A stretch of DNA of 57,968 nucleotides, counting the filler, from Dugesia japonica (lineage: Eukaryota), in the NCBI GenBank assembly GCA_001938525.1. It is 5 parts of 5 records of this genome, joined end to end, with 100 filler letters (N's around TTAATTAATTAA, not from the genome) between each part and the next. Parts side by side here need not be neighbours in the genome. Positions count along the whole stretch, not along the records: positions 18,497 to 35,403 come from MQRL01589739.1; 4 more parts are not named here. One strand, written 5' to 3'. A program made the translations under genes and the position numbers. The notes under the pieces were generated by a model. The model had not been told where the DNA came from and searched no databases. It saw only the letters and a program-made list of their open reading frames with translations. Numbering within the stretch: the stretch's first letter is position 1; the number at the start of each line of letters is the position of its first letter. Below, piece by piece: positions 1 through 57,968 of the stretch.

Positions 1-446
1 ATACATGAAATGTAATTTATTTTAAAAATTTATTCAGAACATAATTCAATTTACCAATAAAAGCATAGTTTTAATCAAATTACACATTAAAAATTAATAA
101 ATTCACCATACTTAATTTATTCAATCAATTATAGGAGATATTTTCAACAAATAATTACAAATCTTTCAAAATTATCAATACTTAATAAAAAATTCCTATT
201 GTAAATTAAATTTTAATTAAATTTTTACGATAAAAATAGAACTTAAATTAAAATACAGATTATCTAATTAAATTAATCAAAATTACAAGTAAAAATATAG
301 AACAGGTTAAATAATTAAATACTAATTAAACAGTACATTTACCACTAGTTAATATTATCAAATAGCGAAGGACAACTAGTAAATGATAGAAAAGACCTAC
401 AAAGAGTGAGAAAACCGTTGATAAGTAATGATCAGTGCACTGCTAG

Positions 447-509
447 CAGAGCTTTAATGTCTGAAATCTGGTGGTCAGAGCACAGAGCTTTAATAACTGA
501 AGACTGGTG
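447..509. repeat. Short two-copy direct repeat (~35-bp period, CAGAGCTTTAAT..CTGAA..CTGGTG)
   Basis: Two imperfect adjacent copies visible directly. Confidence 0.6.
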
Positions 510-1039
510 AAGAGGGAAATTTTATCCAAATTTATCTAAAAACTACTCAAAATTGATCTTACTGAAAAAATTATCGTATTTTTATATTCCTCGGGACTCC
601 TAAATTAAGTACTTGTTTTTTCAATTTAACTTTTATCTAAAAGATTTGATGATTTTACGTTAATTTATTTGTAATCAGTGTAGAATTCTCTATCAAATAG
701 ACTAGTTTTAATTAAATTTGAGATACTTTTTTAATTTTTTCGAAAAAATTACGAAATCCAGAAGGATAGCTGTATATCTTCGTTATGAAGCAATTTGACC
801 GAGACGATATTTTAACTTTGGAATTTAATATTTTAATATTTGGAATCAGCGGAAAATTCTCTATCTAATAGACATGATTATTTCATGTAAAGATGAGAAA
901 TAATTTTTTTGAAAAATTTATATTTGTGAAAAATAATCACCATCGAATTCTGCATCGACTGATGTAAAAATCTCGACAAAATGTTTTTTCAAAAATTTTC
1001 GAAATTTCAGATGTTTTCCCGGATTCCCATAAAAATTTG

Positions 1040-1640
1040 ATTTAAAAATTTTAAAACTCTGAAAATTTAAACAAAAATGACCTAATTTCACCAATTTACC
1101 ACAAAAGATTAAAATAATTTTAAAAAACTTGAAAATTTAAACAAANNNNNNNNNNNNNNNNNNNNNNNNNNNNNNNNNNNNNNNNNNNNNNNNNNNNNNN
1201 NNNNNNNNNNNNNNNNNNNNNNNACCGATCCCGAAAAAATAGTTGACTAAATCTTCCGAAAATGACCCAAACTAACCAATCCTGAGGAAAAATTAGACCA
1301 AATTCACATATAAAATACCCTTGTGAGTAAATAATTAACCAATTTTACCCATACCAAAAATTACCGAAAACGGACCAAGTTTGCCCAAACTGATCAAACC
1401 CGAGGAAATATTCGACCAAATTCACTTGAACCAACCAAAAATTGATCACACTCGACTTCACCGACTAAATTCCCAACTAAAAAGCCTAAAAAATATTACC
1501 GCTTAAAAAGCCTAGAAAACTTTCCCAACTAAATACACAGGGAAAAAGTAACACCAGTTAATCCTATTACGTAAAATTTCACCGATGACATAATTTGTGT
1601 GCAAAGATTTTCCCAACTAAATAAACAGATAAAAATCACC
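1040..1640. repeat. Degenerate minisatellite-like array (AAAAT/GACCAAA/ACCGA motifs)
   Basis: Recurrent GACCAAA/ACCAA/TTCCCAACTAA words with strong C/A strand skew. Confidence 0.45.
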
Positions 1641-1887
1641 CCAAATTATGTAATAATCTCGCGACGAAATTAATTACATTATGTAATGCACACAAATCTG
1701 TGTCACCGCCTATTTACATTAGAAAAATTACAAAAACACTTATGTAATAATCCGATTATGTCAACGGGGGGGGGGNNNNNNNNNNNNNNNNNNNNNNNNN
1801 NNNNNNNNNNNNNNNNNNNNNNNNNNNNNNNNNNNNNNNNNNNNNNNNNNNNNNNNNNNNNNNNNNNNNNNNNNNNNNNNNNNNNNN

Positions 1888-1943
<56 letters not shown>

Positions 1944-2331
1944 GATTATTATTATTATTATAATTATTATTATTGATATTGTTAATTGTTATTATTGTAG
2001 CTACCATAAATATTCAAATAATTCGTCAAAAGTAAAAAATGAATATTATAAAATTACAAAAAATTATCAAGTAATTAGTAAATCAATAATTATTTAGAGT
2101 TCGGCAGTTAATTTATAAAAAAATAACATTGCATACAATCAACATATTTGCAATTAGAAATGCAATTTCACCTTATGTTAATGGATAAATATTTGTGGAG
2201 ATTTCTTAATTCATCAATGTTTTTTTGGAATTTTAAAAGAATTTTTTTTTCATTTTTTAATGTTTTTCAAAGGAATCATTTTGTTTGTTTTATAATTTTA
2301 ACATCATAAATAATATTTTGTATTATTTTTA

Positions 2332-2394
<63 letters not shown>

Positions 2395-2459
2395 NNNNNN
2401 NNNNNNNNNNNNNNNNNNNNNNNNNNNNNNNNNNNNNNNNNNNNNNNNNNNNNNNNNNN

Positions 2460-2522
<63 letters not shown>

Positions 2523-2525
2523 CAT
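1888..2525. repeat. (TTA)n microsatellite tracts flanking gaps
   Basis: Near-pure TTA runs at ~1888-1975, 2335-2394 and 2460-2521. Confidence 0.95.
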
Positions 2526-2699
2526 TACCATTAAATATGTATTATGCATTTTAATTAATTTTCTACGTTAATAATATAGAGCGGTATTTACAAAGAAATG
2601 TATTTTTCAAAGAAGAAGCTTAAACTAACTTATATATTTATTATAATTTAATTAAAATAAAGGGGAAATTAATTTTTTACAAGTAATATTAGTTTTCGA

Positions 2700-3025
2700 A
2701 ATGTGGACCGTGAAAACCAGTTCTCCATGACTTATAGCAATTCTGCACTATCTGAAAGAACGTGTGGAGAATGGTTTCATCAATTCAAAATGGCGATCAA
2801 TATGTTGCTCTCAAACCACGCCCAGGTCAGCTTAGACAGTTTAACAATACCATTTTAGAGAATTTATTGGATATTAACTGCTCTCTGATACTCAATAAGT
2901 ATGCAAAAGTGTTAAATATTTGTCTTGCAACAATTTAAAATCGTTTGCATTATATGGGAAAGACTCAAAAGGAAAGAAAATGTATTCCACATTATTTGAC
3001 AAAAAGTGCAATTGAAAACCATTTC
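2700..3025 (+). mobile_element. mariner transposase N-terminal remnant
   Basis: Frame-broken translation TYSNSALSERTCGEWFHQFK..KPRPGQ..RLHYMGKTQKERKCIPHYLT matches the mariner HTH1/GRP/HTH2/WVPH(E)L region. Confidence 0.75.
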
Positions 3026-3899
3026 AACTCCTCGGCATCTTTCTTTATTTATAATCTTTTATTTTTATTATAATTTGTTGATAATTATGCCGAAATTCTT
3101 AGACTTTTAGAAAAATTTCTTAAAGAAGCTAATATCATTAGAAATAGGAAAAAGATTTTAAATCTAACATGATACGAGTAATCCACATCATTCTCAAGAC
3201 TGAAAGATGCTTTGACAAATTCATCTGTTTTAATTTTCAGAAATGGAGACGACACCTTTGTTTTGGATACTGATCCTAAATAAAAAATAATGAAAAGAAA
3301 ATTATCTGCTATAGATCAAATAAATTTAAAAAACAGAGAAGATGTATTGTGTAATTAGAAAAGAACTCCTGGAGGTATATTATTTTATAACACGTTTTAA
3401 ACATTATCTTTAAGACAAAAATTCATAATAAGGATAGACCATAAATGGTTCGGAAGGAAGTGGACTGATATCACGAGCATTCAAGACTAAAAAAAATAAA
3501 ATATCTGAAATTAACCAATCAAATAAATAAAATTGTATGAAAATTTTACTTTTTGTGGAAATGAGTTTGCAGTCAGCTAAATCAAAGAAGCACAATATTT
3601 AAAATAATATTTGCTAATGGAATAAGATTAAGTAATATGGCAGCGGTACGAAAAATAAAGATGGAGGAAAGAAATAAGGAAGCAAAGAAAGAGTAGAAAG
3701 AGAAACTTATCAAGAAAAAATGAAATCAACTAAAAAACCGAGTGAGTCACAAACATAAAAAACAAAGGACATTTTCGAGACCATTAGAATTTAATATTTA
3801 TCTGATAATAATTTAGAGCGTGTACTAAACAATAAAGAAATAACAAGAAACATTCATCAGATATAACGATTCAAGGCAGAATTTTGACAAAAATGTAAC

Positions 3900-6290
3900 T
3901 AACCTGAGTCCATCATCAGTTACTGCGGTAAAATAAGAAGGAAATTTTTTATATACTGGCCAATAAAACCTGTTACGTAATCAATCCAATGAAATAAGAT
4001 TAAAATAAATTTAAAAGTGAATGTGTGTCAATTTGAGTATTAAGAATCGGATTATGCAACCCGATTCTCAAAGCCTCTCACGCAATTCTTTCAAAATAGT
4101 TACCAAAACTGCTGTTCAAAACTGTAAACTCATAAATGCTTATTTTGTCTTTTCTATTTTAGCAGCAACAGGCATGATCTAAAACCGAACTTTTCCTACT
4201 CAATTGCATATGCTCGCTTACACGTGTACAAAGATAACGTTTTGTCTCTCCAATGTACGTGGCATCACATCCGTTACAATTAAATTAATAAACTAGGTTA
4301 TTGAGCAAAGCTTTTGGTGTAGTAGATATGTTGTTTAAATAACTTGAGGTTTTCTTTGAAGTGAAAATTAATCTAAATTTTATTATCATCAAAATATTTC
4401 ATGAGAGAGCATTTTATTGNNNNNNATCCTTCCGAGAATGGTAGTTTTATAGTTATTTTTTCTTGATTATTTTTAATGTTTTCTTCTTGGTCATTATTTG
4501 ATGTTGAGCACAGTTTGTTTAGAGTACTCTTTATATTATTGTAAATCATTTTTTGATTATATTCATTAGCTTGAAGACTACTATCTAATTTGTCAAGACC
4601 ATCATCAGCAATCTCAAAGCTTGATGATATACAACACACTCGATGAACCAAAACTTTTATTAATCCATTCTTATATTGATCATCACAAAAACTTTTAGGA
4701 GTGGTATTAAGTCCCGTGTCTGTTGATTTTTTATAAAGTAAAGTATAATAGTTGCAACCTTGTCTACAAACAAGGACATATAAGAATGGTAGTTTACCTT
4801 CTTTTTCAACTTCTCTAGTGAATTTCATATTTTGATGAAGACGTTCCATGTATTCAAGGAAAGGTAGTATATTATCTTCGTGTTTAAAAATAAGGAAAAT
4901 ATCATCTACGTATCTTTTGTATTCTATGGGTTGATTACCGGAAAAATTAGTAATTTGTGACTCTATTTTAGACAAAACTAATGATGCTTATGTTGGTGCC
5001 AATGGAGAACCCATTGCAACACCATCTTTCTGAGTGAACCAATCATTATTAAATAGAAAAATAACATCTTTACGGCAAAAAGTCAACAGTTCTTTCATTG
5101 CTGTTTTATCAAATTTAAAGTTTAAATTTGCGTAATGATTTTCCCAGAGATCAACACAAATATTGATAGTCTCATTTATAAGAACGTTTGTGAACAAACT
5201 AACTATATCAAATGAAACCATAATTTCCTTATCTGAGATAAGTTTCTTATTTTTTAAACAATTTATAAATTCAAAAGTATCCTTACATTCTCTATCATTA
5301 CATATTAATGGTTTAAGCATTTTGTCAAGTACTTTAACAACTTTGTATTGCACTGTGTTTATCATTGATAAAACCGGTCTTAAAGGGACGTCAGGTTCAT
5401 GTACTTTTGGTAAGCCATAAAGCTTTGCAGGCTGTCTTCCATAGCATAACATGAAATTTGAAATTAAACTATCTATGTGATTTCCTTTTTTTAATTTATT
5501 TAAAATTTTTAAGAATCAATTTTCATCATTAATTGGTGATGGTACGCTATTTTTTCTGAGGTTTAATCGTTCAAATTTAATTGTATTCAATATCATCATC
5601 ATTTTACTGTTATAATCATTCTTGTTCATGATCATTAGTCCATTGCCTTTATCAAATTTGCAAATGCTCAAATCTTTCTTTTTTAATCGTTTTAATATTT
5701 TTTAATCATTAAAATTAAGACGTTTATTCTTGTTTATAAATTTAGTAACAGAAGATTAAATATTAAACTTATAATTCAACAAATTCTGTTTATTTAAACT
5801 CTCTGAAAGGAGAAATTTAGAAAATGCCAATTCAATTTGAGCCTTAAAATTAAGTTCATCTATTTTATATTTAATAAAATGTGATGGTCCAAGTTTTAGT
5901 AGATCAAATTCATCATCAGTTAAAGTATAGTTTGAATGATTTATTATTGTATTTTCAATATTAAAATCAGAAATATCAAACATTAATTTAAGTTTAGCAA
6001 GTTTTTTATTTTGAACAGCAGTCTTAGATAATTTTACACTTTTATATAATCTTATTACATGAAGGATACATATACGAAACAAGTCATTGCCAATACAAGT
6101 AAACAAATCCACCTGACATTACTCAGTTTACTGATTAAAATCTTTCTAGCACGTCTTTCAACTTCTATAGTTCGCAATAGAACTTTCTTCAAATATTTCA
6201 TTTTATCATCTGAATGCAGGTATTCATGTACTGGTGTATTGTAGATAAATTTTGGCAACACACCAATATCTCGACAGTTGAAATAAAATT
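3900..6290 (-). mobile_element. Penelope-like retrotransposon (RT + GIY-YIG endonuclease), decayed
   Basis: RT motifs KLYGLPKVH..PLRPVLS, SFDIVSLFTNV, QKDGVAMGSPLAP, YKRYVDDIF and KFTREVEKEGKLPFL. C-terminal GIY-YIG region NLVY.FNCNGCDATYIGETKRYLCTRVSEH at ~4210-4300, ending EALRI..NPILNTQ..LF* at ~4000. Several stops and frameshifts. Confidence 0.92.
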
Positions 6291-6516
6291 AAAATATAAT
6301 TTGAACAAATTAATTGATAATATTACAAAATATTTATATTTGTTATTAGTTAATCGATTTTATAAATAGTAAAATTGTGTTGCTAACTGATCTTAATATA
6401 TTACCAATAACTAATGCTAGTTTGTTTGTCAAGGCAAATTCTTTAGGTTCATATTCAAATAATAATGCCTGGGAGAGTATCAAATTATTTTATTCTTTTA
6501 GATAGGTAGATAGATA

Positions 6517-8790
6517 CAGCCTAGCGTCGATATACCACAACTTCGATGTTCCGCTAAAAAAATGAAAATGTAATATCGACAATTTTTTAAAATTCAGAAG
6601 ATATAACACCATATTTTTCTGTCTCCATGAAAAATAAAAGAACAATTTTATCAATTATGGAAAAAAATGAAATATGAGAATTTGATGAAAATTATAAAAA
6701 ACTTGACAGATATCAAATTATTCAGCTATTTTTCAAAAAAATTAAACTAGAAAATTGCCAGCAGAACGATTTGCGATTTTAACAAAAATAGTTCACTATC
6801 GAGTTTAAACATTAATAAGAATGAGAAACAAGAAACATTGACACTTAATTAAGTACTGAAAAGTTTTTTTCTCATTGGATTAAATACGACTAAGCAATTT
6901 ATTTCACATAAATGATTTTTTAATACAATTTTAAGTAAAAATTTATTTAAAGCAAGCAGAGAAAAGCTGCAAAATTTGAGAAACGGCATAATTCGAAAGC
7001 GAACTATTACTGTGGCGAAATAGGTGATGTGAATATTGAGGAAATTGAGAGACAGCGAATTAGTTTCAAAGAATTGTTAAATGAGTATTCCATGTGTGAT
7101 TTATACCACTTTGATGAAACAACCTTATTTTATAAATGTTCGCCAACTAAAACCAAATCTGGTGAGCTAGTGAAAGAAGTGTATAAACGAAATGGCCCAA
7201 ATTTTACTAATATTGAGTTGAAATACGGATGTTTCGGATAAGAGACAATTATAGGTAGTTGGTGTTTAAGAAGGTTTAGTGTATCAACATTTTGCAATTA
7301 CTTTGCAATTTAAAAAAATTGAGTAACGTCAAAAGATTTCTCTAATTATTTATTTTGAGAAATTTGATAATAAAATGAGATTTCAGATATGAAATTTTGT
7401 TTTGATAATAAATAATGCTCATAAAACTATTGAAATATTAAATATAAAATTATTATTTTTGCCTTCAAAACCAACTGCAACCACTCAATAATGTACGAGG
7501 GGGGTCTGAAAAGTTTTTAGCCTAACCCATACAAAATATTTCAAAAAAGAGAAAACCAGTATTTTTATTCAATATGCCTTCATAGTAGAAATCCGCAGAT
7601 TGGGCTTAAAACCATGCCTTCGTAATTTCGATGACATCACTGTTTGTTTCGAAATAATTTTCTTTCAACATTGTTTTCAAATATAAAAACAAAAAATAAT
7701 CGGACGGAGCCAAATCAAGAGAATAGGCTGGATGTTCTAAAACTTGGAAACCAATATCTTGAATTGTATTCAATGTCTGTAAGACGGTGTGTGCAGGTGC
7801 ATTGTCCTGCAAAAATTGAATACCATTTCTTAACTTTCCAGGTCGTTTTGTTTTAATTTTTCTTTAACTTTGATCAATAAAGATGAATAATATTCAGAAT
7901 TTATCGTTGAGCTTTTTTCTAAAATGTCTATCATCACAATGCCTTTGCAATTAGAGAAATCAGTGGCTAAGACTTTCCCTGCAGACTTTTGTCTTCGGAA
8001 TTTTTTGGGTCGGGGCGATCCGGAATGCTTCCCCTCCATGGATTGTTGTTTGATTTCATTATCAAAGAAATGCAACCATGTTTCATCGACGGTTAGAATT
8101 TGAATAATAAATTTACTTTTATCCCTTGCAAAATGTGAAAGAATCACCTTTGAACTCTGCACTCGTCTTTGCTTCTGATCAGAATTCAGGCATTTAGGGA
8201 TCCATTTTGCAGAAAGCTTATTCATATCACAATCTTCGTGAATGATTTTACAAACACGTTCTTTGTATAGCTTTAAGGTCTCAGCAATAATTCTGATTGA
8301 AATTCGACGAGTTTCAAGAATCGTTTCGTGTACTTCTTCAATGTTCTCCTGAGTTGATGCAGAAATTGGTCGTCCGGATGCTTGTTTTGCCTCTCTCAAA
8401 TGATGATACCAATTTCTCACTGTTGCATATGTCGGGCATGTTTTCTTTAATGTTCTGCTCATGTCTTCATAAATTTATTTTTGGCTTAGGTCTTTTAAAA
8501 AAAGATATTTTATGACAGCCATATATTCAACTTTTTCAAAATTTTTTAATTCATCCGAAGTCATTAACTAAAACAAAAAATAATACTATTAATTAAATGA
8601 TAAAAATATAATAATCGATTTATTAATACTAAATAAAGAATGAATTTTAAAAAACTGTTGACAAAAATTCAAAAATATGTTTGGAAATGGGTCGGGCTAA
8701 AAACTTTTCAGACAGTCCTCGTAGTTATTCATTTGCTTAAGGTGCATTATCGAAAGAAATTTATTTAATCCGTTTATAGGTTTTTATAAA
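6517..8790 (+). mobile_element. pogo/Tigger (CENP-B-like DDE) transposon remnant, interrupted by a mariner insertion
   Basis: TA-CAG..CGATATA terminus-like sequence at 6515. Translations FEKRH..GEIGDV..DLYHFDETTLFYKCSPTKT and LLFLPSKPTATTQ (to 7490), resuming after the mariner as VIHLLKVHYRKK (8724-8760). Confidence 0.75.
7496..8721 (-). mobile_element. Near full-length mariner (DD34D) element with TIRs and TA target duplication; transposase pseudogene
   Basis: Left TA|CGAGGGGGGTCTGAAAAGTTTTTAGCCTAACCC and right GGGTCGGGCTAAAAACTTTTCAGACAGTCCTCG|TA are inverted copies. ORFs 7830-8462 and 7606-7812 carry WIPKCL, TVDETW, QDNAPAH and YSLDLAPSDYFLF. Length 1226 bp. Confidence 0.95.
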
Positions 8791-8868
8791 CCAAAAAAAG
8801 ACAAATAAAACCAATGTCTTTAAACTAGTGTGTTACTTTACCCGAGATTTTTTTACTCCCTGGATTCG

Positions 8869-8968
8869 NNNNNNNNNNNNNNNNNNNNNNNNNNNNNNNN
8901 NNNNNNNNNNNNTTAATTAATTAANNNNNNNNNNNNNNNNNNNNNNNNNNNNNNNNNNNNNNNNNNNN
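8869..8968. other. Artificial scaffold-joining spacer (44N-TTAATTAATTAA-44N)
   Basis: The identical 100-nt structure occurs four times; the 12-mer has stops in all six frames. Confidence 0.95.
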
Positions 8969-10900
8969 GATGCCAAATGGCATTCTATTAAAACAATATT
9001 GTCCGTGTTTCGTTGAAAACGCCGTTTTTTCTTGAGATTCGTTTTCGAGCTCAACTTGATAGTATACATTTTCCAAATCTAGTGAACTGAAATATTTGGC
9101 TCCATTTATCTTGTCCAGCATTTCATCGACATTAGGCAGTGGAAAGGCTTAATCTTTCGTTACTGCATTCAATTGTCTAAAATCCAAGCATATTTTTATG
9201 TCCTTTTTTTCCTTTTCTAAACACAGATCAATGGAGTATTCCATGGAGAGTTGCATTTCCGGATAATATTATTCTTGAAAAAGTTTCGGATAGCTTCTTC
9301 AATTTTAGATTCTAAGTTCATTGGTTGCATGTACGGTTTTACATTGATTGGTTCACCACTTGTGATTATTTTGTGTCTTCTCAGATGATTGCGTCCTACA
9401 TCCCATTTATCTGCCATAAAAGCATCTTCTTTACTTTCAATTATTTTCAATAATCACTGATTCTCTTTAATTTTCAAAGTATTTAAGGCTCTTGTCAATC
9501 GCTCTCCTTTTTTAATTTGTCTTCCGAATTTCGCTTGAATATTGCAAATGTAATTGTCGACTTTTTCATCCGTTTTGCTATCGACCTATTGCAAAGCTGG
9601 TATCCAAAAATATTCTGAATATCTATTCCTCCTATCAGATCTGATGTTATTCTTTCAGCAACTAAGTAATCTCTTTGCAAACTTCATCAATTATCCCTCA
9701 AGTTCTAACTTTCCCAGCAATTTCAAGTGTACTATTATTTGCACAACGCAATCTTTCATCACTCATTTCTAAATTTACTTCTCGTAATTTATTAAAACAA
9801 CTCAAACTCATAACGTTAATTCNAGCCCCTGTATCTATTAGACATTCAACTTAATTTCCTTGAATTGAGACAGTAACACTTGGTCTGCCTTGCAATTTAT
9901 GGTACGAAATATTTGTTTCCTGTTTTGCTTCAACTGTTTCAACTCATTCTACTTTTCTATAATTTTCCCTCTTTAAGAACCGGTATACTTTTTCTGAAAC
10001 TTTTACGATATCATCCCATTTTTCGATCCCTTAAGGATAATCAATTAGCTCATTTAACAATGGATGGCTCCTACAAACTCCTCTACTGGTGGAGCCCTGC
10101 TGTTTGGGTACTGCCTTTCGGAATCACTTTCATATACTTCCTCATATCCATCGTTTGTATTGATATCTTCATCTTTAATCGCATGTACTCGATTATATCG
10201 GTTTCTTGATTTTTCTGCAGTCATAAATTTCTCTATTGTTCTTTTCATTTTCAAATTTGTGTAGCACTCTTCTGATCTATGTCCACCATTACCAAATCGT
10301 TTGCACCTCATTTCTTGACATAATTTTCTAATATGGCCAACCTTGCCACAGCCAAAACCTTTTGTTGGTTTTTTATTTGGACAATCTCGACTTATATGTC
10401 CTGTTTTATGACAAGTTTAAAACTCTACCACTTTTTTTGTCGAAAAATTTGCTTAAGTATGACCGATCCTAAGACATAACCGACATTTGATATTTTGTTT
10501 TTTTTCTTTGATTTCCATGTTATTCACGGTATGATTTACAGCTGATAATTTTGATTGTAACTCTCGCGTAACTTCTAACTGCATTGGCCTGATCTCTGTT
10601 TTCTCTACTCGACCTACTAACGTTAACGTTTCTTGAATTTCTTCTATATTCTCTCATTTTCGCAAAGTTACTTCTTCTTCAACTTTTTTGTTATCTGAAC
10701 AGTATACTAGCATCTTTGCTACCATTTTTTCTTCAGTAAAATCTTTATTTGTAAATAATATTTTTATTAAATCTTTTACATTTTTAAAATAAACTTGAAT
10801 CTCTTCATTTCCACGCCTGTAGTTAATCAAATTTTGAAAATCTTTGATAACATTTTTCTCTTCCTTAAATGCCATGCCTGGATTAGTGCTACAAACTACA
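8969..10900 (-). mobile_element. Ty3/Gypsy LTR retrotransposon fragment (gag with CCHC knuckles, aspartic protease, RT N-half), decayed
   Basis: Gag knuckles (CHKTGHISRDC, CGKVGHIRKLC, GNGGHRSEEC), protease LIDTGA at ~9825-9842, and RT IIRKCNSPWNTPL, CLDFRQLNAVT, YFSSLDLENVYYQV, KTAFSTKHGQYCFNRMPFG. Order is PR-RT; cut by the scaffold end. Confidence 0.92.
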
Positions 10901-11657
10901 AACTATTAAGATTATTCTGCATTTTTAATGTAATACATTCTTCAAAACCTTTACGTTTTAAAAAAATCTTTATCCCTATGGCTTACAATACATATTTATC
11001 AATGGGTACTTCAGATATTTGGCAACATTTTTAAGGGGTAAAGATGGATAGACAACTAAATGTAAACATTTAGACTGCCAGAAAATATTGAGAACTACTG
11101 GAGATTCCGCAAAGGGTTTTCATATGCATTTATTCTCGGTGCATAAAATTAAAGTCGGAAGCACATCTATTTCGGTTCAGAAAACTCATTAGATGTAGAA
11201 GTTCAACAAAGGAGCCTTTTCTTCAGTTGGTCATTTTGTAGTATAAATAAGAAGCCGTTTAAATGATGAACGAGCTATTTTTTTCTAAAGGTCATCTTCT
11301 GAAACACAAGAAATAAAGAATTATCTATCAAATTTTATCATTTTTTTTAAAATTGTTTTAAAAATATATTGTAATCAAATGAATTTTTGATAGACTGCGA
11401 AATTATTATGCCATTTTAAATATGATAACGTTTAAATGGGATTCNNNNNNNNNNNNNNNNNNNNNNNNNNNNNNNNNNNNNNNNNNNNNNNNNNNNNNNN
11501 NNNNNNNNNNNNNNNNNNNNNNNNNNNNNNNNNNNNNNNNNNNNNNNNNCTAATAATAACTAATGGTTAATATTTATAATTGATGATGATATTTAACAAT
11601 TGATGATTATTAATAATTTTAACAAGTATTAGATAGTTACATTAATTCTCGCTGTTT

Positions 11658-13600
11658 TTAACACTAGAACTACGAAGATTTACCATATACCTATTTCTAC
11701 CAACCGGTCAAAATGACCGGTTTGCTTGTTTAATTAAACAAAATAGTAGAATTCAAGAAATAAAACTATAAATTCATAAGATAATTTAATTTAAAAGAAA
11801 TTAAATATATTTAATTCAAATATTGTAATTACATAACATAAAGAGTAGTATCATTCATTTTGTATTTAGGTTTAATTTTATTTACGACAATTTTTACATA
11901 TCAAAATTTTTTTAAAAGTACATTTGCCACAAACATATTTTTGGTAACGAGCACAGATATTTGCGGATTTATTCTCATTGCTTAAACCTATTTGACACGT
12001 TTTTCGTATGTTCAAATTTTCAGGACTCTTTAAAAGGTTGTTCAAGTATTCTAGTTCTAATGAGTCTTCATACTTTCCTGAAAGTTCTTCTGCTAATTGA
12101 AACAAGAAATCTTTTCTTGAAAAGTTTTTTCCAGTTGTTTCTGTGTATTAAATCCATGCATTTATTGCAGCTTGTTCGAGAATATTGAAGAATATTTGCA
12201 GAGTCCATTTTCGAGATCCTGACTTCACACTATACTTCTTAGCCATTTGATTGGTAACATCTACTCCGAATTTAGTATTGTTATTAAATTATATAGTTTC
12301 AGGCATCCTTTTTCATCTTTTTCAATGCTAATTGAATTATGTTTCGTACTCAGCAAGAGAACTTTTTATTGGCTTACTTTTATATATTGTCAAAGTGGCA
12401 TTGTTTCTTCTTTAAATTACAAATAAAAATTTAGGTAAACTATTTTTTTTTGTTTCGCAGGTTTTGGCAATTCTTTTTTGTTTGTGCGAACAGTTTCAAC
12501 TAAAGTAGTACCTTTCTCCAATAATTCTGAAGCTAGTGATAGGCTGGTGAAAAAATTGTCAGTCGTTACATTTTTCCAGAATAAGTATTTGGTTTAATTA
12601 TTTTTCGATCAACAGATTCAGCTAAAGGAACTGACGATTCCTCTGTTGCATCCTTTCACAAATANNNNNNNNNNNNNNNNNNNNNNNNNNNNNNNNNNNN
12701 NNNNNNNNNNNNNNNNNNNNNNNNGAACTTATCAGGTTTGTTCGGCATATATTAAGTGAACCTGCATCTTGCTTTAGTTGGAAATATTAGCTCGTCGATT
12801 ATAATATTTTGTCCCGGTATGTAACAGTTCTGACTATTTTCAAAATAAAGATTTTCAAACATATGAAATCATTGCAAATTTATAGGTTTTTAATCGCTGA
12901 CTTCTTTCAGTTATTTTATCAAGGCGGATAAAACGTAAAATATTCGTGAATTCATCCATTGGCATAGTTTTTGAAAAAAAAGCTGGCCCCTATTTCTGGG
13001 TTTCAAGTTTTTGGCTTCATATGCGCCACGCGCAAATAAAATGGCCAGAAAAGCGTTGAATTTTTTTTCTGATAAATCCCATTTTTCACCAGTAACTTGG
13101 AAAGCTTCTTGTTTTGTGCAGGTTATGATATTTATAATTTGACGATTAATTAGTAATGAGAAAGCACTACTTACGACACCCTTTATAATGCTTCGTTTTG
13201 CATATTCTGTATGTCCCATTTTTTCTTTGAAAATGGTATATTTTGGTCTTTTCCCTGGAGAAGATCCGGATTTGATTTTATTCCAAATAGTTCCATCATA
13301 AGCAATTTCAGTTTGCTGATCTTTACTCTCATCGGAATATGAAGGCAATCTTACACTTTTTCTTTTACGTACCTTGAGTATGTTCTCTTCTTCAGTATCG
13401 CTGTCTAAGGATACATAGACTTTCTCTTTCTAAAACTGAACCTCTGAAATATCTGTTGATTTACAGTCAACTTCACTGATAGCGGATATATCTTCGCATA
13501 TATTTATATCTCCAAGAAAATTTGGTATTTTCGAACGTCTCGGAGTTTTCAGGGTAAAACTTATAACTAAAAAATATTAAAATTTTATTTCTTTTTATAA
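11658..13600 (-). mobile_element. piggyBac (PGBD4-like) transposon, decayed; 3' terminus TTAA|CACTAG retained
   Basis: IDELIFPTKARCRFT.YMPNKPDKF (~12725-12800), VTTDNFFTSL (~12540-12570), NNTKFGVDVTNQM..RKWTLQIFFNIL..AAINAW, and Cys-rich C-terminus RKTCQIG..C...QKYVCGKC...ICKNC. TTAA-CACTAG at 11658-11667. Confidence 0.88.
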
Positions 13601-14589
13601 TAATGAAAAAATTATTCAATCACAAACCACTCACAATGTGTGCAAAAATAATGTGAGATTATAAAGAAATATTTATAATAGTTTGATAATTAATTTACTT
13701 TGATCTGACTCCAAGATAGTGTTTGAGAATAAATAAGACCCAACAATATATNCATGTTTATTCAAATAATCACAAATCACAACAAAGTTGTCAATAATAA
13801 TTTCAACGATAAAGAATACACAAATAAGATGGTAAGATAATTGATTAGTCTGAGTTGAGTCAATGTGCTTGATTTGACGGGTAATGATTGAATTGAACTA
13901 TAGCTTTACTATTTCAACAATTCCAACTTGATTGATTTAATTTCTTTTTTATTTCGCTTCTTTAATTTTTAAAGCAAACTTTCGATTCTTTAATTTCTAT
14001 TTGATTTCCCTTTTTTACACTCTTAAAACAATTTTTATAATTCCTAAAAGTCTCGTAAGTTCTTCTTTTTTGCTATATTAAGTTTTTAGGTTCTTTCCTA
14101 TCAAGTTCCGATTTTTACTTTCATCGGTTTGCTTATATAGCTTCATTCTGGCGCCATAATTCTGATTTCGCTTTCCATGTCAAGTTTTTGACAACTTTCA
14201 GTTATCTTCTTTTCGAAAATAAAACCAGAAAAATATTATTATTTANNNNNNNNNNNNNNNNNNNNNNNNNNNNNNNNNNNNNNNNNNNNNNNNNNNNNNN
14301 NNNNNNAAAAGGAGAAATTAAAACAAATAACTATATTAAAATATTTTGATATTTTAAAGAGAAATTATAGGAAAAGAAAAGCAAAATAAATCATCATAAT
14401 CATTATAAATAAGAAAATAATAGATTATTATTCAGGTTTAAGTACAAGAATTGTATTATTATAATTTTTTAAAAAAATATAAAAATGTGAAATTATTATT
14501 ATTATCGATAAATATATTTAAAATTATTGTTATTCAATAAAATTTTATTATTTAAAATGAACAAGAAGGAATTATAAAAGAAAAGTTGT

Positions 14590-14890
14590 ATGTAGAAGAA
14601 AGTCTGATGATTTTGTAAGAATTCAGGGTTGATATGTTCATATCTGCATGTGATTGTGTAGTTATCTTTATTTCTAAAACTCATTATATATTTAAGAAAA
14701 ATATTATTATTTATAATGAACCAAAAGGAATTATAAAAGACAAGTTATATGTAGGAGAAGGTTTGATGATTTTATGTAAGAAATCAGGATTGATATGTTC
14801 ATATTTGCATGGGATCGTGTAGTTTACTTTATTTCTAAAACGTTTACAAGTTTCAGAAAATTATTATTTTTAAGAAAAATATTATTTTTT
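14590..14890. repeat. Two-copy ~160-bp diverged tandem repeat
   Basis: ATGTAG.AGAA.GT.TGATGATTTT..TAAGAA.TCAGG.TTGATATGTTCATAT.TGCATG..TTTATTTCTAAAAC occurs at ~14590 and ~14749. Confidence 0.8.
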
Positions 14891-14988
14891 AGGCTTCTCG
14901 ACTTTACGGGAAAAAAATAAAACATCTGTGAGCACATAATCTGCTACAGAATTAACAAAAAATAAAAATAATCACGCCCATGTTCTGA

Positions 14989-16946
14989 CATCTCTGTAGA
15001 AGCTACGGGTGAACACCGTACAATTTCTTGCATTAACAGAAATCTGAAGTGGACACCAACTGTATCTGTCAAAATTTGACGATACAGTGAGATATAAAAG
15101 GAAATCAAAATCATTAGAAAAACACTCTTAAAAATTTGTAAAATCACGTTTGCTAATTTATTGTTAAAAATTCCGAGTCGTATTTTCCCATTACAACCAA
15201 GTAACAGGATACAAAAGTAAGATTTTATTTTATTTATTTTTATATGATCGGAAGACCGGGAGGATGTTTATCGTTGACTGGCAACGCCGGCAACGATGGA
15301 CATCAGTGCTCAGAGATCCAAACTAATACGTGATTATCATCCTATGCTAATTTTTATGATATTGTGAGAGTCACGAAAGATAATTATAATATTGACGAGA
15401 GATATAAGATGTTATTACTAATTATGATAGCCGAAAATGGTTAATACGTATGAGAAAATGAAAGAAGTTATGAAAGATGAGAGACGTTAATGTTTATGAA
15501 CGATATTAAAATCAAAGGGTATAGTATGAGGTAGTAATTGTCAATGAAGCGTTACGAGTTATGATTCAATAATGAAATGATATGAACTGATTACGATACA
15601 GTAGATAATTGTGGAAATGAAACGATTATGATGAGATGTGAAACGTTTATGATAGGAAGTAGACAATCAGGGTGTGTTGAAACAGTGAAGTGAATAACTT
15701 AATTATGTGGTGGTTGAATCTTATCTTATTTATTAACTTTGATATTATGTTTTATGATTACCTGGTTGTAAATCTACTTGAAAATATTATATCATTCGAT
15801 TAACATTTGTTAGTTCTTATTCTAGATGATTACCAATAGTTATTAATAAAGAATTGATGTGCTTATATAATGAGAACAAGGAAACTGGCCGATGGATCAA
15901 TCGTCATTCAGAGGAGGATGGATCTCTCAAAATAACATATGAATATNNNNNNNNNNNNNNNNNNNNNNNNNNNNNNNNNNNNNNNNNNNNNNNNNNATCT
16001 CTGTAGAAGCTACGGGTGAACACCGTACAATTTCTTGCATTAACAGAAATCTGAAGTGGACACCAACTGTATCTGTCAAAATTTGACGATACAGTGAGAT
16101 ATAAAAGGAAATCAAAATCATTAGAAAAACACTCTTAAAAATTTGTAAAATCACGTTTGCTAATTTATTGTTAAAAATTCCGAGTCGTATTTTCCCATTA
16201 CAACCAAGTAACAGGATACAAAAGTAAGATTTTATTTTATTTATTTTTATATGATCGGAAGACCGGGAGGATGTTTATCGTTGACTGGCAACGCCGGCAA
16301 CGATGGACATCAGTGCTCAGAGATCCAAACTAATACGTGATTATCATCCTATGCTAATTTTTATGATATTGTGAGAGTCACGAAAGATAATTATAATATT
16401 GACGAGAGATATAAGATGTTATTACTAATTATGATAGCCGAAAATGGTTAATACGTATGAGAAAATGAAAGAAGTTATGAAAGATGAGAGACGTTAATGT
16501 TTATGAACGATATTAAAATCAAAGGGTATGGGTATGAGGTAGTAATTGTCAATGAAGCGTTGCGAGTTATGATTCAATAATGAAATGATATGAACTGATT
16601 ACGATACAGTAGATAATTGTGGAAATGAAACGATTATGATGAGATGTGAAACGTTTATGATAGGAAGTAGACAATCAGGGTGTGTTGAAACAGTGAAGTG
16701 AATAACTTAATTATGTGGTGGTTGAATCTTATCTTATTTATTAACTTTGATATTATGTTTTATGATTACCTGGTTGTAAATCTACTTGAAAATATTATAT
16801 CATTCGATTTACATTTGTTAGTTCTTATTCTAGATGATTACCAATAGTCATTAATAAAGAATTGGTGTGCTTATATAATGAGAACAAGGAAACTGGCCGA
16901 ATCTTCATTCAGAGGAGGATGGATCTCTCAAAATAACATATGAATA
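14989..16946. repeat. ~1-kb near-identical direct duplication spanning a gap (14989-15946 vs 15997-16946)
   Basis: Copies are co-linear with a few SNPs and indels (e.g. GGGTATAGTATG vs GGGTATGGGTATG; GGCCGATGGATCAATCGTC vs GGCCGAATCTTC). Confidence 0.92.
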
Positions 16947-17614
16947 TGATCATGATTATGAGATTAAAGTATAACTCAACAAAGATCNGAGTGGAAGTGA
17001 TTAGCATCAGGAAATGTATAATGATCTAATAAGAACAAAGATGAATATGAATTGGTTATGAAAGAGAATCCAACCTCATCCGAAATGACGAGAGATCGTT
17101 GATTGATCAAGAGTAACATTTAGTTATTTTATTATGATAACATTTAATTATAATTAAATTATAAATAGATATTAGCAAATATTATTAATTGTATAATAAA
17201 TTTTTAAATTTGTTAAATGCAATCCACTAATATTGATATCTAGAATGTATAAATCTATCACTAACGCAGTGGCTAGCAAATCACTAAAACCTAAAGGATG
17301 TTTCATTCAAACGAACAATGCGAATTCGATGCCAAATCTGTGGGATTTGATTGATGAATACGGAACGGATATATATACTGGCACACAAAAATTCAAGCAC
17401 CAAAATTCAAGCACAGACCCCCCCACCTTTTCTGCCCACACAAATGCAAGTGTGCCAGTGCGCCGCTATCTACCTACTATAAGTAAGTACTATGTTACAA
17501 TTTTTGTGTTAAGTATGTATTTATTTTCTAGTTAATAAACTCATTGAATGANNNNNNNNNNNNNNNNNNNNNNNNNNNNNNNNNNNNNNNNNNNNNNNNN
17601 NCTTAAAGACGCAG

Positions 17615-17950
17615 TTGCATAAACAGGAGGAGGCGCTGCAACAGAAGATCACGATACTTGATGGTTTACAGAAACTAATAGAACAACAGGAATGGACATA
17701 TTATGATCAACTCACGGATATGATAAGCAAACAAGAACAACGAGAAAAAGAATTGATATCGCTGCTTATCCGTTCTAATGAATTGAATCAATATCAACAA
17801 CAGCTTATGCAGAAATTACGTTCCATCCAAACAGAAGCAAAGGAGTATACGAAAATGTCGGAGAGATTGACAGTGAGAATAGTCACAGCACTTCATCAAG
17901 TTCTCGTACTTTTTGATGAAACTTTAAAAATTTCAGAGACGATCATGTGA
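17615..17950 (+). CDS. Orphan coiled-coil ORF (probably a 3' exon; upstream exon candidate 17233-17482)
   Basis: 111-aa open frame, Q/E/L heptad-rich and less AT-rich than its flanks. A GTAAGT..TTCTAG 49-nt intron candidate lies upstream at 17483-17531. Confidence 0.35.
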   Translation: MHKQEEALQQKITILDGLQKLIEQQEWTYYDQLTDMISKQEQREKELISLLIRSNELNQYQQQLMQKLRSIQTEAKEYTKMSERLTVRIVTALHQVLVLFDETLKISETIM

Positions 17951-18396
17951 TTAGTGTTTTAACATCAATATAGTTTTTGTATTAGTATTTTTCTTGTCTT
18001 GATATGATCCAGCACTAATGAAATGAATAATTCAATTGATAGGAAAGAGTTAAAGATAAATTCGTTTTGAAATTACCTTTCGATTTCTAAAACTTATTGA
18101 TAAATAATATGATGAATATTTTAACATTTGATAAAATAATTTATATGAAGATAATTAAAGTTATAAAAAATTACATGACAATTATTTCCAGTGACGGATG
18201 CAAAAAAATTAACAGACACGTCTTTCGCAGACCTTCGAGCAAAATGGTGCTCAATCTAGAAGAAGTTAAAGAGTGAGATCACAAATTTGCAACATAAGAA
18301 TACACAACTCAGAGGTAAAGTTGATAAATTAAAGGAACGAGATCTGGCGCTATCTCAGTCGTGTTGAGTAATGGCTGATATTATTAAGACCTACGC

Positions 18397-18496
18397 NNNN
18401 NNNNNNNNNNNNNNNNNNNNNNNNNNNNNNNNNNNNNNNNTTAATTAATTAANNNNNNNNNNNNNNNNNNNNNNNNNNNNNNNNNNNNNNNNNNNN
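18397..18496. other. Artificial scaffold-joining spacer
   Basis: 44N-TTAATTAATTAA-44N. Confidence 0.95.
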
Positions 18497-18913
18497 TTTA
18501 ATGAACATATGATGTTTCTAACATTTATTTATTTACTACATCTCTTCGTTCATCCTTCCAAATCCACTACGTTTTCTTCAATTTTGTTCTTCGTACGACA
18601 GCTACAGTCTTGAGAGTCACCAACACTGTGGATTCTCTCGGCGTATATCTAATAAATTTCGTCATCAACCGGTTTACACATGGGTCGTATACGCATCTAT
18701 ATAGATTCAGGATTTACTCCTCAAGGCTCTACAAACCCCGGGCACACATAGCCTATATATTTTTATATATGAGTGGTTTACTATAAAAGTTTTTAATAGT
18801 TAAGCATACGTAATTTGATTGGTTCTTTTTTTTGGTATATGTATGTAATTGTTATATTATATAAATTTCTTATATATAAACATTTACTATAAAAAATAAT
18901 AACATGAGTCATA

Positions 18914-19594
18914 CTAAATTTTTATATTTAGAAAAACACGATTAAGCATGTCAATTTTTACTTTTTTGAATTCTTCAACATAATGATTTAAATTAACATT
19001 AACATCTAAAGATATTTCATAAGAACATGGTATATATATGCATCTATTTAAAATGGCTTCTTTTGCACTAGATACATATGTCCAGATAGGTAAATTACCA
19101 CACACAATAAATGGCATAGATTTGAGAGGAACCCTAGGCCCATGTTTAACTCCGACACGGAAAAATGGAGAGTTCTCTATTAATTGTTTGAAATAATCGG
19201 CGTTTTTTGCATCAAGTGTTACCTCTTCACCAATTCCTATTTGTTTGTTAATGAGATTATCGAAGCAAAATTCAGACTGCATATGAATTAGAGAAAATGA
19301 TTCAGTGTCTAGCCCAGCACTAAATATCTTCATGAAAAGGGACTTACCGGCATTAGATGCCCCATCAAGTAAGATACAAGTAGTTTTGCCGGATTGTAGC
19401 AATAATACAAGGCCAATTGCACAGATACGATAATGGAGGGGATTAGATGCTTCCGTAAAACCGAGATTGTGTTTTTGAATAAAATTATCAATAATGTGAA
19501 CAAATTGCTTATTAAAATAAAAATGATTATTACTAATAAAATCTTGCAAAAATTTAGAAAGCGGCTCATAAACGATAAATTTATTAAAATCCAT
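18914..19594 (-). CDS. SF3 helicase, parvovirus NS1 / papillomavirus E1-like helicase domain
   Basis: Walker A CILLDGASNAGKS, FCFDNLINK, Walker B IGIGEE, B' FKQL..RVGVKH, motif C PFIVCGN and Arg finger EAILNRC. Intact 226-aa frame. Confidence 0.88.
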   Translation of the reverse strand: MDFNKFIVYEPLSKFLQDFISNNHFYFNKQFVHIIDNFIQKHNLGFTEASNPLHYRICAIGLVLLLQSGKTTCILLDGASNAGKSLFMKIFSAGLDTESFSLIHMQSEFCFDNLINKQIGIGEEVTLDAKNADYFKQLIENSPFFRVGVKHGPRVPLKSMPFIVCGNLPIWTYVSSAKEAILNRCIYIPCSYEISLDVNVNLNHYVEEFKKVKIDMLNRVFLNIKI

Positions 19595-19905
19595 TAAATG
19601 ATGAATAAACTAAAAATTGTTTATTATGTAACTAAACTACAATTAATACAACAAAATTGGGCCAATCACTAGAGTCTAAATTAAAAACTATCGTCATATT
19701 TCTTGACATTAGAGTATATACTAAGTGAGAGTTGATTATGGCACTGGGGACACTATGCGTCCATATCCACGGGAAGATGTTGATTTCCATTGGTTTTTTG
19801 GAGCAGGTGAGTAGTACGTTCCTTTACTTGGCTCATCTGAAGTCTGTACGGATTGTCTAATTTCTTCTGCTTACGCTAAAAAATAAAATTTTAATTTTGT
19901 ACATA

Positions 19906-20979
19906 TTAATTATTATATATTACTGGAATAATATCCATTTTAAAGTATAATAAATCGTTTAAGTAATGAATTTGTAATCTCCTATCCAGAGCTTCTTTAG
20001 TACAATTTAAAATATCGTATGGGTATAGCATTGATACATCATTAGTACATATTATGCGTGGCATTCTTTTAGGTATGCGTGCAGTACTATATTTTATGTC
20101 TACCACACTATCGTATTCGCAATCGTATAAATGTATAAGCTCTGTTATAGGCCATTTACGAAAATCTATATCGTCTATTACAATGCCATTATTGTTTTCA
20201 GTAATTAAATTAAATGATTGCCTGTTTGTTATTAGTACCGGTTTTGTACAATGTGCTAAAGCAAATGAGGTTTTGCCAATACCTGATGCAACTACAAATA
20301 CATGTGTGATGTCATCATATACATAAAAAAATGGATGCTTAAATTTAGTGTATTGTGGTTGAATTATTTCACCATTTTCCGATTTAAGATTTTCTAAAAT
20401 ACACTTTTTTTGTGTTACATATGTGAATGGATCTTGTTTTTTAAGTAATTCAATGGCTTCATTCATATTATTACAATTAAGGATATTATTCCATGCCATT
20501 TTTATTATATTTAAGTTTACTAGGTGTGCTAAAACTAAAACGAAGACCTCCGTGAACTCTTGTAGTGGGTTTGGTCACATAATCTCGAATACNNNNNNNN
20601 NNNNNNNNNNNNNNNNNNNNNNNNNNNNNNNNNATTAATCTATTTCTGGCGACCGAAAAATGAACTGACTTCTTAAATTCAATATACAGTTGTAAATGGC
20701 GGAAGCCTGATACTGACATCTCTTCTTGACCGATGAGATACTGCAATCCACTTTGTTTAAACAGTTCTCAATATCGATCAACATTGTCATGATATTGCTT
20801 ATACGATAGTGATACATGCCAATTTCTATGGCGAGAGTTGGGGGAGCATTTAAATTGGAGAATTGATTGTATGTCTGGGTACACATTATTCGAGCAGTTT
20901 CATTTTCTGAGTCCAATTTTCTGTTGGTACTAGAATCAGTACCGTCTCTAGTTCGTCCAATAGATGACACATTTGACAA
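19906..20979 (-). pseudogene. rep: CRESS-DNA-virus Rep (HUH endonuclease + SF3 helicase), copy 1, disrupted
   Basis: Motif I-like RHRNWHVSL (~20805-20835), motif II GQEE..SGFRHLQLYIEF, motif III RDYVTKPTTR, Walker A (V)ASGIGKTS, Walker B GIVIDD, DIKYSTARIP, motif C IICTN and ALDRR. One TGA at ~20768 and frameshifts at ~20495 and ~20880. Confidence 0.92.
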
Positions 20980-21064
20980 CGGCGAAACACTTCGGATATT
21001 TTCGTCGGGGTTGTATAATGGGACCTAATGCTCTTTGACCTATAGCAAATTACATTCCAATAAA

Positions 21065-21298
21065 TTAATTTATTACGAATAAAATAATACTACTTGATAA
21101 TAATTCTTGTATGGTGTTGGTAACACTATGACTTCCCGATTGCTTGGATTCACATTTTGTAGAGTTGTGTCTGCGTCGCTTAACGGGGGTCATCATATTG
21201 GTTATGAATTGATTTTCCTGTAGAACATTGTTTTGTTGATATGGTGGTGTGCGTATTCTCTCTAATAATTCTGATATAAAATGCAAATGAGATAGCAT
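21065..21298 (-). CDS. Short ORF with NLS-like TPVKRRRH; possible first exon of Rep copy 1
   Basis: Directly upstream of Rep1 on the same strand. Rep2 has a comparable low-complexity N-terminus with TPPKR. A GT..AG ~52-nt intron candidate lies at ~21025-21076. Confidence 0.35.
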   Translation of the reverse strand: MLSHLHFISELLERIRTPPYQQNNVLQENQFITNMMTPVKRRRHNSTKCESKQSGSHSVTNTIQELLSSSIILFVIN

Positions 21299-21314
21299 AA
21301 AATTTCAGTTAAAA

Positions 21315-22488
21315 ATGAAACGATTTCTAAAAACTGGATTTAAGTATAACAGACTATTGGATGACGTGGTGCCTGAGAAGAAAATTAAATTCTCTAAAAA
21401 TCAATTCAAATACACCAAACTTAATAATGAAGGTGATTCACACAGAAGACCTGGTGTGCCTATAATTGATAAATCTAATGGACTGAGTAATATTATCGAA
21501 GAAAAACTTATCAATCCAATAACAAATAAAATGAATATTAATACACCCAATCGTAAATTTGTATCTAAATGGAGTGATAGAGCAAAAAATTTAATTCCAA
21601 AATACAAAGCTACTAAAAAATTTGCACACAACCAAGAAGCTAATTTCTACACTGGTAATCATGTAGCATACGAGGGTGAATTTTTGTGGACCTGGCACAC
21701 GAATGGAATGGAGAGTAGATGAAAACAAGAAACCACTGCCTGTTAACAGTATAGACGAAGCGTGTTTAGCACATGATATAGATTATTCATCGAAAAAATT
21801 AACTGACAGACATGAGTCAGATTTGCGATTATTAGAGAATTTAGATTATATTGATGATGATAATCCAAAATTAACTTTAGAAAAGGAATTTGTTAGAAAA
21901 GTATTTCAATTAAAAATAATTGCTGAAAAACCGTTTTATATTTATAAAAAATGGCAAGAGGTTAAACACAATACTTCTTTCTGGGATTTCTTATTAGATT
22001 ATGTATTAAACAATGTTTTTAATTATTATTATGATCAATTTTTTGATAAAAATGGTAATAAGTTTAACCAGCTTATAGAAAAACAACATTTACAGACTAA
22101 AAGGGAGGAATTGTGGAATAATTACTCTCCAATGTCTCTAATAAGCAATTTCTTAATTAAATTATTTATGAAATATATTTATCCACATATAAAGGGGTTT
22201 ATGTTTTGGGTATTTGGAAAAAAAGAAGAGCATGATTTATTAAATAAACCGATGCATATTAAAGATACATTTGTGGGTTTTATAACTAAAAATATTAAGA
22301 ATGTGACTTTTTTGATCCCAGACATTAAAAAACGGAATATTGAATTTCTGAAAGTAACTCGTTGTTACACCAAATTCATTTTCGAGATTTTCGTTAATCA
22401 CTTTCCTTTTACACAAATATACTTCTGGGAAATTTGTTTTTATAATATTAATAGCCTCATTTTTATTATTTGCGTTGAGAGCATTTGA
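21315..22488 (+). CDS. Viral protein with parvovirus VP1u/adintovirus-type phospholipase A2 domain (frameshift at ~21676)
   Basis: NFCGPGT (Ca-binding loop) ... PVNSIDEACLAHDIDY (catalytic HD, DxxxxxHDxxY) ... RHESDLRLL. The basic N-terminal ORF 21315-21722 joins through one frameshift. Confidence 0.88.
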
Positions 22489-23099
22489 CCAAGCATTTTT
22501 TTTAGTTTTTGTTGGTTTAATATCATCATCAAAGCAATTAATACTTGGTAATCCGTATGAAACGGGCAATGTGCCAGTCATTCGTGTTTGGATTTTCGAA
22601 CAATACAATATCACAAATTTTTTGTCTTCTTTTGGCACTGGTTTCACGAACGGCACGCCCAACAAATCTTTCGCCCGATTGAAAGAAACTGCATTTTTGA
22701 ACTCACAATAGGCCTGTATATGTTTGTAACCGCCATCAAACACTGAAAATATATAACATATGTAATTATACTCATTACATACCTTAAATATTTACCTTCT
22801 TTCTGATATAAAATGTATTTGCAATTGGTTTTCCATAAGTTCACAAAATACTCTTCCTTTGTTGTAAATTTTCCCAACGGAAAGTTAAACGTGTAATTGT
22901 GGTGCCGTTTATTTTCTACATCTGGCACATTTGTGGTAGATTTAGCTGGGATTTCATCAGAATGTATTCTTTTGGGTGGTGTAGAGCTGCCATCACCAAT
23001 ATCCACATTGACTCTCTTTGTGGTGGAAGGATTACTTGTAGTAGATCCTCTAGATGACTTTATCGAGTTTTCATCATTTTTGTTGTCAAGGTCAGCCAT
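22240..23099 (-). CDS. rep: CRESS Rep copy 2 (spliced: exons 23099-22796 and 22742-22240), HUH domain intact, helicase absent
   Basis: RHHNYTFNF (I), YQKE|VFDGGYKHIQAYCEFK (II, after removing the 53-nt intron), LYCSKIQTR (III), then AWSNALN..EAINIIK..ENL aligning to Rep1. Similarity stops just before Walker A. Confidence 0.85.
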
Positions 23100-23114
23100 A
23101 TATTGTAGTGTTGA

Positions 23115-23567
23115 TTGAATATAGTGCCATTGAATATGGATGATAATTATCCATATTTTAATAATAGAAAAAGAATGGAATTTAAAATTATGAAAGAATA
23201 TTATCTAGCTGATAATGATTATGAAAAGAGGGATCAAAATATAATCGATAAATGGGGTTATTCGTACAATAGATATTATGATGCTTTTATATATGTAGGT
23301 AATAAAGATAATGAATTACCTAAGAAATTTTCTACTTCCAGAAAATTATTATCGAGATGGAAATTGGTTAATAAANATTATCCTAATGACCCCACAGAGG
23401 ATTTTTTTGATACTATTTATAATACAAAATATATTAATTACGCTAATGATAATGTACATCAAAGTATATTCTCCGGTGCAACTGGTATTAATATGAGAGA
23501 AATGTTTGGTATTAAAAAAGGTCTGGATTATTTATTTCCGAATGAAAATTATCGGTTCTTCTTTTAA
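23115..23567 (+). CDS. Orphan Y/N/D-rich ORF of the virus-like island (possible structural protein fragment)
   Basis: 150-aa open frame (first ATG at 23136) in very AT-rich DNA, divergent from Rep2. No recognisable motif. Confidence 0.45.
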   Translation: MNIVPLNMDDNYPYFNNRKRMEFKIMKEYYLADNDYEKRDQNIIDKWGYSYNRYYDAFIYVGNKDNELPKKFSTSRKLLSRWKLVNKXYPNDPTEDFFDTIYNTKYINYANDNVHQSIFSGATGINMREMFGIKKGLDYLFPNENYRFFF

Positions 23568-24779
23568 CGGAATTATCCTGGTCTCTGATTTAATATTTAG
23601 AATTCATTTTCAGTTGTTAAATAATATCCAGGAGCACGATCATCTTTAAAACTCATATCACTCGGATAATTTATAAATAAATTTAAATTTACTTTCTATT
23701 TCGGATAATAGTAACTGGAATAATATCAATCAAATAAAATTTTTGACCAATATAAACGGTGAGTGTAATCAAATTTTGTAAAATTATAACAAATTTCAAA
23801 AATAATTGGAGTAAAACTGAGCTCCTGGAAGCTCGTTTGTAAACTCTCCCGACTGACAAGTGATTAATTGACAAGTGATTTATAAAATCAAAAGTGATTT
23901 ATCAAATCGCGAAATACTAACAAAAGAAATCTGTAACTCGTTACAACTTAGAATTCGAACCAAGAAAATTATTGGTTGCNACTGTGAAATTTAAGTAATA
24001 CCCATGAGGGTAATAACGATGAATATTAAAATTAATTGCAATAATAATGATAGTAACCATGGCAATAAAATAATTTAGCCACAGTAATAACCATTATAAC
24101 TATAATATCAAGACGGAGTTATTTCAGGATCATTGTAAGAAATAGCTCATATATTACAAAATTTTTTAAAATTTTAGAGTATATTAAAATTATTATAGCA
24201 TATTAAAATTTATTCTTAAAATTTGTTAGTATGTGTTTTTAATTCAAATTTAATTAAATGGATTAAGATTGAAATTTAAAATTATTGAATATATATTAAT
24301 AAAATGTTTAAAAAATCATTTTCATAATTCAAATAGTAGCGTTGTCAATTAGGTCAGGTCTACATACCCATCAGAACAAAATAACACAAATCTTATCTAA
24401 CACTAATACACAAAGTATCTGTTATACTTATATTATTCACACCTGAACTAACTCTTTAATAGATAATGACCAGAAATCTTCTTTATTCTTTAATCAATTT
24501 TTAAAAATATTTATCGCAAATAATTATAATACATAATATTTAGGAAAAGTAATTTCGCTATTTGAGTATAAAAATCCAAATCGAAAAGTCATAATGAAAA
24601 ATTTTAACTAATCAAAATAATTACCATTTGCATTTACCACATTTTACTAACGTTCTAAGCGTTATTAATATTGCCTTTAAAGAAGTCAAAGTCGTGGGAT
24701 TCGATAAAAGAAGCAAATGCTTTTTTGAAATAATCTTGATTATTGAACTTATTATTTATTAGGAAATTGTCAAATGATA

Positions 24780-25515
24780 AGAAAAGATGGATATCTATTA
24801 TCTCGGGAGTAATGTGGGGTAAGTAAAGTTGCGTAACACAGCTCCTGTTATTTTTCGAGCGTTAATTTGGCGACATGTAGTCGAGTATTAGGGATTTGCT
24901 AATGCTGCTAGATTTTGATCCAGTTTTAAGTGATAAGCGTCGAGTTAACAAACAGATTACGATGTGATATTTTTTCCAGCTCCAAAGAAATAATTAATTA
25001 AATTAAAATAAACCATATTATAGACTGAAAGCATCTTGGTCCAATCACTCGCCAGTACATCTGGAATTGTCGAATAATACCCATTTCTCACCACAAGTAT
25101 GATTTTTTAAGGAGATCCTCATTTCTGTTTCTTAACAATTAAGATGAGCAAAACGATAGGCGATAAAATTTGATTTTCGCTTTATTTATGAGGGATCCAT
25201 TTTTGCAGTTTTGTAATTTTCCAATTTGTTGCAGGCAGTTATATTGTCTACACCGAGTATCTCTGAAACTGGTTGAGGGCTGGACTCGATAAGGGCTTTT
25301 AAACATTTATGTTCATTGCAGGTGGTCGTCATAATCGATCTTCATCTTAAACTCTTGGGTTTCGAGAACGAAATTTCCTGTTTGAACGCTGACCATCTCG
25401 TTTTCTAATTGAATACCTCCCGCACTTTTAACAAATATTTCACACAACCTTTGATGCATTTCTTTTCAATTTATATTCATACAATTGGCATGCTTGAATT
25501 TGCTTCGTAATCATG
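24780..25515 (-). mobile_element. mariner transposase remnant
   Basis: Fragments RKFRS..DEDR..RPP, WIPHK.SENQ, TCGEKWVLFDN and PHYS.D in mariner order. Confidence 0.75.
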
Positions 25516-25769
25516 GTTTGGTATAACGGGTTATTTATTATTTAAATTAGACTTTAACCTAGGAAAAGGTGAGTTAACTACAAAAATTCCAGAATTCTTT
25601 CCGAAACCTTCTCTTATTTCATAATTATATAACTAATGTTACTCAAAGAATCACTTTTGTCAAAATACAAAGGATAAATAATTTTGAACCCGAGCCCTAT
25701 GATTTTCAAGTATTTTTGAGGCCGAACCTAAAATTAAATATAAAAATTATTCGGTTTTTATTTATATAA

Positions 25770-26567
25770 AAGTTGAATATTTTCTCAAAAAATAATTTTA
25801 AAATAATTATCTCTATCAATTATTTATGCTGGAAATATTTCAAAAAAGATAACAATGAAAAAGCCAATTATAAGATTTATCTTAAAGAAATATCACACAA
25901 AGCATCTTCAATGACATTCTTACACTGTCACCTTGAGCATGTACATTCANTGAAGGTAATTCTAAACGATAATGAAATACTTGCAAAATTATTTAAAGAA
26001 AATATTGAAACTTTAAAAATAGATGCATTTTTAAAATCAGATGGTTTATCAATTTGACAAAATATGTAATTGTGAATTTATATCTGATATCTTAAAGACA
26101 TTAAAATTCATAATTTCAAAGAAGCTAGAGATATTATGAAAATTATACAACTTTATTACGATCAAGTAAAAACAACTAATATTCAAAATATCAAAAGCAA
26201 TCGATTAAAAAAAATCCAAGAATTAGTATATCAATTTTCTGAGTGGACAAGTTTAAGAAATCGAAGATTTTTGAATGTCCACATTTATTACAACGATTTA
26301 AGATAATTTAGAATTAATTCGGTTTAAATGTAGCTGCCAAATTGAAACTGCAATTCAATGACTTAAGAACGGTTTGGATAATATCAATGCATCATTTTTC
26401 ATATTTATTTTAAATCTCTGTTTTNAAAAATCAGGAAAATGAGAAATATCAATTTTAACTATTAATTTATTTTTTAGTATATTAGATTTCTCGAAAATTC
26501 TTGAGTATAACATTTTTATTTTTCATTTTCTCGAGAACGATAATCCATCGAGAAATACGCAACACTA
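25770..26567 (+). mobile_element. hAT-type transposase remnant with ..CAACACTA terminus
   Basis: BED-finger tail STxxL..HL..VH-like (SSMTFLHCHLEHVH), xEWTSLRNRRFLNVH (DEWTS first catalytic Asp region), and end CGAGAAATACGCAACACTA. A related end lies at ~27570-27613. Confidence 0.55.
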
Positions 26568-26596
26568 ATTATAATAAACGAAACTGAAAATTATTA

Positions 26597-27229
26597 CACA
26601 ATACAAACAATCATTTAAAATCAAATAGACTCATTATAATAATTACTTAGATGAATATATCAACCATAATTGGTAGGCAACTCCTGTTGATACTAAATTT
26701 CCTGTATTGCATTCAATTAAATTAATAAAAAATATTCCACCATTTTTCAAAAATTCACTAACAATTTTTTTCATAGCTGTTGTATCTAATATTTGAATAT
26801 CTTTTTTTTGTCTAAAATAATTTCACTCGAATAATCCAGATGAAAATTAAGATTAATTGTGATAATGAGACAATGATCAATCCAATCCAATCCAATAAAA
26901 ATAATTTCTTATTAATCATTTTGTCACTGTAGTAGATGCTACTACGTCCAAGAACTCACCAACTCATAAGTTTCAATTGGGAATGAGTAGGAAATATAAG
27001 CTTGAAAAAGTCCAAAATAATAAAATTACTGATAAATTGATGTTGAACATGAAATGCAACATATTTGAGTCTCACACATCATCAATGATACTAGGAATTT
27101 CTTTCATAGTCAGAAAATGTATATGCATTTGGTATCAACAGGAGTTGCGTACCAATTATGGTTGATATATTTTTTTAACTAATCATTATTATAATGAATC
27201 AATTTGTTAAAAAAAATGATTGTATTGTG
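26597..27229. mobile_element. MITE-like element with ~100-bp imperfect terminal inverted repeats
   Basis: ATATATCAACCATAATTGGTAGGCAACTCCTGTTGATAC (26655-26693) is the near-exact inverse of GTATCAACAGGAGTTGCGTACCAATTATGGTTGATATAT (27132-27170). Homology extends outward to CACAATAC / GTATTGTG. Confidence 0.8.
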
Positions 27230-27719
27230 TTTTATATTTGTATTTCAAAGGAATATTTTTCAAAAATAAATTGTAAAATGAACAATTAATTAATGTTATT
27301 GTTTAAAAATACTTTTATAAGAAATGTAATATTAGGTTTTATTATATACATTTAATATATTTAAAATTACTATTATTCATTTAATAATTTTTTATAGCGG
27401 GATAACGGTTACAGAGTTACTAAAACATTCTCTTAAAAGTCGAAAATGAAAAATTAAATTCATTTTTTAAACAATTTGAAAGTGTATTCTATTAAAATCA
27501 ATGCAATAAATTGTAAAATTCATTTTAATAATAATTAGTTGAACGAATATATCATCCATAGGATTTTATTTCTCATTTTCTAGAAATAATCAATCGAGAA
27601 ATGAACAATACTAATTCAAACTAATTTTTTTATTTATTGTTTTATACATTTTACTAGTTATATTATAATTACAATACAAGTCACGAAACCAGAGAATAAA
27701 AATTCTTCTATTTGTAATT

Positions 27720-27960
27720 ATTTTATCCAAAATGACAATAAAAATGTCGTCTTTTGTAACGAATGTGGGCACAAATTTGTTTGCGCAAAAGAAAACACCT
27801 CAACCATTCGTCGACATTTTTTTATGTCCGTACCATCGACAAGGGTGAACATGATAACTAATTAAAGAACGTTTAAATAATTGATGCTTTTTAGTTAAAA
27901 TTTCAGTTGATAAAACAGTTTCAAAATTAGCTGTAATTGATAGATTTTATTCGTCATTCA
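27720..27960 (+). mobile_element. BED zinc-finger (hAT transposase N-terminus) remnant
   Basis: VFCNECGHKFVCAKENTSTIRRH; VSKLAVID. Confidence 0.55.
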
Positions 27961-30849
27961 TCATCAATAGTCATGATGCTACCATCAAGTTTAAACTGTA
28001 TTGTTTCCTATTGATTAATTTAATCGAGCATCAAATGTTTAGGGTTTTACAAACCCGTAGGCTAATACAGTAACCTTTTGCTTAAAATTATGCATATTAA
28101 TTAATTACAATACCAATTCAAGAATAAAGATTCATTACAATTATTAACTATTTAACAAATCTCTTCAATAAAAATACTTAAAAGAAGTATTTGGATTCAC
28201 AGTAGACTTTCCAAAAAGAAGATCAGAATAATTTTTGAAAACAGATTTACAACTCACAAATTCACATAATTAAAAAATTTTACGTTCAACAAAAAAATTT
28301 CAGTATACACCAGAGCCTCGAGTTGCGTCGTTAATATGTTCCAAAGAAAACACGGCGCAATTCGAATTGTAATGTTATATACATATTTTTATATAATTGG
28401 TTTCGATGAAATCTATATATGTTTAAATGAAAAAAATTATTGGCAATAATAAATTTCATTAAAGCCACTACACCATGAATGAAATTTTATTTTAAAGAAA
28501 TAATATTTCATAAAATATAATTTATAATGAACATAAATTTATAGATTTCATTAAAATAAGATAAGGCTTCGATCAAAACAAAACAAAATTTATTTGAAAA
28601 AAAAGTTCAAATTTTCGACAATAGTCTTCTTTCGATCAATGGTTAAGTCCAAGAATTATTCTCACAATAATTGTAATTATAAATTTATAGAATTTATTCA
28701 GAGTCTAATTTGTAAGTTTCAATCAGATTTAGGTTATTTTTCTCTTCAATAAAATTATGAAGTGTCAATATAATAGCATTTTAGCCAAATAATTTTTTTA
28801 ACAGCTTAAATAAGTATATACAGCTTGTGCTTTTTAACTACCTTTGCACTTCGATTAGCATCTGTATCCCAGCACGAAATATTTCTAATGCTTCAGATAT
28901 TAATTTAATTGCTGAACGTTAAGTTTTTTATTTCTGGTACTTCTAGGAAATTGTCATCATAGTCGTAAATATTTTGATACATTTCAATAAAATCTGCGGC
29001 GCTGACATTTAAAATCTCGTAGAAATCTACTCTGCTGAATCCATCGAAATGAGTTGTTTGAGTTAAATTAACTATTTCTGGTCATATTTTTCTTCACACC
29101 ATTTATACATGAGAATTTTCCTCCACATACCGTTTATACATGATAATTTTGCTTCTGCTCAAGAATCACGCTTTCAATAAATTGTAGTTTTTCCCAAATT
29201 GTGCCCTAGTTTTTTCTTTATCCACGTCGGTAGCTTGTAATAGTCTGTAGAATATAATAAGATTTAAAATTTGAAATTATTCCTTGATATATTGGTTGAA
29301 TTTTTGAAGTTGTGTTTATAGATAAATAAAAATTTGACATCATCTGATAGGAACTTATCTTCAAAATATTCCATATTTCAAAATCGATTAATTAAGGCTT
29401 AATTTTAAAAATCAAAGTTAATTGGTTATTAGGATCACCTAAACAAATAACTCAATAATTAAAAAGTTTTAATAATTATAAAAATTAATTTTCAAATAAA
29501 TTTCCTAAATTGCCAACGATAAAGTGAAAAACTTGCTTAATATTAAATGAATATAAATTAGATTTTACAAATAAATGTTTTTTTTATAAATATTGTTATA
29601 AAAATTGACAAATGAGTAAGTTTGTTAAAAGTTATTTGATTAGAATTTGTAATTAGTATTTAGTGAACGAAATTATTTATCTAGAATAAAATATTAATTT
29701 CTGTTCATCTGTTCATTATTAATTTATATTAATATTAATTTTAATTTCTGTTCATCAAAAGAATTTATTGTAAATTNNNNNNNNNNNNNNNNNNNNNNNN
29801 NNNNNNNNNNNNNNNNNNNNNNNNNNNNNNNNNNNNNNNNNNNNNNNNNNNNNNNNNNNNNNNNNNNNNNNNNNNNNNNNNNNNNNNNNNNNNNNNNNNN
29901 NNNNNNNNNNNNNNNNNNNNNNNNNNNNNNNNNNNNNNNNNNNNNNNNNNNNNNNNNNNNNNNNNNNNNNNNNNNNNNNNNNNNNNNNNNNNNNNNNNNN
30001 NNNNNNNNNNNNNNNNNNNNNNNNNNNNNNNNNNNNNNNNNNNNNNNNNNNNNNNNAAATATATTTCTTATTTACACTTAACATTTAAACCAATCTTCAA
30101 GTTTACTTATTTAACAGTTTCCAATTTATGATAAGCAAATAATAATACTGGGTTGTAATATAAATTTTCGTGATTTTTTAATAAAAATTTTAAACATTCA
30201 AAATTTTAAAAAAATAAGTTAATCAGTAATGCAATCTCCGCTATTAATTGTGACTTATTTTCACCTTTCCAATACGCGATCGATACAATTACATTGGAAT
30301 TTAATAAGACCGGACTCGAAGAATTTGTTGAGTCACTTTGTTTATATCTTTGTCACTGTATAAGGTAATTGACAACATATGTTTAGACAGTGAACGCAAG
30401 GCGATTATCATGAAACTCCTAGCGACCATTGTTATTGTTTTAGGATTAGGGGAAATTAATTACTAATATAATTGCAACTATCCACCCTAAATTTAAGCAT
30501 CTCATCATCGAAGGATAGTACTATGCCTATTTTATTTTCAATATTTTTCTATTTTTTAACTATACAAAACTAAATTAATAATTTTCTGCTTGTGATGCCG
30601 TGTTATAGAAGAAGACTGATAATTACCAACTTTTATTAAAAACAAAAACTGCGCTTTTTATTCGTTATGTTAAAACAACAATTTATTCAATAATAAAATG
30701 TTTTATATATATTCATTTTAAATTGTAATAAATAGATATATTTATATGTGAGAGTGATTCTAAAATAACAGGAAAAATTACATAAAGCGCAATAACTGTA
30801 AATAATATTTTTCTTTTCAGTGTATAAACTTTCTACATCAAGACACTTT

Positions 30850-31200
30850 TGCATCCGATGTTGCTACTTTTCTAAACCTTCCCTGTAAAAATCAGTATCA
30901 GAATGTTGATTTGAACCAATACAGAGCTGCTTTGGTTGCATAATATATACATTCACACATAATTAATTCAGTTGGAATAAAAAATAATCACATGTAGCTA
31001 AATCTAAACTATCGAGTAGATGACAAAATTTCCCATCTAAATTTCACCAAGACACACCTTGATCGACGTGATGCATGTGCTGGCCCATTTTCATAATGGA
31101 AAATGATCTGCTGATTGATATTATTCCGTATTGCAGGCCTCAATTTTTGCAACACTGTTAAGTAATATATACTTTTTGCCATTCATTAATGATTTGTTCA
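30850..31200 (-). mobile_element. mariner transposase C-terminal remnant
   Basis: RPAIRNN..IIFHYENGPAH and DLATCDYFLF. Confidence 0.7.
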
Positions 31201-31655
31201 TTACTCCATTCAAGTTTAACCAATAATTTGATATTTGCACGAATTTCAACACGCAAATTTTACATTTAAAAAAGTAGGCTTTCGAAAAAAACAATCATCA
31301 TCACGAAATTTATAGACAAAATTTTTATATATTATAATTTCAAAAAATTTATAAGCTTTAATAATTAGATTGCTACTCTAAGAATGACTACTCCATTCCT
31401 GTTAGTCTTTGACTAACTCGCACGCACACACATCGATTATGTTTAGAAAAATTCTTGTTAGCGTTTGAATATTTAAATCATAAAAACTAAATGAATCCAT
31501 AAAAGTTTATTTAAAGCCCTAAGATAAATGAATAAAAACTATTATTTAAACAAATTTACTTTTATTCGTTTTCTGAATTTTATTTAAATTAATTTTTAAA
31601 AAATCAATTAGTTCTTAAAACAAGATTATTAAAAAAATAATAGATATCCGTATAA

Positions 31656-32340
31656 CAGTGGTTTTCAAACTTTTTGCTCAGCCTCCTTCAAAAACGATAG
31701 AAAAATCACTTAACCGCAGTTTTTATTATCATAGCAAAACATTAAATTTATCCTGCCAATCATTTCAATGATAACAAGACATATCCATCATCTAATAATA
31801 ATATATGTTTAAGAAAATTTGTTTTTTATTAATAATAGTTTCATAAATTTTTATCATTTCAGGGTATTCATTTAATACAATTATTAAATACTGTCAAAAT
31901 CTCACAATAACAAGATAATGCAAACATTTTTACTTAGTATAATCAAATGTTACTCTGTAATTAGCCTTTACTCCATGATTCTAATGAGATGTGAGCTANC
32001 CTTTTTGAACAAGAAAAATGTATTCTTGGTGAGATTTTGGATATACACTCGAATGTCATCTTCAACATAAAAACTTGATCTGAATTTTCACTTAATCACA
32101 ACCAAATTAGTTTTATCGCGTTGTTAGTAATCTTTTGTGAAAAATTTATTTGTAATTGTATAAGTGTTCAGTATATATTTTTGATGCAATAATAATCAAC
32201 TTTTTTTAACGAGATTTTTAGTATGTTCTAATATTGGTTTTGCATCGATTTTAATTTATTAATATTAACAAGAATTTATTAATAAAATGACGTTTTTCCC
32301 AGAAACGCAAATAAACTAAAATTTGAGGATTATTAATCAG
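31656..32340 (-). mobile_element. hAT Buster/Charlie-like element 3' end
   Basis: TIR CAGTGGTTTTCAAACTTTTT at 31656. The minus-strand C-terminus RSSFYVEDDIRV..SKISPRI..AHISH* resembles the Buster/ZBED5-type RxRLxVExDLR..H.SH end. Confidence 0.65.
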
Positions 32341-34149
32341 TGGTTTTTTAAGGCACTATTGCATTTACTTGTTTTTCTTAGAAATGGTTGCTAACCAAAT
32401 ATGGTTTGCATTCGTATCTGCATATTCTTTGCAATTCCTTGTATGAAAGTCCACAATTTAGCTCGGCTGTATTGTTTAGCAGTTATTCTTGGTCGCTTTA
32501 ATGAAAAATCATGTTTTTCTGCAACTTCAGATACAGCACCATACAACTTCTTAAATTCAGCATCTGCTTCTGCTCTTATATATCTGGTTTTAATTCATCC
32601 AATCCAATCTCAAAATAGTTATTAATATCTGGACAAATAAGTGAATGTTAGAAAGTTCGGAAATAATATTTTCAAAATCATACATTTCTTCTATTAACAA
32701 TTCCAATTGAGAGATTTTTGATGAATTTCCATTGTTAATATTTTGTAACAAAATAAAATGAAATACAGCTTGGAATTGAAAGTCAACCTTTTACAGGCTC
32801 TTAGTTACGTATACTCCTGTTTTTTCTTGGAGAAAAATACTGGTTTTCATAATTAAATTTCATGTCAATTAGAATTTTTCGCAATATGGTTTTAATTGCA
32901 ACACAACATTTTCGTGATTATTTTCTGCGTGATTGAGCATATACGTGTTTACATTTATACTTTCCATTAACTTTTTAGATTTAATAGAAAACTGATAACA
33001 AAACTAAAATTTCAATCCATTTATATATTAATTTTTTTGTGTTAATTATTGTCCTCTAATTTTTCTAATTCAATTGTAATCTGTAACGTATTATAAATAT
33101 TATATTAAAAATTTTATTTCATAAATTATAAATATTTACTACTTACAAAGAATTGATAATAAACTAACATTCATTGAATCATATCTACTTAAATTGACAT
33201 TAAAGAATTATCAGAGATATAATTTTCATGGCAACCGAGCACATGTGACAGACATATTTTATTGACAACTCTGCCTTCAGTTTTTGAGTACTAATTGTAA
33301 TTTGTGACTACATAATATCTTTTCATTAATGTAAAGTTATTAACAAATGCTCTAATCAAAACTTTTTCATTAAAACAATTTGATTCTTTCAATATCTTCC
33401 AAATTTTCTCTAACCTTTTTAACATTGAAATTTTCTGTTAATAATAATTTAGTTCTAATTAATATTAAAAAAAATTATTTTATTGAATGATAAAAAAATA
33501 CTTAAGGCAATTCTAAATTTCGAATACTTAATTTATATTTACTTCAAAACAAACTTAGATTTACAAAAAAAATTCAATACTTAATTCTTTATCTTAAAAT
33601 TTAAAAAACTAAAAACTATAAAAAACATTTAAAAGTTCAAATTAACAAAACAGTATAAAATTCAAATTTGATTTTAGTAAATTTGTCATTAATTAGCAAT
33701 ATTATTAACTAGAATTTATTAGTATATGTATTTTTATTGGGGATGCATGTTATTTTGTCATTCTTGCTCAATAACACTTCACTTTTTCTTCTTTTTCTCA
33801 CTTATTCTTTTCGTATTCTCTATCTTTCGATTAGTATACTTTATTCTTGCACTTAAATTATATTACATCATTATACGAATTAATTTATTATAAAAATTCG
33901 AATATTTATATTCCTATATATTTCGAATTGTTATATTCCTATAGGATACAATCTGTAAATAACTGTAATAATTTTGCCTAATTTTTAAATTTATAATCTG
34001 AATATAATTATTAAATGATTGTTGAATTATTAAGGACAAATTATTGATAAATTTAAAGTAACAATATATAATTACTCTAATATTACATATATAACGCACC
34101 CGTTATAAAGATAAAAGACATTTTATTTAAAAAAGACATACTATCATTT

Positions 34150-34560
34150 AAAATTTTTATTTAAAAACATTTATTTAAGATAGGTTCCATTTGAAGCTAC
34201 GACCTTAGACCATTAATACAACTAACGAATTCCTAGAAAGAATTTTGACTCTTGAAGCAATCTAGCTATCCACTTAATTGAGCGAAACAAATGCTAATCC
34301 GAAGGAGTAATATCCGGGGGATATAGATTGTGATCTAAGACTTCCCAGTTTACTCATTAGTAGTTCTTAACAACCGAATGAACGCGTTTATCATGTTGCA
34401 AAAATATCTTGGTAATTTTGTTATTTTTTCTGAAAAAGCTCGCTTTAAACGAATAAATTGCAATCTATAGCATTTTCCCGTTATGGTTGTAACGAATTCA
34501 CCTGGCTTCACCGAGCTGCTTTGTGTTTTGGATTTTCATAATGTATCCATTTTTCGTTTC
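34150..34560 (-). mobile_element. mariner transposase remnant (internally deleted)
   Basis: KWIHYENPK, FLQHD and NWEVLDHNLYPPDITPSD.HLFRS. Confidence 0.75.
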
Positions 34561-35403
34561 TAGTCACAATTAGATACAAAAACATTTTCTTTGCTGTCAG
34601 TCAATCTATTTTATTTGATAATCGTCTAACATTTAGACATTTCTATAGAACTGACAGATTTGAAATGTTACTATATTATTATTTTCATTTTAGTTCATTT
34701 TAGTTCACAAAATTAGTTCCCTTCATTTTAGTTCACAAATGTTGGTAAATGTCAAATTTTGAATGAATCATAGACATATTAAAATAGTATCAGAACATTA
34801 ATTATTCTCACAAAACTTTATTTATGAACAAGACCACTGTCATTATCTTCAAATATCTAAATGCATCAACTATTTCTAATTTCACAAACATTTAATAAAA
34901 TGAGTAGTCTTGTTTCCTGTTCAACTCGATCTGATGAAAAATTCAAGTTACCTATGGATGAAATGCAGTTAATTTTAACTGGATACTTCGCCGAACTAAT
35001 AAACTGGATCTTAGGTTATTTTTGCCTCTTAACAGTATGAACAAAACTAGTATTAACAAATATGAAATTAGAAAAAAAATTAATTAGTGTAATATCTGCA
35101 CAATTACACATCAAATTTTCAATTTTACCACATTGATGAACGTAACCTGCTTCTCAAAAAATTTGTCTCAAATCATAAAATCCTTCTAAAGACGAGATGA
35201 TAGAACGCAGGGCCAGGGTTTCGGAACACTTTAAATTTAGTTATCCACAATGGACTGAGTATCACTGACATGTTTAATAGAAGAACTATCAAAGTCAGCA
35301 CTTAGATTGTTCATTGTGGAATTGATAGTTCACTATAGACGAATAGTTACAGACTCTAATATTCATATAAGTGAAAAATTCCTTATACTGAATGGATATT
35401 TTT

Positions 35404-35503
35404 NNNNNNNNNNNNNNNNNNNNNNNNNNNNNNNNNNNNNNNNNNNNTTAATTAATTAANNNNNNNNNNNNNNNNNNNNNNNNNNNNNNNNNNNNNNNNN
35501 NNN
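35404..35503. other. Artificial scaffold-joining spacer
   Basis: 44N-TTAATTAATTAA-44N. Confidence 0.95.
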
Positions 35504-35898
35504 TGAAAAAATGGATGAAATTATTGAATATACTGGTAATACAAATGAATTTAAGAATATTATTAAAAGAGATTTAATAAAAATTAATCAACTTTCTATT
35601 ATTAATAAAGCTCGAACTCTCAACTGAACTTTTAGTGAAATATCGTCAAATTGAATCAGTCAAAATTGAAAATTCAATTTTAATTAATTCATCAATATTC
35701 ATTTCTTTACTTCTAGTTCTCTCTAAATATTTTATAAAACTATTCTTATCCGGTGAATAATACAATGTTTTTAATAATATAATAGATGAATTCAAGAATA
35801 TTATATATCTATGATATATAGTTTATCTAATTGAATAATTATTCTCATTAAAATATTGTTTATTATAAAAATCTAATAAATCTTTAATATTTAATTTA
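35504..35898. repeat. Near-identical, internally deleted copy of 36321-36830
   Basis: TGAAAAAATGGATGAAATTATTGAATATACTGG.. and the TCAATATTCATTTCTTTAC.. blocks recur; ~110 bp are missing in the first copy. Confidence 0.85.
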
Positions 35899-36104
35899 NN
35901 NNNNNNNNNNNNNNNNNNNNNNNNNNNNNNNNNNNNNNNNNNNNNNNNTTTATACATAGACTTCGTATATTTTATATACTTCATATAATTCAGATATTTC
36001 ATAATCTTCTTAATCTTTATAAACTTTATAAGAAAAACACTACATCAATGAAAATTCCCCCGTTTATTCGCGCTTTTCCTTCCGTTTCTCCATTTATCTT
36101 AAAA

Positions 36105-36220
36105 AGTTATGAATTTTATAAAAGTAAGAATTTTATAAAANNNNTAAGAATTTTATAAAAGTATGAATTTTTTAAAAAAGTATGAATTTATAAAAAGTAA
36201 GAATAATTTTTAAAAAGCAA
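36105..36220. repeat. Tandem ~16-18-bp repeat (TA[A/T]GAATTTTATAAAA[A]G) x ~6
   Basis: Directly visible; one further copy lies at ~37005-37023. Confidence 0.8.
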
Positions 36221-36461
36221 AAAAAGTTAACAAACTTCACAATGTAGTAAAAATTTTAAAAATCCATTATTTCACTTATTTCTTCCTATTTCTTCTTATT
36301 TTCAATCAATTCTTGTTATTTGAAAAAATGGATGAAATTATTGAATATACTGGTAATACAAATGAATTTANNNNNNNNNNNNNNNNNNNNNNNNNAAAAA
36401 TTAATCAACTTTCTATTATTAATAAAGCAAAACTCTCAACTGAACTTTTAGTGAAATATCG

Positions 36462-36908
36462 TCAAATTGAATCAGTCAAAATTGAAAATTCAATTTTGAC
36501 TAATAAATTAAAAAATATTGGCGAATAATTTCTATTGTTATTCAAATTAAAATTATAATTAATAGAATTATTTAAAATATTTAATTCATTGTTATTAAAT
36601 ATAACGTTTTTAATTAATTTATCAATATTCATTTCTTTACTTCTAGTTCTCTCTAAATATTTTATAAAACTATTCTTATCAGGTGAATAATACAATGTTT
36701 TTAATAATATAATAGATGATTTCAAGAATATTATATATCTATGATATATAGTTGATCTAATTGAATAATTATTCTCATTAAAATATTGTTTATTATAAAA
36801 ATCTAATAAATCTTTAATATTTAATTTATTTAATTCTTCTTTACTTGTTTTAAGCAAATAAATATGAAATATTCTATTATAGACTTCATTAAATGGTAAT
36901 TTACTCAT
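36462..36908 (-). CDS. Orphan ORF downstream of pPolB (Polinton/adintovirus accessory gene candidate)
   Basis: 148-aa open frame with AAAAATG start, on the same strand as pPolB and with similar composition. Overlaps the convergent ORF 36313-36528. Confidence 0.5.
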   Translation of the reverse strand: MSKLPFNEVYNRIFHIYLLKTSKEELNKLNIKDLLDFYNKQYFNENNYSIRSTIYHRYIIFLKSSIILLKTLYYSPDKNSFIKYLERTRSKEMNIDKLIKNVIFNNNELNILNNSINYNFNLNNNRNYSPIFFNLLVKIEFSILTDSI

Positions 36909-37091
36909 TTTTAAAATTATTTTATTTATATTAAATAATAAAGTAATCTATTTATAGAACTGTATGGCGCGCCGTAATTTTCTATATTTATAGAAACTAA
37001 TAAAAATTTTATAAAAAGTAAGCTTAATAAAAGAAAAGTAATATTTTGATTTAAATAATCATTAAATTTTATTTAAATTCTTTTTATGAAC

Positions 37092-40000
37092 TTAATTTCT
37101 ATAACCAAAAGGTAATGTTGTAATTCCATCATCTAAAATAATTCTTTTATCATCAAATGGATCTAAAGCAATTTTTTTCTCTTCAATTAAATAGATATCG
37201 TGATAATTCGACATTAATCTAAAATTATTCGAAAAAATTGTTAAACTTTTATTTAAACAATCTTCATAATCCTTTGTGTTCATTTTCTTTTGTGAAACTA
37301 CAGTTATTCCTTTTAATTTTATTACTTGTTTTAAATTATCTTTTTCGTAAGAATAGCATTTAGATTTTAAAAATAATGCTTTAGTTATAAAATCTTTCCC
37401 TTCTAATTCATCTTTAAATTTACATAAATCCGTTGGATGAATATATTCATTAAATTTACTAACTTCTTCTATTGTTGAATTAATCGGGACAACTATTTCT
37501 AAAAATATCGAATCACAATCAGTATATATAATTTTCCAATCATTTATTCTTTGATCAATACAATCGTAAATAAATTGATACATTATTAATTTCGATAATT
37601 CTANNNNNNNNNNNNNNNNNNNNNNNNNNNNNNNNNNNNNNNNNNNNNNNNNNAATTATTCGAAAAAATTGTTAAACTTTTATTTAAACAATCTTCATAA
37701 TCCTTTGTGTTCATTTTCTTTTGTGAAGCTTCATTTATTCCTTTTAATTTTATTACTTGTTTTAAATTATTTTTTTCGTAAGAATAGCATTTAGATTTTA
37801 AAAATAGTGCTTCAGTTATAAAATCTTTCCCTTCTAATTCATCTTTAAATTTACATAAATNCGTTGGATGTATATATTCATTAAATTTACTAACTTCTTC
37901 TTCTATTGTTGAATTAATCGGGACAACTATTTCTAAAAATATCGAATCACAATCAGTATAGTGAATTTTCCAATCATTTATTCTTTGATCAATACAATCG
38001 TAAATAAATTGATACATTATTAATTTCGATAATTCTAATATAGTAAATCCAATAAAATTNAATTTATCGTGTAAAACTTTATTTCTTAATAAATGTACAG
38101 CAACAACATCTTTACTAAATATTTTTTCCGATTTAAAGTTAGGTTTGGAAACATGACTTTTATAAGTCGTATAATCATAAACTATTTCAATATTTTGTCT
38201 ATTTCTTACATTTTCTAATGTTTTTCCATAAAAGCATTATTCATTAATTTATAGAACGTATCTCCAAATTTATCTCGATTTCTTTTAGCAATATTTCTTT
38301 CCTCAATATTAAAATCAATATAACACTTTAACCAATTCGATTTATAATAAATTAATTTTCTATGAATTTTATTTATTTTTATTCCGTGATCAACATACCA
38401 ATCTAACATTCTTCCTTCAATAACATAATTGAATTTATTATTTTGATTTAAAATTAATTTTTCATTTGGTTTATAATTATGAGGCTTAAAGTTATTTTGA
38501 TATTCGCCGAATTGATTTTCAGTCGGTTTATATTTTTCAGGGAGAAAAGGATAATATATATTTTTAATTTCATTTGGATATTCTAAATCAACTTCATAAA
38601 CAAAACCGGGATTATAATAATAATTAACGATTGTATTATTTCTGGGATTATATGCATTAGAAAGAGTTTTTTCGTAAATTAAATTATCATCCCAAATCAT
38701 TTTTCCAGCTGGTAATTCTTGAATCATTGCTGATGGATATAAACTATTCGCATCGTAATATAATAAATAATTTTCTTTATAATTATTTAATTCTTCAATT
38801 GTATTAACGTTTCTAGTTAAAATATTTTTATAAGCTTCANNNNNNNNNNNNNNNNNNNNNNNNNNNNNNNNNNNNNNNNNNNNNGAAGAAACCCCACCTC
38901 TTACTCCTTTTTCAAAAAATAATAATTTATCATAAGAATCTTCTTTATAATGAATTAATTTTACTTTTGTATATTTCAATCCAGCCAACCAAATTAATCC
39001 AGGCGTTGAATAACAATAAGAGGGATCGATTCCGTATTTTTCATAACATTCTTTTCTAAATTTCTCGAATAGATCTGTTAATATTAAAACGTCGATTTTT
39101 AAATATTTCATCGTATAATCGTACATATTTCTACAATTTAATTCATTCCAATTATCTTGAGATTTTTGATAATCTTCAACAGAAATATTCGATTGTTTTA
39201 ATTTTGAATAAAATTTTTCATGTTCAGGTAATTGAGTTTCTCTCATTATATTAATTATATCATCAAAACTAGAATTATATTTAATATATTCGTATGGATA
39301 AATTCCTTTCATATTTCCTAAATTATTAGCTGTTAGAAATTTACAATCTTCAATTTTTAAAGTTGAACCCATAAATTCTAAACTATATGGCATACAAAAT
39401 CGAAATGTATCTAAAATTCTAATATAACCAATTTGTAATGAAATATATTCTTCACCAGTTTTAGTTAATCGTTTTATTTTACAGGATTTAACATATTCAG
39501 ATTTAAGTAAATCTTTAAATAATTAATGAATATCATATTTTGAACCATTATAAAAATACATTGGAACAAAATTAACTTTTTTAGCTTTTAAATTACATTG
39601 CTTATGAGCTGCTCCTCTAAATTTTCCATTTAAATGATCGTGATCTCTTACTTTACAATTAATATATTGTTTATTATTATGAATAAACCTTCTTGTAGTT
39701 AAATTTAATTCCTTTTCACAATAACATCTTGTTGAATTAATAAAATTAATTTCATCTTTTTCGGTCATTTCTATTGGATAATTAGTTTTTAATAAATTTT
39801 TAAAATTAACATCAAGTTCTTCAAAAAATTTTACAAATTCTGTTACTGCTGTTTCTCCGAAGAATTCATAATATCTTGATTCTACTAATTCTGGATAATC
39901 AGAAATGATTTGAATGCCAAATCACATTGCTTCTTGTTTAAATAATTTATTACTAGTAGAATCTTGATTAATTTTATTAAATGCTTCAAAATTTGAATAA

Positions 40001-41754
40001 ATTCTAAATGGAACTTTATTTTTATAATGAAATTTATCAAATTCAAAATATTTTTTAATTGGGAATGTATTTTCGGCAGGACTATTTCCTCTACAATCCA
40101 AAGCAAAATGTTTATTTAATGTTTCAATTGATCTAAAAGAGCATAAACAATTTAAACATGGAAATGCTCTATTATTTGCTGAATACCTTAAAAAAGTTGA
40201 AACATCTTTACATAAAACATAGTGGCCTTTTAAATTTTCTTCAGAATAATTATTTGAATAGNNNNNNNNNNNNNNNNNNNNNNNNNNNNNNNNNNNNNNN
40301 NNNNNNNNNNNNNNNNNNNNNNNNNNNNNNNNNNNNNNNNNNNNNNNNNNNNNNNNNNNNNNNNNNNNNNNNNNNNNNNNNNNNNNNNNNNNNNNNNNNN
40401 NNNNNNNNNNNNNNNNNNNNNNNNNNNNNNNNNNNNNNNNNNNNNNNNNNNNNNNNNNNNNNNNNNNNNNNTATGATTCTGGATTTAGAGGATTAATTTC
40501 ATTTGGATGTAATGAAGCCAAAATTGACCAAATAAAACAATAATCATCATTATTTTCAATATTTAGTAAATTAGTTTCAATAAATGGTAATTTAATATAC
40601 GAACCGACAAAAGANNNNNNNNNNNNNNNNNNNNNNNNNNNNNNNNNNNNNNNNNNNNNNNNNNTTTCAAAAACATTTATTTTTAAAGAAGGATTTATTG
40701 AACAAAATACTTTGATATCTTTTAAAGATAAAGGAAATTTTAAATTATTATTTAAATTTATTTCATTAAAATAATTATANTATGATTCTGGATTTAGAGG
40801 ATTAATTTCATTTGGATGTAATGAAGCCAAAATTGACCAAATAAAACAATAATCATCATTATTTTCAATATTTAGTAAATTAGTTTCAATAAATGGTAAT
40901 TTAATATACGAACCGACAAAAGAAGTTCTATATTCACAAATTGTTAAAGAAATTTGTACTAAACTAGTAATATTTAAACCACTTCCTCTTGCTTGAAAAT
41001 CGTCCATTTGAGTTCTAAATTGATTATAAATTTCATTTAAATTATTTTCAATATCATTTAATGATGCAACTACTTTTGCTTGATGAGAAATCCCATAATC
41101 AAAAATTGTTTCATTAGGTGTTAAATATTTGCAAACTAGATTAATTCTCATTTTAAAAGCATTGATATTTGGAAAATAATAATTAGTTAATAATTCTTTG
41201 AAAATATTTAAATAATCAATTGGGATTTCTCTTCTGTTATTATTTTCATCAAATACTTTCGTAATTGCAACTAATTCGTTTCTATTAAATAAATTAAATC
41301 TTTGTAAACATTTAATGTTTAAAAAATTGATTAATTATTGATTATTTTCTAAAGCTGAAAATCTTTGAATATTTTGAATTTGTCTTAATTTATTTAAATG
41401 CTCTCTTCCGTTTATATGTGTATTTAAATTCTATTGATTTCGAAAATTTCAATTACAGATTTCACAATGAAATTGATTATTTTGATCATTTTGATTATTT
41501 TGATTATTTTGAAAATTTAAAAGATTATTTCTATGTTGATTAGAAGAAGTTTCATGTCCTCTTAAACCACCTAAATTTCTAAAAGAAACGTTACAAATTG
41601 AACAATAGAATTGATTATATTGAATATTATCATTTTGAATTAAAAGAGCATTTCTATGTCGAATTGAAGAAGTCTCATTCCCTCTTAAACCCTGAATACA
41701 TCTTAAATGAGTATTACATAAATTACAATATAATTGGTTAATTTGTTGAGCCAT
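37092..41754 (-). pseudogene. Polinton/Maverick-adintovirus-type protein-primed DNA polymerase B with N-terminal zinc-finger repeats, disrupted
   Basis: QARGSG..SYIKLP..NIENNDDYCFIWSILASLHP, KVRDHDHLNGKFRGAAHKQCNL, FYNGSKYDIH (exo II), KGIYPYEY, YLKIDVLILTDLFEKFR (exo III), GVRGGVS, YYDANSLYPSAM (motif A), FYKLMNNA (motif B), YTDCDS (motif C) and KLKG. Multiple stops and frameshifts; the C-terminal ~450 bp is duplicated across a gap. Confidence 0.93.
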
Positions 41755-41785
41755 AACTTTATTTTTTTTTTATAAAATATTTTAT

Positions 41786-42331
41786 TTATTTATTTTTCAT
41801 TATTTCATTTACTTTATTTTTTATTTCTTCTTCAATTAAATTATTTAATTCTTTTCCTTGTTCCTTAAACAAAAAGATCCAAAGATATTCCCCGGTAATC
41901 ATCCAAATTTCATTTTTATCTTTAAAATTTTTGGGAATTTGATCTTTTAAACAACCGTAAACAACTTGATAATTTGGGTATAAAAATTTAAATTTGTGTA
42001 ATTTTCGATAACTATAATTATCTGTATTTTTATTAAATGGTGCATATTTTAATTCGAACGCTATTTTTCTTTTTTCGCATTTAAAGTCAATTCCTATAGA
42101 TTGTTTTTCAAAACCCAAATATTCCAATATTTCTTTATAAATCACACTTATTCTTGTTTTAATATAAGAAATTGTTGCAAAAATATATTGATGATCCTCA
42201 GTAAAACTACCCATATAGGAATCATTAGGTTTTTTATTTAAATAATCGTATTTAGAAAGTGGTGTTAAATTTTTATTAATTATTTCTCTTATTCTTAATC
42301 TTAAATTGCTATCATTAATTATATTTTGCAT
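41786..42331 (-). CDS. PD-(D/E)xK restriction-endonuclease-like protein
   Basis: E(ILEYLG)..GIDF......IAFELK..NTDN....KL.KFK..PNY..VYG..ITGEYLW.FLF gives E..D-x(10)-ExK catalytic spacing. Intact 181 aa, ending 31 bp before the pPolB ATG. Confidence 0.7.
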   Translation of the reverse strand: MQNIINDSNLRLRIREIINKNLTPLSKYDYLNKKPNDSYMGSFTEDHQYIFATISYIKTRISVIYKEILEYLGFEKQSIGIDFKCEKRKIAFELKYAPFNKNTDNYSYRKLHKFKFLYPNYQVVYGCLKDQIPKNFKDKNEIWMITGEYLWIFLFKEQGKELNNLIEEEIKNKVNEIMKNK

Positions 42332-42859
42332 TCTTTTTTCTTTAAAATCATTGTTAATTTAAAATAAATTTTAAAAATTTAATTTTATTAATTTAAATTT
42401 TTATTCTTTTCCTTTTATATTGTTTATTTGGGAATTTACTAAATCACTTTAAGGGAATTATTATTATAAAAATGGTGATTTAACTGCGGAAAAATGGAAA
42501 AAAATTTCATTAATATAAACATGAAAACTATAGATTAGAAAAATTAATCCCTTCATTAACCCATTATTAAATTTCCATACATAGAAATGATTCGAGTAAT
42601 AAAAATGATAAACCAATAATGCGAAAAACTCAGAAAAAAGGTAACTGGAAGAAATCGGAAATAACCCAAAATTACATTATTGGATTTGGGAAATATTTAG
42701 AGTAATTAAATAAATTTCATGAATTTTATTCATTTAATTAATTGACAATTTTACTCAAAAGATGCAAAAAAGCCTCAAAAGTAGCCATTTAGGAACTAGA
42801 AGAATGCCTCCCAAAAATCAGGGTGGGTAAGGTGGGTGGTACCCTCAACTCCCCATTAC

Positions 42860-42952
42860 TTAATATGTTTTTTATAGAAAAAAAATGCAATACTAATATG
42901 ATTTTGATAGAAAAATTGCAACACTAATATGTTTTTTTTTATAGAAAAATTG
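42860..42952. repeat. Three-copy ~31-bp tandem repeat (TAATATG(T)nATAGAAAAATTGCAA)
   Basis: Directly visible. Confidence 0.75.
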
Positions 42953-43054
42953 AGTCTTTTTTCATTTTTATTATAAAAACTAAATAAAGAAAACTAAATA
43001 AATAAAAAAAGACTGAATTATAATAATACATTTATTTGATTTAACAAAAAACAA

Positions 43055-44323
43055 TTAATAGAAACAAAAATAATTGTCATAGTTCTCCAGTTCAATCCGA
43101 TGTTTCTCCATGGCAACCATCAGATTAAACTTTCCGCACCCGAAACAATCAGGTGCGCAAAATTCAGCTGCCATATATTGGTTGACAATGGAATCCGGGA
43201 GCATTGGGTTCCTTTCTTCGTCTAATAATCCACGTTTTTCCAACAATTTTTGAATGAGACGGTGTCATTGACGTAAGCTATTCGGTAATTAGACGCGTAG
43301 CACTGGAATGAAGAAATATAATTAGATTTTTATAATATAAACTACATACACATCAATATTTAATTAGAAGGAAAATCTTTAGATTAACATAAACGAACGG
43401 AAAACAAGACATTATAGATTGAGGGGACATTTTTTTACAAAACCAAAGAATAAGATATCATGGCCGCGTTGTTTGAGTATCCTTATCGACCATTAGAGGT
43501 TCGAGCGGCATGGCTTTCTTTAGATTTAATATGTCCGAGACCAGTTTATTCTCACTCTCATGGAGGGACCGGATGATTTCGGCAAAAGACTCTAATTGGG
43601 TCTTCCAGAGTCTCTCCTGAGTGTGGGAAGCATCTGTCTCTTTCCATAAAAACGATGCACTTAGCCTTATAACGTTTTACTTTGCTTTCTGCGTTTGAAG
43701 TATCCGCCTCAAAACGGCGTTTCACGAGACGGTAGAGGTCCCACGTCATTTCCGTGTCCTCACTGGTTTCCATCACTTTCTTAGTGGGAGCCGTTGATNG
43801 ATTCAAAGATGAATGCACTATAAAGATAAGAACGACATTAATAACGGCAAAAAATTAAATAAATTCAAACAATTCATCAACACTCCAATTATTCGTATTT
43901 CTTACTAAAGCCATTGCAAAATAACAGTGAAACAAAATAATAACACGGATATTTTTATTAACAAACAATTAAAGATAGTATTCATAATGAAGTCTAAATA
44001 ACTTGGACGGAATCAGAGTTCTCAGATTTACCCCCACTTTCAGCGTTGCAGATATTTCATAAATTATTTTTGATATAAGCATCCATGCCTGAAAACGATG
44101 GTAAATGATTGGTGGTAATACTCACCATAGAGGGACCTTCATGCCACTGTCTACCAACGTTGGGCTCTCCATTTATATCTACTTGAGTACTAGTGACCGC
44201 ATGATAGACGGCACGAGCTCGATTTGGCCCATCCCAGTCGTAAAACGATTGCCGATTAGCCGCATCCATTTGTCTTTCTTCATTGGCTACTGTGTCTGGC
44301 ACGTTGGAGTGATTGACTAACAC
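43055..44323 (-). CDS. Cluster of three short GC-elevated orphan ORFs/exons (43055-43246, 43558-43818, 44057-44323)
   Basis: Markedly higher GC and CpG than flanks, same strand, pyrimidine-AG acceptors upstream of two of them (TTCATTCCAG, TCTTTATAG). No recognisable domain. Confidence 0.35.
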
Positions 44324-45029
44324 TCCCGCATCCCTTATAATGGTTTTTATATCTCCTAAATACGGTCCGGCCAGTTACACGATCTAAGACAATTTCCCAT
44401 TTATACTCCATCTTAAAATTATTTTAGCAATTATTAATGATAAAAATGAAAATAAAGTAATATGGCGTAATTAAATGAAAGAAACGTAATGAGCCGAATA
44501 CTGAATAGTTATTTAATATTTATTTTAGAAAAGGAATGAAACAGATGACAGCGATAAATTTATTGGGAGGACTAGACTTAATCATCTATGTCCGTCTTTA
44601 AGTTCAATGAGAACATCTCGGCGAAAAATTGTAGGTCCGTTTCGTCGGGATGTTCGATCTTTCCGCACGACAGGTTAACAGTTGTTTTCTGCGAATCTTA
44701 CGTCTCTCTTGTCGAATCAATTTTAGAGTGTTTATCAAAATATTGGACATGGACAATCTGAATTAATGATTATTATTATTTTGTAATGTAACTAGAATTT
44801 TATGAGATGCAGGCACATAATAAAGAGGACTCTGCGCTAGGCGTGGCATCCGTTCCTTAAATGCAATCCGGTAAAAAAAAACACTAAATTATGATATCCG
44901 GTGCTTGCATCGATAATAATTGTAATTAACATGATAATGCCCATAATAAATAACTCAATCATAGTGACCAAAGTAATAATAACAAGGCAAAATGACGGTA
45001 ATGATAATCGCATCCATTAGAGCAATGTT

Positions 45030-45330
45030 AGAGTAATAATAATAACTTCCAACCCAAAATTAGAATAATAATAAATGGTTAATAATTTTCATAATATTAG
45101 TAACTGTAATACCGTTAATACTAATAGTAATAATCATGATAGCAATAATAATAATGTTACTGATAATAATAATAATAATAATAATAACACTAATAATAAT
45201 AATGATACTACGAACGGTAATAATAATGATACTACGAACGGTAATAATAACAATAATAATATTAATGTGAACAATACTCATAGTAACCTTATTACTCATA
45301 GAGATAATAATAATTATATTACTTATCCAA
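45030..45330. repeat. Degenerate (AAT)n low-complexity tract
   Basis: AAT-derived repeats with an internal 21-bp duplication (AATGATACTACGAACGGTAAT). Confidence 0.85.
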
Positions 45331-45463
45331 TATCAGTGATAATGATTTTAATATTAATCATACTACTTGTGAGGTCAATAATGACGTCAACATAATAATA
45401 GCAAACCCACCGATAACAGCATCATCTTTGGCAACAATAATGGTATGACGATTTTGTAGGATT

Positions 45464-45563
45464 NNNNNNNNNNNNNNNNNNNNNNNNNNNNNNNNNNNNN
45501 NNNNNNNTTAATTAATTAANNNNNNNNNNNNNNNNNNNNNNNNNNNNNNNNNNNNNNNNNNNN
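45464..45563. other. Artificial scaffold-joining spacer
   Basis: 44N-TTAATTAATTAA-44N. Confidence 0.95.
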
Positions 45564-46514
45564 GGGTGGAGATCAAAACAAATTATCTTTTACGATCTCT
45601 TTTTTATAAGATATTAGGCTCAAAATGAGAAATTGAAATTTTTCATTATTATATTTTATAATATTAAATAAATTATTCGAATTTTACCGGAATTTTCAAA
45701 ATTTCCAATCACCTCGTTATTAATTTCCTTCTCAATGTGAACTTATAGAATTCGAATGCAATAAATTGAAACTCAATTGTAACAACTATCTTGAAATTAA
45801 AAAATTTTCTTTCTTATATTATTACAGAGTCTACAGGACCAAAAATAGTTATGTAAAGAAAGTTTTTATGAATTTTTTAAAATACTTTTCATTTTTGATT
45901 TCTTATATTTTTGTTTTTATTCCAAATTTAGAAGGGAATAAACCCCAAAACATTTTGGCTGCGTGCCAGTATGAATGTTTAACAAATTGGATAGTTAATA
46001 AATAGGTCATATTTGTGCAAATGTAAAGAATGTTTGTTAAAACAGATGTGAATTGAATTCCAAACATATTTTCCTGATGGACTGCAACATGCATAATTTA
46101 CACACCATACTTTAGGTTTCATCAATTCTACTGTATTTTACCAAAAAGTATTTTATAATTTCTAACCAAAAGTTAAAAGTAGAATTATGATATTATTTTA
46201 TCAAATTAATAAAATAAAAAAATAGAATTATAATACTATTATTTTATTGTAATACTATTATTATAGTAGTATTACACATATATATATAAATTGAAATGAA
46301 TTTTTTTTGTATAATTTATTTTATAGAATTACTATAATTTGCTGAATTGAACTTTTATTTGTCAATCTTCATATGTTTGCTTCATAATCTCAATACTTTT
46401 GTCAAGCAATATCCTTCATTATTTCTTCTTTCTTTCAGTCAGTTTCTTGGTCTGTTTTTTTCTATATTTATCTCTTTTCTTCTTCTTATTGTTATTATTA
46501 TTGTTATTATTATA

Positions 46515-46559
<45 letters not shown>

Positions 46560-46676
46560 NNNNNNNNNNNNNNNNNNNNNNNNNNNNNNNNNNNNNNNNN
46601 NNNNNNNNNNNNNNNNNNNNNNNNNNNNNNNNNNNNNNNNNNNNNNNNNNNNNNNNNNNNNNNNNNNNNNNNATAC

Positions 46677-49809
<3,133 letters not shown>

Positions 49810-51183
49810 CTTTTTTTTNNNNNNNNNNNNNNNNNNNNNNNNNNNNNNNNNNNNNNNNNTTCACTAAATTTGCAATAAATTGGCCAGGGATTGTAATATT
49901 ATTTATATTCTAGGATTCGATGATGTCATTTGTGTTTCTTTCTTTCCTCCATACATATTACATCGAATAATCTAAGTGGCATCAGACACGCGAATGAATC
50001 ATTCATCATTGAAAAAGACACACAATAATGTTTTAGAATACCAATTTTTTTCTCTAGTATTAGCGATCTCTTATTTGTTGATCGACAACCAAACCAATCA
50101 GTAATTTATTATTAACTAAACTTTAAATGGAAAAAAGCAAAGCGTTTGTGAAAAGTGTAAGAAATTATTAGACATATAAGTTTATAAACCAGACAAATCA
50201 ATCTTGTTATGACGGAGTTTTTCAAATAAATTTCTGTTTCTTTAACAAATTATTATATAGTGATGAATAATACAAGAAATTCATATTGATATGGATAAAT
50301 TTCCTAATAGAATTTATTGNNNNNNNNNNNNNNNNATAAGTGATAAAGAGATGATGACTCAGTAGTGGCTTAATTAATCGGTTTGGAATTTTCCAGATTT
50401 TAACCCGGTTTTTATTTTGATACTCCACATCTTATAGTGCATATCATTTAATTGATGCATATCATTTTAATAATTGTTATAATTTCACTATTTCTTTTAA
50501 CCATCAGAGTTTATATTTTTTCTTTGAAATATTGTTACATTTATTTAGATATAAAGTTTACATACGCATAAAATTGACGACATAAAAAGTAGAGAAGTAT
50601 ATATAAAATAAATATATAAAAAATTTAACATAATAATAATCAATGCAAAATCATAACTGAAAATCTTTTCAATGTTCAATAAAAAATAAATAACGCCATT
50701 TAAAATAAAACTTTATTGTTATACATTTCGACNNNNNNNNNNNNNNNNNNNNNNNNNNNNNNNNNNNNNNNNNNNNNNNNNNNNNNNNNNNNNNNCAAAG
50801 ATTCAAGCAATTATACTGTAATATGGCTATAAATTCTTGATTTTTTAATTTTAACAATTTATCAATAAATTTTTTTCCCCTATAATATTTCATTAAAATT
50901 ACTATTTTTCTGTTTTTTTCTCTATAGTAATATTTTATTAAAGCTACTGTTTTACAACTATAAAAATTTTTTTAAATTTTATATTATATTAAAATTTGTT
51001 TCTTAATAAAATAATAAAAATAATAATAATTGAAAATTTTACATTAAAATTTGTCCAAAAATTGAAAAAAAATTTTATATCTAAAAAATTAAAATTTTTT
51101 TAATCAATTTAGTCGAAATAGCATTAGTAGTACATTGATTCTAATTAATAATACATTAATGCTTGGATTATGAAATCTTATTA

Positions 51184-51900
51184 TTAATGCCTCATACAAC
51201 AATATCTCNCAGTAATTCTTAAATTGCTTTGACAAAATTTTAAAATTTGAAATTTCAACAGTCTCATTGCAATTACTTTTATTTTAATTATTATGCTCAG
51301 CAATATTACTACCACCAACAAAACGATTATGCTCTTGAACCCTTGTAGACAGATGATGGACAGTCTCTCCAATGTATGTGGCATCACACCCATTACACCC
51401 AAACCAATAGATGTATGGGATTTATTAACAAACCTATTAATAATCATATGTGAAGTAGAAACAATTTTCAATAAAGGAAAATCCTTAGCAGCTTTTCGTA
51501 TCGAATTCTTAAACTTCTTGAAACCTTCAGGATAAGGAATCGATAAAATAAATGTTTTATAAAAGTTTGATAAAGTGTTATCAGGTTCAGGATTATTCAA
51601 CACAGTTTCAGTCTTTTTATCGATATCAATAATATTACCAAACAATATTTTATCAATTGTCTGCAAAGTCAACGAATTTAAAAATTGTTTCTTATATCCA
51701 TTTGCTTGCAGTAACTTTAATAAATGTTCAATATTTTTAATGGATTTAGAATGAGTAGAGGACTATGACCAAGAACGAAATACTAAATCCTTTATCATGT
51801 TAATTTTATAAGTAGAATCACAAAAACTATTTGGGGTAGCATACAAGCCAGTACCACTTTTCTTTCTGTAGATTTCAGTCTCATAATATGTTGATTTTCT
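51184..51900 (-). mobile_element. Penelope-like element 3' fragment (RT thumb + GIY-YIG), second divergent copy
   Basis: TEIYRKKSGTGLYATPNSFCDSTYK..LQANGY, LSIPY and YWFGCNGCDATYIGETVHHLSTRVQEH; homologous to 4200-4740. Confidence 0.88.
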
Positions 51901-52689
51901 TTTAATTTTTCTTTATCTTTTACTTTTAATTACTCTTACCCAAATTTTAACTTTTTAATATTGTATTTTAAATAAGTGTTCAAAGAATCCAATGTTGTTA
52001 AATATATTAAAATGAAATCTTCAGTTTCAGTAAAATCTTAAACTGTCTGAAAATTACTAGAAAATACAAACTCTTTTTGTCTAAAATTAATTCTCTATAA
52101 TAATGAAAATTTATAGTTTACAATAAAGAAAAAACAATAGCCAAATTTAAATCATGTTCTCAAATTCAAAATAAAAGTTGATTTCATTACAAAATTCAGT
52201 GAGATTGACAAAATTTCATTTCTGAGTAAGAAATGATCTAAATGACTGGTTTGCTGATTCATTATGATTCATTTTTCAGAATTATTTTCAATTTACTTTA
52301 TTGGCCAATGTGTAATGAAATTAATTGTAAAATAATTTGATTAGAAATATCGATAAATCTACTTGTCTCATTTTATTTTTGTACAGTCAGATCATTTCTA
52401 TTTGCAGACATATTCTGAGTTTAAATATTCGAATTGTTTTTAATACACATTAAAAAGCGTTGGATGAATTAGAATTATTGGAATAATTACGTAATCGAAC
52501 AAAGACAATATTATTGACTCTTATTATTGGGTTTTATCAGAATTTTCCGTGATTTTCTTTTTTTATTGTAAATTGTAGTTTATTAACAGACATCATTTAT
52601 ATTATTTAAAAATAGCATTTATTTAAAAACCCATTTTGTGCTCTTCAAATCTCAGTATCTCTTTTAATATGTCAGTAAACTTTATTTAA

Positions 52690-52832
52690 ATCATAGAGCT
52701 GTTAGAAAAAAACATTTTAGACATCTACTTTTATTCGTTTTTAACGGAGGTCTAAAAGTTTCAAAAGTGGTAAAATATATTAGTGCTGTTTACGGAAAAG
52801 ATGCAACTGATGTAATCAACATACAGTGGTCC
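52690..52832 (+). mobile_element. mariner transposase N-terminal remnant
   Basis: KHFRHLLLFVFNGGLKVSKVVKYISAVYGKDA..IQW. Confidence 0.7.
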
Positions 52833-53534
52833 TTAAATAAATACAGAAAATTATTTAATCAATGTATGCGGATTATAATTTCACACAGGGGTATGCCAAA
52901 ATTGCGAAATAGTCACGTAGTCAATTGATAATTACGTAAAAAGTGTAATTATGTCATAGTTACATAGCCTATTAAATTATAGTTATATTGTCTCTTGAAT
53001 ATTATGCAAAAAGTACAATTACATCATAATTACGTCAATTTAAAATTTTTTTTCAAAAATAATTATTGTTTTCAAAACATGAAAATTTTTCTACCAATCT
53101 ACTGAGAATTTGCTCGGGATCAGTAAATTATTTTTTTTTTCGAAAAACTTTTTTCTTCTTAAATTTCACTGTGAGAATATCGATTCAATAGGAAATATTA
53201 CGCAGATCAAGAATATCATAGTTAAAAACGCTAAAATTTATCCTTAATGAAATAAATTGAGAAAGTAACAATTTAACAAAAATAATAAGTGCGAACAAGG
53301 CACGTACACAGTTAATTTGCGTGCAAAGTTAAGGATTAATGTGTACACTCATCAGTATTTAATTTCTCCCGAGCAATATTAATGATAATTTTACAATACG
53401 GCTCAGAGGAATATTAATATTAATTGCTCCTTATAGGGATATTGAATATCAACCTAGCAATGTTAACATTAATATCCCGGAGATAGGGTTAAAGTTAATA
53501 TTTACATCTCGCCGACAAATTAAATATTTAAAAC

Positions 53535-54090
53535 TCCATCAGAAAATATTTGAATTGAAATTGGGATTGAAACGTGTTGCTGCCAGACTTGTTCCATGTG
53601 AATTGAACATTTTTTAAAAATTTAGTCGTGTTGAAATTTCAAAGGACATGCTCTCTAACGTTGATTCTGATGAAANNNNNNNNNNNNNNNNNNNNNNNNN
53701 NNNNNNNNNNNNGGTGTTTGAGTATGAAACTTTAACAAAACACCAATCAAGTCAATGGCAGTCTCCGGAAGAGCCAAAACCCCGTTTTCAGTAAGACATG
53801 AAGGTCATGCTGACCATTTTTATCGATTCCAATGGAGTTATACACCATGAATTTATTCCGGAAGGTCAAACAGTCAGCAAGGAGTATTATCTAGGTGCTA
53901 TGAGACGATTGTGTGAAGCTGTTCGTTTGAAAAGAAAAGATTTGTGGAGAAACAATTCCTGGATTTTACACCATGACAATGCACCAGCTCACAATGCAAT
54001 AGTTTTTTGAGATTTTTTGCAAAAATTCAATATAAATACCATTCAACACGCTTCAAATTCACCAGATATGGCTGTTTGCGATTTCCTTTG
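53535..54090 (+). mobile_element. mariner transposase fragment (DD34D catalytic region)
   Basis: LGLKRVAARLVPCEL, KVMLTIFIDSNGVIHHEFIPEGQTV, WILHHDNAPAH and SPDMAVCDF. Confidence 0.9.
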
Positions 54091-54091
54091 G

Positions 54092-54540
54092 AGCTCTTTT
54101 AGTAGAGCCCTGCTTTTTGGAATCACTTTCATATACTTCCTCATTCATCCTTTGTATTTACATCTTCATCTTCAATTGCATGAACTCGATTATATCGGTT
54201 TTTAATCTTTCTGCAGTCATAAATTTCTCACTTGTTTTTCTCATTTTCAGATTTTTGTAGCACTCTTCTGCTTTATGTCCACTATTACCACATCGCTTAC
54301 AACTCACTTCTTGATACAAACGTCTAATATTTCCAATCATTCCTAAACCAAAACATTTAGTTGGTTTTATATTTGGACAATCTTGACTTATATGTCCTGT
54401 TTTAAGACGATTCCAACACTATACTACTTTTTTCGTCGGACATTTTGTTTAAAAGTGACCGATCTTAAGAAATAACCAACATTCGATATTTTGTTTTTCT
54501 TTTCTTGGATCCACATGTCTATTCACTGTATGATTTACAG
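54092..54540 (-). mobile_element. Gypsy gag zinc-knuckle fragment, same family as 10090-10545
   Basis: Nucleotide-level similarity to 10090-10545; CKRCGNSGHKAEEC. Confidence 0.88.
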
Positions 54541-55510
54541 GTTTCTGATATTTTCGGCTTGTTAGAAATTATAATTGCAACTTTCGAATCGTACGTTGTA
54601 ACTTTCATTTTCCAATTAATGAAATAATGGCTGAAACAAAACATTTATATGTTTAAATCATGTGTGTAATAAAANNNNNNNNNNNNNNNNNNNNNNNNCA
54701 GTAAAACAATTGGTTTATTCCAGAAAATTTCAATTAAATTTTTAAATTATTCTACAAATATTTAGAAATTCAAATATTCTTCGATGGAGCATATAATATT
54801 AATGCCTGTTTAAACGCATAGGTTTCATTAATATTGCGTTCATATTGTTCATTTTAATCCGTCTAAATAAAAATAATTTAAATGATTTGNNNNNNNNNNN
54901 NNNNNNNNNNNNNNNNNNNNNNNNNNNNNNNNNNNNNNNNNNNNNNNNNNNNNNNNNNNNNNNNNNNNNNNNNNNNNNNNNNNNNNNNNNNNNNNNNNNN
55001 NNNNNNNNNNNNNNNNNNNNNNATTATGAATAATATCATTTTTAGTAATTGCAAAATAAATACTAAAAGAAGTATTTCCTAGATTGGAAGAAAAAGAAAA
55101 ATGCCGAGTACAACAAGAATATTAGGAGAAGGTGGATTACACAGCAAAATTAGTCATTGAAGAAATATTGTTAGCTTTTATAAAGGGATATATATGTTTT
55201 GTAATCTTAGTTATAACGAGTGTCGCTACGACATACTCGAAATTATAGTTGTTTTGAAAACAATAATTATTTTTGAAAAAAATTAGTTAATTTAAACAAA
55301 ACTTAGTTTTCTCCTGATTTTGCGGGAAGAAATTTTTACGTAAAAAATGCCGTATTTATGAGCCAATTATAATAGATAGATATTACCACATGCAACCACC
55401 TCCCCCCAATGGGGTAGAAAATATTTTCAAAAGTGACTACGTATCTTGCGATTTGATTGGTCGAATTTATGTTATTATTTGATTGTGATACTTGATTGTG
55501 ATTGGTTGTA

Positions 55511-55513
<3 letters not shown>

Positions 55514-55560
<47 letters not shown>
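55514..55560. repeat. (TA)n microsatellite
   Basis: Directly visible. Confidence 0.95.
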
Positions 55561-57903
55561 GAATTAATAATTTATATAAAAACATATTAGCACCATTAAA
55601 ATCAGCATAAAAAGTTACCTATATATTGTTTCATCGAAAATAAGTTTCATTAAGCACCAACCCCTCCCTAGCCGATTAAGATAGAAAATGAAAAAAGTAA
55701 GATAGGAACACTTTTGTTGTTTTAATTTTAGTTGGATGTAAGGTTAAAAAGTTATTAAAGATTTAAAATTTTAAAATTTTTAAAAAATTATTCTCCATCA
55801 AAGTTTTCCAATTACACCCATAAATTCTTTGATACCATGTGATANAGAATTAAAAGTAGAATGTATTTCACTTATAAATTTTTAAATCCACATGTTTTCC
55901 TAACAGTGATATTGATAAAACAAAACCTTTGACCCTACTGTGGGTGGTTCCAATTTTTTAAGTTGAAACCACCATCATCAGAATGAAAATCAAAAACCAT
56001 CTATACATTACCTAAATGACTTATGGCAAAAAATACTTCCTTCATATCGAAAAATGAAGAACAATCTAGCAGTGAGACTTGAGCATTGAACCATCTAAAT
56101 TCATTACTTTTAAAATTATTATTAAAACGTGTGAGTCACTTTTGAAAACATTTTCTACCACGGGGGGGNNNNNNNNNNNNNNNNNNNNNNNNNNNNNNNN
56201 NNNNNNNNNNNNNNNNNNNNNNNNNNNNNNNNNNNNNNNNNNNNNNNNNNNNNNNNNNNNNNNNNNCTACGTATTGAAACTTATTACGATATTCCAGTGT
56301 GATTATGTAACTAATACGCAATTATTCTGTATCATACATTATGACAAAATTATGTGTGCATACTATAATCCACACACATTGATTACATAATTTGCTGTAT
56401 ATATTTAAAGAACCCTTGTATGTTAATTGCATACGCTTGTATCCATCTTTTATGCAATTGTCTGGAGTACTGTAAAGGTTTGATTCATCAAGTTCCAAAA
56501 TGGCACATTCAACTTTCAATATACTGGTTACTTTGGTGAACTATCNNNNNNNNNNNNNNNNNNNNNNNNNNNNNNNNNNNNNNNNNNNNNNNNNNNNNNN
56601 NNNNNNNNNNNNNNNNNNNNNNNNNNNNNNNNNNNNNNNNNNNNNNNNNNNNNNNNNNNNNNNNNNNNNNNNNNNNNNNNNNNNNNNNNNNNNNNNNNNN
56701 NNNNNNNNNGAATACATAAAATATTGATATGATTTCATAAAAAAAATTCTTTACATGAATTTAATTTTCTTCTTTTTGAGAGAATATAATTTTCTGAACA
56801 ATAAAATCAATAAAGCATATTTGTAGAAAATAGAAAAAAAAATCATTCACAATTTTATTTCAATTGATCGAATGATTTATTATTTACTGTAAAAAACTCT
56901 AAGTAGTAAATGTTTTGAAAGTTATTTTAGAAAAAAACAAAATTGCTAATGCAAAATATGTCACAGAAATTTTTGTGAGTAAAATTCTTTAGCAGCTTGG
57001 AATTTTCAAAATTCCAAAGCGTAATGAAGTAAATAATATATCATAAGAAATAAAAATAATAATATAAAGTTCAAGTGCGTAAAAAAGTTCTAATACTTAA
57101 GGTAGAATTTTAGAAAATAAAGGAATGAAAAAAAGTAAATTTTCATTTTTCTTGAATTAAGAATAAAACGTCTTATGAAAAAAGCTAAGATTTATTTTAC
57201 TTTCGTCATGAATGATGGGTTACAGGCCTAGATTTATTTTAATATTTATTATGTATTTTTGAAAAACGTAAATTTTTTAATGTTTTAAAATGTAAAATTA
57301 CAAATTATAAAATTAAAATTGAAAATGTAAATTTAAAATCTCATTGTTGAAATTTTTAATTTAAAAATTTTAAATTAATTGAAAGAAATTTAAATATAAA
57401 TACGTAGTATAAAACTTTTTATACTAATTTGTAATTCGAAATTTTTTAATATATTTTGTAATTTATGTAAAATTTAATTTACAGGTTTTAAATATAAATA
57501 TTTATTATGAAAATTATTTTATTTTTAGAAATAATTTAATATTTGTAAAATAGATTTTTTAATAAATTGTTTAAATTTATTTAAAAAAACATAAAGTGCA
57601 TAAGGCATTTTAGGAAGCAATCGTTCTGAAATCAAGAAGAATTTTAAAGAAGATAATTGTCAATAATTTAATAAAGTTTTGGAATTAAGAGATTAATTTT
57701 ATTTAATTTCAAAGAAGAAATCAAATAAATCTAACAATATTGAAATATCATAATTAAATATTTTTTTATATTTAAAATATAACATATTAATTTCAAAAGT
57801 TTTAAAGTATATATGTCAAAGTACAGTAAATTAATTATTACAATAATTGAGTTATAAAGAATTAAATCAAAATTTAAAAAAAGAACTAAATTAGATATAA
57901 TTC

Positions 57904-57968
<65 letters not shown>
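57904..57968. repeat. (AAT)n microsatellite
   Basis: Pure AAT run to the window end. Confidence 0.97.

What the first reader, a model, noticed from the sequence alone, without database searches (positions are those of the whole stretch)
18497..23600. Chimeric ssDNA-virus-like element: CRESS HUH Reps + separate NS1/E1-like SF3 helicase + parvo/adinto-type PLA2 in one 5-kb island
Seen: five tightly packed ORFs, in order SF3 helicase(-), Rep1(-), PLA2-ORF(+), Rep2(-), orphan(+), followed on the same scaffold by ordinary host TE debris, which suggests integration. Established: classified CRESS viruses (Cressdnaviricota) typically have one Rep with a built-in helicase and lack PLA2. The PLA2 domain belongs to parvovirus VP1u and to some Polintons/adintoviruses, and NS1-type helicases belong to linear Parvoviridae. 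From memory (needs verification), the planarian extrachromosomal element PEVE from Girardia tigrina was described with a circovirus-like Rep plus a second papillomavirus-E1-like helicase, which is the same pairing. Inference: this is an endogenised member of a poorly characterised or unclassified PEVE-like lineage bridging CRESS and parvo-like modules, here with an entry-type PLA2 gene.
Basis: partly seen in the sequence, partly recalled or inferred. Interest (0 to 1): 0.9.

Follow-up and report, generated by a model that had tools for sequence, protein, structure and literature searches.

The report
Integrated PEVE-like ssDNA virus element
About 5 kb of an AT-rich scaffold holds the partly broken genes of a little-known small DNA virus type first seen in a planarian, combining a circovirus-type replication gene, a separate parvovirus-type helicase and a parvovirus-type membrane-breaching enzyme.

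Summary
The coding island is real: it has 7 stop-free stretches of at least 130 aa, where 0.02 are expected by chance, and the 11.8-kb flank has none over 95 aa.

- **Helicase (18914-19594, minus strand):** intact, stand-alone, NS1/E1-type SF3. It passes Pfam's PPV_E1_C cutoff. An AlphaFold model (pLDDT 93) is closest to AAV Rep40/Rep68. A search of 1.84 billion proteins returned the 227-aa helicase of the planarian element PEVE as a named relative (33% identity, E 6e-21). The best hit overall is only 38% identical.
- **Rep1:** a CRESS-type Rep with its own SF3 domain (hhalign 87%, E 4e-6). It has two frame changes and contains the assembly gap.
- **Rep2:** a diverged paralogue of Rep1 (32-42% identity). 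It has one frame change and no helicase part.
- **PLA2 ORF:** passes Pfam's cutoff for the parvovirus-type domain.
- **Assembly gap:** its flanks share strand and frame, and the motif spacing matches Rep2.

The PEVE lead is confirmed for the helicase only. It is not shown that the PLA2 gene belongs to the same element, that the Reps match PEVE's Rep, or that the island is integrated. My verdict is a new, divergent member of the known PEVE/PIVE kind, of moderate interest.

The parts
18914..19594 (-). Stand-alone NS1/E1-type (Rep40-like) SF3 helicase gene, 226 aa, intact. The Pfam-matched core is 19082-19402.
   Evidence: PPV_E1_C 29.5 bits against cutoff 26.5. Best PDB sequence hit is papillomavirus E1, 1tue, E 8e-4. 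There are 227 relatives at E<=1e-3; the best is 38% identical and the PEVE helicase P0004 is 33% identical, E 6.3e-21. Walker A Gly/Lys, the Walker B Glu, the conserved Lys, the motif C Asn and the Arg finger are all kept. The AF2 model has pLDDT 92.9. Nearest folds are parvovirus, densovirus and bidnavirus NS1 helicases in BFVD, and AAV2 Rep40/Rep68, then E1, in PDB. No breaks.
19906..20979 (-). Rep1, a CRESS-type Rep with HUH nuclease, central domain and its own SF3 helicase. Broken gene, given as one part. Domains: HUH about 20489-20746 (contains the gap), central 20365-20493, SF3 19978-20301.
   Evidence: Viral_Rep E 1.6e-4, 22.3 bits, below cutoff 26. Gemini_AL1_M E 0.0075. SF3 domain by hhalign against the 50-sequence helicase alignment: probability 87%, E 4e-6, with Walker A Lys, Walker B Asp, Lys, motif C Asn and Arg aligned. 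Paralogous to Rep2. Breaks: 2 frame changes, one supported by Rep2 homology on both sides and one inferred only from ORF layout. No in-frame stops inside the matched stretches. One assembly gap. Motif I is not established.
20593..20633 (.). Assembly gap (41 N) inside the Rep1 HUH domain.
   Evidence: The flanks share strand and frame. Motif spacing equals that of Rep2 (39 residues) in an ungapped match. Not filled and not looked up.
21315..22488 (+). PLA2-bearing gene: an upstream basic ORF plus the PLA2 ORF, given as one part. The PLA2 domain is 21679-21915. The last roughly 250 nt run antisense to Rep2.
   Evidence: Phospholip_A2_4 E 6.3e-8, 33.2 bits against cutoff 23.9, profile positions 9-80 of 80. 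A glycine loop and a His-Asp pair can be read in the ORF. Breaks: 1 presumed frame change between the upstream ORF and the PLA2 ORF. Codon periodicity: upstream ORF p 1.6e-3, PLA2 domain p 1e-2, the part after the domain p 0.05. No relatives in the indexed protein search and no PDB hits. The single-sequence AF2 model is unusable, pLDDT 41. No capsid body recognised.
22240..23099 (-). Rep2, a diverged second CRESS-type Rep copy with HUH and central domains only. Broken and 3'-truncated gene, given as one part. Domains: HUH match 22654-22734, central 22342-22509.
   Evidence: Gemini_AL1_M E 9e-4 and Viral_Rep E 0.07. Identity to Rep1 is 42% in the central domain and 32% in the HUH domain, tblastn E about 1e-13. 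Breaks: 1 frame change. It coincides with the only phase-compatible short GT..AG intron candidate found (53 nt). That is expected by chance about 0.05 per zone and is not shared by Rep1. The SF3 part is missing: nothing matches Rep1's SF3 on the minus strand downstream.
23115..23567 (+). Orphan ORF, 150 aa, with one N. Probably real coding sequence of unknown function.
   Evidence: Strong codon periodicity, p 2e-6. No Pfam match. Two weak collinear matches to the PLA2 ORF, E 0.08 and 5.5, not significant.
21065..21298 (-). Small ORF in the region between the divergent Rep1 and PLA2 genes. Probably not a gene.
   Evidence: No Pfam match. No codon periodicity, p 0.78. The region does not fold better than shuffles, z -0.32.
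23568..35403 (.). AT-rich flank without recognisable genes, presumed host DNA. Contains a foldback or MITE-like inverted repeat at about 26495-27477 and a 280-N gap at 29777-30056.
   Evidence: No stop-free stretch over 95 aa. No transposon-related Pfam match for ten ORFs. No Rfam match. Inverted repeat with 66-nt arms, 88% complementary. No second copy of any island gene.

Best explanation
The island is a chromosomal, partly decayed copy of an ssDNA virus-like element of the PEVE/PIVE kind. It most likely consists of two diverged, incomplete genome units lying head to tail.
- Unit A (18914-22488) is ambisense: helicase and Rep1 on the minus strand, the PLA2 gene on the plus strand.
- Unit B (22240-23567) is a Rep2 fragment on the minus strand and the orphan ORF on the plus strand.

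**Inferred working of the free element**
- The CRESS-type Rep nicks the origin with its HUH/tyrosine centre, starts rolling-circle-type replication and unwinds DNA with its own SF3 domain.
- The separate Rep40-like helicase (helical bundle plus AAA+ core, no nuclease domain) acts as a second motor. By analogy with AAV Rep40/52 it would most likely load ssDNA into capsids; otherwise it is an auxiliary replicative helicase.
- The PLA2 domain sits on a virion protein and opens the endosomal membrane at entry.

**This copy:** both Rep genes are interrupted and Rep2 lacks its helicase part, so the locus is probably not autonomous. The helicase ORF and the PLA2 domain are still intact.

**Shown:** the gene identities, their order, the homology to the PEVE helicase and the Rep1/Rep2 paralogy.
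**Inferred:** that all genes come from one element, the two-unit origin, integration, and all functions.
For: - Helicase: Pfam above cutoff. PEVE helicase returned as a named relative, E 6.3e-21, same length class 222-244 aa. All catalytic positions kept. Model pLDDT 92.9 with AAV Rep40/Rep68, E1 and NS1 as nearest folds.
- Rep1 carries its own SF3 domain. So the locus has two SF3 helicases, as described for PEVE (my memory of Rebrikov 2002; the paper is not held).
- Rep1 lies between the helicase (312 nt away, same strand) and the divergent PLA2 gene. This layout is easier to explain by one ambisense genome than by separate insertions.
- Rep1 and Rep2 are diverged paralogues, 32-42% identical.
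- The PLA2 domain is above the Pfam cutoff.
- An integrated planarian relative of PEVE (PIVE) is on record (PMC3198968).
- The island runs without an N-run into 11.8 kb of non-coding AT-rich DNA, too much to belong to a genome of about 7.5 kb.
Against: - Only one gene, the helicase, is tied to PEVE, and at just 33% identity.
- The Reps and the PLA2 ORF found no relatives in the indexed protein searches or in PDB. Their Rep family matches are below Pfam's cutoffs.
- Co-location of these genes elsewhere was not tested, because I left out fetching DNA of relatives.
- The helicase relatives sit on short contigs of 1.1-4.3 kb, and the PEVE helicase record is 1911 nt. In relatives the helicase may therefore be on its own small molecule.
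- No origin stem-loop, terminal repeats or hairpins were found.
- No capsid body was recognised.
- The host is unidentified.
- The scaffold is a draft with gaps and single Ns.
Confidence: 0.6

Rival explanations
1. Two unrelated insertions landed side by side: a parvovirus-like element that gave the helicase and PLA2, and one or two CRESS viruses that gave Rep1 and Rep2.
For: The helicase and PLA2 are the two parvovirus hallmarks. Nearest folds and Pfam families are parvoviral. Parvovirus-like insertions are common in flatworm genomes (PMC10433990, PMC13055364). Classified CRESS viruses are not known to carry PLA2; only PLA1 is reported, in bacilladnaviruses (PMC11903649).
Against: Rep1 sits exactly between the helicase and the PLA2 gene without disrupting either. 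The helicase is a full-length stand-alone protein like PEVE's, not a truncated NS1. Its first residue aligns with those of its relatives, and the N-terminal bundle is modelled with high confidence. PEVE itself is described as pairing such a helicase with a circovirus-like Rep (from memory).
Confidence: 0.15
2. The locus is not a fossil. The frame changes are sequencing errors or introns of a draft assembly, and the element is an expressed, possibly multi-copy PIVE-like repeat or a co-opted gene set.
For: Every break is a frame change and none is an in-frame stop in the matched stretches. That pattern fits indel errors better than long neutral decay in AT-rich DNA. The draft has single Ns and gaps. 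One frame change coincides with a canonical 53-nt GT..AG candidate in the right phase. The helicase (226 aa), the Rep1 C-terminal part (197 aa) and the orphan ORF show strong codon periodicity. Liu et al. treat PIVE as a virus-like repeat (PMC3198968).
Against: Only 1 of 4 frame-change zones has an intron candidate. About 0.15-0.2 is expected by chance for at least one in four, and the candidate is not shared by Rep1. Rep2 lacks its helicase part altogether and overlaps the PLA2 ORF antisense. No second copy is present in the 16.9-kb piece. No terminal repeats were found.
Confidence: 0.15
3. Assembly artefact: episomal viral DNA, or reads of several variants, was collapsed or scaffolded onto host sequence, so the order and the link to the flank are not real.
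For: There is a gap inside Rep1 and the sequence is draft quality. Two diverged Rep copies and an abrupt Rep2/PLA2 overlap could come from mis-joined variants. PEVE is extrachromosomal (PMC3198968).
Against: The gap flanks fit one gene in strand, frame and spacing. The other gene junctions and the island-to-flank transition contain no N-run, only single Ns.
Confidence: 0.1

Closest known systems
[quoted passage not shown]
   Same: A stand-alone NS1/E1-type SF3 helicase of the same size (227 against 226 aa), homologous at E 6.3e-21. It is paired with a circovirus-like Rep that has its own helicase (the pairing is from memory of Rebrikov 2002).
   Different: Only 33% identity. Here the helicase is 312 nt downstream of Rep1 on one molecule, whereas the PEVE helicase record is a 1911-nt small segment (PMC3198968). 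Here the element is apparently chromosomal and broken. Whether PEVE has a PLA2 gene or a second Rep copy could not be checked. No flanking inverted repeats were found here.
PIVE (integrated virus-like element of Schmidtea mediterranea, Repbase 2008; described in PMC3198968)
   Same: An integrated, PEVE-related element in a very AT-rich animal genome, with an NS1/E1-type helicase.
   Different: No sequence comparison was possible, because Repbase is not among the tools. The host of this window is unknown.
AAV Rep40/Rep52 and parvovirus NS1 helicase domains
   Same: They are the best structural matches: 9bc5, 9rm5 and 1s9h, E 9e-9 to 7e-8, TM about 0.6. The helical bundle plus AAA+ core without a nuclease domain matches Rep40.
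   Different: Rep40 is made from an internal promoter of the larger Rep gene. Here the helicase is a separate gene next to a CRESS-type Rep. Identity is 16-18%.
Bidnaviridae stand-alone S3H (BmBDV VD1 ORF2)
   Same: A parvovirus-type SF3 helicase encoded as a stand-alone protein without the nuclease domain (PMC4061559). Bidnavirus NS proteins are among the BFVD hits.
   Different: Bidnaviruses replicate with a PolB and lack both an HUH Rep and PLA2 (PMC4061559). Here there is an HUH Rep and a PLA2, and no PolB.
Cressdnaviricota Reps (circovirus and geminivirus type)
   Same: An HUH motif, the catalytic tyrosine motif, a central domain and an SF3 domain in the usual order.
   Different: All family scores are below the Pfam cutoffs. 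There were no hits in PDB. No stem-loop origin was found. The Rep is accompanied by a second helicase and a PLA2 gene, which classified CRESS viruses lack (PMC11903649).
Parvovirus VP1 unique-region PLA2 (Pfam PF08398)
   Same: The domain match is above the curated cutoff and covers nearly the whole profile.
   Different: In parvoviruses the domain precedes a glycine-rich stretch and a jelly-roll capsid body (PMC4061559). Neither was recognised here, and the ORF runs into Rep2 antisense.

Membership tests
PEVE-like elements | A stand-alone NS1/E1-type SF3 helicase of about 227 aa, homologous to the PEVE helicase. | tested here: met
   P0004 is named as the PEVE helicase: E 6.3e-21, 33% identity, residues 18-203 against 22-207. 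The catalytic columns are kept.
PEVE-like elements | A circovirus-like Rep with its own helicase domain in the same element. | tested here: met
   Rep1 is next to the helicase. It has Viral_Rep and Gemini_AL1_M matches below cutoff and an SF3 domain by hhalign, 87%, E 4e-6.
PEVE-like elements | The Rep is homologous to PEVE's own Rep. | not tested
The indexed search with the Rep1 C-terminal part was blank.
PEVE-like elements | Unique regions flanked by inverted repeats (from memory of Rebrikov 2002). | tested here: inconclusive
   No inverted repeats bracket the island. However, only 417 nt remain left of the helicase before the edge of the piece.
PEVE-like elements | Extrachromosomal ss/ds DNA forms. 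| not testable with these tools
   This needs reads or DNA from the organism.
Cressdnaviricota (Rep) | An HUH motif and a catalytic tyrosine motif in the nuclease domain. | tested here: met
   Both motifs can be read in Rep1 and Rep2 at equal spacing. Partial Viral_Rep matches: E 1.6e-4 and 0.07, below cutoff 26 bits.
Cressdnaviricota (Rep) | Nuclease motif I. | tested here: inconclusive
   The upstream ORFs in another frame show no significant similarity to each other or to any family.
Cressdnaviricota (Rep) | An SF3 helicase fused to the C-terminus. | tested here: met
   Met in Rep1. Absent from Rep2.
Cressdnaviricota (Rep) | An origin stem-loop with a conserved nonanucleotide. | tested here: not met
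   The pattern occurs 8 times against 7.2 expected, and none lies in a stem-loop. No significant hairpins were found.
Cressdnaviricota (Rep) | A small circular genome. | not testable with these tools
   Only an apparently integrated copy is available.
Parvoviridae | An SF3 helicase of the NS1/Rep40 type. | tested here: met
Parvoviridae | The helicase is fused to an N-terminal HUH nuclease in one NS1 protein. | tested here: not met
   The ORF is full length relative to its 222-244-aa relatives, and residues 3-64 are modelled as a helical bundle.
Parvoviridae | A PLA2 domain at the N-terminus of a jelly-roll capsid protein. | tested here: inconclusive
   The PLA2 domain is met. No capsid body was recognised, and the model is unusable at pLDDT 41.
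Parvoviridae | Terminal hairpins on a linear genome. | tested here: inconclusive
   None were found, but the left end is cut by the edge of the piece.
Bidnaviridae | A protein-primed PolB. | tested here: not met
   No island or flank ORF matched a polymerase family.

The most novel reading that the evidence does not exclude
All the island's genes come from one ssDNA virus lineage, sampled so far only by PEVE. Its genome would unite a Cressdnaviricota-type Rep, a Rep40/NS1-type stand-alone helicase and a parvovirus-type PLA2 structural gene. That would make it a natural link or recombinant between CRESS viruses and the parvovirus stock. The near-intact ORFs would also mean members were active recently.
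Probability: 0.4. Interest if true: 0.75.

Novelty: new member of a known kind. Interest (0 to 1): 0.55.

Why it matters
PEVE has stayed an unclassified curiosity since 2002. A second, very divergent relative shows that the lineage is broader than one planarian strain: the best protein match among 1.84 billion representatives is 38% identical. It also gives a locus where a CRESS-type Rep, a parvovirus-type helicase and a parvovirus-type PLA2 lie within 3.6 kb.

If the three genes belong to one genome, the lineage bears directly on how parvovirus-like viruses and CRESS viruses exchanged replication and entry modules. It would also be, to my knowledge, the first PLA2 found next to a CRESS-type Rep. 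If they do not belong together, this is an ordinary cluster of viral insertions.

Tried and rejected
- **Indexed protein searches:** blank for the helicase ORF, the PLA2 ORF and the Rep1 C-terminal part. The exhaustive HMMER search later showed the helicase does have relatives, so these blanks reflect the word index, not absence.
- **Exact look-up of the helicase ORF:** not on record.
- **PDB sequence searches with Rep1, Rep2 and the PLA2 ORF:** nothing meaningful.
- **Single-sequence AF2 model of the PLA2 ORF:** pLDDT 41. I did not use it for fold search.
- **Origin search:** the nonanucleotide pattern is at chance level. Short inverted repeats and folding of both intergenic regions are at chance level.
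- **Terminal or inverted repeats around the island:** none.
- **Intron model for the frame changes:** a scan of both strands with fixed criteria gave a phase-compatible candidate in 1 of 4 zones. This is not above chance after multiple testing and is not shared by Rep1. Homopolymer runs in the zones were uninformative.
- **Rep N-terminal pieces compared with each other:** not significant.
- **Orphan ORF against the PLA2 gene pieces:** not significant.
- **Flank ORFs against Pfam, and Rfam on the whole piece:** no transposon or RNA family found.
- **PEVE paper:** not held in the library. The supplements of Liu 2011 hold nothing on PEVE or PIVE.
- **Rep1+Rep2 alignment as a search profile:** considered and rejected, because it would amount to a joined full-length Rep.

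Full report
**Scope and rules.** I worked only on 18497-35403. I did not fill the N stretches or look up their letters. Broken genes are described by counts of breaks only.

- An early script printed per-frame match bounds between the two Rep copies. I also narrowed one frame-change zone by coordinates in my reasoning before applying the rule. Later scripts printed counts only.

- The piece has about 28% G+C.
- The first 5.1 kb holds 7 stop-free stretches of at least 130 aa. Markov-1 simulations give 0.02 on average, with a longest stretch of 92 +/- 16 aa.
- The remaining 11.8 kb has nothing above 95 aa.
- Codon-position periodicity is strong for the helicase ORF (p 1e-6), the Rep1 C-terminal part (6e-5) and the orphan ORF (2e-6). 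It is moderate for the other pieces. It is absent for the small ORF at 21065-21298 (p 0.78).

**2. The assembly gap.** It lies inside the Rep1 nuclease domain.
- The flanks are on the same strand.
- With 41 N as written, they are in the same frame.
- The distance from the HUH motif to the catalytic tyrosine motif is 39 residues, exactly as in Rep2, and the match to Rep2 across the gap is ungapped.
- This fits continuity. It is not proof, because the gap length is only an estimate.

**3. The helicase (18914-19594, minus strand).**
- Pfam: PPV_E1_C at 29.5 bits, above the 26.5 cutoff.
- Best PDB sequence hit: papillomavirus E1, E 8e-4.
- The indexed search was blank. The exhaustive HMMER search of 1.84 billion representatives found 227 relatives at E<=1e-3 and 18 at E<=1e-10.
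- The closest relatives are proteins of 222-244 aa. The best is 38% identical.
[quoted passage not shown] The other relatives carry no informative name and come from Logan, ENA, JGI or NCBI assemblies on contigs of 1.1-4.3 kb.
- The relatives hit PPV_E1_C and Parvo_NS1 about equally.
- In alignments of 12 and 50 sequences the window protein keeps the conserved Walker A glycines and lysine, the Walker B glutamate, the conserved lysine, the motif C asparagine and the arginine finger.
- The AlphaFold model built on the 50-sequence alignment has pLDDT 92.9. It shows a three-helix N-terminal bundle and an AAA+ core.
- In BFVD the top 50 matches are almost all named parvovirus, densovirus or bidnavirus non-structural proteins. 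Three are unnamed, and one of those is a 227-aa protein at rank 3.
- In PDB, AAV2 Rep68/Rep40 comes first (E 9e-9), followed by papillomavirus E1 and B19 NS1.
- The gene is therefore an intact, stand-alone, Rep40-like SF3 helicase.

**4. The Reps.**
- Rep1's C-terminal part (197 aa) has a weak geminivirus-type central-domain match.
- It also aligns with the 50-sequence helicase profile at 87% probability, E 4e-6. The alignment runs from Walker A to the arginine finger with the key residues in register (a weaker result with 12 sequences is).
- The piece that spans the gap matches the circovirus-type Viral_Rep family: E 1.6e-4, 22.3 bits, below the 26-bit cutoff.
- Rep2 gives the same two families in the same order (E 0.07 and 9e-4).
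- Rep2 matches Rep1 at 32% in the nuclease domain and 42% in the central domain (tblastn E about 1e-13).
- Rep2 stops where the Walker A motif should be. Nothing on the minus strand downstream matches Rep1's helicase.
- Break counts for Rep1: two frame changes, one bracketed by Rep2 homology and one inferred from layout only; no in-frame stop within the matched stretches; one assembly gap.
- Break counts for Rep2: one frame change and loss of the SF3 part.
- Motif I could not be established in either copy.
- PDB and indexed searches were blank.

**5. Are the frame changes introns?**
- I scanned both strands of the whole piece with fixed generic criteria for short GT..AG introns.
- One of four frame-change zones, in Rep2, holds a phase-compatible candidate of 53 nt.
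- From the measured site densities I expect about 0.05 per zone by chance, or 0.15-0.2 for at least one in four. Rep1 is uninterrupted at the homologous place.
- The model therefore stays open. I searched the exons separately and left out the joined step.
- All breaks are frame changes and none is a stop, in a draft with single Ns. So sequencing errors are a live alternative.

**6. The PLA2 gene.**
- The 270-aa ORF matches the parvovirus-type PLA2 family over profile positions 9-80 of 80: E 6e-8, 33.2 bits against a 23.9 cutoff.
- A glycine loop and a His-Asp pair can be read in the expected order.
- The open frame begins three codons before the match. A basic 135-aa ORF in another frame overlaps its start. 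I count this as one presumed frame change.
- Nothing after the domain is recognisable.
- The last roughly 250 nt run antisense to the homology-supported part of Rep2.
- I read this as a junction between two truncated units rather than as a true gene overlap.

**7. Surroundings.**
- No nonanucleotide stem-loop, terminal repeat or significant hairpin was found.
- The flank has no recognisable gene, TE domain or RNA family.
- It contains a foldback or MITE-like inverted repeat and a 280-N gap.
- No island gene has a second copy in the piece.
- The host is not identified. The only named relative is from a planarian.

**8. Interpretation.**
- The locus has the two-helicase make-up reported for PEVE. 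That description is from my memory of Rebrikov et al. 2002; the paper is not held.
- Liu et al. 2011 (PMC3198968) record an integrated relative, PIVE, in Schmidtea mediterranea. They note that its helicase groups with the PEVE small segment and with parvoviruses.
- Rep1 is sandwiched between the helicase and the divergent PLA2 gene. This favours one ambisense genome (unit A) over separate insertions.
- Rep2 plus the orphan ORF look like a second, diverged, truncated unit. The orphan ORF shows two weak collinear matches to the PLA2 ORF, which are not significant.
- Stand-alone parvovirus-type helicases are known in bidnaviruses, which lack both Rep and PLA2 (PMC4061559).
- Among CRESS viruses only a PLA1 has been reported (PMC11903649).
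- So a PLA2 next to a CRESS-type Rep would be unusual, if both belong to one genome.

**Verdict.** This is a real, divergent, probably chromosomal and partly broken PEVE/PIVE-like element, a new member of a known kind. Confidence in the single-lineage reading is about 0.6. Interest is 0.55.

Noticed in passing
window 26495-27477: Nested inverted repeats form a foldback or MITE-like structure of about 1 kb. The best arms are 26633-26698 and 27127-27192 (66 nt, 88% complementary).
   Followed up: partly
window 24957-25459: A patch richer in G+C (0.35) holds four short minus-strand ORFs in different frames, with no Pfam match. It may be a decayed gene fragment.
   Followed up: partly
window 31009-31182 (minus strand): A short ORF looks transposase-like by eye only, with no Pfam match.
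   Followed up: partly
window 29086-30056: A 280-N assembly gap lies next to two short tandem arrays with periods of 31 and 25 nt.
   Followed up: no
window 23115-23567 compared with 21676-22488: The orphan ORF has strong codon periodicity and two weak collinear matches to the PLA2 ORF (E 0.08 and 5.5). It may be a diverged paralogue, but the matches are not significant.
   Followed up: partly
proteins P0001-P0018 (relatives of the helicase): The closest helicase relatives are all small stand-alone proteins on short contigs of 1.1-4.3 kb, and the PEVE helicase record is 1911 nt. This hints that in free relatives the helicase sits on its own small molecule.
   Followed up: no
window 19595-19905: The 312-nt spacer between Rep1 and the helicase is richer in G+C than its surroundings. 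It holds a polyadenylation-like hexamer shortly before the helicase start. It does not fold better than chance (z -0.58).
   Followed up: partly
window 20976-21014: A small hairpin (8-bp stem, 12-nt loop) lies in the divergent Rep1/PLA2 intergenic region. It has no canonical nonanucleotide and cannot be told from chance.
   Followed up: partly
window 20747-20979 and 22900-23099 (minus strand): Both Rep copies are preceded by a Ser/Thr-rich, basic N-terminal ORF stretch of about 60 aa. The architecture is similar, but there is no significant sequence similarity.
   Followed up: partly

Follow-up and report, generated by a model that had tools for sequence, protein, structure and literature searches.

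A frameshifted, truncated phospholipase A2 gene of Polinton type in an integrated virus of Dugesia japonica, probably part of a split parvovirus-like capsid gene

Described systems closest to the locus

Buck et al. (PMC11071296) described a group of parvoviruses with an auxiliary CressRep beside NS1, to which the parts of the article considered here give one sentence, and the supplement rows shown hold ten such genomes, including Parvo3071, 3580, 3723, 3867, 3960, 4218, and 4688. The virus family studied here, found in the genome of the planarian Dugesia japonica, is like this group in having a CRESS-type Rep, a short helicase-only NS1, and a VP; the topology given for the group in those rows is linear. 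In addition, the Reps of Parvo3071, 3723, and 4688 share GKT.FALAHF, Walker B DD, IKY/VKY, and ICVN-type motifs with the family when compared by eye. The two differ in that no PLA2 gene is named in the CressRep protein lists seen and those genomes are 3.5-5.0 kb against ~6 kb in the present family, which is ambisense and has a split VP and a PLA2 ORF of 600 aa. Terminal hairpins are not described for the group in the portions of PMC11071296 examined. In gene content (CRESS Rep, helicase-only NS1, and VP) our element agrees with the CressRep group, and it most likely belongs there as a form that acquired a PLA2 of Polinton type, a kinship judged from motifs read by eye and not from a tree. The supplement portions seen also name unsubmitted 'uParvo hydra' contigs, and the present family may already have been annotated in that study.

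The passages of PMC10267136 considered describe Scindoambidensovirus (Acheta domesticus densovirus) as ambisense, with a PLA2-bearing VP1u in a separate upstream ORF spliced to the capsid ORF, as in the present family; it has a canonical NS1 and a YLGPGN-type PLA2, whereas the family has a CRESS Rep, a separate helicase, and a Polinton-type PLA2. PLA2X of adintoviruses and Polintons was defined by Starrett et al. (PMC8502044), who, in the sections considered, suggest that parvoviruses gained genes from Alpha adintoviruses. Like the family PLA2, it has the H.PGY.FCGPGT loop, a long spacer, and H-D-x-x-Y (PMC8502044; PMC11071296 supplement, as far as seen). In these sources PLA2X stands in a PolB/integrase virus, where it is either a small gene or fused to an integrase, whereas the family PLA2 lies inside a 600-aa ORF upstream of a single jelly-roll capsid and is without DUF5679. 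No PolB, rve integrase, packaging ATPase, or double jelly-roll capsid was found among the ORFs of our element or of its complete sibling L034, and PLA2 is the only component common to the family and Polintons or adintoviruses.

The planarian element PEVE reportedly carries a Rep and an E1 helicase. E1-like helicases are described for DENSOV_HM of Hydra and for PIVE and PEVE of planarians by Liu et al. (PMC3198968, section 8), and DENSOV_HM was suggested there to come from a new virus family. Compared by description only, these are like the family in being integrated or extrachromosomal, in their terminal inverted repeats, and in their PPV_E1_C-like helicase; that section mentions neither a capsid nor a PLA2 for them. 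The Oomyviridae (Lineavirales) share linear ssDNA, a CRESS Rep, and a PLA2-containing capsid protein with the family, but likely have stramenopile hosts, and the passages considered mention no second helicase (PMC12451638, PMC13426907). One Oomyviridae-like contig (L163) stood in for a named reference of that family in our comparison; its R-rich capsid did not match our capsid profile, and its Rep matched with E 1.7e-7. Nothing further on the family was found in the parts of PMC10433990 considered. Within the literature searched, which excludes ICTV proposals, Repbase, and subscription journals, no account of a virus combining a CRESS Rep, two helicases, and a PLA2 ORF was found.

The window copy and its siblings

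The window, the whole stretch of 57,968 nucleotides analyzed here, consists of five joined stretches of D. japonica DNA (assembly GCA_001938525.1; genome G000), and the PLA2 element lies within the third, 18497-35403 (contig G000:C589739). The PLA2 core at 21679-21920 on the plus strand matches PF08398 (E 3.5e-8, over the curated cut-off), the match being borne by an open frame at 21667-22488 (+). It retains the GPG loop, H-D-I-D-Y as the catalytic H-D-x-x-Y, and the downstream Asp, confirming the domain with intact catalytic HD that the first-pass annotation had reported. The G-x-G calcium loop, H-D-x-x-Y, and downstream Asp are the features expected of a viral PLA2 (PF08398). Ahead of the core, 21315-21680 (+) encodes the basic N-terminal part of the ORF, 40% identical to aa 1-115 of the 600-aa ORF of L034; it starts at the ATG at 21315 and has 25 K/R against 12 D/E in 122 codons, in line with the ~115 basic residues noted earlier. 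This basic frame overlaps the downstream PLA2 frame, and the frame changes at ~21680, so that the core is in another frame than the start codon. The break had been placed at ~21676 and proposed for a read check; contigs from four public runs (X1, X2, X6, X7) span the point with no indel there among the rows listed, and the frameshift is thus considered real. Near 21736, the allele of one run is slightly longer. In the downstream frame, the first ATG comes only after the calcium loop, and therefore the window copy cannot make the enzyme.

The ORF continues at 21921-22296 (+) in an aromatic-rich tail that reaches sibling aa 329, with 51% identity to L034 aa 122-329. With 27 F/W/Y and 4 Gly per 123 aa (21931-22299), its composition bears out the aromatic, Gly-poor part of an earlier description that also called it helical-looking. 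An Atlas search with the sibling tail gave no match, and the 600-aa sibling ORF has no transmembrane helix (best 19-residue hydropathy 0.84). The His of GNHVAYEG, first taken as the first His of the motif, is the wrong residue: the siblings hold a short pre-loop stretch that the window copy is without. Nor does the gene end at 22300, as first reported, since the ORF is cut there by ~800 bp of inverted foreign Rep and resumes. The insert, at 22297-23100 (-), is a 5' Rep fragment with a predicted intron from a PLA2-less lineage of the same family (81% identity to L075 Rep aa 1-158), and both of its junctions are spanned by X1 and X2 contigs. The resumed tail at 23148-23579 (+) corresponds to aa about 349-477 (tblastn E 4e-12 and 6e-12). 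The element stops at ~23580, ahead of where the siblings have their capsid gene; right of 23579 the contig gave no further match to the virus family, and tblastn of the sibling capsid against the window gave none. At the junctions and the frameshift, read depth is close to the flanking level, consistent with integration as a single copy. A contig of run X7 joins the intron edge of the second Rep (22793) to 21266, upstream of the PLA2 start, which is possibly another rearranged allele.

On the other side of the PLA2 gene, a CRESS-type Rep with HUH nuclease and P-loop helicase lies at 19912-21250 (-), recovered by tblastn to the L034 Rep in two frames, with a frameshift near 20497, an assembly gap at 20593-20633, and an approximate start. 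The proposal that the PLA2 sits in a Rep-encoding element thus proved right. A broken homologue of a 179-aa ORF that overlaps Rep in another frame lies at 20704-21298 (-), in three tblastn pieces and three frames; the L034 version of this ORF had no Pfam match. Farther left, 18917-19594 (-) encodes a stand-alone E1/NS1-like SF3 helicase of 226 aa (PF00519, E 5.6e-7), without a nuclease domain, open in the assembly, and 82% identical to that of L034. A terminal repeat remnant with the inner half of a terminal hairpin follows at 18676-18913 (blastn to L033 5835-5899, 78%, and to L084 and L032); it shows no fold (z -0.37), against z -21.7 for the L033 hairpin. The window copy is a dead, frameshifted, cut-off fragment of an integrated virus. 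Elsewhere in the window, stretch 4 carries a Polinton-type PolB in pieces with an endonuclease VII-like region (38215-41334 (-); PF03175, E 2e-13) and a C2H2 zinc-finger ORF (41449-41769 (-)), and 4373-6118, 7830-8474, 48551-48859, and 51184-51762, all (-), hold reverse-transcriptase-like fragments and an alpha-tubulin-like piece (both by eye), and a mariner transposase fragment (PF01359).

A search of the genome with the PLA2 frame returned about a dozen close relatives and then a long tail of Polinton PLA2s. The whole layout is found in L034 (6210 bp), where the helicase and Rep lie on one strand and the 600-aa PLA2 ORF and a 446-aa ORF on the other, flanked by perfect inverted repeats of 59 nt. 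At one end, L033 folds into a Y-shaped hairpin whose stem has 61 bp (-81.9 kcal/mol). The L034 repeats, the L033 hairpin, and the window remnant agree with a linear genome with terminal hairpins, as in Parvoviridae/Densovirinae. The capsid gene lies directly 3' of the PLA2 ORF in 10 of the 14 contigs with that ORF, and follows in 7/10 contigs fetched through PLA2 matches alone, two others stopping at a contig edge and one being a fragment. The first-pass annotation had noted that no capsid follows and called the context non-parvoviral. The absence is true of the window copy only, where the capsid is missing because the copy is truncated, and the siblings have both hairpin ends and a parvovirus-like capsid after the PLA2 ORF, likely spliced to it.

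The genome gave 97 matches for the 446-aa capsid ORF and 151 for the helicase, which are matches and not copy numbers. The lineages L075-L080, L085, and L089 carry Rep, helicase, and capsid genes but no PLA2, and a single ORF of 842-1104 aa covers both their N-extension and the capsid. In L075 (2201-5167) and L077 (2604-5915), basic, partly repeated N-extensions of 530-650 aa without a Pfam match are fused to the capsid. The stand-alone helicase gene follows the capsid in L038, L081, L082, and L093 and follows Rep in L034, L033, and L077, so it has moved between genome ends. Between copies, the PLA2 ORF has dN 0.11-0.36 with dS above 1, indicating purifying selection and an origin of the copies from diverse, functional viruses before integration. 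L034, whose integration is putative, has open frames and lower depth in X1.

The 446-aa ORF had no match in Pfam. In the Atlas feature search, Denso_VP4/VP1_2 ranked highest (0.96), with a recognition value that fell short of the tool's threshold. With a profile built from 27 natural pieces, 49 of the 50 matches in PDB were capsid chains, the best with E 2.9e-5. Confidence in the AlphaFold model is low (mean pLDDT 40; 29 from the single sequence), and searched with Foldseek it returned only parvoviral proteins among the PDB rows shown and nearly only these among the BFVD rows shown. VIA ranks 1-20 were likewise parvoviral (Z 7.8-11.7; rank 1 with rmsd 4.1 over 184 aa), against 7.5 for a circovirus. 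These partly independent lines agree, and the downstream gene of the siblings is predicted to encode a parvoviral-type single jelly-roll capsid. Word-based protein searches found no capsid relative and no PLA2 ORF relative of near length. The capsid profile gave 24 unnamed proteins, of which the 10 checked had no Pfam match. Unnamed relatives from other samples include P0001 (E 3e-47), P0003 (E 2e-24), and P0025, which clusters with P0002 (E 2e-29), indicating that the capsid lineage exists beyond this genome. Searches for related loci in viral contigs (capsid, helicase, Rep, helicase alignment) and in metagenomes with P0025 found none.

Eight PLA2-lineage copies (L034, L035, L007, L036, L038, L081, L092, L047) have an AG immediately before the capsid ATG and a GTA 40-45 nt upstream of that ATG, at a codon boundary of the PLA2 ORF (phase 0). 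The interval is 83-89% AT and varies in length between copies; the phase by frame length is tabulated for seven, L047 being too short to show it. The PLA2-less 500-aa ORF of L082 is without this phase-0 pattern. The interval is likely an intron that joins the PLA2 ORF in frame to the capsid, with the PLA2 ORF as the VP1-unique exon. Three RNA runs, of which 25%, 25%, and 6% were read, gave 8, 1, and 3 reads on L034, nearly all fitting only in part and none supporting the splice. For a T=1 particle, moreover, an extension of 590 aa would be exceptionally large. Short AT-rich introns are also predicted at two Rep sites (L034, L033, L075, L077, L079, L080, window 22740-22800); the one at the motif II region is absent from the window's first Rep, L036, and L092.

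Against PDB, the family Rep profile matched PCV2 and nanovirus Reps best, weakly (E 0.003), and it matched nine IMG/VR CRESS contigs, themselves found by a Rep motif, with up to E 6e-42. The fetched parvoviral loci gave no match to it, and the nine contigs had none to the helicase, capsid, or PLA2 profiles. The stand-alone NS1/E1-like gene, of 221-256 aa, is helicase-only; its profile matched papillomavirus E1 best (E 2.7e-6), then NS1 and AAV Rep, and among the fetched viral loci it scored highest to parvoviral NS1. The nuclease and SF3 helicase that one parvoviral-type NS1 would combine are thus found apart, the nuclease on the CRESS-type Rep, which places the element outside Parvoviridae by this definition.

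Type and probable origin of the phospholipase

The GPG-to-HD spacing is 28 residues in 9/10 family rows, 14/14 rows from Polintons of this genome, and 90/100 database rows, counts that are partly built in because the database PLA2s were retrieved with a profile containing Polinton rows and the parvoviral rows with a fixed-spacing pattern; the window copy has 24, and the gap in AAV VP1u is 11 residues shorter. The window core reached a local score of at most 175 with Polinton-type domains, against 63 with the 31 parvoviral ones. GPGT and a Cys pair occur together in 10/10 family rows and 0/31 parvoviral rows. The two Cys, one in the loop and one three residues before the catalytic His, are both present in 37 rows, both absent from 131, and mixed in 9, these rows being related and not independent; the family has the two Cys, whereas parvoviruses have neither. 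The pair presumably resembles the C29-C45 disulfide of secreted PLA2s.

Trees were built on 77-80 columns, and the phylogeny is accordingly underpowered. In the first (L122, which is not a PLA2, dropped and two thirds of database rows omitted), the family groups with DUF5679-PLA2 proteins at 99/95. In the second (L094, L112, and L142 also dropped and all groups but the family thinned), this grouping has 96/96 and takes in six PLV rows; the family is not one clade, with IMG/VR PLV rows inside it. Parvoviral PLA2s form their own clade (100/99), with the family outside, in both best trees. AU tests on 77 columns rejected neither family and parvoviruses as one clade (p 0.50) nor nesting with two densovirus-like sets (p 0.075 and 0.148, lnL being lower by 31 and 19). 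In the trees, the family PLA2 lies nearest to DUF5679-PLA2 proteins that come from other samples. It is not sister to the Polintons sampled from this genome, though AU did not reject that placement (p 0.08).

The Polinton/adintovirus type assigned in the first-pass annotation is therefore borne out by loop length, similarity, and trees. Its statement that the genome also carries adintovirus-like elements holds too: there are many Polinton PLA2s (3270 first-look candidates), and integrase and ATPase neighbours were seen. Judged from these sequence comparisons, the family PLA2 was likely taken from Polintons or adintoviruses and not inherited from parvoviruses, and the transfer would have been into the family. 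The same annotation had regarded the internal position of the domain as unusual. This idea was dropped, since the motif lies 172-206 residues past the first Met in 9 of the 29 parvoviral ORFs listed.

In Polintons of this genome (L042 5728-6945, L043 5040-6224; P0053), PLA2 is often in one ORF with an integrase-like domain, and a PF08398 and PF00665 fusion occurs in database proteins too. L160 holds a near relative of the DUF5679-PLA2 proteins between packaging-ATPase-like and penton-like ORFs (by eye). Viral contigs of 2.3-3.5 kb (L097-L099, L102-L110, L155, L159, L163-L170) carry a short stand-alone GPGT-type PLA2 gene, which in L163 and L164 is beside a CRESS Rep. The occurrence of the CGPGT-type PLA2 in small CRESS-like contigs and PLVs as well suggests that the domain moves often.

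Alternative readings and significance

Taken together, the feature is probably a frameshifted, truncated PLA2 gene of an integrated ~6 kb virus, in which a VP1-unique N-terminus with a PLA2 acquired from Polintons or adintoviruses was spliced to a parvovirus-like capsid. Replication would begin when the CRESS-type Rep nicks the terminal hairpin and would follow the rolling-hairpin mode, aided by the separate SF3 helicase, which may package the genome too. The right-hand cassette would yield the major capsid protein from its own ATG and, after removal of the 40-45 nt intron, a predicted minor protein of ~1040 aa with the basic N-terminus, PLA2, a helical spacer, and the capsid. Virions would be single-stranded. 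The PLA2 may be an active phospholipase that, by analogy with VP1u in parvoviruses, breaks the endosomal membrane at entry. In its working, the virus resembles an ambisense densovirus with a split VP, and we class it neither as an element lacking a capsid nor as a typical densovirus.

The 600-aa protein could be a separate non-structural lysis or exit protein, as proposed for vpORF3 of the Acheta domesticus segmented densovirus. The PLA2 ORF has its own stop, its tail is without capsid features or an Atlas match, sister lineages do without PLA2, and the passages considered of PMC10267136 and PMC13426907 offer precedents. However, the phase-0 GT-AG interval is preserved in eight copies despite length changes, and the position of the PLA2 ORF, ahead of the capsid gene, is that of the Scindoambidensovirus split VP and not that of vpORF3, which comes after the capsid gene (PMC10267136, as far as seen); we regard a separate protein as unlikely. 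An ordinary ambisense densovirus insertion with a diverged VP1u PLA2 is quite improbable. The first-pass annotation had held that a PLA2 nested in densovirus VP1u together with a parvoviral capsid fold would mean such an insertion. The predicted capsid fold went that way, and the hairpin ends, ambisense layout, split VP, and NS1-like scores of the second helicase point to it as well, with the AU tests not rejecting the nesting. In the best trees, however, the PLA2 is not in densovirus VP1u and stays outside the parvoviral clade, the GPGT with Cys pair is not parvoviral, and the NS1-like gene is helicase-only. The nuclease on a CRESS-type Rep, matching CRESS Reps and no parvoviral locus, largely excludes the insertion.

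The first-pass annotation itself favored the acquisition of a membrane-penetration gene by a Rep-encoding element. Read as the capture of a Polinton PLA2 by a Rep element or transposon lacking a capsid, this view is consistent with the capsid-less window copy, the PLA2 type, and the many genome copies suggested by the helicase matches. It was rejected for the family and is very improbable, since the capsid gene follows the PLA2 ORF in the siblings and has 97 matches in the genome; dS above 1 with low dN also points more to diverse viruses that integrated repeatedly than to transposition in the recent past. That the layout and frameshift are assembly artefacts, or that the family contigs are free virus and not integrated copies, is extremely improbable. 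The assembly is fragmented with N gaps, two Rep lineages lie adjacent, and the open frames and lower X1 depth of L034 might suggest free virus, but contigs from independent runs bridge the frameshift, the two junctions, and the right flank with a depth close to that of the flank, on which ground an artefact was rejected. The right junction and its flank also recur, with 95% identity, in a second contig (C222781).

The integrated virus with a split, PLA2-bearing capsid gene remains our preferred reading. Its parts have precedents, and their combination was not found in the literature examined. To what is known of the metagenomic CressRep parvoviruses, the family copies add the genome of a host, the hairpins at the termini, and the places of predicted introns, together with about 100-150 diverse fragments. 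They also bear on the source of the parvoviral entry phospholipase, gene gain from Alpha adintoviruses having been suggested in the sections considered of Starrett et al. (PMC8502044). The family shows a Polinton-type PLA2 ahead of a parvovirus-like capsid gene, with PLA2-less sister lineages in the same genome. A more far-reaching reading, rather unlikely though conceivable, makes the family a relic that connects CRESS viruses, Polintons, and parvoviruses: a virus with hairpin ends, still dependent on a CRESS Rep and equipped with a free NS1/E1-like helicase, in which a Polinton PLA2 is being joined by way of an intron to a parvoviral capsid, parvoviral VP1u descending from that very event. 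If the gain was independent, the VP1u design would have arisen at least twice.

Follow-up and report, generated by a model that had tools for sequence, protein, structure and literature searches.

A conserved putative Rep intron with a predicted mirtron-shaped hairpin in virus-like elements of the planarian Dugesia japonica

Introns in the Rep gene are described for the Genomoviridae, for mastre-, becurto-, capula- and grabloviruses and for porcine circovirus, in which they are removed to make the full Rep, and the accessible part of the same source gives one origin to the gemini- and genomovirus intron and a second to that of the porcine circoviruses (10.1101/687855). In the accessible part of a study of cruciviruses, Rep splicing was predicted in 36 genomes, the helicase motifs being mostly located in the second exon and the splice sites resembling those of maize streak virus (PMC7468197). 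The locus analyzed here has in common with the gemini-, genomo- and circovirus Reps a spliceosomal-type intron in a CRESS Rep, and with the crucivirus Reps a splicing that is predicted. It differs from the former by the presence of at least four intron sites (called A, B, C and E) in one genome, three of them with hairpins, and by the position of site A between motifs I and II, whereas no hairpin is mentioned in the accessible parts of 10.1101/687855 or, for cruciviruses, of PMC7468197.

Mirtrons are short introns which, after splicing and debranching, give a pre-miRNA hairpin ending in the acceptor AG, and Dicer prefers 2-nt 3' overhangs (PMC4518039, accessible part). Arms conserved above the loop are a signature of pre-miRNAs (accessible parts of PMC4518039 and 10.1101/125997). 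Like the Drosophila mirtrons (miR-1003), the intron described below is short, and its predicted hairpin is shaped like a pre-miRNA and terminates in the acceptor AG; the Drosophila mirtrons reside in host genes and their small RNAs were sequenced, whereas the present intron, of about 80% A+T, belongs to a virus-like element and is known from its predicted fold. The viral mirtron of Rasschaert et al. is said to be that of Marek's disease herpesvirus, a large dsDNA virus, whereas here the predicted hairpin lies inside an essential coding gene of a Rep-encoding element of ssDNA type. Splicing-derived viral miRNA precursors have seldom been recognized (Rasschaert et al. 2016, via the accessible part of PMC5483433), and section 7 of a 2015 review, in its accessible part, assigned no mirtron to viruses (PMC4378190).

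The window, that is the whole stretch of Dugesia japonica DNA that was analyzed (57,968 nucleotides, filler included), contains on contig C589739 an E1-like SF3 helicase, two Rep genes (Rep1 and Rep2) and a PLA2-like ORF (Table 1). In the planarian element PEVE, a circovirus-like Rep is paired with a papillomavirus-E1-like helicase. PEVE and PIVE are virus-like, Rep-encoding planarian elements with parvovirus-NS-like sequences (accessible parts of PMC3198968 and PMC6186406). The window and its relatives also possess a Rep and a downstream PPV_E1_C helicase, and thus resemble PEVE and PIVE in gene content; no named PEVE record was among the database matches. In the relatives, Rep is followed by the second helicase and other ORFs are carried by the opposite strand.

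Table 1. Location of the Rep-element features in the window (predicted introns are hypothetical features deduced from the DNA).
Feature	Position	Strand	Remarks
Second SF3 helicase	18914..19609	-	Pfam PPV_E1_C, E 5.6e-7; downstream of Rep in both lineages
Plain GT-AG intron-like stretch, end of Rep1	19876..19923	-	48 nt; no hairpin in the stretch offset by one base
Rep1 (HUH plus SF3 helicase), decayed	19906..20826	-	5' limit approximate
Predicted site-E intron of Rep1	21040..21093	-	54 nt; predicted hairpin with AG overhang
ORF of Rep1-type element	21291..21722	+	divergent from Rep1
PLA2-like ORF	21667..22488	+	PF08398, E 3.5e-8
Rep2 exon with motifs II and III	22296..22742	-	homology to relatives stops directly ahead of Walker A; no helicase
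Predicted site-A intron of Rep2	22743..22795	-	GT-AG insert of 53 nt in phase 1; mirtron-shaped, the predicted hairpin running from end to end and leaving AG as a 2-nt 3' overhang
Rep2 exon with HUH motif I	22796..23118	-	cut on its 5' side
ORF	23115..23567	+	directly after the PLA2-like ORF in relative L073

The HUH motifs I to III were found in the two exons of Rep2, and the Viral_Rep matches of the window pieces fell below the curated cut-off, those of eight relatives being above it. Upstream, the Rep2 relatives possess an additional acceptor and exon, and they have TTG-type codons opposite the window ATG at 23099. Since these relatives also reach Walker A, the window Rep2 is truncated and no full Rep would come from it. 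A second intron located before Walker A was considered and rejected, the relatives continuing unbroken at the place where the window copy is cut. The two ORFs flanking the Rep2 piece (about 22296-23118) are adjacent in L073, indicating that this piece is an insertion into a Rep1-type element; the SF3 helicase present in the relatives of its lineage is absent here, and the part of the PLA2-like ORF common to Rep1-type relatives ends near 22270, the remainder covering the inserted piece. The left junction (22296) is crossed by contigs of run X9 and the right one (23118) by contigs of runs X1, X5 and X9, and L058 repeats the right Rep2 junction at 94% identity. Conspicuous terminal inverted repeats were not noticed on either side of the window element. 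Rep1 is decayed, as it contains a stop in frame, one frameshift and a gap of N, and has no intron at sites A and B.

Several other reading frames were observed in these elements. A long ORF on the minus strand (about 20635-21304), read in a frame shifted from that of Rep, overlaps the 5' half of this gene, starts with MLSH and holds a CxxC; it is also present in L032, L060, L030, L034 and the L074-L086 lineage, is open in copies which lack E and B or would splice them, and resembles an overprinted accessory gene. In L153 (2604-5915, plus strand, 1104 aa) and L148 (219-3597, minus strand), large ORFs are divergent from Rep2-type genes; they end in a Thr-rich tail, gave no Pfam family in the two that were scanned and are candidate capsid genes. 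In L152 (C348710), three Reps of different lineages and an E1-like helicase are in tandem within 7 kb, perhaps as a cluster of viral remnants. Elsewhere in the window (36462-42358, minus strand), ORFs resemble by eye the protein-primed DNA polymerase region of a Polinton-type element.

The first-pass annotation had proposed a 53-nt spliceosomal intron inside the HUH domain of a CRESS Rep at site A. On the minus strand (22795..22743), this insert begins with GTAAAT, ends with TTTTCAG, has a G+C content of 19% and is located in the HUH domain of the Rep-like gene, between motif I and motif II. Thirty GT..AG pairs within the overlap of the reading frames are able to fuse the two frames of Rep2, and the pair first chosen leaves exactly 12 nt from the QKE codons to the Gly of motif II, the spacing found in 17/17 loci without intron at this place (those of the site-A-free loci whose spacing was resolved by the motif search). 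Among 153 database proteins, motif II was found by pattern in 66 and a spacer of 4-5 residues in 36 of these 66. Traces of an insert at site A were seen in the Logan proteins P0001-P0003 (56-60% identical), and in P0001 it is read through as 17 residues. A DNA search of the 854-Mb assembly gave 40 matches, and in all 20 that were retrieved first the insert was present at the same codon (GT in 19/20, AG in 20/20). In the Rep2 lineage as a whole, the insert or a remnant of it was found in 34/34 copies covering the site (32 whole, L053 without the donor and L046 without the body), a count which leaves out five Rep2-family loci with no coverage of site A. In L046 (285-300, minus strand), the body of the hairpin is gone and 16 nt remain with both splice ends. 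The 32 whole introns measure 52-57 nt, with a mode of 54 nt, and reading through is broken in 28 of them and stop-free in four, while only 2 of 40 flanking control windows of 54 nt contain a stop. The restored motif spacing and the broken read-through make it very likely that the insert is a spliceosomal intron, and on the sequence comparisons we consider it a highly probable one, placed at a conserved Rep codon; the first proposal was confirmed in position and borders and is supported as to type.

Among the 20 close copies, pairwise identity is high at the splice ends (donor 0.98, acceptor 0.96) and falls to 0.71 in the intron body, and the exon codon positions 1, 2 and 3 are identical at 0.89, 0.93 and 0.475, respectively. 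These codon-position values, together with the presence of the insert in all 20, suggest that the intron was already present while the copies diverged and that purifying selection acted on them meanwhile. The possibility that the 53 nt were a recent, non-spliced insertion, raised at the outset, is contradicted by the comparison of homologous Reps, in which the insert is old and conserved. The size had been likened to that of host tubulin introns of 48-56 nt: the two short tubulin introns of the window are 48 and 49 nt, and a wider sample gave 44-50 nt (n=10, one gene family), so that 53 nt falls just above a small sample. The tubulin intron at 49465-49512 (minus strand) has the 10-mer ATTACATATG in common with the site-A intron and no hairpin, a coincidence probably due to chance. 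As to the suggested adaptation of the virus to the splicing machinery of its host, sequence conservation supports a likely dependence of the Rep family on host splicing.

A Rep tree of 77 rows was built by a quick method, with root and clades not tested and with 14 loci shorter than 95 residues left out. In this quick tree, all 34 site-A rows fall in one clade (SH-aLRT 99) with one change, and Rep1 is placed in another clade, among lineages without site-A intron. The simplest reading is a single gain of the site-A intron along the Rep2 stem, in elements that would then have been active. The hypothesis that Rep1 had lost the site-A intron was rejected on account of this placement. Rep1 had initially been regarded as an intron-less paralog; it has indeed no intron at site A, yet it carries a predicted hairpin intron of its own (site E) and belongs to a separate lineage, so that this description was wrong. 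Of the intron gain or loss then suspected between the two Reps, the gain is retained and the loss in Rep1 is not.

The folding of the site-A intron of the window gave one end-to-end hairpin of -14.1 kcal/mol (z -4.44), a value equaled by 0/200 shuffles, in which the first G is paired to the third-last base, a C, and the terminal AG stays unpaired as a 2-nt 3' overhang. Over the 32 copies the median z is -3.55, with 27/32 below -2. When the 21-pair structure of the window fold was projected on the copies, 84% of the cells could pair, against 29-55% in slid registers, and 15 of the 21 pairs show changes on both sides; the shuffle control for this structure can be beaten by related sequences without structure, as kinship inflates it. 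RNAalifold recovered the outer 12 pairs alone, weakly. Pairing of the first 8 nt was 0.77 at offset 2 versus 0.41-0.55 at the other offsets, and this terminal pairing is in part a consequence of donors being rich in A and acceptors in T. Among the 20 close copies the upper stem is conserved and the loop is among the most variable parts. The commonest seed in a 22-nt register occurs in 12/32 copies and is thus not fixed in the lineage.

The same fold was searched for in controls and at other sites. No hairpin was detected in 10 host tubulin introns (one gene family), in 15 site-B introns or in 40 exon windows, and the upstream intron of the Rep2-type gene formed one in 1/15. A fixed shape test was passed by 25/32 site-A, 10/11 site-E and 5/8 site-C introns, compared with 0/15 at site B and 1/346 intron-like background strings; a net 2-nt overhang was present in 27/32 (A), 10/11 (E) and 6/8 (C). 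The transcribed strand folds better than its complement in 29/32 (A), 10/11 (E) and 7/8 (C) introns versus 198/346 in the background, and G-U pairs outnumber A-C pairs by 37:16 at site A and 23:3 at site E. This strand bias and the G-U excess point to a structure at the RNA level, and it is probable, on these folding results, that an RNA hairpin has been kept by selection.

The site-E intron was found in 11 copies, folds like that of site A (z -3.0), and 9 of its 20 consensus pairs are compensatory. In the upper stem of its 3' arm, TGGAAT is fixed in 11/11 copies. In 6/11, including the Rep1 of the window, this arm reads TGGAATGT, starting 20-21 nt from the end, the 8 nt with which planarian miR-1b (PMC7722302 file 8) and schistosome miR-1 (PMC2817716) begin. 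Several arms and registers were examined and a chance match is roughly estimated at about 1 in 5, so that the agreement with the miR-1 seed is to be taken as a hint. Inspection by eye of the 32 planarian miRNA rows in part 1 of 2 of PMC7722302 file 8 revealed none derived from these hairpins and no match to the site-A seed. The site-C intron belongs to a third Rep lineage and is located just before motif I; its single folds have z values of -5.7 to -6.8 in the five introns, out of 10, that the script extracted, and RNAalifold gave no consensus on nine site-C introns, their alignment being poorly registered. The site-B intron is plain (41-46 nt, 83-95% A+T, no hairpin) and occupies an AG|G site 12 nt downstream of site A in most close Rep1 relatives (L023-L034, L061, L066, L068, L070 and L094). 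Sites A and B form a near-intron pair between lineages. Site B is exactly absent from L060 and site E from L032, a precise presence or absence that is expected of removable introns. The simplest history of these introns would be separate gains, each in its own lineage. In two other Rep lineages no consistent hairpin intron was seen in the DNA examined. In a fourth Rep lineage (L036, L039, L042 and L101), a short plain intron seems to lie upstream of motif I, and no hairpin intron occurred in the DNA examined. A shared branch-point motif as cause of the conservation was rejected, the A, E and C introns fixing different motifs.

Transcripts and databases were also explored. The raw RNA runs gave 7 (X12), 2 (X15) and 0 (X11) partial reads, none of them over the site-A intron, the zero of X11 carrying no weight, and the spliced joint 22742/22796 was absent from the 8 runs examined of the 24 listed. 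No small-RNA label was borne by any of these 24 runs. Contigs of runs X1, X9 and X10, whose RNA or DNA origin is unrecorded, cross site A unspliced; runs X1 and X9 contain an allele with a 13-nt deletion near 22649, and the ATG at 23099 is absent from runs X1, X5 and X9. The Rfam search returned four chance-level matches (E 3.4-8.1), none on the introns. There were no relatives in the viral contig or metagenome contig collections, no match for a Rep among PDB sequences and none of the six searched motifs in 8 supplementary files of PMC5671611; the E1-like helicase had no match among the longer database proteins, which is weak evidence.

The shape of the site-A intron is compatible with a mirtron. 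Rep would be transcribed by host Pol II and the intron would then have to be excised by the spliceosome, as the read-through is broken before motif II. After debranching, the intron is predicted, with the support of compensatory changes, to fold so that its first G pairs three from the end and leaves the 2-nt AG overhang, and Dicer may cut from it a 3' arm RNA of about 21-23 nt with its seed in the conserved upper stem. The production of Rep would in this way be coupled to an output of small RNA. That the site-A intron is spliced out and then diced as a mirtron is slightly favored; that the obligatory splicing of Rep releases a pre-miRNA stands at an even chance, and whether a small RNA is made from the hairpin appears equally balanced. 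The wider proposal, in which a family of animal viruses of ssDNA type would have evolved Rep mirtrons at least three times, at three sites and with unrelated sequences, the one of the Rep1 lineage mimicking the miR-1 seed, is tentative and rather doubtful.

A full hairpin would hide the splice signals, and this counterpoint to a mirtron leads to the most serious of the other explanations, namely that the hairpin of a real intron regulates its own splicing by masking donor, branch point and acceptor, with little Rep and no small RNA as outcome. Donor and acceptor sites are indeed both covered by the stem, as is an ATTAC that resembles a branch point and lies some 20 nt before the end, the unspliced RNA gives no motif II, unspliced contigs alone were seen, and the strand bias agrees with any role at the RNA level. 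Such a control would however have no need for a 2-nt AG overhang, a length of 51-57 nt and a fixed upper-stem motif in three lineages, and the TGGAAT fixed at site E does not resemble the branch-point consensus. We regard this explanation as possible and on the unlikely side.

Less probable still is a palindrome devoid of function, left by an introner- or MITE-like insertion or by template switching during ssDNA replication. The AG on both sides of site A, as from a 2-nt target duplication, the occurrence of hairpins at three sites, the loss in L046 of the hairpin body between its ends, as hairpin-skipping would cause, and the folding of the opposite strand (z -3.4) are all in agreement with it. 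Against a common insertion, the inner parts of the A, E and C introns are no more alike than shuffles (0.38-0.40 versus 0.39-0.41), so that kinship is undetectable, and an upstream AG is missing at site C. Of the 15 matches obtained with a 35-place pattern, 8 are in Rep copies and the other 7 are without full hairpin (1/7 starts with GT), and at E < 0.01 a covariance model run on 174 kb of DNA matched site-A introns only. As for template switching, it should erase the G-U pairs and fixed mismatches, which are kept, and these observations render the palindrome improbable.

Replication origins of CRESS viruses are stem-loops, and the hairpin might be such an origin, nicked by Rep and lodged inside the intron. 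NANTATTAC is found in 8/32 site-A introns and TATTAC in 15/32, but NANTATTAC lies mostly in the stem whereas the loop is variable, so that site A does not show what a CRESS origin is recognized by, a DNA stem-loop whose loop carries a conserved nonanucleotide. The motif is moreover absent from the sense strand of E (0/11) and C (0/8), and as DNA the introns fold weakly (about -5 kcal/mol), neither strand being consistently favored, which makes an origin very improbable. Equally improbable is that coding sequence for some 18 residues was inserted here and has decayed in the majority of copies. The modal length of 54 nt, the four stop-free copies and the read-through of P0001 can be invoked for such an insertion, but it is at odds with the excess of broken copies over flanking windows, with ends that are nearly invariant at every codon position and with the exact motif spacing recovered in its absence.

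Rep introns were already known, and viral mirtrons have been described but are regarded as rare (PMC5483433). The literature searched, the PEVE paper, the Repbase PIVE entry and several supplements lying outside its scope, yielded no account of a CRESS Rep with hairpin or mirtron introns, and the conserved mirtron-shaped hairpin predicted in a CRESS Rep intron appears to be new. In one animal genome, the Rep lineages have at least four intron sites, an exact presence or absence between close relatives and three predicted hairpin introns that are mirtron-shaped and show no kinship. If these hairpins are diced, small viruses of ssDNA type are able to produce microRNAs without spending coding capacity and might imitate a host seed. 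If the reading of all three introns as mirtrons were true, the synthesis of Rep would also yield a viral microRNA, and among CRESS systems these elements would be the first whose microRNAs derive from splicing, and would offer a natural series for intron gain, precise loss and the birth of mirtrons.
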